Part shown: piece by piece, positions 1-64,000 of the stretch
Layout: every line of letters begins with the position of its first letter
How positions within the stretch are numbered: the stretch's first letter is position 1
Translations under genes and position numbers: made by a program
Assembly (NCBI GenBank): GCA_010909165.1
Contig: VJWM01000238.1
Span: 1-64,000 of the forward strand
DNA length: 64,000 nt
Direction: 5' to 3'
Source of the DNA: Anthoceros angustus
Lineage: Eukaryota; Plantae; Anthocerotophyta
Notes under the pieces: model-generated
Told to the model about the DNA's origin: nothing
What the model saw: the letters and a program-made list of their open reading frames with translations, nothing else
Database searches by the model: none

Positions 1-2650
1 AGGATAGGTCCAAACGGCGGAATAAGCGGTGTCGTCGTCTGGGGCCTTTATGAAAGTGAGTGGGGTCGGGGATGGGATACTCTGTTGAGGATATCCTTAC
101 AAGGATCTAAATCTTATTCGATATCCTTTTTCCATCAAGTTCGAATCAAGGACAACGGAGATTTTCTCCGAAGCGTAAGTAGTGATGTTTTTGACTTGTT
201 GATTTTGATAGTTCGACTTTCATTCACATGGTGATTTTGATTTTCTCTTGTGCGGTTGATGTCTTTCTTTCGTGGTTTTAACCGAATTTTAACAAGGAAG
301 TGCATCTTGAACCAAAGCCGGGTTCGATGTTCCTGATCAACATGTTTCATGGAATTTTCCATGGGTCCCGAGCGTTGGTTGCGTCCATGAAAATCGAAGG
401 ACCTTGGGATTGTGTCATGTCGAAAGAGGTGAAGTTGATTTCGATGATGATGGCGGATTCTTTCACACGAGATCATCAATGCTCATTTGGGCGGGGCTCA
501 AAAAGGTAATATTGTTGGTTTAGGGGTGCACTTTGATTGTTCATTTATGGTTTTAAACGGAGGTCTGCTCTATTGTTTGCGGTGTGCATATTTTGCATGA
601 CCAGTTTGGAGTTCGAGGTGGTGAAGAGTTACATAACGCTCATCGTGGACTTCTCGTTCTCAGATTCGAGGACCTTTTGTTATGTTTTGGTTGTTTTGTA
701 TCTTTATCTTGTATGTTTTGGTTGTTTTGATGTCTTGTATTAAGCTCGCTTTTATTTGCGGTATCGAACGGCTTCAAAAATTATAAAGTGGACATGAAGA
801 ATTACCAGTGAGCATTTTCAAAAGGTCAAGATTCTGACGGATGTTATCGAAACTTTTAGAGTTATTGAACACTCTCCCAAGTGGTCCAAGCGACAAAAAT
901 CATCAATTCGGGGTTTTGTTCAATTCAACAATTGATAACCCAAGATCAAATGTAAGTTTTGTTGTTATTGGGCTTAAGTTTTGTTGTTATTGTGTTTTTG
1001 TGGTTTTACTAAGCTGTTTGTTTTTGGCTAGGCTTGGTATGCAAAACTCCGTGTTTCAAAAGGAATGTTGTCAAGGTTCATGAAGACCATGGCTGAAGCC
1101 GGGCTTGTTGGCTATTACACCAATAAGAGCTGTAACAATGATTACACGTTTGACGATGGCTCGGTGCCTTGATCTTTGGGAGAAGTGTGGTGGCCATAAA
1201 GCGGATCTTGGATTCTCAAGGTAATATGTTTTGAAAGCTTGTGACATTTGAGTCCTTTGTATGTTCCTTCACGCGTTCGATATGGTTTGCGATATGACCG
1301 GTCGGTCAAGCAAAGTACCGCAAGAGTCCTTGTTCCTGGTGAACGGCGATCCTATCAGGAGCTTTTGAACGAAGAACTGAATCGGATGCAGGATGATTTA
1401 AGGGGTGTTCTTCCGTCAACTGTCCTCAATGTGACTCCTGAAATTGTATTTTCTAGTCAGCCTGAAGATCAGCACCCCTTGCGAGTGCAACAGGTTAACA
1501 ATGTAAGTGTTTGAGATTTGTTGCAAGTTTGTAGGGACTTGTTTTGATTAATTCTGTGTCCTGACTTGTTTTTGTGTGTTAGGTGTCTGTTGCCACTCCT
1601 GTTGTTCATCATGAAAGCAGACCTTTGAACAATGTCGCCGAACGAGTTTTCTGCACCATGTGGTCCACTTTGTCACAAGTTCGAGTTGGTATTGTCGTTC
1701 CTTGTTGCGCCGCCATGTTGGATCTGTTTTAATCATCTTGGTCTCTGTTGTTGGGGTGGGAGGCTGGTGTTTTGGTTGCAAACATACCTCAAGAGTGGCC
1801 AAGGCATCGGATGGATAATGACCAACAAGGGTGTTCTAGTGAAATTCCATATGTTGACAAGGTTGATTCTTGTCTGTTTGTTTGTTTTCTTCTTTTGGAG
1901 TTTCGATTATGTTTATCTTGGCGGTTGTGAATCCTGCGACTAGTGGAAGCGACCTTCATCCCTCATTTCAACATTGATACGAGGGAAGTGGATGCGATGG
2001 TCCCTCTGTTGGAGCATTGTGCATAGTGAGTGTGATCATCATCCGGTTAACCAGGGGAAATGTGTGGCTGTGGTAGCACCTCTGGATATTGTGCACTGTG
2101 GTGCAAATGGAAATGGAAGTGGCTTTGAGCGGCTTGCGAGATTGCGTACGGAATTGGAGTATGATAGCGAAGCAGTTGGAGTTTCGGCAAAAGGATTTGG
2201 AGGCTCTTATAGAGAGCAGGCGTCGTTGAATTACGAGTCTCTAAGCAAGAGAAAGCCCTTGAGATCGAGGCGGAGAAATGTGGAGAGGAGACAAGAGCAC
2301 ATTAAGCATCAAGAAAGCGCGGCAGATGGGAGCAAGAGGTTCAAGGCTGCAGTGGAAAAGAAACGAGCGTAAGAATGTGCCTCGAGATATTTGCACTTCT
2401 GCGAAAATCCGTCGAGATTGGTAAGTTTTCTTATGCTCTTTATTAATCAGACATTGAAAATCAATGGTTGTATTTTATTAGGTTGTCACCTTGCGAGGGA
2501 CAATTTCGTCCAAGTCCTCGCTTCATCAATTGGTTGCCAAGAATGATCTTTGTACAGCAATCAAGCCAAGTGGTCGTGAAAATTACGTTTTCAATCAGAT
2601 AATTATGATCAATTTCCTAAATAAGGTGAGTATCATTTCTTAAGTATTTG
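1..2650 (+). pseudogene. Degenerate multi-exon coding remnant of unknown identity, possibly TE-borne
   Basis: Short GC-richer blocks alternate with T-rich intron-like blocks bounded by GT...AG (e.g. gtaagt near 173, gtgag near 2626). No recognisable domain. Confidence 0.2.
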
Positions 2651-3202
2651 CTATGATTATTTCCGTGTTTTCTAGTATCACTAATCACGGTTTGTGTCTT
2701 GTTTCGTTTGTTTTAGGTTCCATTGTTGTTGAAGTAGAGTTCAATCTAGCGAGTTCAATCTATTGGTATTTACTCTTCATTAGTTGAATTTGTATTTCAT
2801 GCCATTACGGATATACGAAACTCGTAGAAAAGGTTTCTTTGTTGGTTTTTGTATATCCCGGATCCGCATGAATATTATTTAACAGAAAATGTTTTTGTCA
2901 GATTAGCGATTTTGGTGGGATTTCTAGAATGAGCTTCTAGACCCAGCTGGTATTCACTTGGTCGTCATGTTTTTTACTCTAGTGCTCGATTTTCTACCTT
3001 GATGGTAGATGATTTTTACCCCACTTGTATGGTTCAGTTGTTTTGTACCTTGATGGTAGATGAATTTCTACTATACTGTAATGAATTTTACTCTCTGGGT
3101 AAAATAATGACCAAAAGGTCAATTCTCTCTCTAAAAATTACCCGCACCACCCGAAAAACTAATCAAGGCCGAGGCCCAGACGAGGCCGCGACTTTACAGT
3201 GG

Positions 3203-3460
3203 TGTAGGCATCCCTAACATATATAGACACTTTCTTATTTCTAAAATCACCAAAACCCAAGGACTCTATCTCCGACCTACCTATCCGGGGTCGAAAAACC
3301 TAAGGTTCAAAACAAACAAATTATTATCCCAAGGGCCAAGAACCATTCTCGTATAAAAGACCTTACCGGTGATTCTCAAAGCACTGCTATACAAACACTC
3401 TTAAAACAAAAAATCGCATCCGACACTTGAGAGGGGCTAGTGTATATGTGGTCTTCCACA
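3203..3460 (-). repeat. LTR (3' LTR of the minus-strand Gypsy element), about 258 bp
   Basis: TG...CA termini (tgtaggca...cttccaca). Near-identical direct copy at 17320-17581. Lies directly downstream of the integrase stop and a purine tract. Confidence 0.85.
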
Positions 3461-3474
3461 TACTCCTTCTCATT
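3461..3474 (-). promoter_or_regulatory. Polypurine tract (PPT)
   Basis: Minus strand AATGAGAAGGAGTA directly precedes the TG start of the LTR. Confidence 0.6.
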
Positions 3475-3493
3475 TGTTGGCGCCCTCGCCAAC

Positions 3494-6400
3494 TTATTGG
3501 TAATACTTTTTAACTCGCCAACCGTTGACTCTAGTTGGCAGGGGCGATCCATTCAACTGGTGCTGGATAGATCCGTTGTCGAAAACCTCCAAAACTTTGT
3601 AGGGTCCCATCCACCTTAAATGTAACTTACCTGGAAAATGCATGTATCGGTTATCATTCAATAGAGCCAGGTCCCCAGGGACAACATACTCTTGGCGCTT
3701 CAGTCGCTTATCATGCCATTCCTTCCTTCTCTGCTGAACATCCCGCATAACTTGAGTGCTTGTTCTCTCTGTGTGTATTAATCCAACCAACCTCTCCAAT
3801 TGGCTTTCCTCCACCGGCATTCGACTTGTTTCTCGTACTCTGAGGGTGGGTACTTCGAACTCTATTGGCATGACGGGTGAGTGTCCATATGTAAGGTAAT
3901 ACGGGGTCTGCTGTGTTGTCACCTTTTCCGCGGTTCGGTATGCCCAAAGTGCCGAATGCAGTTTCATATCCCAGTCATATGCATAACTGACCGTGAGCTT
4001 GGTCAGAATCTTGCACAACAAGCCGTTTGCCTTTTCGGTCAGCCCATTGGCCTTTGGGTTGTAGGGAGTGGTCTTCCTGTGATCGACATTGAAGTGACTG
4101 GTCATATTAGAGATTACCTGATTGACGAAATGCGTACCTCTATCACCGACTACCCAATGGGCACCATATCTAGTGATGATTTGCTCAAACAGAACTGCCA
4201 CCACGCCGAATCCACCTGCTTGCGCCCACCATCCGTACAGAATCTGGCTACCGTAATGTACCGGTTTTGGCGGGTCTTTGTTTGGATGGGCGACAAAATC
4301 CCCATTTCGAATGGTGCGTGCAAGTATGGGAACAAGGCCATTGGGTTGTTGTGGTTGGCTTGCCGACTTTTGATAAAGCCACAGCTTTCACGAATTCCTT
4401 GGCATCCTTGTACATGGTAGGCCACCAATAGCCCGCCCCCGCAAGTGACATGCGCGGCATAATGGCCCCTCCTCGTGTAATGAGCTCGATTGCTTGCCGC
4501 TTGGCGCGCACTCCATAACCGCCCCCGCCATCGGACCTACTCGGTATAAGTTCAGTGCGTGTAAGTGGTCTTGAGTAGTGGACGAGCGCCTGTTTTTGTG
4601 CTTTGGGAAGATGTGAAGGGATTTGACCGGTGCCAAGATAATCATAAATCTCCTGATATGTTGGTCTGGTGGAACCTCTCCTCCCCTTCTCAATCGATGA
4701 TGGCCCTCCACCCTTATTTCCTTCTGAACTGGTCTTCGCCTGTTTGCTTTCGACCTTCAGAAAACAATGTCTCATCGGGAAAATCATCTTCCTGGTTTCG
4801 TTCCACCGCCCTCGCCTTCAAGCGAGATATGAAGTCGGCGTTGACATGCTTCGCCTCTCTCGCTTTCCACCGTGAAAGAAAACTCAGCAAGAGATCCAAC
4901 GGCTATCCGCGTCCGAAAGGTCGTTTATTCACAAGGTGTTTCAAGGCAAAGTGATCAACAAACACAAATTCATATGAGAGGAGGTAGTGTCTCGAATTTC
5001 CCGACCGAGTAAATCATTCCTGCTTCGGCCCGTGGTGGTATACTTGCCGCTGGTCCGTAGTTGTCGCCGCATAGTAGATCGGAAAATCCTTCTTCTTCTC
5101 ATCTGCTAAGGACGATTGCAAATCAAACATCAACGAAAACATGGAATTTCTTACTCCGGCCTCTTAGCGTGAGCTGAGCTGTGTCGCTGAGATCTGAAGG
5201 CTTCTCCGCTCCATCGTCCATTCCCACTCTTGGTCCTTCCTCAACAAGCTCGTTAGTGGGCAGCCCGCTACAAATTTGGGACCTAAACGTACCACCATTC
5301 CTGTGAACCCGGAGTTCCTTTAGCGTTGAAGGTGCCCTAAGGGTGGCTATGACCTTTACCTTGTCCGGATCGACCTCGATGCCTCCGCTTGAACCGATGC
5401 CCAATCCTTCCGACATGCCAAGTAGCACTTTTCTCGGATGCATAATTGTGGTTCGACCGCCCAGACACTTTGAGGTGCAAAATGGTCCTTGATACCCCAA
5501 CACGCAGTAAGTCGTCAAGAAAACTTCCATAAAGTCCCTAAGGAAGTCCTTGAAGATCTTGACAATGGTTCGCATGAAAGACTGTGCTCCTATTAACCCA
5601 ATGCGGCGCTTGTAGGCATATGTCCCCAATCCAAAGTGCTGTCCAATCACTCCTAAGGTGCAGCTGGTTATACCCAGAGTACCCATCTAAGAATGAATAC
5701 ACCATCCTGCCTGCAACCAGATCTAGGATATTATCGATGAAGGGCAACGGGAAGTGATCCTTCTTGGTGACCTTATTCAACCTCCGCCATCGCAACCTGG
5801 ATTTTGCCCGTCTTTAGGTACCACCATTGAGCCACCCATTCGGTATTGACTATAGGATAGATCACATCCGCCTTGAGATACATCTCCAACCGATCCTTTA
5901 CCTTGAGGAGTACTGGATTTAACTTGTCGCTGGAATCTCATCGGATTGCTCCCGCCTGTGTCAATCCTATGTTCACCCCATCCTTGGGGAATACCCTTCA
6001 TGTCTCTCAAGGCGAAGACATCGATGAATTCTGCTGTTTCAGCCTTCCTCCAACGCATCCATTGTTCTTGAGAATTTGAGTACTTTCCCTGGAAGAACCT
6101 CAACATCCTTAACTTCATCACTGCACTCCACTCGGCCCAGGTGCGGTGCGATGCCAAACCTTCTTCCGGCTCCCGGTTCCTCTTCTCGCATGCCCCATTC
6201 TAAACAAATCCTCCGACGTGAAACGCGAACCTGCCTCCTTATCCGCTTTCTTCGCCTGCTCCCTCCTTCATTTCCAGCGTACCATGGTTACCTGCAATGC
6301 CTACCGATTGATCGTGGAATGTCTGCGATAATCGCTCCTCATCGACCATGAGATGTGAAGGAAATTTGTCTTCTTGTCTCTTTCCCCGACGTGTCCTCCG

Positions 6401-6950
6401 CCGAGGTGTATCCTTCCGTTTCGCTTGAGTCTCACCGACATGTCCTTACTCGTTAGGCAAATCCTACCTTCCTTGGTCTTGGGATCCCATTCCATGGTTT
6501 GAATCACTTCCTTCTTCCCCATTTGAGCGTGCATTGAGATCCACATCCATGTTCGACCAATTAAGACGCTATACCTACGATTTGTGCCGGATGACTACAT
6601 AATCCATTAGATAGGAATGGTTCCAACGATCGCTAACACCCCGTGAGTTCTCCACCGCACCATTCTCGACATATCGCCAAACGCAAAACCTTGTGTATGC
6701 TCAATTTCCAACCCCAATTTTAGCCGTTCTCTCATGATATTCACACCGACTGTCGAGAGGTACCCCTTTATGATGCATCCCGCGAAATTTCCACCTGAGT
6801 TCCGCCTTGGTCAACCATGGATACTAAGTTCAGAAGTGGTCTTGGTCCGGTATAGGAAGGCGTTTTTCTTGGCCGGGCTTCTTCAATGCCCTCCGACCGC
6901 TGCCTATACCGTGGGTTGTCTCGAGGAGTTGTCCGAATGTGATCATAAAT
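3494..6950 (-). pseudogene. Gypsy pol (protease, RT, RNase H, integrase), frameshifted
   Basis: RT KKDHFPLPFID...FLDGYSGYNQ; RH DHFALKHL, KHVNADFISRL; INT DRGTHF, PYNPKANGLTEK and GPY/F motif KLHLRWMGPYKV. Order PR-RT-RH-INT with no chromodomain. Confidence 0.95.
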
Positions 6951-7149
6951 GTTGGATCCATGATGGCCTCTCGCCAAGTTAAAGAACACCTCTTTTTTCC
7001 TCCCATCCAGTTTACGTTGGTTGTAGATTCCAACTCTAGGCTTGGCACGGTGGCTTCCTCGTGGGTGGTGGACTGGGTGGTGCATTGAACCGACACCACC
7101 TTGGCCTTCGCCAGCCTCCTCCCGGATCATATCCATAACCTCTCCAGAC

Positions 7150-9176
7150 GTCCGTGGAATCCTAACCCATCTTTTCCCCGCCGAAGGGTAGCTTGTAAAG
7201 TGTCTTCAATTATGTCCATCGCACCTTTTCCCCTTTGAATTTTGCACTCGTCCATTGGAACACTCACGTCTCGTACCTTCCTCGCCCATTGGTTCGTTTT
7301 GCCGGTTTGGGTCCGTTCCACCTCAAGCCGGTCGCAAATTTTGTCATTTCCCTCGCTTGGCCGGCGCTCCCCTCATCCGACCGTGGTCGTATCCACCTTT
7401 CTTCTTTTCCTTCCCCACGCCTCTTCTCCTTAGCTTTTGAGCTTGTTCTAACGACCACATGGGTACCTTCCCCATAATAATCACTATCCGTGGCATCTAA
7501 ACCCTCTAAGCTCCTTAGGGTCTTAATCTCGGCGTCCTCCCATACCGCCATCAACGCGCCTTCAACATGCATGGCGTGCACCGGAACTTGGCTCGCCACC
7601 GAACCCTCACTGGTGGCGCGCGATCACGGTTTTCGGTGTTTTGGCGAGTACGCCCGCCAAATGCCCCGCCGCTGCAATCTTGACATAGTTTATCAAAATC
7701 TCCATTGCACGAGTTGGATAAGGGCACTGTATAGTGTCCAAGGTTGCATATTGTAGCACAAGACGGTGCCCATTGGATTGTTACCCCCACCGGTTACGAA
7801 CGCCACTGGACGAAGTTGGAGGGATACATAGTCTTTGGGTACACTTGTTGATTCTAATTTGGTATGTATCCTCCACGAGTATCTTCCTCTTCCTCATATC
7901 CCAAGCAGATGCACTCTTGTTGTCGGACAATTAGCTTGGAATGTCCCCGCCTCACACGCTGAAGAGGTTGGCTCGGATTCGTGGCGCTCTCCTTCTCTCG
8001 TGTTCCTTGACCGCGTTAAGATGGAATTTCGAATTTTGCCATCATCTCTCCATCTTGTTCCCGTTGTTCCACTTTCTTGGCCGCCACCGCCTCCCTCCTG
8101 CTTGTTCCCGTCCTTTCGCAGACATCGCCTCTGTTTTGCCCTTGCGCCTCCTTGTCCTGCACGACCTTCATTTCTTTTTCCATTTGGCGCTCCTCATCTC
8201 GATGACGCCTCCGAACTGCCACTGCTTCCTCCGAGGAACTTTCTCGTGGAATCTTCCGTGGAGCTCTTCACCGATGAACTTTCTTCCGAGGAGGATGAGG
8301 ATCCCTTCTTTTTTCCGCCCCGGCTTCTTCTTCTCCTTCTTAGCCTTCCTCCTCCTTGGTTGGATTCTCATAGTTTAGCCGCCTTGATAGCCTTGCCCAA
8401 ATTCTTCTCCGCTTGTAACCCACGTGTCTCCCCATCTTAGAACCTGTGCCTTTAGCGAACCATCAGATGTTCTGCAACTCCGAGTGAGGGCCACTGATCG
8501 CAGAAGTCGTGAAACCTCCACATACGCTGCAAGGTTTCCTTCTTTTCCTCTCGCTTTTCAAGTTTGACAACACGTATCCCTCCACGCCAAGCCCCGAACC
8601 TCTCATGTATATGTTTTTAACTCTTCATAGGTTCTGGAGGTGTGGTGACTTGAGGTATTCGGCCTATACCACTACCGGACCTCAAGAACTCCATAGAACA
8701 ATTGAATCTGTGCATCTCCCGCCTCGGTTTGCAAATGTCACCGCTCAAAACGCTCAACAAATTCATCGTGGTCTTCATACCCCTTCCCCTCCATACAATG
8801 GTAAGGTTGTTAGGGTGACCACCACCGTGGTGGTGGTCATGACTATCGCTTCTTGCGATCGTGGTTGGTCCAACAACGCGGAGTCGATCTCCAACGTCGA
8901 TTGAAGAGAGGTCGTGGAAGAGAGGTGGATGGAATTGGTCCGAGGTTCCTTGGCGTGGTACCTCCCAAGTCCGAGGTTGGGGATCTTGCTCCAACAAGAT
9001 CGGACCCCGTCCCCTGGTTGATTCCTTACTTCCTTCTTCTCCCAACGGTGCTGCCTTCCCTGGATCCTCCTCAACTCATGGTTTGCAACCCTTTTCAACC
9101 TTTCCGGCTTGGCGTTGTCGCTTCTTGTGGTTTCCGTCCGACTTGACTCAACCTCCGACTCAACCGTGGCATCCAT
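7150..9176 (-). pseudogene. gag-like region, degenerate
   Basis: Position upstream of the protease, charged low-complexity frames, and a degenerate C..C...GH knuckle-like stretch near 7730-7770. Confidence 0.5.
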
Positions 9177-9294
9177 CTACCTAACTAGATACACTCCAAA
9201 ACTAGACACCTAAGCTATGGTTAGTCCCCATAACCTTGATGTTAGCTTTCATTCCAAGAACGGCCAAAAATGGAATGGGTTTTGCATCCAAGAC

Positions 9295-9370
9295 GCAAAG
9301 AGGCCACATTTACCCTCTATGTCGTTATAGTCCTAGGATTCGATCCCAAGGGAATAGTTTTGTGTCAAGG
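9295..9370. repeat. About 75 bp motif with an inverted, diverged copy at 14483-14555
   Basis: agaggccacatttaccctct...cccaaggga...gtgtcaag here matches the reverse complement cttgacac...tcccttggg...agagggtaaatgtggcctct at 14483-14555. Confidence 0.75.
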
Positions 9371-11109
9371 TGTTCTAAATCTATGGATTGTGGACCTACC
9401 CGCCTCGCTACTCCCACCTCTCTCCTACCTTACTCAAACCCACCACCGTAGACTGCCACCACGGGCCGATTCACACTGTGGCGGGTCCCACCACGCGCCG
9501 CCCGCTGGGGTCTATTCACACACTCCTCCGCGCACCTTGGGGGCTATGGGCTTACGTGACACCTATATACACCTCTCTACCTCTAGGAATTTCTGCGATT
9601 CCACCCACTCCCCTCACCACTTACGATTCGATTTTCCCTCACACACTCTCACAATCCCTCACAGCAAGAGACTAATTCATTCTCTGAACCTTTCTCTTAA
9701 TGCAACCTCCTTTCACCCACGGGCCACACAAACCTCTCCTTGGGCCACACAGACCCCCCTTGGGCCAGACCCCTCCTTGGTGGAATGAACACACCTGGTG
9801 GCGCAGAGAAGGGGAATTGAAAGAGCACCTGTGCTTGGGCGACCCGCCTTCGGCAGTCCGCCTCCGCGACTCACCCTTTTCCTACCCCGGCTGGCCACCA
9901 CTCATGCCCGGTGTGGTGACCACATGGGTACTGCACTTCTAAAAGGAGTGGAGTGTTTTTGTTTTGTGTTTAAGTTGTGAGAATCGTGTGGAGTTGGAAT
10001 GTGAAGTAGGTTAGGAAATAAGAAAAGTCTACTAGAGCCTAGTAGGAGGAAGAGAGTCTAGTCCGATCCCGGATGTCCTTGAGGGTTGGTCGCTTTGTTA
10101 ACGCGATGCTAGGGCCGCTAGGACTGTTTGACAAAGAATCGACTGGAGCTGCTATGGTAGCAACCAAGTCGGAGTTATTTTCCGATAAATTGGGAAACCA
10201 ATTGAGCGAAATCATTGGAAAATACAACGAAGTAACGGGGGGTCCTAGTAGCAATTAAGTCCAAGGAGGAAATAATGCGTGAACCGGCCGAGGCGCCACG
10301 CCTCCTGGAGCGGCGTGACGGACGGAGCGAGGACAAGGGTGGCACGAGTCGAGGCATCAGCTGACGAGCCACGAGAAGGAATCAGTGAGCAGTCCGGGGA
10401 TGCGGCGATTGAAGCGGGTAGAAGGGTGAGTCGGCGACCAGTATACCGAAGGGGAGCCGGGAGGCGAACGGATTCGAGAAGTTCAAGCGTGATGGCGGCA
10501 AAGAATCGCGCGCGGTTGGGGCGCAGTGAATTTCGCAATGGTGGGGAATAATCGGGCCGAGTAGGAAGGCGGGCGGTGGGCGCGCGGTAGAAGAAATCGA
10601 GGAGCGGGTGGATCATGGGCGAAGTAAGGGAGCGGAATTGCCAGAGGGAGGGTGCACCCTAAGGGAGTGCGGATTACACGAGCGAAGCGCACTGTGTCAC
10701 CGCTCAACTGGTTGCAGGATACACCCCCCGGACCTCATATTTGAGGAAAGGCGGATGGCTTGAGCGGGCGGCATATTGATACCAAGGATCGTGGAGGTTT
10801 CAATTCCAGGGTGCCGGGTGAAGCCGGACACGTAAAAACGGGTCGGGAAGAGGGCGTGAATCAATAAATTGTGGTGGGGACGTGCTTCCTGCCGGAGTGA
10901 ATGTGCAGACACACCTTGCCATCGTGAGTTGGAAGCCGACAGGCCAGGGGAATTCTCCAACAAACAAGCGAGCTAAGCGAAATGATGGGAAGTCGGCCCC
11001 GAGGAGACCGACACCGAAAAGGGAGGAATCTGAAGTGGGGAAGTGCTGTGGGTGGTGCATCGATAGCCGGGACTTTACTGTAAACTCGAGCCACGCCACA
11101 GTCGGAAGC

Positions 11110-13150
11110 ATGGCCCCCTAAGAAGACCACTCCGGTGGCCATTGAGGCCACCACTGGCAATGGCCCAACATGGGGCAATCGGAGAGTGGGTTCTTGGTGG
11201 CTAAGCATCACTTGTCCTTCATGGACAAAAAGTGGTGCTACAGAGCCTGTAATTGGTTCGGAATGTGCAGACACATGAGGGAGAAGGCCAGGGGAAGGCA
11301 ACACGAGAACCAACCCCGCACTGAATATTCTTGTTCCAGTCGTCTATGAGAGGCTCAAGAGGAAAGTGGTGGAATAATCATTGATCCTTTCAGAAGCCAT
11401 CTCCCAAAAGTCGCAGGAGGCACAAGTCGCCATTGCTCCCACATTGTCTAGGGTGGAGAATGGGTCACCAACAAGTTAGACCCCGGGCCGGATTAGCCAG
11501 TGGATCCTGTCCTCACTAAGAAGCTAGCACATTGTCACCATTTTCTTGTCTTCTATGAGGTGGTGAGAGGGTCCAAGATAGATTGGGCTAGGATGTTCTA
11601 TGACACAGATGCGTGAGAGGGACCACTTGACCCTACCATCACCCTCTATCTCCTTCTTAATCCACATTTTGACCATGCCAAGTTGCCGGGAGGGATAGAG
11701 ATGGTCTCACCTTCCATGCCCGGAGGCCGTGTTTGAAAGAAGGAAGCCCAAAGAGGAGTCGAGGAAGAGGCCATCTCCGTGGCACCGGGAGTGAAGATGA
11801 GAAGTCCAAGTGTCCATGAAGAGGAATGTGCTTGCTAAGGCATCACCATGCGGCTAACAAAGCAACCGGAGTTGCTAAGACCCCAACAGCACCAAGAGAG
11901 GTCGGGCCGAGCAACAGGGACTCCAACCACTCCTAGAGCCACAAGAGCACGACCGGAACTCACCCGGATGGCAGATAAAGGAAAGGCCAGAGCAGACCGC
12001 CTCAGGAGCCCGTGGCGGGAAGCAACAGTCAACAGGAATCGCCCAACCTTGGGCACGCCGAGTGACCCGAGAAAGTCACTACTGCTCAAGGGTGACCTCA
12101 AGTATACCCGGAAGTGGTCGCAGGGAGAGCCGGGCCAGGATAGGAAGGAGGGAACCCATCCCCGAAGGTTTGGGGCCTAACATCACCCTACAAGAGCCGG
12201 TCTCACCTATGGCACGCACTAGGTGAGATGGAGGACCGATAGCTCGGTCCTCTTTGTTAGGTTTACAGCAGCAGGGGAACAACAGGGAGAGAAGGAGCCT
12301 GTGGAATGAAGGGAGAAGGAGGTCTTGAGGGACGCCTAGGTAGCATGGAAGCGGAATTAAGGAAGGTCCGAGAAGAGTTGCGTGAAGACCAAGGATCGTG
12401 AAACCCTCATGGTTCACCTCCTGACGCAAAAGCACCATAGGGGAGCAGAATGTCATCTCGATGCGCAAGTTCAGCCGAAACTCTGGATGCCTCACGCGCT
12501 AAGAAGGAGAGGGACGAGGCAAGGAAAGGTTGGAAAGAGGCCAAGAGGGCTGTGGATTGCAAGGAGAGCCACCGTGGAAGATGCGGAGCCTCCATGGAAG
12601 AATCTCGAGTTGGCAACAAATGAGGAGGTTGCTAAGCAACCGCCGGGCCGCTAAGGAAGCAAACTCCTGCACTGCTAAGGGAGCAACAGCTCCAAGACCA
12701 GAGCTACAACAAGGAAGAAGGGGCAACAAGACCGTGAGGAGGACAACAGCTGGGGAGCGGGTAAGCACCGCCTAAGAAGTCTAACTTCCCAATGGTGCAT
12801 TAGATTGAGGGATGCTTATCAAGATAACCATGTGCCCGGATTCTCCGGAGAGAAGATTGTCTCGAAAGTTTATGTTGTTGTTGTGGGGGACATGGAGGTA
12901 CTTGATCCATGCCTTGACGGCACCGGATCCTACCTATGGGTTGGATTCTTAAGGAGGAAACTCACCGACCCATCCAGGATTCAAGAGCTCACCGAGGAGG
13001 AGTACTGACTATGCGGCGAGCACAAGAGAGAGAGGAGTCCAGCTGAGGAGGTAGAGATTTTATGGGAGAGATTGCCCAACCAGCCAAGAGGAGGAGAGCA
13101 AGAGGAGAACATGCTAGGCGGCCTAGGAGGCCTGGAGAGGTAATAGGGGT
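11110..13150 (+). pseudogene. Retrotransposon accessory ORF B (plant transposon protein / Athila-Tat extra-ORF-like), antisense to pol
   Basis: Starts MAP(K)KT with a 1-bp slip. Contains WPNM, FMDKKWC, VFYEVVRGSKIDWARMFYD, SFLIHIL and KVYVVV blocks, followed by a coiled-coil-like stretch. Confidence 0.55.
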
Positions 13151-14749
13151 AAGTGGCCCTCAAATAGCTAAAGGCCCATGTGTTATAGATCAGAAATCTT
13201 ATCCTCTCATAGTGGATGTAATTGATAGATAGGCCTCTAGGATTGGTAGGCTAAGACCGATTGGTATTTTTGGCAAGCGCCCAAGCCGCGGTCGATCTTG
13301 GGTATAAGAGGCACCCTCTGATGAAATGTAAGCAATGTTGGCCTAAGTCTTGGTGTTTCGAGCACGGGTTTGGGGGTTCCAGATCCAAGGTCAGTAAGTC
13401 TAGACACTGCTTTGTCCGAGAAGCAAGAAGACCACTGCTTGCCAGATCTGGCCGATCCGCAAGGGTGGTGGAAAGCAAGGAGGGAGCCTTGAGGTCTCCT
13501 TGGAGGGAGTCCTCAAGGTCAAGAGGAAGGGGTGAAGCCGGGAGGCCGGCCCCCTCTTACTCATTCTCTCAGCTTGTCTAGTACTCACCTTGTGTTTAAG
13601 TTTTCGTGTGGAGTGTGTAGAAGAGAGGACAAGAAGACAGGGAGGTGTGGGAGGAGAAGTCAAGGAGTTGAGTGGGCTTGTGTGTTTGGAAAATGAGAGG
13701 AAAAGTGAACCGTGAGAGAAGTGGAGAATGCCATGGAGAGTTGCTGATTGGCTGTTGAGAGGAGTAAGCTGGAGAAGTCAAAGTGATGTTGCTGAAGAAG
13801 AGAGTGTGAGTGGAGGTTGAAGATCCGTGAGTGGATGAGACGGAATGATTGGGAGGTAGAACAAGTATTTTGAGAGTTGGTGAAGGGCTGTAAGGTCTGG
13901 ATGAGAACCTTGTAAGGACTGGAGAGGAGCTGAGAGCTGGGGAAGTGCAGATTGAATGGGTCAGTGAGGTGTGAGAACAAGGGGAGTTGAAGAGAGCTGC
14001 TGGGGGAAACTTGGAGAGTGTGGGGAGGGCTGCGAGAGGCACCTCAAGGGACTGTGAGAGTCCGGAAAGGTCTGTCTGGAGCCTGGAAGGTGAGCTGAAA
14101 GGCTTGATGAGGGGCAAGGAAGTCTGAAGAAATGCTGCAAGAGTGAGAGGAAGGGAGAGGGGGAAAGAGTTATGGGAGCAGTAATCCTGATTGGTGGATC
14201 TAACTTTGTGGATGAGTAAGAGAGAGAGAGAGAGGGAGGGAGAGAGATCAGCTTTATCCACTTGGATCCCGACCTGGGACCCATTTCTATTAATAGCCGA
14301 CGATCCCAAGGTGGACCCCTCCGCTAAATAGAGGGCGTTGCTAAGTTAGCAACCGGGCCCGCTGCTGGTAGCATCTCGCGTGGCTAAGATAGCCATGTGT
14401 CCGAGTGTTGTTAGGTAGTAGCCCGTCTCAGAATCGCTAGATGTTTTGGTGTCTGTTTGGTTGGATTGGCTATGTTTTGGTTGTCTTGACACGAAATCAC
14501 TCCCTTGGGTACGAATCTCAAGTCTACAACGATAAAGAGGGTAAATGTGGCCTCTTTGTGACCACTTGGTTTAGAAAATCACTCCACACCAGGCGTGGAG
14601 CTTGGCCACTCCGCTCTCGACCATCCAGGGATCTTCCCGGCCTCCTTGTGACGAGAAGGCGGTGCATCGAACGAGTTTGATGCTTGATCGACGCTCAATC
14701 AACCTCGCATAGCTTCAACACACGGAAGTTCACACCGAATAGTCGTTAG

Positions 14750-17300
14750 GAGACTCTCAAGGTCTCTTATACATTCACCGTGGATTTCCAGCCACTCCTA
14801 CTGTCTAGAAAATATGGCCCACTACCACGAGCGCCTCCTACCAATTGTGAAACTACAGCCACGTCCTCAAAACATCCTATCCCTACCCCAAAAGAAGCCT
14901 CGCCTATGATGTCCCCTAAAATCAGCTGCGTCGCTAGCCGCGGCCTGGGGGTTCCCCGCCCGCCTCCCGCCACGCCCGATCCGAGCGATTCTCCCCAAAA
15001 CCTCCACCCACCGCCTCGCAGCTTCTTCGCCTTCCCATGGGCGTTGCGCTATAGGCCCTATGCTGCGATTCCGCCTCCTCATCGCCGGACAGCCACACCG
15101 TGTGCTCCTCCCTCCACGCCTCGCCTCCCGCCATTCTCGATCACCACTTGGGGTAGGCCCCGCCCTGCTCGAAGAACCATCGTAAACGCCTGCGGGCGGC
15201 CAAGATGTGCGCCCAATAGTTTCCGCCTCCCCGTCCCAACAACCACATACACATTTAGAGTGAGCACCCGCCACCATGCAGTGGCTGTGACATGAGCATC
15301 CTCATCCAGACGCCAGGCACAATACGCCTTCACCATGAGGTTCTTACCTCTCCTCCCGTGGACAATCCTCGAGCCGGGCCTCCGAATCCGTGGGATCGTA
15401 TCCCCACTGCAGCGCCTGCTTGTGACTTCCCCACCGGTTCCTCCTTCCGCGACGGTGGCGGTTAGCCACCGTGGTGGTAGTTTCCACCTGGTGGCTTGCC
15501 ATCGCGTTGCCGTGGCTCGCCTTCTTCTGCTTGGCCACCTCTCTTGACTCGGCCCTAGCTTCATCTCTCTCGCTTATATCTCCGCCACTTGAATTTCTCC
15601 AGAGGCGCCATTGTTTCCATTTGTTCTGGCTCGCGAGACCTCATCTTGAAGCTCCTCGATTGTGGCATGCGCCTTGACCTCGATTCACTAAGGCCTCCTT
15701 GGGTGGACATGGCCTTTAGCCGCCCTGTTTGCATAGGGCCGCCAGATTCTGCCTCAAGGCCCTCCGCCACCTTGTTCTCGCCTGTGCTCTCCAACTCTCC
15801 TTGAGCAACTTTTCCTGGCCCCGCACACTCGTGAGAGCCATGGGCTGGTCGAGGAGATCTCCGCCTCGAGCCATGGCAAGTCGGCCCGCAGATTCTGAAT
15901 TGCGCTTGCCCATTCCTTCCACAACAATTTCGACGCGAGCGTGTCACCTGCCTCCACTTCGGACGGGTCATGAATGTCGCCAAAATGTTCGAGTCTCATG
16001 ACTTGGCTATCGAACTAACCTCTTCTTCTAGGGGTTGGTTTGCCACAATCTTCCTCATCCGCCTCCAATCTCTCCTAGCGGCAGACCTCCCCGACCCGAG
16101 AGGGGCACAACTTGTCGCTTCCTTTATTTTCTCCTCCTTCACTCGCCTCGCCGATTTCGACCGTGACCCTAGGTGTGGTCAGGGTTCCTCTTCGCGGCCT
16201 TCCTTCACGACCCCTGCTCAGCCTCCGCTTCTTGCCCTTGAAACCTCCCCACCTTCGTCCGAATCTTCTAGGAGGCGATTCCCAACCGCTGGAATCCTTC
16301 CCTAATCTTCCTTACACTCCTCCTCTACCTTGAGTTCCCGACCGGCTTCAGCTATGAAGGGCGTACCCAACTGCTAGACACCCTAATGCGCGAACACATG
16401 AATTAGAAAAGGTGAAATCAAGGAGGGTCGAGGAAGGAGAGCAAATTCGCCTCTCCTCATGTGCTTTTCAAAGATCATCCGCCTCAATCGATTTGAGTAC
16501 CTTTAACCACCTCATGAAGAAAGACCAGAAGTGGTCCGCCATATGATCCAACTTCCGATTCTCCAGAAACACAAAATCCACTTGGCTAATCCCACCACCA
16601 ACAGATACACGAGTTGGCGAGTCACCCATCCATTGTTCACTCACTCTCCAGTTTCATGAGCGCACTACCGCAGCCTCGTGGTCTTCTCTGGGGTCAATTA
16701 CCAAGCTTCCATCCTCGATGCTTCGCCATACATCGCCGAAAGAGTCCCAAATCCCGGCCTCTTCCTCGCCTCCTCTTGCAACTTGGTTCTCAATTGCCGG
16801 GCGACTCTTGCACCAATGTCATGTCAGAACACCATTTCATCTCCATAAATTCCAGACCAGCCTCCCCGCACCAGTCGCCCGCCTCACCTTCCAAAGGGTC
16901 CATGTTGGGCCACCGATGGTGGAATTTCTACCGGGCGCCATCTCCTTTCTCCTTGTTTCGTGAAAAGAACCCAACCCCGCAAACGCTGGTCGAAAAGGGA
17001 CACCACCTCGCCTCCTCCACTGCGCTACCGGGCGCCTTGCCTGGCTCTTCCTCCTTCGCTACGCCGCCACTTCTTTTTCCTCCGCTGCCTCGACCGACGC
17101 TGTCCAACCCGCAAAAACAACAGAGGCTCCGCCAGCGCTTGCGCGCGCTGCTTCGCAGCCCGCCCGACGCCCGGCCTGACTCGTGACCAGGGTGCCGGGT
17201 GTGTCCGCCTCTCGCTGCGCCCGACTGCGCCTCCGCCACTAGGGTTGTAACTCCCGGTCTCAGACGCCCCTGCTTCGCCACCGTGGTGGAACTGCTACCT
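14750..17300 (-). pseudogene. Retrotransposon accessory ORF A, paralog of ORF B, sense to pol
   Basis: HRWPNM, FMEMKWC, VFLHEVVKGTQID, SPFLIHVFAH and NVYVVV occur in the same order as in ORF B. Confidence 0.55.
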
Positions 17301-17319
17301 CCGCTGATCAGCAAGGTGG

Positions 17320-17581
17320 TGTAGGCACCCCTAACATATATAGACACTTTCTTATTTCTAAAATCACCAAAACCCAAGGACTCTATCTCCGACCTACCTA
17401 TCCGGGTCGAAAACCTAAGGTTCAAAAAAAAAATTATTATCCCAAGGGCCAAGGACCATTCTCGTATAAAAGACCTTACCAGCGATTCTCAAGCACTCTG
17501 CTATACAAACACTCTTAAAACAAAAAAAATCGTGCATCCCGACACTTCAGAGAGGGGCTAGTGTATATGTGGTCTTCCACA
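17320..17581 (-). repeat. LTR copy (putative 5' LTR)
   Basis: Direct repeat of 3203-3460 with TG...CA ends and only small indels. Confidence 0.85.
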
Positions 17582-20500
17582 TCTACGGACATCAAGCTAC
17601 CACATTGTCCAAAGCGTGAGCTTCATTGACTTGTTCATGCCTTCTTTGTTAGCACAAGGAGCCTCGGGGAGCTTAGTATTGTATGCTGTGTCACCAAGCT
17701 AGGCCGATGTGAGGCAAGTATGACCAACATTGCTAGTCCACTCTTGTCTCTTCGCTTGAACTACGGACAATGTGTTGCATATAATATACAACCAAACTTG
17801 ACTCACGCTGGCGCCCACTATTGCAAACTTCGCAGCTGGTAGCAAGTTTTGGTGTGTTGAATCACCGAGGAGCCGAATTTGACCCGCCACTACGAGGCAT
17901 TTTCACGCTTGCATTCATGATTCTTAAAGCTTAACATTTGACTTAAAAGTCCAAGGAATTAACATTGGAGAAAAGTCATTTCAAAGTCCAAGGAATTCTT
18001 ACTTAACCTTAACATTGGAGAAAAGTCATTTCAAAGTCCAAGGAATTGGAAACCTTAACATTGGAGAAAAGTTATTTCAAAGTCCAAGGAATCCTACACC
18101 TTATAAGTGTCTTTGAAGGAATGCTATGGTATTAACATCTCATACATCTTCTTAAAAGCGAAAACACAACAAAGCCTTTTCAACAACTTTGTCTTGAAGC
18201 GAAGATCTCAATGGGCTCAATTTGGAGCAAAGCTAGGATTTATCAAAGTGCGGCTATAGAAATAAGACTTATTTATATGTTTGTTGTGGATGATCGTCTT
18301 GCATCATAGGCGCATGCATATGGAGATGGAATTGTAAGCAAGAATCGTCGGACGAATGCAAGCACATAAAGGAGGAGTAAACTAGCAATTTTGGAGGTGT
18401 TCTAAAATTTTGGAAACAACCTTAAAACTGAATTTAGTTCTAGACAAACCCAATTGATAGAATTGTAGAGCATAAATCTTGTTAGAGATGTAACTCCCCA
18501 TTTAAATCATATGAATAAATTGGACGTGGAAGTATTCTTGAGTGGGTACTTGCCTAAACGCAAGATGATCCATTGAGTAGGGATCACTAAACAAGACATA
18601 CGCTACGTGCCAAGCGTTGAGAGACGCCTCCGTGGTGGTCGCGCTAACTCGAGAGTTGCAAAGCTCGGGGCCAAGTCTCTATGCGAGTAGCAAAAGAGGC
18701 CGCAACTGTGGTTTCCTTGAGGCGTAGCCTTGGATGGACTGGGTGGTCCCCATCAAAGCGCGCTTGATCCGGCCGCATGTAGCCATAGGCGTGTGGATAG
18801 AGTCGTGCACGCCCTATAGCGGTCTATGGGAAAAGCTTGCTTGAACGATCTTGGCCAAACGAGTTTGTACAAGGTGTCTGTCGTTCGGTGCCCTAGCGGT
18901 CCATGGGGCAAGCTTGCTTGAAAATATCTTGGCCAAACGAGTCATGTCATTTAAAAAAAAAAAAAAGGATTCCATTGAATAAGCACTCACTCTCATAAAG
19001 GAGAAGTTTGCCATGTTGCCATTGTCCCGAGGTCCCATAGTTTACATCGATTTAACGTTGTACTCAGATTAGACCTCTTTCCAAAGTCCGCTTTATGTCC
19101 ATTTACCTAAAGTTATGAACTATATCTTTCTTCTCCAAGTGGGGATGAGATATTTGCATGTAACATAAAAGAGCCTTAGTTTAAGGTTGGAAGGATATAT
19201 AATGGACGTTGGAAAAGGGCAAAGCATGCAATGGTGGGGTGGTCAGGCCGCACATGGTGGTCAGGTTACCTCACCCACGGTGGTGTGCTATTTGATCTCA
19301 CCATGTTCCGACAAGCTTAAACCCCGACAGTCCTCAAATGAGCAGGCCGCTATTGAGTAATCGAACTAGAGAGGTGCTTATAGGTTGGCTTAGGAGGAGC
19401 TCATAAAAATAACAAATATGTGCTGCCTTGTATTGTCTTGCATACAAATATGATATGCAATATGGTCCTACCCATTGCTTTATGTTGAGGTAAAGCTACA
19501 AGATTGTATAGAAGGTGAAGTCAGACGCTCACGGACATCAAGCTACCACATTGTCCAAAGCGTGAGCTTCATTGACTTGTTCATGCCTTCTTTGTTAGCA
19601 CAAGGAGCCTCGGGAGCTTAGTATTGTATGCACAGTCGGTCAAGCTAGGCGATGTGAGGCAAGTATGACCAACATTGCTAGTCCACTCTTGTCTCTTCTC
19701 GCTTGAACTACGGACAATGTGTTGCATAATTCCAATATACAACCAAACTTGACCTGGCGCCCACTATTGCAAACTTCGCAGCCGTAGCAAGTTTTGGTGT
19801 GTTGAATCACCGAGGAGCCGAATTTGACCCCGCCACACGAGGCATTTTCACGCTTGCATTCATGATTCTTAAAGCTTAACATTTGAGAAAAGGCGTCACT
19901 CCAAAGTCCAAGGAATTCTTACTTAACCTTAACATTGGAGAAAAGTCATTTCAAAGTCCAAGGAATTCTTACTTAACCTTAACATTGGAGAAAAGTCATT
20001 TCAAAGTCCAAGGAATTGGAAACCTTAACATTGAGAAAAGTTATTTCAAAGTCCAAGGAATCCTACACCTTATAAGTGTCTTTGAAGGAATGCTATGGTA
20101 TTAACATCTCATACATCTTCTTAAAACGAAAAACACAAAGCCTTTTCAACAACTTTGTCTTGAAGCGAAGATCTCAATGGGCTCAATTTGGAGCAAAGCT
20201 AGGATTTATCAAAGTGCGGCTATAGAAATAAGACTTATTTATATGTTTGTCATGTGGATGATCGTCTTGCGCATCATAGGCGCATGCATATGGAGATGGA
20301 ATTGTAAGCAAGAATCGCTTGACGAATGCAAGCACATAAAGGAGGAGTAAACTAGCAATTTTGGAGGTGTTCTAAAATTTTGGAAACAACCTTAAAACTG
20401 AATTTAGTTCTAGACAAACCCAATTGATAGAATTGTAGAGCATAAATCTTGTTAGAGATGTAACTCCCCATTTAAATCATATGAATAAATTGGACGTGGA

Positions 20501-23500
20501 AGTATTCTTGAGTGGGTACTTGCCTAAACGCAAGATGATCCATTGAGTAGGGATCACTAAACAAGACATACGCTACGCGCTGCCGTTGAGAGACGCCTCC
20601 GTGGTGGTCGCGCTAACTCGAGAGTTGCAAAGCTCTCGGGCCAAGTCTCTATGCGAGTAGCAAAAGAGGCGCAACTGTGGTTTTGAGGCGTAGCCTTGGA
20701 TGGACTCGGGGTGGTCCCCATCAAAGCGCGCTTGATCCGGCCGCATGTAGCCATAGGCGTGTGGATAGAGTCGTGTGCACGCCTATAGCGGTCTATGGGA
20801 AAAGCTTGCTTGAAACGATCTTGGCCAAACGAGTTTGTACAAGGTGTACGGTCGCTTGTGCCCTAGCGGTCCATGGGGCAAGCTTGCTTGAAAATATCTT
20901 GGCCAAACGAGTCATGTCATTTAAAAAAAAAAAAAGGATTCCATTGAATAAGCACTCACTCTCATAAAGGAGAAGTTTGCAAGTTGCCATTGTCCCGAGG
21001 TCCCATAGTTTACATCGATTTAACGTTGTACTCAGATTAGACCTCTTTCCAAAGTCCGCTTTATGTCCATTTACCTAAAGTTATGAACTATATCTTTCTT
21101 CTCCAAGTGGGATGAGATATTTGCATGTAACATAAAAGAGCCTTAGTTTAAGGTTGGAAGGATATATAATGGACGTTGGAAAAGGGCAAAGCATGCAATG
21201 GTGGGGTCTGGGGTCACATGGTGGTGGGTTACCTCACCCACGGGTGGTGTGCTATTTGATCTCACCATGTTCACGACAAGCTTAAACCCCGAGCGAGTCC
21301 TCAAATGAGCAGCCAGGCTATTGAGTAATCGAACTAGAGAGGTGCTTATAGGTTGGCTTAGGAGGAGCTCATAAAAATAACAAATATGTGCTGCTGCCCT
21401 TGTATTGTCTTGCATACAAATATGATATGCAATATGGTCCTACCCATTGCTTTATGTTGAGGTAAAGCTACAAGATTGTATAGAAGGTGAAGTCAGACGC
21501 CTACTGGACATCAAGCTACCACATTGTCCAAAGCGTGAGCTTCATTGACTTGTTCATGCCTTCTTTGTTAGCACAAGGAGCCTCGGGAGCTTAGTATTGT
21601 ATGCGTCAGCCGAAGCTAGGCGATGTGAGGCAAGTATGACCAACATTGCTAGTCCACTCTTGTCTTCTCGCTTGAACTACGGACAATGTGTTGCATAATT
21701 CCAATATACAACCAAACTTGACTCACATGGCGCCCACTATTGCAACTTCGCAGCTTTGGTAGCAAGTTTTGGTGTGTTGAATCACCGAGGAGCCGACTTG
21801 ACCTCGCCACTACGAGGCATTTTCACGCTTGCATTCATGATTCTTAAAGCTTAACATTTGAGAAAAGGCGCCACTCCAAAGTCCAAGGAATTCTTACTTA
21901 ACCTTAACATTGGAGAAAAGTCATTTCAAAGTCCAAGGAATTCTTACTTAACCTTAACATTGGAGAAAAGTCATTTCAAAGTCCAAGGAATTGGAAACCT
22001 TAACATTGGAGAAAAGTTATTTCAAAGTCCAAGGAATCCTACACCTTATAAGTGTCTTTGAAGGAATGCTATGGTATTAACATCTCATACATCTTCTTAA
22101 AACGAAAACACAACCAAAGCCTTTTCAACAACTTTGTCTTGAAGCGAAGATCTCAATGGGCTCAATTTGGAGCAAAGCTAGGATTTATCAAAGTGCGGCT
22201 ATAGAAATAAGACTTATTTATATGTTTGTCATGTGGATGATCGTCTTGCGCATCATAGGCGCATGCATATGGAGATGGAATTGTAAGCAAGAATCGTCGA
22301 CGAATGCAAGCACATAAAGGAGGAGTAAACTAGCAATTTTGGAGGTGTTCTAAAATTTTGGAAACAACCTTAAAACTGAATTTAGTTCTAGACAAACCCA
22401 ATTGATAGAATTGTAGAGCATAAATCTTGTTAGAGATGTAACTCCCCATTTAAATCATATGAATAAATTGGACGTGGAAGTATTCTTGAGTGGGTACTTG
22501 CCTAAACGCAAGATGATCCATTGAGTAGGGATCACTAAACAAGACATACGCTACGTGCCAAGCGTTGAGAGACGCCTCCGTGGTGGTCGCGCTAACTCGA
22601 GAGTTGCAAAGCTCTCGGGCCAAGTCTCTATGCGAGTAGCAAAAGAGGCTGCAACTGTGGTTTCCTTGAGGCGTAGCCTTGGATGGACTCGGGTGGTCCC
22701 CATCAAAGCGCGCTTGATCCGGCCGCATGTAGCCATAGGTGTGGATAGAGTCGTGCACGCCTATAGCGGTCTATGGGAAAAGCTTGCTTGAAACGATCTT
22801 GGCCAAACGAGTTTGTACAAGGTGTACTGGTCGTTGCAGCCCTAGCGGTCCATGGGGCAAGCTTGCTTGAAAATATCTTGGCCAAACGAGTCATGTCATT
22901 TAAAAAAAAAAAAAGGATTCCATTGAATAAGCACTCACTCTCATAAAGGAGAAGTTTGCAAGTTGTTGCCATTGTCCCGAGGTCCCATAGTTTACATCGA
23001 TTTAACGTTGTACTCAGATTAGACCTCTTTCCAAAGTTTGCTTTATGTCCATTTACCTAAAGTTATGAACTATATCTTTCTTCTCCAAGTGGGGATGAGA
23101 TATTTGCATGTAACATAAAAGAGCCTTAGTTTAAGGTTGGAAGGATATATAATGGACGTTGGAAAAGGGCAAAGCATGCAATGGTGGGGTGGTCATGGTC
23201 CAACATGGTGGTCAGGGTTACCTCACCCACGGTGGTGTGCTATTTGATCTCACCATGTTCGACAAGCTTAAACCCCGAGCGAGTCCTCAAATGAGCAGGC
23301 CAGCTATTGAGTAATCGAACTAGAGAGGTGCTTATAGGTTGGCTTAGGAGGAGCTCATAAAAATAACAAATATGTGCTGCTGCCCTTGTATTGTCTTGCA
23401 TACAAATATGATATGCAATATGGTCCTACCCATTGCTTTATGTTGAGGTAAAGCTACAAGATTGTATAGAAGGTGAAGTCAGACGTCTCGGACATCAAGC

Positions 23501-26500
23501 TACCACATTGTCCAAAGCGTGAGCTTCATTGACTTGTTCATGCCTTCTTTGTTAGCACAAGGAGCCTCGGGAGCTTAGTATTGTATGCACAGTCGGTCAA
23601 GCTAGTGATGTGAGGCAAGTATGACCAACATTGCTAGTCCACTCTTGTCTCTTCCGCTTGAACTACGGACAATGTGTTGCATAATTCCAATATACAACCA
23701 AACTTGACTCACGGCGCCCACTATTGCAAACTTCGCAGCTGGTAGCAAGTTTTGGTGTGTTGAATCACCGAGGAGCCGAATTTGACCGCCACTACGAGGC
23801 ATTTTCACGCATTCATGATTCTTAAAGCTTAACATTTGAGAAAAGGCGCCACTCCAAAGTCCAAGGAATTCTTACTTAACCTTAACATTGGAGAAAAGTC
23901 ATTTCAAAGTCCAAGGAATTCTTACTTAACCTTAACATTGGAGAAAAGTCATTTCAAAGTCCAAGGAATTGGAAACCTTAACATTGGAGAAAAGTTATTT
24001 CAAAGTCCAAGGAATCCTACACCTTATAAGTGTCTTTGAAGGAATGCTATGGTATTAACATCTCATACATCTTCTTAAAACGAAAACACAACAAAGCCTT
24101 TTCAACAACTTTGTCTTGAAGCGAAGATCTCAATGGGCTCAATTTGGAGCAAAGCTAGGATTTATCAAAGTGCGGCTATAGAAATAAGACTTATTTATAT
24201 GTTTGTCATGTGGATGATCGTCTTGCGCATCATAGGCGCATGCATATGGAGATGGAATTGTAAGCAAGAATCGTCGGACAAATGCAAGCACATAAAGGAG
24301 GAGTAAACTAGCAATTTTGGAGGTGTTCTAAAATTTTGGAAACAACCTTAAAACTGAATTTAGTTCTAGACAAACCCAATTGATAGAATTGTAGAGCATA
24401 AATCTTGTTAGAGATGTAACTCCCAATTTAAATCATGAATAAATTGGACGTGGAAGTATTCTTGAGTGGGTACTTGCCTAAACGCAAGATGATCCATTGA
24501 GTAGGGATCACTAAACAAGACATACGCCAAGCGTTGAGAGACGCCTCCGTGGTGGTCGCGCTTAACTCGAGAGTTGCAAAGCTCGGGCCAAGTCTCTATG
24601 CGAGTAGCAAAAGAGGCGCAACTGTGGTTTCCTTGAGGCGTAGCCTTGGATGGACTCGGGGTGGTCCCCATCAAAGCGCGCTTGATCCGGCCGCATGTAG
24701 CCATAGGTGTGGATAGAGTCGTGTGCACGCCTATAGCGGTCTATGGGAAAAGCTTGCTTGAAACGATCTTGGCCAAACGAGTTTGTACAAGGTGTACTTG
24801 TTGCTGCAGTTCTAGCGGTCCATGGGGCAAGCTTGCTTGAAAATATCTTGGCCAAACGAGTCATGTCATTTAAAAAAAAAAAAAAGGATTCCATTGAATA
24901 AGCACTCACTCTCATAAAGGAGAAGTTTGCAAGTTGCCATTGTCCCGAGGTCCCATAGTTTACATCGATTTAACGTTGTACTCAGATTAGACCTCTTTCC
25001 AAAGTCCGCTTTATGTCCATTTACCTAAAGTTATGAACTATATCTTTCTTCTCCAAGTGGGGATGAGATATTTGCATGTAACATAAAAGAGCCTTAGTTT
25101 AAGGTTGGAAGGATATATAATGGACGTTGGAAAAGGGCAAAGCATGCAATGGTGGGTGGTCAAGTGGGTCGCACATGGTGGTCAGGGTTACCTCACCCAC
25201 GGGTGGTGTGCTATTTGATCTCACCATGTTCCGACAAGCTTAAACCCCGAGCGAGTCCTCAAATGAGCAGGCTATTGAGTAATCGAACTAGAGAGGTGCT
25301 TATAGGTTGGCTTAGGAGGAGCTCATAAAAATAACAAATATGTGCTGCCCTTGTATTGTCTTGCATACAAATATGATATGCAATATGGTCCTACCCATTG
25401 CTTTATGTTGAGGTAAAGCTACAAGATTGTATAGAAGGTGAAGTCAGACGCTCACGGACATCAAGCTACCACATTGTCCAAAGCGTGAGCTTCATTGACT
25501 TGTTCATGCCTTCTTTGTTAGCACAAGGAGCCTCGGGAGCTTAGTATTGTATGCACAGGTCAGTCAAGCTAGGCTGATGTGAGGCAAGTATGACCAACAT
25601 TGCTAGTCCACTCTTGTCTCTTCTGCTTGAACTACGGACAATGTGTTGCATAATTCCAATATACAACCAAACTTGACTCACAGTGGCGCCCACTATTGCA
25701 AACTTCGCAGTTGCTGGTAGCAAGTTTTGGTGTGTTGAATCAGCCGAGGAGCCGAATTTGACCCTGCCACTACGAGGCATTTTCACGCTTGCATTCATGA
25801 TTCTTAAAGCTTAACATTTGAGAAAAGGCGTCACTCCAAAGTCCAAGGAATTCTTACTTAACCTTAACATTGGAGAAAAGTCATTTCAAAGTCCAAGGAA
25901 TTCTTACTTAACCTTAACATTGGAGAAAAGTCATTTCAAAGTCCAAGGAATTGGAAACCTTAACATTGGAGAAAAGTTATTTCAAAGTCCAAGGAATCCT
26001 ACACCTTATAAGTGTCTTTGAAGGAATGCTATGGTATTAACATCTCATACATCTTCTTAAAAACGAAAAACACAGTCAAAGCCTTTTCAACAACTTTGTC
26101 TTGAAGCGAAGATCTCAATGGGCTCAATTTGGAGCAAAGCTAGGATTTATCAAAGTGCGGCTATAGAAATAAGACTTATTTATATGTTTGTCATGTGGAT
26201 GATCGTCTTGCGCATCATAGGCGCATGCATATGGAGATGGAATTGTAAGCAAGAATCGTCGGACGAATGCAAGCACATAAAGGAGGAGTAAACTAGCAAT
26301 TTTGGAGGTGTTCTAAAATTTTGAAACAACCTTAAAACTGAATTTAGTTCTAGACAAACCCAATTGATAGAATTGTAGAGCATAAATCTTGTTAGAGATG
26401 TAACTCCCCATTTAAATCATATGAATAAATTGGACGTGGAAGTATTCTTGAGTGGGTACTTGCCTAAACGCAAGATGATCCATTGAGTAGGGATCACTAA

Positions 26501-27594
26501 ACAAGACATACGCCACGTGCCAAGCGTTGAGAGACGCCTCTCCGTGGTGGTCGCGCTAACTCGAGAGTTGCAAAGCTCGGGCCAAGTCTCTATGCGAGTA
26601 GCAAAAGAGGCCGCAACTGTGGTTTCCTGAGGCGTAGCCTTGGATGGACTCGGGGTGGTCCCCATCAAAGCGCGCTGATCCGGCCGCATGTAGCCATGGG
26701 CCGTGGTGGATAGAGTCGTGTGCACGCCTATAGCGGTCTATGGGAAAAGCTTGCTTGAAACGATCTTGGCCAAACGAGTTTGTACAAGGTGTACGGTCGT
26801 TGCAGGCCCTAGCGGTCCATGGGGCAAGCTTGCTTGAAAATATCTTGGCCAAACGAGTCATGTCATTTAAAAAAAAAAAAAAGGATTCCATTGAATAAGC
26901 ACTCACTCTCATAAAGGAGAAGTTTGCAAGTCGGCCATTGTCCCGAGGTCCCATAGTTTACATCGATTTAACGTTGTACTCAGATTAGACCTCTTTCCAA
27001 AGTCTCGCTTTATGTCCATTTACCTAAAGTTATGAACTATATCTTTCTTCTCCAAGTGGGGATGAGATATTTGCATGTAACATAAAAGAGCCTTAGTTTA
27101 AGGTTGGAAGGATATATAATGGACGTTGGAAAAGGGCAAAGCATGCAATGGTGGGGTGGTCATGGGGTCGCACATGGTGGTCAGGTTACCTCACCCACGG
27201 TGGTGTGCTATTTGATCTCACCATGTTCACTGACAAGCTTAAACCCCGAGCGAGTCCTCAAATGAGCGGTGCTGGCTGAGTAATCGAACTAGAGAGGTGC
27301 TTATAGGTTGGCTTAGGAGGAGCTCATAAAAATAACAAATATGTGCTGCCCTTGTATTGTCTTGCATACAAATATGATATGCAATATGGTCCTACCCATT
27401 GCTTTATGTTGAGGTAAAGCTACAAGATTGTATAGAAGGTGAAGTCAGACGCTCACGGACATCAAGCTACCACATTGTCCAAAGCGTGAGCTTCATTGAC
27501 TTGTTCATGCCTTCTTTGTTAGCACAAGGAGCCTCGGGGAGCTTAGTATTGTATGCACAGGTCAGTCAAGCTAGGCTGATGTGAGGCAAGTATT
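17582..27594. repeat. Tandem array of about 1.97 kb units (5 full copies plus about 0.14 kb)
   Basis: The anchor ggacatcaagctaccacattgtcc recurs at about 17587, 19533, 21506, 23490, 25456 and 27457. Each unit has 50-bp subrepeats (aaagtccaaggaat...) and a long A run. Confidence 0.97.
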
Positions 27595-28300
27595 TATGGA
27601 TGATTGTTTGAGACCATACAGGGTCTTAAGCAGCTTCAACACCTTGTCAGGGTTTTTTATGTAGCCTTCTGGCTGACTCATATATATATCTTCCTCTAGA
27701 AGGCCAGAAGGTGCTTTGACATCCGGTGCTTGGTGGACTATCAAGTTGAAGTGGGCAGCAATTGCTAGGAGTATTCTAACAGAGGTTGATTTCACAACAG
27801 GGGCGAAAGTCTCGTTGTAATCTACATCAGGGACTTGACTATACCCCTTGGCTACTAATCTGGCTTTATACCTCCCCACACTGCCATCTGTATTTAAATT
27901 TTTTTTGAACAACCATTTGCAAGCAACAGGCTTGCGACCAGGAGGTAGGTCAACTTGCTTCCATGTCTTGTTTGAATAAGAGAGGAGTATTCAGACTCTA
28001 TGGCCTTTTTCCATTGCTCTGCCTCAGGGCCTTCTATTGCTTCTTTATAGGTAGCAGGTTCATCTAAAGAAGCCACCGGTGATTGAGGACAAAATCTTGA
28101 GAAAGGGAGCAAGAAAGTGACCATACCACGACATAGCTCCGGTTTCCACTCTTCTATGGGACCCATCAAGCCTTGTTGAACGACGAGAGGAGGGGGCTCG
28201 GTTCTGAGATCCGAACTGCTAACTGACCAAGAACTTCCAGAAAGTTCGCAACATCGCTAGGTAATCACCGTGCCAACAAGAAACTGCTGGACATCCAAGT
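27595..28300 (-). mobile_element. Ty1/Copia pol fragment (INT-RT linker and N-terminal RT), truncated by the tandem array
   Basis: EPATYKEAIEGPEAEQWKKAIESEYSSL...RYKARLVAKGYSQ...DYNETFAPV...IYMSQPEG...LYGLKQS. Confidence 0.95.
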
Positions 28301-28334
28301 CTCAGAAAGGCGCAGGTGCTTGAAGACGGTCACG

Positions 28335-28437
28335 TTGAATTGCCGGGTCACCGCTGAATTGCCGGCCGTTGAATTGCCGGGTCAGCCGCTGAATTGTCAC
28401 GTTGAATTGCCGGGTCAGCCGCTGAATTGCCGGGTCG
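28335..28437. repeat. About 20 bp minisatellite (gaattgccgggtcagccgct)
   Basis: About 5 imperfect tandem copies. Confidence 0.8.
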
Positions 28438-28459
28438 TACGCCCAAAGATTGGAAATGG

Positions 28460-28890
28460 AACGAGAAGTCCAAAGAACGGAGAATGCACAACTCCCTAGG
28501 AGGATAGGGGAGTTGGAGGAAGAAATGGCAAAGGAGAAAGGCCGTCATGAGGCAGCAAGATATGTTGGCGGTGAGGGAGCAGATTTCTGATTATGCCCTA
28601 CAAGAGAGATTGATCCGCCAACCGCAGTAATGAGAGGACGGAGAATGTGGTTTCCATGTCAAGACCGTGAGCTGGCCTTGGAGCGAGATGCTTACAAAAG
28701 CAAGTGTGAGCATGGAGTATGGCTTGAGGATTACGAAGAATTGGAGATGGCACAACAACGATTTGCAGCCCATCTTCACAACAAGGTGCTCAAGGCCACT
28801 AACGAGTTGTTGCGACTTGTTGAGAGGAGGATGTTGGGACCTCATGACGATGATAGGGAGGCCTCATGCAAGTCCAACCGGAAGCCTTAG
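28460..28890 (+). pseudogene. Charged, coiled-coil-like ORF remnant, probably retrotransposon accessory sequence
   Basis: RIGELEEEMAKEK...ELALERDAYKSK...YEELEMAQQRF. No domain recognised. Confidence 0.25.
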
Positions 28891-29468
28891 ACTTGGAGAG
28901 TGTCCCAAGCAACATGGTGGAGAAACTGCACTGTGGAGAAGCGAAAAGGGGGAAGCCGCATGGTGGAGAGAATCACCCTGTGAAGGGGTAAGGAAGAAGA
29001 AACCCCGTAGGAACTCCTACCATGGTAGGAGGGGTCCCACCATGGTAGGAGGGAGAAGGTCCTACCATGGTAGGAGGGCCGGAAGAAGCAAATGGATTCA
29101 AAGGTTGCTAACATGGATTTGACGGCAAGGGAGGCGAGTACCTTGGCCCTTGTGAAAGAAGGAAGAGGGGTTGATCTTGCAGAATGGAGCAAGAATCACA
29201 AGGAGAAGACCAACCTCCTAACATGGGTGCAGGAACAAGGGGCTCACTTGCTCCACAAGTGAGAGGAAGAGGAGAAGCTGAGGATCAGCCAGTGGCTAAG
29301 AGAGCCCGGGCTATTTTATTGGAGGAAGGAACTCAAGATAGGCATCAAGATAAGGAAGGGGATTCATAAGAAGTCTGTCGCACGAGGTAAGCACTTGAAT
29401 TCATGTAAGCACTTCCTCGACCAACAACCAAGCGAACAAATCGAATACGCAGATATATAGGTGCAACC

Positions 29469-30044
29469 AAAACAACAGGAGGGAGTAGCTCGCACGTCGT
29501 GGCACAAACACACTCTCCCCACGAGAACAACACGCAAATTCCTCACACATCGCCTTGAGTCATAGCTTTGGCCTCCTCACAACGCCTTGCATTGCATCTA
29601 GAGGACAAGCTATGATCCGAGCTTGTCCTCAATGGAAGGGTCTATATATACTAGACTGCATCGCATATTCCTAAGATATCCTATTGGCATCAAGATATGC
29701 CGAAATATCCTAAGAATACACTATAATATGCAAGGAATATGCCAAAGCATATTACTTGAGCTTATCCACTTAGCTATTGTATCCTAAGAATACACTATAA
29801 TATGCAAGGAATATGCCAAAGCATATTACTTGAGCTTATCCACTTAGCTATTGCTAACCATGTTTAATTAACACTAATCAATGCTTAATTAACATAAGCA
29901 CATTAGATTAATTAACACTAATCAATGCTTAATTAACATAAGCACTTTAGATTAATTAACACTAATTACTTACTTAAAGATAAGTAATTAGATTAATTAA
30001 TGCTAATCAAACACTAAACCCAAGTGCGTAGATTAGTATCACAC
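29469..30044 (-). repeat. Terminal repeat B2 (about 575 bp, LTR-like)
   Basis: Near-identical to 34838-35395, including the internal 73-bp and about 44-bp AT-rich tandem duplications. Confidence 0.9.
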
Positions 30045-30204
30045 GGCATGGCGGTGTGCTAAGCACTTGAATTCATATAAGCACTTCCTCGACCAACAAC
30101 CAAGCAACAAATCGAATACGCAGATATATAGGTGCAACCAATCCCCCGATAATGTGAGACTCTAAGTCAAAACATTATCATTAGTAGGACTACACACGAC
30201 GCAC

Positions 30205-30285
30205 CTCATGTAGCGCATTGTGCACAAAACCAATCTCCTTCGGAATGTCGTCGAGGTTATGAACCTTGTCCATGAGTGGAGGCTT
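30205..30285 (-). pseudogene. PHD-finger C-terminal half (remnant)
   Basis: PPLMDKVHNLDDIPK(G)DWFCAQC with one 1-bp correction. Matches the PHD signature PPL..IP.GDWFC..C. Confidence 0.55.
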
Positions 30286-30369
30286 GTCTTGCATCCTTAT
30301 GGGCTGTCATGTGGACTACTCTCCCCATTGCTCGCCATTTTCTTCTTGCCTCGAGCTGCCTCTCCGCAA

Positions 30370-30512
30370 CACGGTTCATTCTTGATTAGTTCTATGTGGA
30401 ACTTCCCTTTGGTGTACTTCCCCATCTCCGCAAGCGTGAAAGCAAACACATGTCGCGATGCCTCCAACAACTCCTTTAGACGCTGATTGCTCTTCAACTC
30501 GACGTTAACCAC
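30370..30512 (-). pseudogene. N-terminal (pre-RT) segment of Gypsy-type pol, cut by a deletion
   Basis: LKELLEASRHVFAFTLAEMGKYTKGKFHIELIKNEP resembles the L..LL....DVFA.....G......HI.L...P linker that precedes LTR-retrotransposon RT. Confidence 0.7.
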
Positions 30513-30669
30513 TCATGTGGTGGCTCGATGGCTTGCACGCTTCACGTGCTCGCTCTCCTTGCCCTCCAAACTCGCCTTCTCCTGTTGAGATGCGAGTGCC
30601 GAATGTCCTTCACCCACCGAACCCGCCGCTTCAACCCCGCCTTCTCGGTTGGTGTTTACCCGGCTAAAC

Positions 30670-31560
30670 AACCAGTCATCATGTTCACGTCAAATGCTTG
30701 CCCAAGCAATCGACACCGTTCCTTCTCGGTCACTCCGGTGTCTCGTGGCCCCATCAAATCCCATGGCCAACTCCTCTCGTGGTTGGCTCTCCCAAGGCCT
30801 CGCCATGTCTCCCACCACAACGCCGGGCCATGGTTCCAAGGCGTAAGACTTGGACTTAGACACAAAGGTTGGCCAAGCCGCCATGGGGTGTCCAGCGTGT
30901 TCACAGGAAGTGCGGCTTGTCACCTTCTTGATGACTTGTTGGGCATGCCTTCCGATGCTAGCACATCCTTGACAACATGATTAGGTCGCTTGGTGAACGA
31001 CCTCGACACTTCAAATGTTCCAAGGGAGCAAGGTTAGTCCACATGGACCTCAACCTATGAGCCCTCGAACCAAATTGAGTCGCATCCAATAGAAGCTCCC
31101 GACCCAACACTCCTCGGATCGTGGCAAAGTCCTCCCGAACTTGCTTCTTCACGCTCATGCATGCCGGCACATTCTCCAACATGTATCCACAAGGCCTTTC
31201 TTGCCCTTTCGGATCAAGCGCAAGATCCTCATCAGTCATAGAACAATGCCGTGGATCCTTCGACCTTGACCCTTGCCTGCAGAGGATAGTCCTTGACACT
31301 CCCAACTGCGATGACAAGGTCCACCGGTTGCCCAAGACAACTCAAATGGGACAACCCTATCATGCGAACATCCATCGCCTCGGTAACCCTTCACCGACTC
31401 CCACGCCGGAGGTTAGGTACTCCCCATCAAGTCTCTTACGCTCGTGACACAATCCTTGCTTTTGGATCCGGGTCACAATGCACGATCTTCGCACTTTGAT
31501 GCCACACTTTAGCACCGCCCAAGCCGATCGATGCCTCCAAAGAGTTCCACGAGCACTATG
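30670..31560 (-). pseudogene. C5 DNA cytosine methyltransferase domain (DNMT3/retrotransposon-DNMT-like) within pol
   Basis: Motif I IVLVELFGGI (31530-31556); II VHCDPDPKAR; III/IV DVRMI...VDLVIA(G)WECQGLSSAGKG (31293-31304); STALFY; VI GYMLENVP (about 31170); VIII LLLDATQFGSRAHRLRSMWTNL (31032-31090); IX/X ELAMGF...ERCRLLGQAFDV (about 30690). Correct order over about 295 codons, with several frameshifts. Confidence 0.88.
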
Positions 31561-31949
31561 CCGTCTTCCCGAGGTCGCCATGTGATGACCGGGTGTTTAG
31601 GTCACAAACAGGCTCAACCCTAGGCAAGAACTTACAGTAGTTCTCCGGCTCATAGGGCACCGGTCCTCTTGCACCATCCTCCATGCCTTTTGCACGGCTA
31701 TCACTCACCAGCCTCCGAGTGACTTGAAGAACCTCCTCCGAGGGTGGTTGCAACCCTAGCTTGTTTTCCTCCTCCTCGCCGAAATCCTCCATCGTGTCGG
31801 CGTTGTTAGACACACGCCAAGAGGTTCAAGCACGTATGGCGTGTCCTTCACTACGGCGCCAAACACCGGGTAGACGCTGGCAATGAGGTTCTCATGATCC
31901 TTGCCATGCACAGAGGGATGCGGGCAATCCGTTCATCGGCTCAGCTTCT

Positions 31950-32270
31950 CCGGTCGATAGTAGACTGTCTCCGTCCACAAATCCACCATGACTCTGTGTT
32001 TGTACAAAGCGTCCGCTCCCAAAGAAGACATCAAAAGTGTCTCGCATCGTGACCAAGCGGTTACAAGGTGAAGTCTGCTGTGGTTTGAATGAAACCTTCA
32101 GCTTGTACCTTGTCACCCCAACACATGCTCCGTGGTCCCCATGCGTCCGGATCTTCCACTTGGTTTCCTTCAACCTTTCTTGGTGGAGACCCAACGCTTC
32201 CTTCACTCTTCTTCCAACGATCACCGTGTGCTCGTCAATCAACACCTCCTTGGTGCGAATCCATTGATTT
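31950..32270 (-). pseudogene. Retroviral-type aspartic protease remnant
   Basis: INGFAP...VLID at 32233-32260 and a downstream FDVFFG (xDVLLG-like) motif. The catalytic D(S/T)G is disturbed. Confidence 0.6.
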
Positions 32271-32899
32271 CAATGTGCCTCTCCGATTGTTGACCAAAGC
32301 CACTCCCACTGCAAAGATTCCGCTTCCACCGAGATGCTTGGCTCGAGGTCGCAATGACATCATTGCCAATTTGTGGCACATTGTCGACACTTGCTTCGTC
32401 TTCAAGGGTTGTCAACATCCGCCGAGTCAAACCCCGACTTCCTTCACGCTCAACCCCATGTCTTGTAGGTCAAACATGGCATCTCCGAAGCTTTTGTGCC
32501 ATGCCCGCCGCCAATCTGCATGGGTTTCTCCACATCGCCCACTGGACTTTGATGTTGCTCCCACAGCTGTTCTGCTGGCAATGGCTCAAACGACTTTGGC
32601 ATCTTGGCATAGGTTCGGAAGAGGATCCCAAGCTTCCTTCCGTGTCTTCCGTGACCGGTGTCAAGACATCCTCTTCTTCCTCCGAGCTATCTTCTCTCGT
32701 AGGCGGAGGTTTCTTCCCTGCCCTTGGATCCGGGTCACGCCATGTATCCAAGCTTGTGCTCATCTTCTTCGTCCTCGATGATGAACCGCCGCTCTCCTTG
32801 ATCTTCGCCCGCACCAACTTCTCCAGCTTTGCAAGGCGTGCCACGTAGCTGTCCATCGCCTTCTTTGATGCTTCCCGTTTCTTTTGTCCACGGGACTTC

Positions 32900-34042
32900 G
32901 CCTCCTCCACGGCGCCTTTGCTCTTCACCGATTTTGTGGATGAGGTTGACGCAGATGCATTGGCCGGGTTGCTCGATAACCCGTAGGCCGCAATTCGGAT
33001 GCTTCTCCCAACATGCCGCTTCATTGTGCCTGCATTCCACACCTAGGGCATGGCTCCTCACCCTTGACTCCTCCGAATGCATGCTCGCACTCATGAGGGG
33101 AATGGTCCGTCCTCGGCACCTCACGCAGGGCTCGCCACTTGGCCGTGGGCTTGGGCTTGGGCTTCTTCGCCTCCTCCACTCGACCTCCGTCGGCCATGTC
33201 GTCCACCACTCCTACTTGTGTTGGAGTAATCACTTGCAACAAAGACGAGAGAAAGTGTCGGGCCCTATCTTGTCGCCCATCTCGTACACTTCCTTGAGGG
33301 TGTAGTGTTGCCCTTCGCGGTGCACTTGTTGCACCTTCATGCGCAGTGCATATGGCAATGCCTGCAAGTACTGCAATCGGTCACTCATGATCTTGGTGTC
33401 ACGCATAACCGGTCGATTCTTGATAAGCCATCTTCGCAGCCTCGCCGACTTCATCTTGAAGTGTGTCACCGGAGATCTTCTCATCCGTGCTTGCAGGAAC
33501 TCCCGAAGATGTCAAACATCTCTTCGATGGGATCGTGCCCACTCGGCCACCGCCTGTCTCTGACCGTTCCTTCGGAGCTTGAACTGCCACTCACCGGTCC
33601 TCCGCCGCTCAACAACCTCGCCTTGTGCTCGCGATAGCACGCCAATGCTTCATCCCCAAGTACTTGGCATTTGGATGAAGCCGTATCGCTTCGTGTATCC
33701 GGTCTTCAATTCCATCTCCGCACACACCGCACTGCATTTCTCGATGAAGTCCTCCGCAAGGTGCCCGCTCCCGTGAACAACTCCATTCGATCCTTGTCTC
33801 CTCCCATCTTGACGACTCCAAGAGACAAGTCCTCCTCATTGCCGCTCACCGAGTTGTCCGAAGACTAACGTGTCTTGTGTGTTGCCACCAGATCCTTCAA
33901 AGATTGTTGATTGTGTCGCTGGGTTCCTCCGTCCTTCGGTGGTACCAAAATCGAGGTGTTCGCACTTCTCCTCTTGGTCGGGACTTGAATTCGCTCGATG
34001 GACTTGGTTGGTAGCTCCGTCCGGATCGAGTGTGTCCAGCAT
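32900..34042 (-). pseudogene. gag with CCHC zinc knuckle
   Basis: CPRCGMQ(G)HNEAACW at 33011-33050 fits CX2CX4HX4C after one indel correction. Upstream YLQALPYALRMKV is gag-like. Confidence 0.75.
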
Positions 34043-34429
34043 GCACTCCAGGCGGTTAGTGGCTAGATCAAACCCTTAATCAAGGTTAACACCCCGCTAT
34101 CTTAGATCGTGATTAGTGAAACCTCTAAGTATCTATGCATGTTAAAATCGCATAGAAATACTCTGCAGGCTATATCTCAAAAAAATGTGAGCTGGGTGAG
34201 TTGGATAGCAAAGGCATAGGAACTCCAGTTAAGCACCGCGGGTGGATCAGTACCTGGATGGGGTGCCGACAACTAGGAGTTTTGGACAGAAAGTGAAATC
34301 AAATGGACTGATGACATACCCATGTCTATCCGCTTCCCTTATCCCTTGAATCCGGGCCCAAGAGTAAAATACTCTTGTTTCTCCTTGGTTGGTTGGCCTT
34401 AAAAGGCCAGCCCCTGTGGAGGCCTCATT

Positions 34430-34810
34430 CCTCTCCTTGGGCTTCTTCCTTCTTCGCCTCCTCTCTCCTTGGCCTTGAGCTCCTCCTCTCCTTGGCCTTG
34501 GACTTGGGCTTCGCCTCTCCTTGGCCTTGGACTTGGGCTTCTTCGCCTCCTCTCCTTGGCCTTGGACTTGGGCTTCTCCTCCTCCTCCTTGGGCTTCTTC
34601 TCCTCCTCTCCTTGGCCTTGGGCTTGGTCCCTCTAGGCCTCAAGCCTTGGGCACACTTGAGAGTCCCTTGCCTACTTGCTTAAAGAGCGAGCCTCGCCTA
34701 GCATCGCCTAGCACCTAGCATCGCCCAGCATCGCCTAGCCACCTAGCATCGCCTAGCACCTAGCATCGCCCAGCATCGCCTAGCATCGCCTAGCATCGCC
34801 TAGCACGCCT
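34430..34810. repeat. Leader minisatellites (ttggccttggacttgggcttc units; gcctagcatc 10-mers)
   Basis: Visible tandem units between gag and terminal repeat B1. Confidence 0.8.
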
Positions 34811-34837
34811 ATCTAGGTACACACACGAGATCATAGC

Positions 34838-35395
34838 AAACAACAGGAGGAGTAGCTCGCGTGGCACAAACACACTCCCCACGAGAACAACACGCAAATT
34901 CCTCACACATCGCCTCTGAGTCATAGCTTTGGCCTCCTCACAACGCCTTGCATTAGATATCTAGAGGACAAGCTATGATCCGAGCTTGTCCTCAATGGAA
35001 GGGTCTATATATACTAGACCGCATCGATATTCCTAAGATATCCTATTGGCATCGATATGCGAAATATCCTAAGAATACACTATAATATGCAAGGAATATG
35101 CCAAAGCATATTGAGCTTATCCACTTAGCTATTGTATCCTAAGAATACACTATAATATGCAAGGAATATGCCAAAGCATATTACTTGAGCTTATCCACTT
35201 AGCTATTGCTAACCATGTTTAATTAACACTAATCAATGCTTAACATAAGCACATTAGATTAATTAACACTAATCAATGCTTAATTAACATAAGCACTTTA
35301 GATTAATTAACACTAATTACTTACTTAAAGATAAGTAATTAGATTAATTAATGCTAATCAAACACTAAACCCAAGTGCGTAGATTAGTATCACAC
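34838..35395 (-). repeat. Terminal repeat B1 (5' end of the DNMT retroelement)
   Basis: Direct copy of 29469-30044; minus-strand start gtgtgatac. Confidence 0.9.
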
Positions 35396-35909
35396 CAAGA
35401 TGACAAGTCCTTAATTAACTTGAAGACATGGGGCAAGATGCCACTGGGAAGACTTTCTTTAGAGGAGGATGTAGATTAATGCTTGTCACCCAAAGAGGGG
35501 TGTGTTGACTAGCTAGATAGAATGTTGACAGAGCCATTAAGGCTCACATAGGTGAATTTTGCTAGAATAGAATTTTACCTAAGATGCTTGGATGTCGAAC
35601 TTAAATTCACAATAGGATACACTAAAATAAGGGAGGGCACAAGCCTAGAGGGCCAGGAGGCAGGTCAGAGGTGAGTTCTATAAAGGAGGAGCTTGTGAAG
35701 TAAAATTATCGTGTCTTGGCGCCTCCCATCCTCCCGAGTCCTTCGCTTTGTGTGAATTTCGTACAAATGCAAGCACCCAGCGGTTCCGGTAGGAGGGAGA
35801 ACGCAGCACGGAGTGTCAGTGAGGGTTTAAAGGTGTGCGCCGGCTACGCTGTGAATGGGCTTTGTCAATTGTTTTGCTTTGAGTGTGTGGCTTGCCCTAA
35901 GGAACTCTC

Positions 35910-38900
35910 GGCTTTTAGGATTTCCAACTCATGAAGGGAAGAGGTCATGGATATGCTCCAGGAGGAGCTAGGCAAAAAGGTCACGGTAGTAGAGGCGGAG
36001 ATGCCGGCTTCCAATGCCGCCCCACTTGAGAGAGCCACTGCACTCAAGCCTAACAAATACTGGGGCCAGCAACCAACGAAACATCAAGTGAAAACGACAA
36101 GAAGGTGCTTCCTTTAACTTAGCGGAGGCCATCATGGATCAGCATTTTATGATCACATTTGGACAACTCCTTCGAGACAACCCACGGTATAGGTAGTAGA
36201 TCAGGAGAGCATTGAAGGAAGCCCAGCCCAAGAAAAGGTGATGCCTTCCTAAACCAGGTCCAAGGCCACTTGCTGTCAACCTAGTATCCATGGTTGACCA
36301 AGGACCAGCGGAACTCCAGGTAGAGATCGCGGGGTGCATCATAAAAGGGGTACCTCTCGATATGGGGTCAGGAGTGAATATCATGACGGAGGAAACGGCC
36401 AGAAATTGGGGTTGGAAATCGAACATACAGGTAAGGTTTTGCGGTTGGCGGATATGTCCAGAATGGTGCCAGTAGGAGAACTGACAGGCGTGTTAACGAT
36501 CATTGGAACCATCCCCTATCTAATGGATTACGTGGTCATCAAGCACAAGTCGCCGGGGTATAGCGTTTTAATTGGTCGAACCCGGATGTATGGATCTCAA
36601 TGCACGCTCAAATGGGGAAGAAAGGAAGTCGGATTCAAACCACTGGAATGGGACCCTAAGACCAAGGAAGGTAGGATTTGCCTAACCTGGAGTAAGGACA
36701 TGTACGCTGGCGAGACCCCAACGGAAACGGAAGGATACACCTCCGCTGAAGATACGTCGGGGGAGACGGAACAAGAAGACAAATTTCCTTTCGCACACAT
36801 CTCATGGTCTGACGAGGAACAGGATTATCGCAGAGATATTCCGCACGCGATCAATCGTTATGGGGTAACCAGATCAGACCGAACTTCGAAGGAGGGAAAA
36901 GTGAAGGTGAACAACCGGATGAGGAGGAAGAAACAGGCATCACGCGGTTCACCTCGGAGGATCTGTTTCGAGAGTGGGGCATGCGAGAAGAGGAACCGTG
37001 GGAGCCAGAAAAAGGGTTCGGGGTGAGCACGGCACCAGTGGAGCGTGAGTGGGTACAGACGGATGAAGTCAAGGATGTTGAGGTTCTTCCAGGGAAAGTA
37101 CTCAAATTCTCAAGAACAATGCATGCGGCGTTGGAAGAAGGCATGAAGCAACTGCTTGCAGAATTTATCGATGTTTTCGCCTTCAAGGTAACCGACATGA
37201 AGGGTATTCCCAAGGAGTATGCAGTATAGGATTGACACGAGCCAGAGCAATCGAAGGATTCCGCAGTACAAGTTAAATCCGAAGTACTCCCTCAAGGTCA
37301 AGGATGAGTTGGAGCTGTATCTCAAGCCGGACGTGATCTATCCTATAGTCAATACCGAGTGGGTGGCTCCAATCGTGGTAGTACCTAAGAGATGCCCGCA
37401 AAATCCGTGTCCGCTGCGACCCACAAGATTGAATAAAGTCACCAAGAAGGATCACTGCATTCTTCATCAATAACATCCTAGATCCGTCGCAGTGATGGCG
37501 ATTCATTCTTAGATGGGTACTCGTTATAACCACCGCACTTAGGAAAGCGATTGGCGACCGCTTTACAACGGATCGGGAACATTACCTGCAAGCGCAATAA
37601 GATTTGGGCCGAGCGCCCGGCCTTTCATGCGAACCATCGTCAAGATCTTCAAGGACTTTCTTAGGGACTTTATGGAAGTCTTCTTGGACGACTTCTGCGT
37701 ATTTGGGGCTGTCAAGGACCATTTGTCGCACCTCCGAAAGTGTCTGGAACGGTGTCGAACCACGCAATTATGCCTGCATCCAGAAAAGTGCTACTTTGGC
37801 ATGTCAGAAGGAATTCTGTTGGGGCATCGGATTTCAAGCAGAGGCATAGAGGTCGATCCGGACAAGGTAAAGGTCATAGCCACCCTTAGGGCGCCAACAA
37901 CGCTGAAGGAACTCCGTGGGTTCCCTACGCCTGAGTATGACGTTTCATCCCCTTTTGCCAAGCTGCTGCCCACTAACGAGCTTGTTGAGAAAGGACCAGG
38001 AGTGGGAATGGACGACGGAACGGAGAAAGCATTCAGACTCCGCAGACGACATCAAGCTACCACGCTTAAGAGGCTCAAATCGAGTAAGAAATTCCACGCT
38101 GCTGATGTTTCGACATTCGTAATTGGATCGGTCCTTAGCCGGGATGAGAAGAAGGATTTCGATCTACTATGCCGCGAGACAACTAACGGACGCGAACGAA
38201 GTATACCACCACGAGCCAAGCACTGGGAATGATTTACTCGTCAGAAATCGCACATTCCTCTCATATGAGTTTGTGTTTCACGTTGATCACTTTGCCTTGA
38301 AACACCTTGTGAATAAACGTGACCTTTCGGGACGGATAGCGCGCTGGATCTTACTGCTTCAGGAGTTTACCTTCATAGTAGAGACGAGAGAAGGCAAGAA
38401 GCATGTCAACACCGACTTCATATCCCGCTTGAAAACAGGAACGGTGGAGCGGAATCAGGAAGATGATTTTCCCGATGAGACACTCGCTCAGAAGGATTGA
38501 AAGCAACAGCAAGAACCGCCTAAGGAGGACACCCACCGATTGAGAAGGGGAGGAGAGGTTTCGCAAGACCAACATATCAGGAGATCTATGATTATCTGGG
38601 CACGGGCCAAATTCCTCCACATCTTTCCAAGGCACAGAAACAGGCGCTCGTCCACTACTCAAGACCACTTACACGGCACGGTATGAACTTATACCGAGTG
38701 GGTCCGGATGGCGTGGAGCTTATGGCACGCACTCAAGGTGCAAGCAGTCCCGAGCTCATTTAAGACGAGGAGGAGGCGGGGCCATTATGCCGCATGTCAC
38801 CAGGAAAATTGAGGTCGGGCACAGGCCTACAATGTACAAGGATGCTGCGTGACCAGAAATCACCGTGACGCTACAAAGAGTCGGCAAGCCAACAACTCAA

Positions 38901-39708
38901 TGGCCCCTTGTCCCATACTTGCACCGCACCATTCGAAATGGGGATCGATTTTGTCGGCCCATCCAGCCCAAAACCAAGACCCGCCAAAACCAATACATCC
39001 CGAGTGTGACATGACACGGATGGTGGAGGCGCGCAGCTACCGCCAGGATTCGATGGTGGCTGTTTGCTCGAGCAAATCATCACTAGATATGGCTGCCCAT
39101 TGGAGCTGGTCAGCGATAGAGGTACGCATTTCGTCAATCAGGTAATCTCTAATATGACCAGCCACTTCAACGTGGCTCACAGGAAGTCCACTCCCTACAA
39201 CCCAAAGGCCAATGGGCTGACAGAGAAGGCAAATGGCTTGTTGTGCAAAATCCTGACCAAGCTCAATCACGCTTATGGTATGGATATGAAATCGCATTCA
39301 AGACTGCCAGAACCAAAAGGTAACAACGCAGCAGCACTCGTGACTCATATGGACATTCATCTTCGCTTGCGCCATTGAAGTACCCACCTTAGTACGAACC
39401 AAGTCGAATGCCCTGGAGGAAAGCCGCTTGGAGAGGTTGGTTGGATTCGTAAGACACACGGAGGACAGAGAGCAAGCACTACAAGTTATGCGGGATGTTC
39501 AGCAAAGGAGGACAGAATGGCACGATAAGCGACTGAAGCGCCAAGAGCATGTTGTTCCTGGAGACCTGGCTTTATTGTATGATAACCGATACATGCATTT
39601 TCTAGGTAAATTACATCTAAGGTGGATGGGACCCTACAAAGTCTTGGAGGTTTTCGACAACGGATCTATCCAGCTGCAGCAGTTGAGTGGATCGCCCCTG
39701 CCAACTAG
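35910..39708 (+). mobile_element. Second Gypsy copy (end of gag, PR, RT, RH, INT) of the same family as 3494-7160; 5'-truncated and interrupted at the 3' end by CACTA
   Basis: PR VPLDMGSGVNIM; RT VFLDDFCVFG...LHPEKCYFG; RH VDHFALKHL; INT SDRGTHF, PYNPKANGLTEK, LRWMGPYKV. Colinear with the reverse complement of the first copy. Confidence 0.93.
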
Positions 39709-40129
39709 CACTACAAGAATCGCAGGTGTTTTACAACGCATTTTACAACGTAATTTACAACCTCACGTTGTAAAAACGGGCATTTACACGTTTGTAAACT
39801 AACAGCTTAATTAGGTTGTAAAAATGCTGACGTGGCAGGCAAGATTGCCACGTCATCAAGTTGCTGACGTGGCCGCCACGTCACCTAACCGGACGGGTAA
39901 GGTGTCGGGTGGTTACAACGCCATTTACAGCGTTTCGCTCAAACAACCTAAATGACAACGCCATTTACAACGTGGTTGCCTTGTAATCTAGGTTGTAAAA
40001 GAGGTTGTTATTAGGAGGTTGTAGTCGTGACTTAACTAGGTTGTAAAGTGGGTCTATTTACAACGATTTTACAATATACTATAAACTCATTTACAACCTT
40101 CAAACACCCTTACTTTACAACATCATTTC

Positions 40130-40570
40130 ACGGTTGCGTAACGCCGCTTGCAACGCCGCTTAACGCCGTCGTTGCAACGCCGTTGCAACGCCGCCGCTGG
40201 TAACGCCGCTTGCAACGCCGTCGTTGGTAACGCCGCCGTTGCAACGCCGTCGTTGCAACGCCGCTTAACGCCGCCGCTTGCAACGCGTCGCTTGCAACGC
40301 CGTGCAACGCCGTCGCTTTACAACGCCGTTGCAACGTCGTTTACGCCGCTTGCAACGCCGCTGCAACGCCGTCGTCGCAACGCCGCCGCAACGTCCGCTT
40401 GCAACGCCGCTTAACGCCGTTGGTAACGCCGCTGTAAACGCCGCGCAACGCCGTTGCGTAACGCCGCCGTTGCGTAACGCCGCTTGCAACGCCGTCGCTT
40501 TACAACGCCGTCGTTGCAACGCCGTTGCGTCGTTGCAACGTCGTTTGCAACGTCGTTTGCAACGTTCATA
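40130..40570. repeat. Low-complexity satellite built on GTTGCAACGCC / GTAACGCC (palindromic core GTTGCAAC)
   Basis: Dozens of 9-12 bp imperfect units, related to the adjacent TTTACAACG subterminal repeats. Confidence 0.9.
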
Positions 40571-40964
40571 ACGTGGTTTATAATGCATGATGTTGTAAAG
40601 CACATTTTGGACGTTGTAATATGTGCTAAAAAATATACCGTATTGGTACACCGTATCCATATATGGTATACTATATCCGCATATGGTAATAGGCACACAC
40701 ATGCCGTAATGCTCGCCAGAAATTGGGCTCACGGAGGCTCGCCATGTTGAATTGGGCTTGCCGTGAGGCTCGCCAAGGATTGGTCTCCATGGATTGGGCC
40801 GATTTCAGTAGAGGCTCGCCAAGGGATCTCGATGTGGATCGGGCCCAGATTGCTAAGTAGGTGATGGGATTGCATCTCAAATTAAGCACAAGGAGAAAGG
40901 ACTACGAATGAGTTAGTGGCCATTATCCTCTTAGGTCGACTGCCCAAGTCTTGATGGGAGTAGC

Positions 40965-41130
40965 ATTCAATTCTTCCCAATTTTTCTCGAATTTGTGCTA
41001 TGTGCAACCAAGTCTCGATGAATAGCAAGACAATTCTCCCCAATTCTTCTCGAATTTGTGCTATGTGGAGTCAAGTCTCGATGGAAGTAGCTCAACTCTT
41101 CCCAATTCTTTCCGAATTTGTGCTATGTGT
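40965..41130. repeat. About 62 bp tandem repeat, 3 copies
   Basis: cccaatt...cgaatttgtgctatgtg recurs three times. Confidence 0.8.
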
Positions 41131-42001
41131 GTGTCTGTGGATATAATTAGTCTAATATGTATGTGGTTGTGTGCTAGGTTTTCTAGTGTGGGCGCAAGGA
41201 TTACACAATCTGTTGGTCTCTTGTTTGCCACAAATCCAGCATTGGAAGGACACACTCTTGTGGGAGACTCATCATGCCGTGAGGTGGCCGTAAGCGTGCT
41301 CGACCAATGGTTCAAGATGCTTTTGAGAAATGTAATTGTAAACCGAAGGCAAAGGACTATGCGGGGAATCAAGTCCGTATTCATGAGCGTACATACGAAT
41401 ATATCGAGGCGGAGGGAGGCGCAAGTTCGGAAGAAACCGCCGCATTCAAGTGAAGACTCACCCGTGCAAGCGATATGACGTGAGTTTCTAACCCCTTTGG
41501 TTAAGTATTTGAGATGTATATTGAGTTTCTAACCACTATTTCGTGATACATTCAAGATATATCATATTTAATATTAATATATATATTTATATTTATTTAG
41601 TATATGCATGTTCCTTTTAAATGTGCATGATGTGTCATTGATGCATGATGGTTTCGTAAGTTAAACCGTATGGTATGTAGTTTGTACTTATGATGATTAT
41701 TTTTGTATAGTTGGCGTAACTTCCTATAGAGGACCATGTTAGCACTCTTGATCCCGATGATGCGATGATGAACGCACTTGGACACATGTCTGCTAAGTAG
41801 GAAAAATTTGGGTGGAAAGGAGAGTCACGTGGACCTTTCCTTGAACACCCTTACCACCACGAGAGGAGAGGATGCAAACTCTCATGATGCTGTTGTGTTA
41901 TACAAGCGTCTTCTCAAAGGTGTATATCCCAAGGAGTGGGGAATGTGGGAGGAGGGGCCATTCCTATTAACAAACCATTTCCATATTGGGGTCGTTGGTG
42001 G

Positions 42002-42410
42002 ATAGTGAAGGAGGCAACAAATCCAATAATGGGGTTAGTTTGTTTGCCTTGGAAAAATAAGTGTTAGTCGAGCCAGAAGAAAGGCGTTCCATTATTTGTA
42101 TTTGGTGGTCCCATGTATACACAGGCAGAGTTTAACAAGATTGGGGAGTATAAGAGATTGTCAGAGTTTTGCAAATATGCCTTAACTTTCAATAGATGTA
42201 GGCGTAAGAAGTTTACGTCATCTATAGTGTACTTGGATGGGCATATGGCATCTGGGAATGTAGCAGGTTACATTAATAGCAGTAAATAAGGTAACTACCT
42301 ATGGGAGGAAAGAGACGATGGGCATGAGCTATTGCATCATAGCCACATGATGTGGGTGTGAACTTGGGGGACTATTGAAGCAGGTGAGGAGCTGTTTGTT
42401 GAGTACAATT
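42002..42410 (+). pseudogene. SET-domain (lysine methyltransferase-like) remnant inside the CACTA element
   Basis: VKEATNPIMGL(G)LFALEKI...KGVPLFVFGG...YLDGHMASGNVAGYINSS...TIEAGEELFVEY. All three SET blocks are present in order, with in-frame stops at about 42287, 42359 and 42410. Confidence 0.75.
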
Positions 42411-42425
42411 GATTTGACCCAAATT

Positions 42426-45400
42426 ATGCGATAGCGAGAATAAAGGCTGCAGAGCGTGAGTATGTGCATACTAAAAAGTGTGTGCAAAGAGAGTGGAAGA
42501 AGATGAAGGCAAAGTTAATGCATGAAGACAGGATGCGAGGAGTATGTAGATACCGCAGAATATGCAAAAGGAATGGGAAAAGATGAAGGCAAAGTTGATG
42601 AAAGAGGATGTAGATTTAGAGTAGTATTTGCATGACATGTAAATGATGTGAATATTAGTTTTTCCTCATCGTGTTTGAAGTTTGAACATAGTTTATCTAG
42701 GTGATTGATATCCTTTAGAGATCATGGTCAAGCTAGCCTATAATAAAGTATTATATATTTTATTTTATTTTATTTTCATAACATGTTATGTATGTTTGCT
42801 CAAAATTCTAGGTTGAAGGGGAAAAATTCATGGTGAATCCATGCATGAGGAAGAAAACGAATACATTCACCCTCATGAACAAGTGGCTATAGAGATGGTG
42901 GAGGCACTTGGTGGAGTGGTATTGCCGATGATCGAGGAAGAGGTAAATTCTTTGCCTAAGGAATTGAAGAGAATGCATACACCGCAACCACATCTTTATG
43001 GACCGGAGCCAAAACAAATTTGCAGTCATTTACCTTATTATTGCTTAACTTCCAGAGAAGGCATTGTTGGTCGGATGCATTTGTAAATACTATGTTGGAA
43101 TTAATAGGAGCTTAGGACTCACGACAACAAGTTGCCCAAGAATAGAGCGAGATAAGAAAACTATTGAAGGGATTTGGCCTGCCTTATAAATCTATACATG
43201 CTTGTCCAAATGACTGCCTATTATTTCATGGCGAGCTATACCTTGCTAATGTCTTTGCAAGTGTGGGGAAATAGATAGAATCTAACACAAAGGGCAAAAA
43301 ATACTGGAAAGTTGTCATGCCGGAGTCACATTGTGCCTGGAGCAGAGGTTGTAGAAAGTCCATGTATGTAGAGGGAGGATATGGGTAATATCTTGACATC
43401 TAGAAATGTCATGTAGCGCTAGCCGTTGGTTTCCAGGTAGGTCGTGACGCAGATTACCAGTAGATTTGCTGTATCATAGCAAGGAGATTGCGGTGGTGGT
43501 GAGGTGACGACCGAAAACACAATCATGAAGAAGGATGGAAAGGTGACGCATGGCGAGAGGGAGCAGCGGAGGAGAGAGAGGCGATTGGGCACGGAACACA
43601 AGAGGCAAGCGTGCTTGGTTTAGAACGATCTTGAGAGTCTCTTGAGCGAGGGAGTGACGAGCTCTTGGCCGTTGTAGTTAGTGGATCGGAAGCTTGATTT
43701 TGAGATTTTGAGCGAATGTTCGAGTCCGACATTTTGTTTCAAGTGTGAATTGTTGCGGCAATATGCGCTCTTGTTGTGAACTCTCAACTCACCGCGTTCG
43801 ATTGGTGATAGGCCGATTGAATGAGGAATTTTACTCTCAAGACTCGACGGGCGCTGCGCGGCGCGGCTTGAGAAAGAACTAGGGTTCTTTGAGTGATGTT
43901 TCTAGTTGCATGTCTGTTACCTTGATGTCAAGCTGCTGAGGACCTTGTTACAGTTCTTGATGAAGCTTTGAGTTAGGGTCCGGATTCGATGTGCGTGAGA
44001 CGGGATGTGGTAATCAAGTTGTTGAATGAAATCGGTTTCTGATCAAACAGCGTCTCTCAGCATAGGGGTTATTCTCCATTAAAGGGGTTTGGGTCCCTAA
44101 AGACCAAAAAATGACCTCCGAAAACGGGCCAAAATGCATCATCTTTAGCAAAACCACTCTTTAGACATGTCTTGAAAGACATTGACCATGTTATTTTCTC
44201 GTGAATACTTACTATGAGGTTGAAGCGAAGAAGGTTCATGGATTTCACCTTCACAAGGAAGGGATTTCAAGGATTTTTAAGGTGCTAGGAATCCTAAACA
44301 CCTCTTTCATGCGATAGCAAGAATAAAGGCTGCAGAAGGTGAGTATGCACATAAAGTATGTGCAAAGAGAGTGGAAGAAGATGAAGGCAAAGTTAATGCA
44401 TGAAGACAGGGGTGCGGATGCAAAGGAGTATGTAGATACGGCAGAATATGCGAAAAGGAAGTGGGAAAAGATGAAGGAAAAGTTGATGAAAAGGATGTAG
44501 ATTTAGAGTAGTATTTGCATGATACGTGCTAAATGATGTGAATATTGGTTTTTCCTTACTGTGTTTGAGGTTTAAACATAATTTATCTAGGTGATTGATA
44601 TCCTTTAGAGATCATGGTCAAGCTAGCCTATAATACAGTATTATATATTTTATTTTAATAACATGTTATGTATGTTTCCTCAAAAATTCTAGGTTGAAGG
44701 GGAAAAATTCATGGTGAATCCATGCATGAGGAAGAAAACGAATACATTCACCCTCATGAACAAGTGGCTATAGAGATGGTGGAGGCACTTGGTGGAGTAG
44801 CTGGTATTGCCGATGATCGAGGAAGAGGTAAATTCTTTGCCTAAGGAATTGAAGAGAATGCATACAATGCAACCACATCTTTATGGACCGGAGCCAAAAC
44901 AAATTTGCAGTCATTTACCTTATTATTGCTTAACTTCCAGAGAAGGCATTGTTGGTCGGATGCATTTGTAAATACTATGTTGGAATTAATAGGAGCTTAG
45001 GACTCACACGACAACAAGTTGCCCAAGAATAGAGTGAGATAAGAAAACTATTGAAGGGATTTGGCCTGCCTTATAAATCTATACATGCTTGTCCAAATGA
45101 TCATTTATTATTTCATGGCGAGCGCCCTAATGTGCCGCAAGTGTGGGGAAATAGATCTAACACAAAGGGCAAAAAAATACCTGTGAAAGTTGTCATGCTG
45201 GAGTCACATTGTGTCGGGAGCAGAGGTTGTAGAAAGTCCATGTATGTAGAGGGAGGATATGGGTAATATCTTGACATCTAGAAATGTCATGTAGCGCTAG
45301 CCGTTGGTTTCTGTGGTGTAGGTCGTGACGCAGACACGTGAGATTTCTGTATCATAGCAAGGAGATTGCGGGTGAGCTGGTGAGGGTGACGAGACCGGAA

Positions 45401-46220
45401 AACACAATCATGAAGAAGGATGGAAAGGTGACGCATGGCGAGAGGGAGCAGCGGAGGGAGAGAGACAGGCGATTGGGCACGGAACACAAGAGGCAAGCGT
45501 GCTTGGTTTAGGACAGTCTTGAGAGTCTCTTCGAGCCAGAGGGAGTGACGAGCTCTTGGCCGTTGTAACCGTTAGTGGATGCTGGAAGCTTGATTTTTGA
45601 GATTTTGAGCGAATGTTCGAGTCTGACATTTTGTTTCAAGTGTGAATTGTTGCGGCAATATGCCTGGCTCTTGTTGTGAACTCTCAACTCACCGCGTTCG
45701 ATTGGCTGATAGACGCTGATTGAATGAGGAATTTTACTCTCAAGACTCGATCTGGACGTGCGCGTGCGATGGCGTGCTTGAGAAAGAACTAGGGTTGCTG
45801 AGTGATGTTTCTAGTTGCATGTCTGTTACCTTGATGTCAAGCTGCTGAGGACCTTGTTACAGTTCTTGATGAAGCTTTGAGTTAGGGTCCGGATTCGATG
45901 TGCGTGAGACGGGATGTGGTAATCAAGTTGTTGAATGAAATCGGTTTCTGATCAAACATATTCTCAAAGATAGGGGTTATTCTCCATTAAAGGGGTTTGG
46001 GTCCCTAAAGACCAAAAATGACCAAAACGGGCCAAAAATGCATCATCTTTAGCAAAACCACTTTAGACATGTCGAAAGACATTGACCATGTTATTTTCTC
46101 GTGAATACTTACGCTAACAGGTTGAAGTCAAGAAGGTTCATGGATTTCACCTTCACAAGGAAGGGATTTCAAGGATTTTTAAGGTGCTAGGAATCCTAAA
46201 CACCTCTTTCGCAGCGATAG
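42426..46220. repeat. Tandem duplication of about 1.88 kb, 2 copies
   Basis: gcgatagc.agaataaaggctgcaga at about 42428 and 44311. The two units are colinear throughout. Confidence 0.93.
42820..43400 (+). pseudogene. CACTA TnpD/transposase N-terminal fragment (second copy at about 44710-45270)
   Basis: LKGFGLPYKSIHACPNDCLLFHGE matches the En/Spm LG..Y.KIHACPNDC.LF motif. Confidence 0.8.
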
Positions 46221-46281
46221 TACTTCCTAGCGGGGTGAGCAGAGGCAAACCAAACAAAATTAGTCCAGCAAGCCAAAGCTA

Positions 46282-46616
46282 CGGACGTCCGGCGCAACCA
46301 ACACGCAAAAGTAGCAATTAGCGAAAAAACAAGCTATGGCCGGACGTCCGCAATTGTGAAGAACATTAACCGATAGCGATCATGGCCATCTCGAGAGGAC
46401 CAAACTACGACTCTAAAAGTAGCGGGCGTCGGTGCTTTGTGAGTACACAACCCCGGGATCTCCATTGTTAGAGTGAAAACATAGAAGGAATTGGAACAAT
46501 GCGGACGTTCGGCACATTGGCGCGTGCTAGCTGCCGCCGGACGTCCGGCGCATTTTGAGACCCCAATCTTGTGGGCGTCCACGAGATGGAAATGGTGGAG
46601 TGGATCGCGGACGTCC
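46282..46616. repeat. Cluster of palindromic CGGACGTCCG motifs (subterminal-repeat-like)
   Basis: Copies at 46282, 46341, 46502 (variant), 46538 and 46608. Confidence 0.7.
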
Positions 46617-46678
46617 CATCTATATTTATTGTTTGTCTTCTAAACATCGCTGGGATAGGTGCATAGACTCAATGGTGT

Positions 46679-46751
46679 AAGAACTCCAAGGTTAAGCACT
46701 TGGTCGGATCGATGGGATGGATTGGGTGCTTTAGAACTTCCGGTTATGCAC
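46679..46751 (+). other. Degenerate 5S rRNA-derived segment (A-box region), not a full 5S gene
   Basis: aagaactccaaggttaagcacttgg resembles plant 5S cagaactccgcagttaagcgtgcttgg, with weaker similarity to ...ggatggg...ttgca downstream. Confidence 0.45.
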
Positions 46752-47705
46752 TCTTGGGTCGATTAGTGCTAGGATGGCTTGCTTGTTTTGGCGCTTTGAA
46801 AACTTTGTAACAACTCCACTCTTAAGCAACCTAGAGGCGTATCAATACTAGGATGGAGTGTTGATTTTAGTGGTTTGAAAAATTTGTAAATCATCCGGTA
46901 TCTAGGCGTAAAGTCATGAATATTATTTTTGAAAATCATTTGTTGGTTGATGTTATATTCCCACATTCGCTTTGTATACAACATGTAAAACCTTTTGGCC
47001 TTACTCTATGTGCCCTTGGATGACTTGCAATTTGGATCTCTTTGATTGGTGCGCCAAATGTCCGCTCATTCGAGTTTGATGCGTATAGATGCATAGGCCT
47101 TGGTTTCTAGATGAGCTACATTTTCCAAAATTCGACATGTATGATGGTGGTTTCTAATGGCCAACCTTTTGAAGACGACAATGTTTCACAATGTTTTGCG
47201 AGAAGCAAGAAAATAAATAGAATAGATGATTTTTCCTTGAGTAATGAAAGCGCTTGATGTAGAACACAAGCATAAGAGAGCATCCGCTCGCCACCGCGAG
47301 CCCTAGTGAGAGCCAGAGTATTCGAAGAAAGAGGGCTAGTCGCCCGAGGGGTTTTGACCAAATGGTGAGTATTTCAAAGAGGCTCAAGGAGGACCTCTAT
47401 ACCCACCGTGACGCCCACTACCGGCGCAGCTAGGTGTTCAGACGAACTATGGCCAAGCTTCGCCAGAGATTTTGAATTTAAGATCCGACTTGCTCCATGT
47501 GCCACCCATGGATAGATTAAGGTTGAAAGCGATGCGGACTTGACAAGAAGAAATGTAAGCTCAAGAGTTTGATCAAGAACGGTTGAGGAGGCCTCACCAT
47601 CCTTTACCTTGTCCAATTCCTGGGGCCCAATGCCGCAGATCTAAGTGCGGCTTATCTCCGACACGAGGCCGCCGAGGTATGCCCGCCCCGGGATTGCTCA
47701 ATCAC

Positions 47706-48358
47706 GGGTTTGAAAAGAGAATTGATGTGAGTGTTGGTGCGGTGCAAGTGTGCACAAGCAACTTGAACGAAAGTGCTTGCCTACACAAGTATTGACGCAA
47801 CCCTCTCCAAACCCGTGTATTGCACCTCTTGAGTATAAGGCCGGACGCTCGGCACTCCATTTTGAGCATAAGTCGCTACCATCCTACCACTTGGTACAAA
47901 GGTGTGTCCGCTATTTGTGCAGACGTACATTAGGTCTCCTTGCCTTGATGCTGTGGGTTCGCAAATCATCGAAAACAATGGAATGAGACATGCATTTCGG
48001 ATGGTTAGCCAAAATGGGGTTTGAAAAGAGAATTGATGTGAGTGTTGGTGCGGTGGCAAGTGTGCACAAGCAACGAAAGTGCTTGCCTACACAAGTATTG
48101 ACGCAACCCTCTCCAAACCCGGTGTATTGCACCTCTTTGGAGTATAAGTCGCCGGACGTTCGTGCACTCCAGCTCTTTGGAGCATAAGTCGCCGATCATC
48201 CGGCCACTTGGTACAAAGGTGTGTCCGTCATTTGTCGGACGGTGGGCACATTAGGTCTTCCTTGGGCTCGGATGCATGGGCTGTGGGTTCGCAAATCACT
48301 GAAAACAATGGAATGAGACATGTGCATTTCTGGATGGTTGGGGCCAAAATGGGGTTTG
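47706..48358. repeat. Tandem duplication of about 312 bp
   Basis: gggtttgaaaagagaattgatgtgagtg at 47706 and 48018. Confidence 0.9.
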
Positions 48359-48444
48359 GAGACAAACCCCTATGCTGAGAAACACTGTTATCACCATTGC
48401 TGTTCTGTGCATGACGGATGCGCCGGATAAATGGTGTGGTGAGA

Positions 48445-48470
48445 CCCTAAACCCTAAACCCTAAACCCTA
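48445..48470 (+). repeat. Interstitial plant telomere-type repeat (CCCTAAA)3 plus CCCTA
   Basis: ccctaaaccctaaaccctaaacccta. Confidence 0.85.
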
Positions 48471-50360
48471 GCATCCGCAGTTGCCGTTGGGGCTCCTACT
48501 ATAATGGCCGGGACATCTACGGGACCCGTGTCCAAGAGCAAATTAAAGCGGGAGAAGTTTAAGCAGAAGACTGTGGCTAATGCTAGTAAGGTACCGCACT
48601 GGAAACTGCTACGGCTGCTCTTACAACGCAGTTGGGTACAATTACTGCTAGTTTGGCAGCCAAGCCTGCTGGAGGAGCTTCGCTCGTGGTTTCTGAAGAT
48701 AAACTTGCAGGAGTTGTGGTTTGTGACCCTTCTGGTGAGCATGCACGTGTGGGAGAAGATTATGGAGATCCTTATCATGTTTGCATGGCTCACAAGATGG
48801 CTGAGACAAAGGAAATTCTGGCGCGGGAGCACGCTATGCACACTTCTGGTATGCTGACAGACTTACCTTGCTCTTGGTTAGGTCAGGAGTTTTGATAGCA
48901 CACCAAGGACTAAAGTTATGTGGTGAACATAGCATTGGACATTCAGATGGTCATGTATGTCCATGCTGCTGGCCCGAAGGGAAGGGATGATGGCTAAATC
49001 TATTCCAGCACATGCCACAGTGTTCATGCTCCGTGGCCAGTGGCCCAGGTCACAACAAATTTCCTTCCACCATGTACATGGTGGAGAACTTACTGAGTGG
49101 CAGCGAGGCAAGCACGCTCGTTCAAGCATGCCTCAGGCTCACTTCCCGCATGCCTTTTCAAGGCTGCCGGCCGATGGCAGTACTCAGCACCTGCAGCTGG
49201 GCTTCTAACCACCCCTTCTCCACATCCTCCGATAGGAAACTTAGGGTTCCTGCATTCGTCCCATCTCATAATTCAGAAGAAGAGCCTGTTCTGAAATTCG
49301 GCGAGATCCACGCCTGTGAGGCGTGGGTGAGCGTGATTCCGGCCACGAATTTCAGAGCTTGGTGTACACTTTGGAACCATGGCAACTGCTGCATCAACAA
49401 GCTCGGGTGTAGGCTCGGATAAAGACCAAGAACCCAGTGTAGAGCATAACCCGCAGCTAGCTAGGGCTTCGTCCCGCTACACAGGAGGCCAAATTTGTGT
49501 TTTCTACACGCCATCTCATTTCAGCTAATGAGTTGTCCAAATGCTTGTATGTGGGGAGCTCATGACCTAGGGAAGCTCCCCTACCTACTTTTGAACAAGA
49601 CAAATTCTGCAAGCTCCATATCGTTTTAGCCACCAACGTGAATAACTTTGTTTTGGTAGGCAGTGAATTCAGAGACTTAATAAATATTTCAAAGTATACA
49701 TTGAAGTCTGCATGGATGCAAGGCACTCAATCGCCTTAATGCACGTTAACTCTACTATACACAATGTATTAAGCGCAATTCTTGCCTTGATGGTGTGTCA
49801 TATCTAGTTATTAGCAAATGGTATTAGGATCACTTTATAAACAAACACTCGCATATATTATACATCCTCCAAATCCATTGTATCACTAGCATCACAAAGT
49901 GAGCAAATTAAACTTAACAATCTGCACCATCCAATCCTAACATAATCGCTCAAAGATCTCTCTCGATTCATTGCCTCTATTTGAGGTTATTATATAGCTC
50001 AAAATACCCATTTTAAATAGTTCCAGTTGTTATTCAGAGTAGACTATCTATTCTATGCTAGAATTATGTAGCTAGTTATCGGATAACTCAAGAGGACAAC
50101 TGGATAAGTCTTATCATATTCACTTATTATTAAGTAAACAAAGTACCTTAAATATATCATGAATAAGTAAAGTGCCTAAAATATATCATAAAATGATCAC
50201 GTGAATAAATAAATTCAGTAAAAAAAACTGTAAATTCAATAAATTGTAAGGTTTTATGTGGCTGCGGCCCGGCGTGGTCCTATCTACGTCTACGGCAGTG
50301 GGGCTGTTGCTGACTACAACTAACTCCTGATGCTGGCAGCCCAATTCCCAGCTCTAGCGC

Positions 50361-51651
50361 CTAAGGAGCGCCCAATCGGATTATCCTTGACCCCCGGAGT
50401 CCCGCGGAGGCCATGCCCCTACCTCTAACTCTGCCAGGCTGCGCCACTGGGGGTGGACTAACAACGGCTGTTACTATTAAGTCTTCCTTCTCGCTGTCCC
50501 CTGGTGCGCTGGTGAGACCCCGTCCCTCAGGTCTGTCCGGGGTCCGTTCGTCTTGGGTTGGTCGAGCCTGACCCCCGACCAAGTCCGCCCCCAGCACTGG
50601 AGGTTGGACTTCTGAGTCTGCCCTTACCTCCAGAGTCCGGACCACTGGGTTCGTCCCCTCCTCCGAAGTCCGGACCATTGGGTCCGTCTCCTCCTCCTGA
50701 GTCCGGACCTCTGGGTCCGTCTCCTCCTCCGGAGTCCGGACCACTGGGTTTATCTCCTCCTCTCGAGTCCGGACCACTAGGTCCGTCCTCTTCTCCGGAG
50801 TCCGGTCTATTGGAACCGGACCCTCCTCAGGCATCCGAACTTCCAAGTCCGGAGCCGCCCCTGGTGTCTTGACTTCCACACCCGGACATGCCTCCTGGGA
50901 TCCCCCATCCCCTTGCGCCATCTCCTCCTCTCTCTCCGGCCTTCCCTCCTCTGGAGCACTTCCCTCTACACCCCCCATGCTAGGCGCTGGGTGTAGCGGA
51001 CCTATCTCTTGCTCCATCGCGCCGCCTCCGCCTGCCTTCTCCGGCCGCCTCCCATCTGCCTCCTCGCCGCCTCCCCCAAACAGGCGCCCAAATTCTCGCA
51101 GCCTCCTAGACCTTCTTCTCTCCAGGTCCCTTCCGACTCCTCTGGTGGCCCTACAATCTCAGCAGCTTGGTGGACTGCCCCCACCGCTCTCAAGAGCTCC
51201 GCGTGGTAGTACGTGAAGTCCGAGTCGATCTGCTGGATGGCCTCTTCTACGTGGGCTCGAAGCACTCTGTATTCCCGTCTCTAGAGGGTCTCTGCTAGTC
51301 GGGCGTGCCTGGTCGCTTGTTGAGCCGTTCCCGCGCGAGGTCATCTAGCCTAGCTCTGATAGCATCTCGGGAAGCCGCTAGGGAGGTTTCTGCCAGCTCC
51401 TAAAGCCGCTGCTTCTTGTTGGCTCACTCTGTCTCCTGGTCCCTTCGCAGAGCGGCCAACTGTTTTGCCAAGGATTGGGCTTCTCCTTCCGCCTTTCGCA
51501 GACGGACCAGCAACTTCTGCTCCTCTTTCTGCCAGTGTTCTTGATCCGCCACCTTCTGGCTCAGGACCGCCATGTCCTCCTCCAACCGACCTGGGTTTTC
51601 GACCAAACGTTTGGCATCGGCTAATTCTCTCTCAAGCTCTGCGACATCCAA
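50361..51651 (-). pseudogene. Coiled-coil plus decapeptide-repeat ORF remnant, likely LTR-retrotransposon accessory ORF
   Basis: Heptad-like charged N-terminal part (ELERELADAKRL...), then 30-bp repeats encoding (P)VVRTPEEET(D) about 6 times at 50630-50810. Interrupted by stops. Confidence 0.45.
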
Positions 51652-52440
51652 GGGATCTCCCTATGATGTCTTATGTTAGATAGAATCACCCCATCTCTTC
51701 TCTCGCATAAAGTGACCCCATGCCATTAAGCAATGTTAAGCTCTGTCATCGCCAAATTTATTTCATTCCAGTCACCTTTATTCCAATGGAAAAAATCTAT
51801 CTAGAGGATTATCGTTTGTCATTTGGTGTTATGTCTTTTATTTTTAGCTGGTTAATTTGAATGTGGATCCTTGTTCTTGCTTCTTGGGACGGAGCCTAAC
51901 CGTCGGCAAAGCTTAACAAGCTGCCCTATTCGCTTACATGGCTTGGCCAATTCCAAGCCGTGTACCATTTGATGGTTCAAACAACCAAATATATATGTGT
52001 GCCATGTGATATATTTATATGAAGAAAGATGAAAATAATATATACTACCTATGTATACAAGGTAGGGAATACACGATAGTAAGGCCTTTGAAATGAATTT
52101 GCGTCCTCCATATCAAACTTTTGAGATGAAATTTTACACAGTGCACACTCGTTTTTGTTACAAAAGCCTCTCAGATTATGCGTCTCGTCCTCCTCCTCCT
52201 TAAGACTTAAAAGCCTTGAGCACAGTGCACTCAAGTTTCAGAGGCCCCGCCTGAACCCTATCCGGGGCATGGTAACCATAGTTAATGGCCAATCGAAAGA
52301 GGCATCTGTGTGGAAACAGCGTTGTTGTCCTCGCTGGTGGTGACACAGGAGCGGGGCGGTCAGTGGGAGGATGTGTTTCCGGAGGGCCATGACTGCAGCA
52401 AGCCAGAGCGAAAAGCACAAGTAGCAACTGATTTGGCTGT

Positions 52441-55400
52441 ATGGGCGGTCCCGAAGTCAAGCCACAGCTGAGCGGCCTTTGTCCTGAAGTCCCTTCTCCA
52501 TTCTCCGTTGCATCAACTGTGGACGAGCTAAGATGGGGCAAGGCTGAGGCCTGGACTGCACAGCTCCTGACGTGCATCCAGCCCAGCAAGCATTCCGATG
52601 ATCATCGCAGAGCCATCGTGTTGTACGTCCAAGAGCTGATACAGACTCAGATTGGCAATGAGGTGTGTTTTTCTCCCTTGTTAGCACTTGTCTCGGCCAG
52701 TTTGAGCGAGTTAGGTCGCCTCAGTATGGGATAGCTGGACTGTCGGAACGTGCTAATTTGTGTGAATGGCAAGGGCTGAATGGTTGAGGAGCTTACTCGC
52801 CGCGGCGGCCGGTTCTGCCATGTCTCCGCAGGTACATTTCCGCATCGAGAAGTTCGGTTCGGTCCCTTTGAGGACGTACTTGCCGGACGGAGATATCGAC
52901 CTGACAATACTGAGCCCGGACGAGCTGTTGAAGGACAGATGGGTTTCTGAAGTGTGCTCGGCTCTGAAGAAGGGAAAGTCAAGTAGAGAATTCCGTGTTA
53001 GAGATCCCCAGACCATTGATGCTGAGGTTTGGACATGAGCACGTCCTGGCCAGGCACATCTGTTTGAAATTTTAAGAAGCCGTGTAGGATATGCGGGGAT
53101 GCGTGGTTATATTTCATACGTAGTTTCTAATCTGTTTATATGGAACAGGTGAAAGTGGTGAAGTGTATTGTTGACAATGTCACAGTGGACATATCGTTCA
53201 ACCAGCGTGGTGGACTTTGCAGCCTTCGCTTTCTTGAAGACGTAAGGCTAGATTATGTCACAAAGTCTTGAGTTGTGTCTTGGCGTAGTCATCTTTGCTC
53301 ATGTGGCATTGGCTCACAGATTGACAGTAAGATTGGGCGAAATCACTTGTTCAAGCGTAGCATCATTATTGTGAAAGCATGGTGTTATTACGAGAGCCGC
53401 TTGCTTGGAGCCAACTGCGGCCTGATCGCCACCTATGCTTTGGAGGTCATGGTTTTGTACATATTTCATGTCTTCAATTCTACCCTAAGTGGGCCTTTAG
53501 AGGTAATAAAGGTTGGATGAACCTTCTGGGTGTTTTCACTGTCTTTGTCTCTCCATTAGTGTATGTTTTTAGCCGGTATGGTCTCTCAAGTTCCGGTGGT
53601 GTTGCAGGTTTTACTCAAGTTTTTGGAATTCTTCAGCAGTTTCAATTGGGATCAATATTGCCTTAGCCTTTCAGGCCCGATCCCCTTGTGCTCAGTTGCA
53701 GAGTCAGCTGGTAAGTTTCCTTGTGCTACTTGGTGGAACCTAGTTCTCTTGCGCTACCTAGTGAAACTTTGAGTTGTCTCACATACGAGTACGTGTGTTG
53801 CGTTGGTACTGCGCTTCGAATGCCTCACAGCAGCAGAACCAGCCCGTCTGGATGGAGGCAAGGTCCTGTTTAGCGAGGCTTTTCTGCAGATGTGTACCAA
53901 GAAATATGCGGTTGACCCCATTTCTAATGGAAACAATGGGCAAAAATTCAGCCCCAAAACCATGAACATTGTTGATCCTCTACTGCACCACAACAACCTT
54001 GGACGTAGCATCAACAAAGGTGATGCACGGTCTCCCTGCTACTCATGGGATGCATGATGAGAACTGTAATTTGTAGTTGTCAATATAAGGCTCAGAGGAG
54101 ATTTGCGTATCCCTTCATGAAACAACTAAGACCCAGGGGTGCAATATTTTCTTCAGGTAGTGCCGGCAGGATTCGCTACGCTTTGGGCCTTGGATCTCGC
54201 AGTCTTCGGGGCATCATGAACAGTTCCAGGGGCAACCTTAATGACGAACTCAAGAGGTTTTTTCGCACGACATGGCAGAGGGTTGGATGTCCCGAGACTG
54301 CCGTGCCATCCTCATTTCTGGACCACACAGAAAGTTCAAGGGATCTCACCGAGCAAGTATGCCCTCCAAGTTTACATGGGGCGAAAGGTGATTACTAGAG
54401 TCCTGGAGCTTCTTATGCACAGAGTTCTGGACTGGTTGTGGCAGATGCCTGCCATGCAATCTAGTTTTGCTAGCCGGTCATTGTTCCCTTGCATTCCTTA
54501 TTGGAGCAAGTCTGGCAAAAGTCCTGAATTTCAATGCTGTTTTGAGCGCTCAAGTGTGCATTAGAGGAGCTTATTTCTCTCACGAGCTGGAGAAAAAGAG
54601 GGATTTGACCTTGCAGTTTTTTCTGCATTTGCCAGATGGTACAAATTATATATAAGAAGCGCAAATCATCAGGGGGAACAGTATGATGTAATTTTTACAG
54701 GATTGGCTGATGATACCTTTTTCGCCTTAGACCTGAATGCATACACTAAAAGTGCTCAGCAGAAGAAGCAAAATAGGATGTTTAATCATAAAGAGTGGCC
54801 TGGGCTGCTGTGTGTTATTGGTGTTCAGGAGCGATGGCACAGGGATATGTGAAGGCCAGAAGTCTCAGTAATGGAGAATTTCAAAGGGTCAGAGAGAAGC
54901 TGTCAAAAGCAGCAGTGGAACCAAAGATTTCCTTGCAGAAGGTGGGTCCTTCATTCTTTGCTTGGACAAATGCTCCAAACATCATATCATGAATGTCCCT
55001 CAAAACTGTTCTCTGTTATCAATTTGCTGCTTCCACTAGATTCTTTCTTTTCTTTAGAAATTTGCACGCCTGAAACATCTGGTTTGCCTATACTGCTGTA
55101 CACTTGGATCATTTCCGGCTTGGGATCTCATGTCTACAGGCTTTCTTGTGTGCAGATTTCTCCAGGTACATCAGTGTCGTATTCTCATTTGCCTACAGAC
55201 ATAGCTCCTGCCAGATTTGGGGTGTCTCCACCACTCACTGCATCTGGAGTCAAAGATAACTTCCCTTCATTCTACACAACATTGCAAGAAAACAGTGCAA
55301 TCAAGACTAATGTGTCTGTTGCCCCGCTGCCTAACGAGGCTCAAAAACGTGAGGTGCCTGTATCAGCTGGTGCAAGAGGTCAGCTAGCTGCATCGGTATA

Positions 55401-56075
55401 GTTGGCCCCACTACCTTTCCCTGCAGGCTTAAGGAACTTGTTGAGGCATTGTTCTGCTGCTTCCAGGAATCTCGGTAGGTTTGGCTTTTTTTACAGAAAA
55501 TGTTTGTTTTGTGCCAGGTTGGTTCTTCTGTACGGTATATTAGGATATCTCAGAAACTGGCTGGAGCTGAACGAAAAACATCAACAGGAAATACTGTGGA
55601 GGCAGTGGAGGAAAATAATTTGGAGGTTAGGGGTGTTGACGTTCATGGTTCAAGTTTTCTTGCTGCAGGGGGGGAATTCCAACACCCTCCATACTCGCAG
55701 ACAAAGGTCAAGGACCTCTCTTGTTGGACTCCAGGTGGCCAACTTGCCTATCCATATTTTGGCCCTGTTGCTTTTGAAACCCCTTTTAGCTCCTTGCCTT
55801 CTACTCCTGCAGCCGTCGCTGTAAGTAGTACGCCGTCCATGGATGCCGGTTCCAGGAGGGCAGCCTCTGATTGCTCACAGTTGACGGCAGGAGCAATGCT
55901 GCTTAGACATGCCTCCTTTCCCCCTCACTATTTGGAGAATGTCGAAGTTGGTACAGCAAGCAGACCGCTAAGGCTTTCTACAAATTCTTGTTTTGGGCTT
56001 CAATGTACGTATGAGGCTCAATATAGAGCCACGGAGGACGTCAAAGGCACTGTTCTCAAAGCTGGTGACACATAA
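52441..56075 (+). CDS. Plant nucleotidyltransferase with PAP/OAS1 substrate-binding domain (Pol beta superfamily), spliced
   Basis: Exons 52441-52662, 52832-53026, 53149-53241, 53320-53502, 53608-53710, 53831-54019 and 54157-about 54390 join in frame via GT-AG. Motifs FGSVPLRTYLPDGDIDL, VDISFNQ, KAWCYYESR, NIVDPL..NNLGRS. C-terminal exons and the stop are uncertain (may extend to about 56.8 kb). Confidence 0.88.
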
Positions 56076-57948
56076 GGTACTGGCTTGGGAATGGATTTCC
56101 TTGCTGATTTCTGCATTGACCGAGAGTTGTGTGGAAGATCCAAGTCCAGAGATGTATAGCTCTGATTCCAAGTACCATCCTCATAACCTCAAGAATTGGT
56201 GCTGTCTGAAAATGCAAGAGTATGTGCGAGGAAGTCAAGCAGGGGGATTGCATGGCAGACCAATGTGTAGTAAGCTGGGTTTTCTATTCAGGTTGTCGAT
56301 CTTTGCCTTTATTGTTATCGCCTGTGCGTCAGGGGAGCGCAAGAGTTTCTGGCTAGCACAAGCTGAGATAATAGTTAGTCATTATCCGGCATAGAACCTG
56401 CACAAGTGCGAGAGAGACTGGAGGTATGGTACTTCCCCTCACAAATCAGGAGCTTCTGGAGCTACTGTTTTTTTTTGAGTGCGTGGCTGGGCACTGAACG
56501 AGCTGCTGTTTCACCTCAGGGTCAAGTTCTCTGATGCACTTTTCTTGCAGAGGCAGTTTTGGTCCTTGTCACCTTAGTTGTTCAACGGAGAGTTCGGACA
56601 AATGGACAGTGGCAAGTTAGCAGTCAGTGGAAGGCACTTAAGGGATGTAAATGACCATGAGCCGTCCGATGCTGTTGGAAGATGCTGTTATGGAATCCGG
56701 CCCAGATCCCCCCAGATGTGTACCTGGTGTAGATTAGGGAGAAGGAATGCGATTTGTGAAGAGGGTAGGTTGACAGGCGTGGTCACAGGCCTGCCTGTTG
56801 GTGGGTGTACGTAGTGGCTGAAATAAGAAAAGCCGCAGCGATAGGAATGCTGTAGAGTCACTTCCGCAATGCAGGGAAAATGTGAAATTGATTACTGGCC
56901 TGCAGACTGCGTCTTCATTCAAGGGTCATTCAAACCTGAAATTTCTCCTGAAATTTAGAGGGCAGCAGTAGATCTAGCACGAGACAAGATCTTGTCTGGA
57001 CGGCTCAAGGAACGCATCTGTATAACAGTCATACTGGTATACCCCCTTTGCACAAGGAATGCTCGTAGAATCGCCAAGGGCAAGTGCGTGTGACAGATTA
57101 TCACAATTCGTAGGACCTGTCAGCAATCCAGCAATCTAATACCCACGAACCCGAATGATAATCTAAGACAGCTTACCTGAACTCTCTAATTTCCTTATCA
57201 ATTTTTTTAATCCATACCTACCAATTGAAGTGTTTCCCTGACCAGGAGTCAGGACCTTAAGCCCAGAACGCCTAAGCGGGTTTTCCAGCTTGATTTTTTA
57301 ATTAAGCGTTATTAAGTGAATTGATTCTAGAAAATATTTAGTGAGTATTCTGCGGCACAATTATCAAGCCGACATGCTCTCATTCCATGTGCTCTAAAAA
57401 CGCGTTGGGATCGATAGCTTGCATCAATGTTTTTCGAAGTGCTTGACCCGTGCCATGAAAGAGAACCATGGAATTTTTTTTTTTGAAGTGCTTGATCCGT
57501 GCCATGAAAGAGAACCATGAAAAAGAACACGGGATGGAGCATGTTCAGGTCGTTACAACAAATGGGTTCACATAAGTTTGAGCAAAATTTATTCCAAGCA
57601 GACCAGAAGGTGATGCAAAAAATCAGAAATCTCAACCAAGCCTCCGACTATCTTCTACTAACTTTCCAAGCAAAAAATGACCATCATGTCAAAGCTTATG
57701 ACTCTCATAGACACGAAATTAGAATACTCTTGTTTTATTTATCAACTTTTATAGTATTTTGTATCTTGCTCTTCGAAAGACATTGACATGGATGATATTT
57801 TCATTTGCTATCTTTTATTTGTATTGTGTATCTTGCTCTTCAAAGGCCTTGACATCCACGGCTACGGGTCCAAGTTCCAACTCAGTAGGGGTGGGCTTGT
57901 TGGTCTAAACAACATCAGGGTGTCAACATTATACCAGCTATTGAAACC

Positions 57949-59063
57949 GGCTGAAGCTAAAGATCAGCTGGCCAGACGCGGGCCCCGCCACCACCATGGC
58001 ATGGTGAGCCATGCCCCTTAACCTCTCTCTCTTCCACTCTGTCCCCTGCCCATACGATTCTTTCCCCCCGCGTACATCACAGAATACGGCCTGTGAGCTC
58101 ACAGCTTGCCCGTGCCCATCTCCAGCACGGCCTCCATCTTCACGGCCTACTTACATACATTTAGTTGTGCCTCCGTCCGTAAAATCCCCGTCCATAGCGC
58201 GCTCACACCCGCGACGGGGGAGCTCAAGCCTTGTTCATCGCCCCTCGCACCTCGCTCCTCCCACGCCGGCCTGAGCTCACCCCGCGACGATTGCTTGTCC
58301 ACCCCCCGTCGCAAACACGGCATGAGCTGACACCCGCGACGGGGAAGGTCAAGCCCTGTTCTCGGCGATGGTCTGAGCCATCATCGCCAGACCTTAGGGG
58401 CTGCTTTGAAGTGGTGGAGCTTACAAGGCGCAAGTGGTCCGAGGCTTGCAAGAGATATGGTGCAGCTGCGCAGCACGTTTCTGGTGGAGGAGGTGGCACA
58501 CAATTTGCACATTCAAATGCGTGACCTCCTTTTCGCTGACCTATGACCATCCTTCCCTTTCGTAACCGTGCTCGATGATTGTAGTGCAGTTGGCTGCTAA
58601 TTACCTAGGGCTTGCGGTCCATAACACACCTGTGAAAAACTAGACATCGTGAGATGCAGTAATGTGTTGAAATGCCTCACCAAAATGTCAAGCCATAGCG
58701 GGTAACTTTGCAAGCCGTGTCTGGCTTGGCCCTCTCTTTCGGCTTGGTCCTCCACTGACTAACATGGTCTGCCAGACGGCCCCACGGAATAAAAGCAAGA
58801 CGCATTTCCTTCCCCACACCTGGTGCAGAGCTATGCTTGTATGCTTCATTTTGTAATGAGGTTCAAGGTGACGGGAACCGGGTTTAGGGTTCAATAAATT
58901 AAGAAGCGAAATGCTGCCGGTAACCGTAACCGGTCATTACCAACTCATGTACGCGGCGAGGGCTCCTTATGCACAAGAGAGAGAACGGTTGAGAGAGGTA
59001 GGGTCATGGCTCACCATGCCATGGTGGTGGCGGGGCCCGCATCTGGCCAGCTGAGCTTCAACC
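57949..59063. mobile_element. Non-autonomous Mutator-like element (MULE/MITE), about 1.1 kb
   Basis: About 80 bp TIRs starting GG(C/T)TGAAGCT, with a 50-bp core showing one mismatch (57963-58012 vs 59006-59055). Flanked by 9-bp ATTGAAACC / ATTGAAACT duplication (57940-57948, 59064-59072). Confidence 0.8.
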
Positions 59064-59180
59064 ATTGAAACTGGACTGACTCTAGGGTTAGGGCTTCTCC
59101 TGCATCAATAAGTACTTTGCCTCCCATTCTTTCTTTCTCTTTCGCTGAGGTGTTGTGGTCGTGTCCGGTTGCTGGTCGCG

Positions 59181-60021
59181 ATGGGTATCGATTTGGTTGC
59201 CGGGGGCCGCAACAAGAAAACAAAGCGGACAGCTCCAAAGAGCGACAACCCCTATCTCAAGCTCCTTGTGAAGGTGAGCGAGGTTTCGAAGGTTCCAGTG
59301 TTCGTTTGATGTGCTGGATGGTGATAATGGAAGCCAATTTTGAGTATCGTTTGCCACAGCTCTACAGGTTTTTGGTGAGGCGGACAGAAAGTCCTTTCAA
59401 CAAGGTAATTCTGAAGCGGTTGTTCATGAGTAGAACGAACAGGCCTCCCATCTCTCTCTCTCGACTCGTGAGGTACACAACTGGCAAGGCAAGGTCACTT
59501 CTCATGTCCTCCATCTCGGGCTGTAGATGCTTATGTGAAATTTAGGGCATTGACAATGCACAGCTCCTTCATGACACCAAACCTGTGGCGTTCAGGAGGA
59601 CAAGATTGCCGTCGTAGTCGGGACAGTGACGGACGACGTCAGACTGTATGAGCTGCCTGCACTCAGGGTTGCGGCCCTACGTTTCACTGAAACAGCCCGA
59701 GCACGCATCCTGAAGGCTGGTGGGGAGGTGCTCACATTCGATCAGCTTGCCCTGAAGGCCCCAACTGGTTCCAATACTGTAAGTGTTTACAGTGGTGCTT
59801 GTCTTTCTGGGTGCGTTTGATTCAGTTGCTATCTCACTCGTTGAATACCGTTCTCGGCACAGCTTTTGTTGAGGGGTCCCAAGAATGCTCGCGAAGCAGT
59901 GAAGCACTTTGGAAGGGCACCTGGCGTGCCTCACAGTCACACGAAGCCTTATGTCCGGTCCAAGGGCAGGAAGTTTGAGAAGGCTCGTGGTCGCCGCAAC
60001 AGCAGAGGGTTCAAGGTGTAG
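59181..60021 (+). CDS. RPL18: 60S ribosomal protein L18 (eL18), 187 aa
   Basis: Exons 59181-59273, 59360-59488, 59596-59778, 59863-60021: [31 protein letters not shown]...[27 protein letters not shown]. Confidence 0.98.
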
Positions 60022-61986
60022 GCTGATTTTCGCGGAGGAATCTCTGGCGGCTGCAATCCATAGAGGCAAGGAGTCAATTCTTGTAGGGGTATTTTGTTAG
60101 TCCATTTGCGGGAGCTGTGGTGACCAGCCTATGTGGCTTATGGTTGAACCGTCAAGCGTCTGAATAACCTGCTGGTGTTTTTTATGAGAATCTTTTGCCT
60201 CGTTGACTCAATGTACTTTAGCTGCTCAGAGGTTCCGTGCGGTTTGCTAAGGGATCTCTTAGTTTCGTCTTTTTCCTAGCGAGCCCTGGCTTCTCTAGGC
60301 TCGGAGTTTTGGGTTTGCCATAATCGTTACTCTGGTAAGCTCAGCAAGCATTCTGAAGAATACTCAACAGTGGCTGTTTGGGATCTCGAATGACTGAAAC
60401 GTGCTCAGGTTGTCAGTGATGTGTTTTCGTCTGCCTTTTGTTCGTCTCTCCTAGGTTTTAGGAGGCTGGTCATCTTAGACGGGCCGTCACATTAGTGTGG
60501 AGTCGCTTGATTGTCTGAACGAGTGAATCTCGCGTAATGGGGGAACTCTTTTGAGGAGGAGTCTTTCGGAAGGTGATCCGAAGTATCCGTTTCATCCGGG
60601 ATCAGTGTGGTCTAGGCTCTCAGACCCGGTGCCCGGTTTCAGAGTCAGCTGGAATTGTTTGTGTGCCACTGCTGGGATCTAGATCACTGAATGAGCGTCT
60701 GGCTAGAATCATTATGTTGTCTCGTATCTGATGCACCTTGGCTCTCTTCCCTTCCGTATAGCGGTAATTTCCGTTTCCACAGAGGCCTCTCTGCAGGTGT
60801 CTACCAAGAAGTATGATGCCACTTGCAAGGGACTTCACGGGCTAACGCTCCGCCCCACGTCCATGAACGTTGCTGATCCTCTCCAGCTCTTCTACATCCT
60901 TAAATGGTGGAACTCGAAAGATGATGGAAGAGGTCATTACAAAATCTCTGGAGTTTGTCACTTGCAGAAACCTGCAATAGCGGTAGCAGATGGCATCCGT
61001 GAGTAAAGCGTTCCTAGCACGCGTCCAGGAGGTAGTCTGTCAAAGTACTGAATATCAATGGTGGTGTCTTCGTGCTGCAAAACGATTGTATCAATTTATG
61101 GCTCTGTATCTTGGGCGTTGCAAGAGAAGTTACATAAATGTCGTGTGGTATGGAGCATGTACTTCTAAGGCACCCCAGCTGCTTCTCAAGACTCAAGGAA
61201 ATGCGTCCATCCTTTGGCAACCATCAACTCAAGGGGAATTGTTCACGCGAATGAAAACTGTGGAAGGCTGCATGTCATGGAGGGAATGGACAAAGTGTCG
61301 AACGCTTGTCTGTGGCACTGTCTAGTAGTGTTGTGTCAAATTTGGGCGTCCCACAGTGCGCGCTGGGTTGACACCTACTCGCGACATTTTGTGCACCACG
61401 GAGATAGACAGGTGGAAACCTTCAGCCCGCTCGATTGGCTAGACAACGACCGTCACCCGACACACCGAACTTGCACAGAACAGTGGAGTGGACTGCTTTG
61501 TCATTTTCTGGGCTCAGGAAAATCCGTATGCCTCGTAACTGATTTAACTTAGTCCGCGCAGATCACTGCGGGCGGTTGTCTCGAGATTTGTACTCACCTT
61601 TTAAGAGATTCATGGTTCCAGACATTGGATTCTTAGAGAAAAATGAAAAGATTTTTCAAGGACGCCCAGCCAGTCATCTCGTACAACTTCGATCCATGGG
61701 TTGTTAGCAAACATAAACTTGGAGCTCGTGAGCAACCAGCCACCGACGATGGACGGGAGGTACCAATTGTCTTTATCATGTCTTTCCTATCTCTCTCGTT
61801 TGGCAGGTGAAGGCAGTGGGTACGTGTCCATGCCACTACAATCATGCAGGATGAGTTCCTGCCAGACTTTCTCCTCTCTCAGAGCCTGACATTCCAGGGT
61901 GAGGGATCTACCAAATCCTGTGAGCAAAAATGCCTTCTCAGGCTATGAATTGAGGGTCCAGCGTGCTCCGTGACAGAGAATCAACC

Positions 61987-64000
61987 ATGGGGAGCACAGG
62001 AAGTCTGAAGGAGAGCCCTCTGGAGAAGCCACCACCATCTCCGTGCTGCCCGCAGAACATCACTCAGCCGGCTGCAGATACACGAGTTGAAGCCCAGGAG
62101 GACAAAGTTTCAGGCACTGCAGATCCTGTTGTCCGTTTAAGCCCAACTCTGAAGCCAGACGATGCTAAGGCTCGTGGATTTGAAAGTCAGGAGTGCAGCA
62201 AAGGTTCAGCCACTCCGGATGGTGATGTCGGTGTAGGCCCAAGTACGCTGAAGGGCAAAGATGCTAAGGCTCCTGCTGCTGGAGGGTGGAAGACGGCACC
62301 GTTTATCTTCGGTTAGAGCTTGAGGAAGCGTGAATTTCTTGTGGAACTGAATAAATGCTGTAGAATCCGCCGTAGATAGACCTGTAGGGTGTCGTTAGAT
62401 TGTACATTTGTCAAGCATTTGGCTGAGTTTTGCAGTCATTTGCAGGAAATGAGTTCTGCGAGAAGGTGGCTACAGGAGGGCTGCATGTCAACATGATCAC
62501 CTACCTTACGCAGGTTATGCACATGAAGCTGGTGACAGCATCCACCACCATCACCAATTTCAATGGAACCTCCAATCTGACTCCTCTCCTAGGAGCCTTT
62601 CTGGCCGACTCGTACCTTGGTCGATTTGTCACGATTATCCTGTTCTCCACGCTGTATCTCATGGTAAGAAGACTCAAACCCTTGCGATGGTCATCGGAAG
62701 TGCGGAAATGTCCAGATATGCTGAAGGAAATGACATTACTAGCACAATGATCTGCAATATTTGCTTCGACTGTGCTTCAAGAGTTGCTCATAATTTCAGA
62801 GTTCTCAACCCGGCGATGATGGCTTGTGAATTCCATGACAACAGGGTATGACCTTGCTGGCGATGGCAACACTCTTCCCTTCTCTCACGCCCAGCCCGTG
62901 CCCGACAGGCACGAGGTTCTTCAATTGCGAGAAGGCGTCGTCGGGGCAGAAGGGATATCTCTACGCAGCGCTGAGCCTCATGGCCCTAGGATCGGGAGGA
63001 ATCAGGCCCTGTGTGGCCACCTTCGGGGCAGACCAATTCGACATCACCAATGCACGCCAGCAGAAGCAAATGCGGGGATTTTTCAACTGGTTCTACTTCT
63101 CCATGGGATTGGCTCTTCTGCTGGCTGTCACTGTGGTGGTGTATGTCCAGGATAATGTAGGCTGGAGCTGGGGCTTCGGCATCCCCGCCGTAGCCATGAG
63201 CTTGTCCATCATCTTATTCATCGTCGGGTCACGTATGTACAGAAAATTCAAGACCGGCACTAGCCCCTTCACCCGTCTTGTCCAAGTGCCCGTGGCGGCC
63301 TTCCGCAAACGCAACCTGCCTCTCCCTGAAGATCCAGCGCTGCTCTTCCACGGAGCTCCAGCTCCAGATCTGAACCGGGGAAAGAAAGCGGACGGGTTTG
63401 GCAAAATGCAGCTCGTCCACACCGACCAATTTCGGTGAGCCAATTGCCTCCACTCTTCAAGTTCTTCCTCCTCCTTCCTTTTTCCTTCTTCTTCACCAGT
63501 TTTTGCCTTCTTCTTCCAAGAAAGATCGTTTGCATGCATACGGCTCCAGGTGCTAGGAAAATTGCTGCACTTTGCAACAACGATACCAAGACCGGATAGA
63601 TCTACAACCGGAAGATCAAATTCCACACTTACATACAAACAAAAGCTCAACTTCGACACTTGCATGTCCACTGTATGTGATGTTCTTGAACACAATCGGT
63701 GCAGGTTTCTTGACAGAGCGGCAGTAGTCATGGAAGGCGACGACTATGCGGGAACTCCAAACCCCTGGCGGCTGTGTCCTGTGAGCCACATCGAGGAGCT
63801 GAAGTGCCTGGTGCGACTGATGCCGATCTGGCTGGCCACAACCACAGTGCACAGCATGGCACCGCAGCAAGGCACGTTCACGGTACACCAGGCGAGCTTG
63901 ATGGACCGGCATCTAGGCAAACGTTTCCAGATCCCGGCTGCATCCTTCGGCGCCTTCGCGATCCTGGTGATGCTGGCCTTCATCCCCGTATACGAGAAGG
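61987..64000 (+). CDS. NRT1/PTR family (NPF) transporter, most similar by motif to the NPF3 subfamily; runs off the window end
   Basis: Exons 61987-62311, 62446-62663, 62845-63434, 63705->64000. Motifs GGWKTAPFIFGNEFCEK (ExxEK), LGAFLADSYLGRF, GGIRPCVATFGADQFD, FFNWFYF, GSPFTR-like TSPFTRLVQV. Confidence 0.95.

Follow-up and report, generated by a model that had tools for sequence, protein, structure and literature searches.

A young, internally deleted Gypsy element with a predicted DNMT3-type methyltransferase domain, probably in a non-seed land plant

Genes and repeats in the window

The window, that is, the whole stretch of 64,000 nucleotides that was analyzed, holds two recognizable host genes and a 6030-bp retrotransposon copy on the minus strand. 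The first gene, an intact RPL18 of 187 aa at 59182-60021, has introns of 86, 107 and 84 bp, one of them of the GC-AG type. The second is a three-exon gene for an NPF/PTR transporter whose best single-domain matches were land-plant NPF3.1 proteins at 44-57% identity; among the best 120 of 498 matches there was no named alga, and none exceeded 57% identity. In trees this gene branched outside angiosperm NPF3, adjoining it and not NPF8, with modest support. A further 197 ORF pieces from the window yielded no other host marker, and no tRNA genes were found in it.

NPF subfamilies arose within land plants. Judged from the NPF gene, the host is probably a land plant outside the seed plants that has a compact genome. 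A hornwort would agree with the shortness of the introns and with the scarcity of near matches in the databases. A first-pass annotation of the window had spoken outright of a land-plant genome; that attribution is likely, and it rests on this one NPF3-like neighbour with its modest tree support. The alternative, in which the same element and mechanism belong to a streptophyte alga and the range already in print is not extended, draws on the Closterium proteins that are the nearest named relatives of the methyltransferase domain, on the 57% ceiling and on the modest support for the NPF3 placement. The lack of named algae among those 120 matches, the land-plant NPF3.1 proteins at the top of the single-domain matches, and the position of the three-exon gene beside angiosperm NPF3 rather than NPF8 count against an algal host, to which we give a slim chance.

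Elsewhere in the window, about five tandem copies of a ~1.97-kb unit, 95-96% identical, span 17583-27593 and adjoin a Copia RT fragment (27571-27990). Two related Gypsy copies, 78% identical and on opposite strands (3531-6984 and 36112-39708), carry reverse transcriptase (RT), RNase H (RH) and integrase (IN), and no DNMT.

Structure of the element

The features of the element, listed in its own reading direction after the element as a whole, are as follows (window positions).

29376..35405, minus strand: whole element, 6030 bp, with termini TGTC...GACA (terminus inspection; empty site in X1 and X6 contigs)
35406..35409, no strand: 4-bp target-site duplication at the 5' end of the element (AGTC on the plus strand; single copy in the empty-site contigs)
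34838..35395, minus strand: repeat A1, the 5' repeat (against A2, 578 columns with 2 substitutions and 11 indel events)
32950..33850, minus strand: gag region, frameshifted, approximate bounds (weak profile match, i-E 0.079)
near 33050-32990, minus strand: CX2CX4HX4C-like knuckle (by eye only; the knuckle profile gave no match)
31940..32245, minus strand: aspartic protease (PR) region, frameshifted (profile i-E 8.8e-8 and 2.1e-4; tblastn with P0088, E 4.3e-7)
30660..31580, minus strand: predicted DNMT3-type C5 cytosine methyltransferase domain (frameshift-aware alignment and profile; ~10 frameshifts)
30372..30500, minus strand: pre-RT segment, the start of the RT domain (profile i-E 1.8e-9; alignment)
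30255..30371, minus strand: region containing the internal deletion, breakpoint approximate (RT core, RNase H and integrase missing, about 2.8 kb relative to P0102)
30209..30256, minus strand: C-terminal portion of a PHD finger (GDWFCxxC), the end of pol (best match in the window to a 66-sequence PHD profile, i-E 0.0023)
30142..30150, minus strand: short polypurine tract adjoining B1 (same place in relatives)
30060..30141, minus strand: repeat B1 (against B2, 1 substitution and 1 indel)
30045..30059, minus strand: internal B1-A2 junction, 15 bp (garbled here; relatives have a GACA-NN-TGTC palindrome)
29470..30044, minus strand: repeat A2
29388..29470, minus strand: repeat B2, followed by the 12-bp 3' terminus
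29372..29375, no strand: 4-bp target-site duplication at the 3' end of the element

The repeats are thus split and direct, in a DIRS-like A...B-A-B order. The empty site was seen joined in X1 and X6 contigs, within a surrounding repeat (28300-29375 and 35406-36120) that has good cover in X1 and little or none in X2 and X3. TG...CA ends with a short target duplication, an integrase signature, are present here and in the related locus L044 (TACA/TACA). An ordinary two-LTR structure was rejected because the 5' repeat lacks B, and a tyrosine-recombinase (DIRS/PAT/Ngaro) reading was rejected on account of the 4-bp target duplication; no tyrosine-recombinase domain was matched in the intact relatives, which encode an rve integrase. 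No TGG-type primer-binding site was seen after A1 in the window element, L007 or L073, and a motif scan did not find the D-T/S-G family motif of the protease intact in this copy. The 5' leader (34400-34800) holds short tandem repeats of two sorts, one with units of 10 bp and the other purine-rich, with units of about 29-35 bp that resemble a stretch of gag (33121-33186). Since A1 and A2 differ by only 2 substitutions, the insertion is young.

The methyltransferase domain

The motifs ELFGG, HCDPD, DLVIA-WECQGLS-AG, ENVP, HRLRSMWTN and LLGQAFDV lie in canonical order on the minus strand (31580-30660), spread over three frames, and include what we take to be motifs I (ELFGG), IV (WECQG, with the Cys), VI (ENV), VIII (HRxR) and X (LLGQA). 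In frameshift-aware alignments, where an X was placed at each frame break (9-11 frameshifts), the domain scored 358 against P0108 (148 of 383 positions identical), 303 against P0102 and 268 against the Closterium protein P0088; its identity to these three intact retroelement homologues is 35-39%. Controls gave 30-62 for 12 shuffles per query and 34-44 for reversed and opposite strands. When a profile of 188 domains was run against the whole window (2564 six-frame pieces), the only matches were five collinear pieces at 31601-30659, with a best i-E of 6.9e-20. None of the five single-frame window pieces of the domain matched Pfam PF00145 directly; PF00145 was present in all five intact homologues examined, and it is through them that the window domain receives its Pfam assignment. 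An ESM Atlas search with a 127-aa domain piece reached PF00145 clusters at 0.91-0.93, which we treat as a lead only. The longest domain piece used as a query retrieved one homologue (P0001), the domain of which retrieved 117 proteins; no relative came out of a metagenome scan in which a 59-aa piece of the window itself was the query.

The first-pass annotation had read C5-methyltransferase motifs in canonical order on this strand, and the alignment scores, shuffle controls and profile bear it out; a C5-methyltransferase match is recovered once the frames are repaired. It had also placed the domain after a gag-knuckle and protease and before a pre-RT linker. The protease and the pre-RT segment are upheld by profile matches, the Gag match is weak and the knuckle was recognized by eye.

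Contigs covering 30100-31650 were numerous in three studies under three organism labels: 768 in X1, which is possibly the source of the window, and 1722 and 946 in the two independent runs X2 and X3. These contigs are short unitigs, and their summed depth was not used as copy number. The DNMT part is no one-off capture, given its many sequence variants under three labels. A host DNMT3 fragment caught by a single copy, or an assembly chimera, might be suspected from the indel-rich repeats of the assembly and the lack of a direct Pfam match. The domain is intronless, however, 35-39% identical to retroelement DNMTs, continuous in alignment with the pre-RT segment, placed in the same order as in intact relatives and found in hundreds of variant contigs, and we consider such an origin extremely improbable.

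Against the PDB, the clade profile ranked DNMT3A/B/C first (E about 1e-23 to 1e-18), DRM-type enzymes next (1e-13 to 1e-10), and then DNMT2 and bacterial enzymes; DNMT1 and CMT were absent from its 57 PDB matches. P0088 alone gave the same ranking, with DNMT3A/B/C on top, and DNMT3A/B were the top fold matches of the predicted structure of the homologue P0134 (mean pLDDT 77). The profile and the fold match agree with the resemblance to DNMT3 noted at first reading. A DRM identity was rejected on the unpermuted order of the motifs. As judged from these comparisons of homologues and of a profile that includes a window piece, the domain is of the DNMT3 type (not DRM, MET1 or CMT).

Deletion of the core and age of the copy

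Profile and domain searches gave no match to the RT core, RNase H or integrase inside the window element. The earlier description of a retrotransposon pol with a DNMT between protease and RT holds for the order, but of RT this copy has the start alone, which runs straight into the PHD tail. Because RT-RH-IN are missing, this copy cannot transpose alone; it is a deletion derivative of a Ty3/Gypsy element that has RT-RH-IN in its relatives. One X1 contig departs from the window sequence at 30243, inside the PHD tail, and its letters there are PHD-like, as would be expected of siblings that extend further upstream. Contig depth is zero at 30256-30359 in X2 and X3, which is not proof of a sibling divergence point. 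The internal deletion may be real.

The many frameshifts of the copy are probably assembly errors, as indicated by three observations. Indels exceed substitutions in all the repeats compared (satellite units differ by 12-20 substitutions and 30-44 indels); the host genes RPL18 (187 aa) and NPF (367 aa read) splice without a frameshift; and at a single site 385/399 of the X1 depth differs from the window by one base.

Relatives and phylogeny

The homologues have two layouts. Most of the 117 proteins are RT-RH-DNMT-IN-PHD, and their named members are mostly chlorophytes. In 7 of the 117, including those of Closterium, the DNMT precedes the RT, as gag-PR-DNMT-RT-RH-IN, and the intact P0108, P0098, P0102 and L005 have the same domain order as the window. 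Relatives of the window element end in a PHD finger. The RT-RH-DNMT-IN-PHD Gypsy elements (P0001-P0117; L001, L003, L065 and others) form a large family with Haematococcus and Monoraphidium as named members, and no published account of it was found in the literature searched. Flanks of related loci (38 of 118 flank ORFs were scanned) contain an ankyrin-PGG gene and a PIF1 helicase, and one holds an 803-aa open frame without a Pfam match (L044:18590-20998).

Domain trees of 118, 75 and 39 rows, which are subsamples of the loci and the 188 full domains, grouped the window with Closterium and with P0108, P0098 and P0109 (SH 0.95-0.96 in FastTree, UFBoot 75 in IQ-TREE), independently of the guide protein. 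The Klebsormidium nitens proteins GAQ93235 and GAQ80425 fell among the PR-DNMT proteins. The clade of all PR-DNMT elements plus Klebsormidium had SH values of 0.83-0.94 in FastTree but a UFBoot of only 50 in IQ-TREE. P0153, which has the RT-RH-DNMT layout and is the highest-scoring protein against the window, adjoins this clade. Intact relatives and the variant contigs carry the domain too, so that it is not peculiar to one copy.

Catalytic motif and selection

The catalytic Cys is kept in the window domain, where Glu-Cys stands in place of the Pro-Cys dipeptide that DNMT3 and Klebsormidium have in motif IV. Among 234 homologous domains the context is ECQ in 131, PCQ in 45 and another residue in 5, with 53 not matching the pattern; PCQ occurs in Klebsormidium and metagenome subclades. 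Since ECQ is the commonest form, we read it as the family norm rather than as decay. The departure from PCQ reported by the first-pass annotation was thus seen correctly, and it is no defect.

Among related metagenome loci, dN/dS of the domain was 0.12-0.23 in the 7 unsaturated pairs between subfamilies; a single near-identical pair gave 0.89, and 13 of the 21 pairs were saturated. Between subfamilies of these relatives of the window element, purifying selection acts on the domain. CpG observed/expected is 0.85 in the element versus 0.84-0.85 in the neighbouring DNMT-less Gypsy elements, and CpG depletion gives no special signal of a methylation footprint in the element.

A pseudo-enzyme, kept for DNA or SAM binding or for the structure of Pol and making no methylation, would accommodate the replacement of PCQ by ECQ in those 131 homologues and the inactivity of the Klebsormidium enzyme in yeast (PMC5890265), and purifying selection is no proof of catalysis. 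Yet distant lineages have all preserved motif I, which binds SAM, together with the catalytic Cys, HRxR and the Glu of motif VI (ENV), the Klebsormidium and metagenome subclades do carry PCQ, and DNMT3B failed in the same yeast assay (PMC5890265). We regard loss of catalysis as unlikely.

Ends and junctions in the relatives

Among the 12 PR-DNMT-RT loci with a PHD finger, a palindromic CA-NN-TG junction was tied to the repeat by script in five (L007, L034, L042, L073 and L074) and was seen by eye in L005 and, in a decayed form, in L059 and L060; some PR-DNMT-RT loci represent one element that occurs in more than one assembly. L073 has the complete A1...B1-A2-B2 layout, L027, L044 and L048 stop where B1 ends, and L033 is truncated by the end of its contig. 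Target duplications are a perfect 4 bp in L044 and a 3/4 match in L073. The purine tract always adjoins B1 on its upstream side in the relatives. In the RT-RH-DNMT-IN-PHD layout, 2 of 30 loci (probably one element) have split repeats and the junction palindrome. The short A...B form of L027, L044 and L048 has TG...CA-type ends (with the 4-bp duplication in L044) and no terminal repeat, and it would escape LTR-finding tools.

Conservation of the GACA-NN-TGTC junction suggests, by analogy, that the integrase cuts it in the manner of foamy viruses; this proposal rests on the relatives because the window's own junction is garbled. B-NN-A would act as the functional LTR. The internal B-A junction would serve as the template for both integrase ends and would be copied to rebuild the ends of each new element, and the integrase would cut at the CA-NN-TG palindrome after each CA, with two bases lost. 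The short A...B form could be the product of cuts at both junctions or else of B1-B2 recombination. Foamy virus integrase cleaves a palindromic 2-LTR junction, and integration costs the two nucleotides that separate the conserved CA ends (PMC1180852), as the junction of the relatives would predict; the viral junction arises when a genome with the usual two LTRs becomes circular, whereas the relatives store theirs inside the integrated element, and the analogy is only one of how the junction might work.

Comparison with described elements

KnitGypsy-Dnmt3 of Klebsormidium nitens has been described as having Gypsy domains with DIRS-like repeats (de Mendoza et al. 2018, PMC5890265). It shares with the window element DIRS-like repeats and a Gypsy pol whose DNMT3-type domain has no introns and no permutation of its motifs, and the K. 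nitens protein GAQ93235 has the same knuckle-protease-DNMT order. The window element differs in having ECQ (PCQ in K. nitens), in being closer to Closterium, in its likely land-plant host and in its absent RT-RH-IN. The PHD tail, the TG...CA ends, the 4-bp duplication and the junction palindrome of the window element or its relatives go unmentioned for KnitGypsy-Dnmt3 in the available text of PMC5890265, in which the term PHD does not occur. The kind of element is known from Klebsormidium, and the gain here is one of range and mechanism, with no new category.

The nearest branch consists of Closterium CLOM_g18840, CAI7911866, CAI5973665 and CAI7886383 and the metagenome proteins P0108, P0098 and P0109. 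They share the gag-knuckle-PR-DNMT-RT order and WECQG with the window, are only 36-39% identical to it, and have database entries without a transposable element description. The chlorophyte RT-RH-DNMT-IN-PHD Gypsy elements (Haematococcus, Monoraphidium) have the same DNMT family and PHD tail, and differ in that their DNMT comes after RNase H and before integrase. SymbioDIRS-Dnmt3 is likewise a retrotransposon with a C5 methyltransferase, in its case of proven CG activity, and with A/B repeat sets, but it uses a tyrosine recombinase (PMC5890265). EpiLTRs carry C5 methyltransferases as well, which are sister to DNMT4 and are accompanied by DAM and a chromodomain (bioRxiv 10.64898/2026.05.21.726589).

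As for land plants, retrotransposon DNMT3 is cited for "streptophytes" and dinoflagellates, with land plants unnamed, in the available text of a 2025 article (PMC12344493) and of the 2026 EpiLTR preprint (bioRxiv 10.64898/2026.05.21.726589); in the latter, "land plant" and "bryophyt" have no mentions. The 2018 proteome survey took in Selaginella (10 DNMT genes) and Physcomitrella (9) (PMC5890265), and a hornwort chromatin paper (PMC10952607) makes no mention of Gypsy-DNMT3-type elements in its available text. We found no land-plant report of such elements in the literature searched, which lay outside subscription papers and the supplements of the EpiLTR preprint.

Proposed mechanism

Our preferred reading, to which we give a probability of roughly 60%, is that the window holds a young, internally deleted Gypsy-DNMT3 copy of the KnitGypsy-Dnmt3 kind in a likely non-seed land plant, and that intact members likely carry a DNMT3-type enzyme in their particles, with which they methylate their own cDNA before integration. 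The products of an intact member would be Gag and a Pol composed of PR-DNMT-RT-RH-IN-PHD. In P0108 and P0098, the window's nearest relatives, there is one continuous ORF. In 21 of 32 related loci (e.g., L004:2081, L005:5083 and L008:4509) an in-frame stop followed by CAR-YYN lies between gag-PR-DNMT and RT-RH-IN-PHD. CAR-YYN after a stop is a read-through signal context, and read-through of the stop downstream of the DNMT may be an alternative expression route in these loci. In retroelements, fusion to Gag or Pol predicts packaging.

Within the particle, where new cDNA would be the sole double-stranded DNA, the DNMT would be released by the protease. The substrate would be this cDNA of the element itself, probably methylated at CG by analogy with DNMT3A and SymbioDIRS-Dnmt3, and the PHD finger may read chromatin at insertion. 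To move, the window copy would have needed enzymes supplied by a full-length sibling, presumably the autonomous partner, unless it lost its core after insertion. Cis-methylation of cDNA by a retroelement DNMT was proposed by de Mendoza et al., who found that SymbioDIRS-Dnmt3 enzymes methylate CG in yeast and that KnitGypsy-Dnmt3 made no methylation there, a result the authors call inconclusive (PMC5890265).

An active enzyme might instead act chiefly in trans, with host DNA or copies already integrated as its substrate, so as to damp transposition or shape host methylation. The stop after gag-PR-DNMT in the 21 loci would put DNMT at the level of Gag, far above RT, the window copy retains gag-PR-DNMT with RT-RH-IN gone, and a host-benefit model was raised by de Mendoza et al. 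(PMC5890265). Against this stand the single continuous ORF of P0108 and P0098, the packaging predicted from Gag/Pol fusion and a Klebsormidium methylome that is not unusual (PMC5890265), and we hold a mainly trans role to be quite unlikely.

The preferred reading, methylation of the element's own cDNA, can be joined with the junction proposal in a broader and more tentative account, which we would not put at even odds. Gypsy-DNMT3 would then be an old green-plant lineage, recently active in a land plant, in which a stored junction opened by the integrase in the foamy virus manner and a packaged DNMT3 yield pre-methylated cDNA; this would be a replication route that has not been described among LTR retrotransposons.

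Significance

If this account is true, the combination of an integrase, DIRS-like split repeats and a stored junction for cleavage would represent a new route by which an LTR-type element rebuilds its ends. Should the host prove to be a land plant, a de novo methyltransferase borne by a transposon has outlasted the move to land. De novo methylation by land plants themselves can depend on DNMT3, as described for Physcomitrium. With a land-plant host, the element would offer a tractable system for asking why a transposon carries an enzyme that is used to silence transposons.
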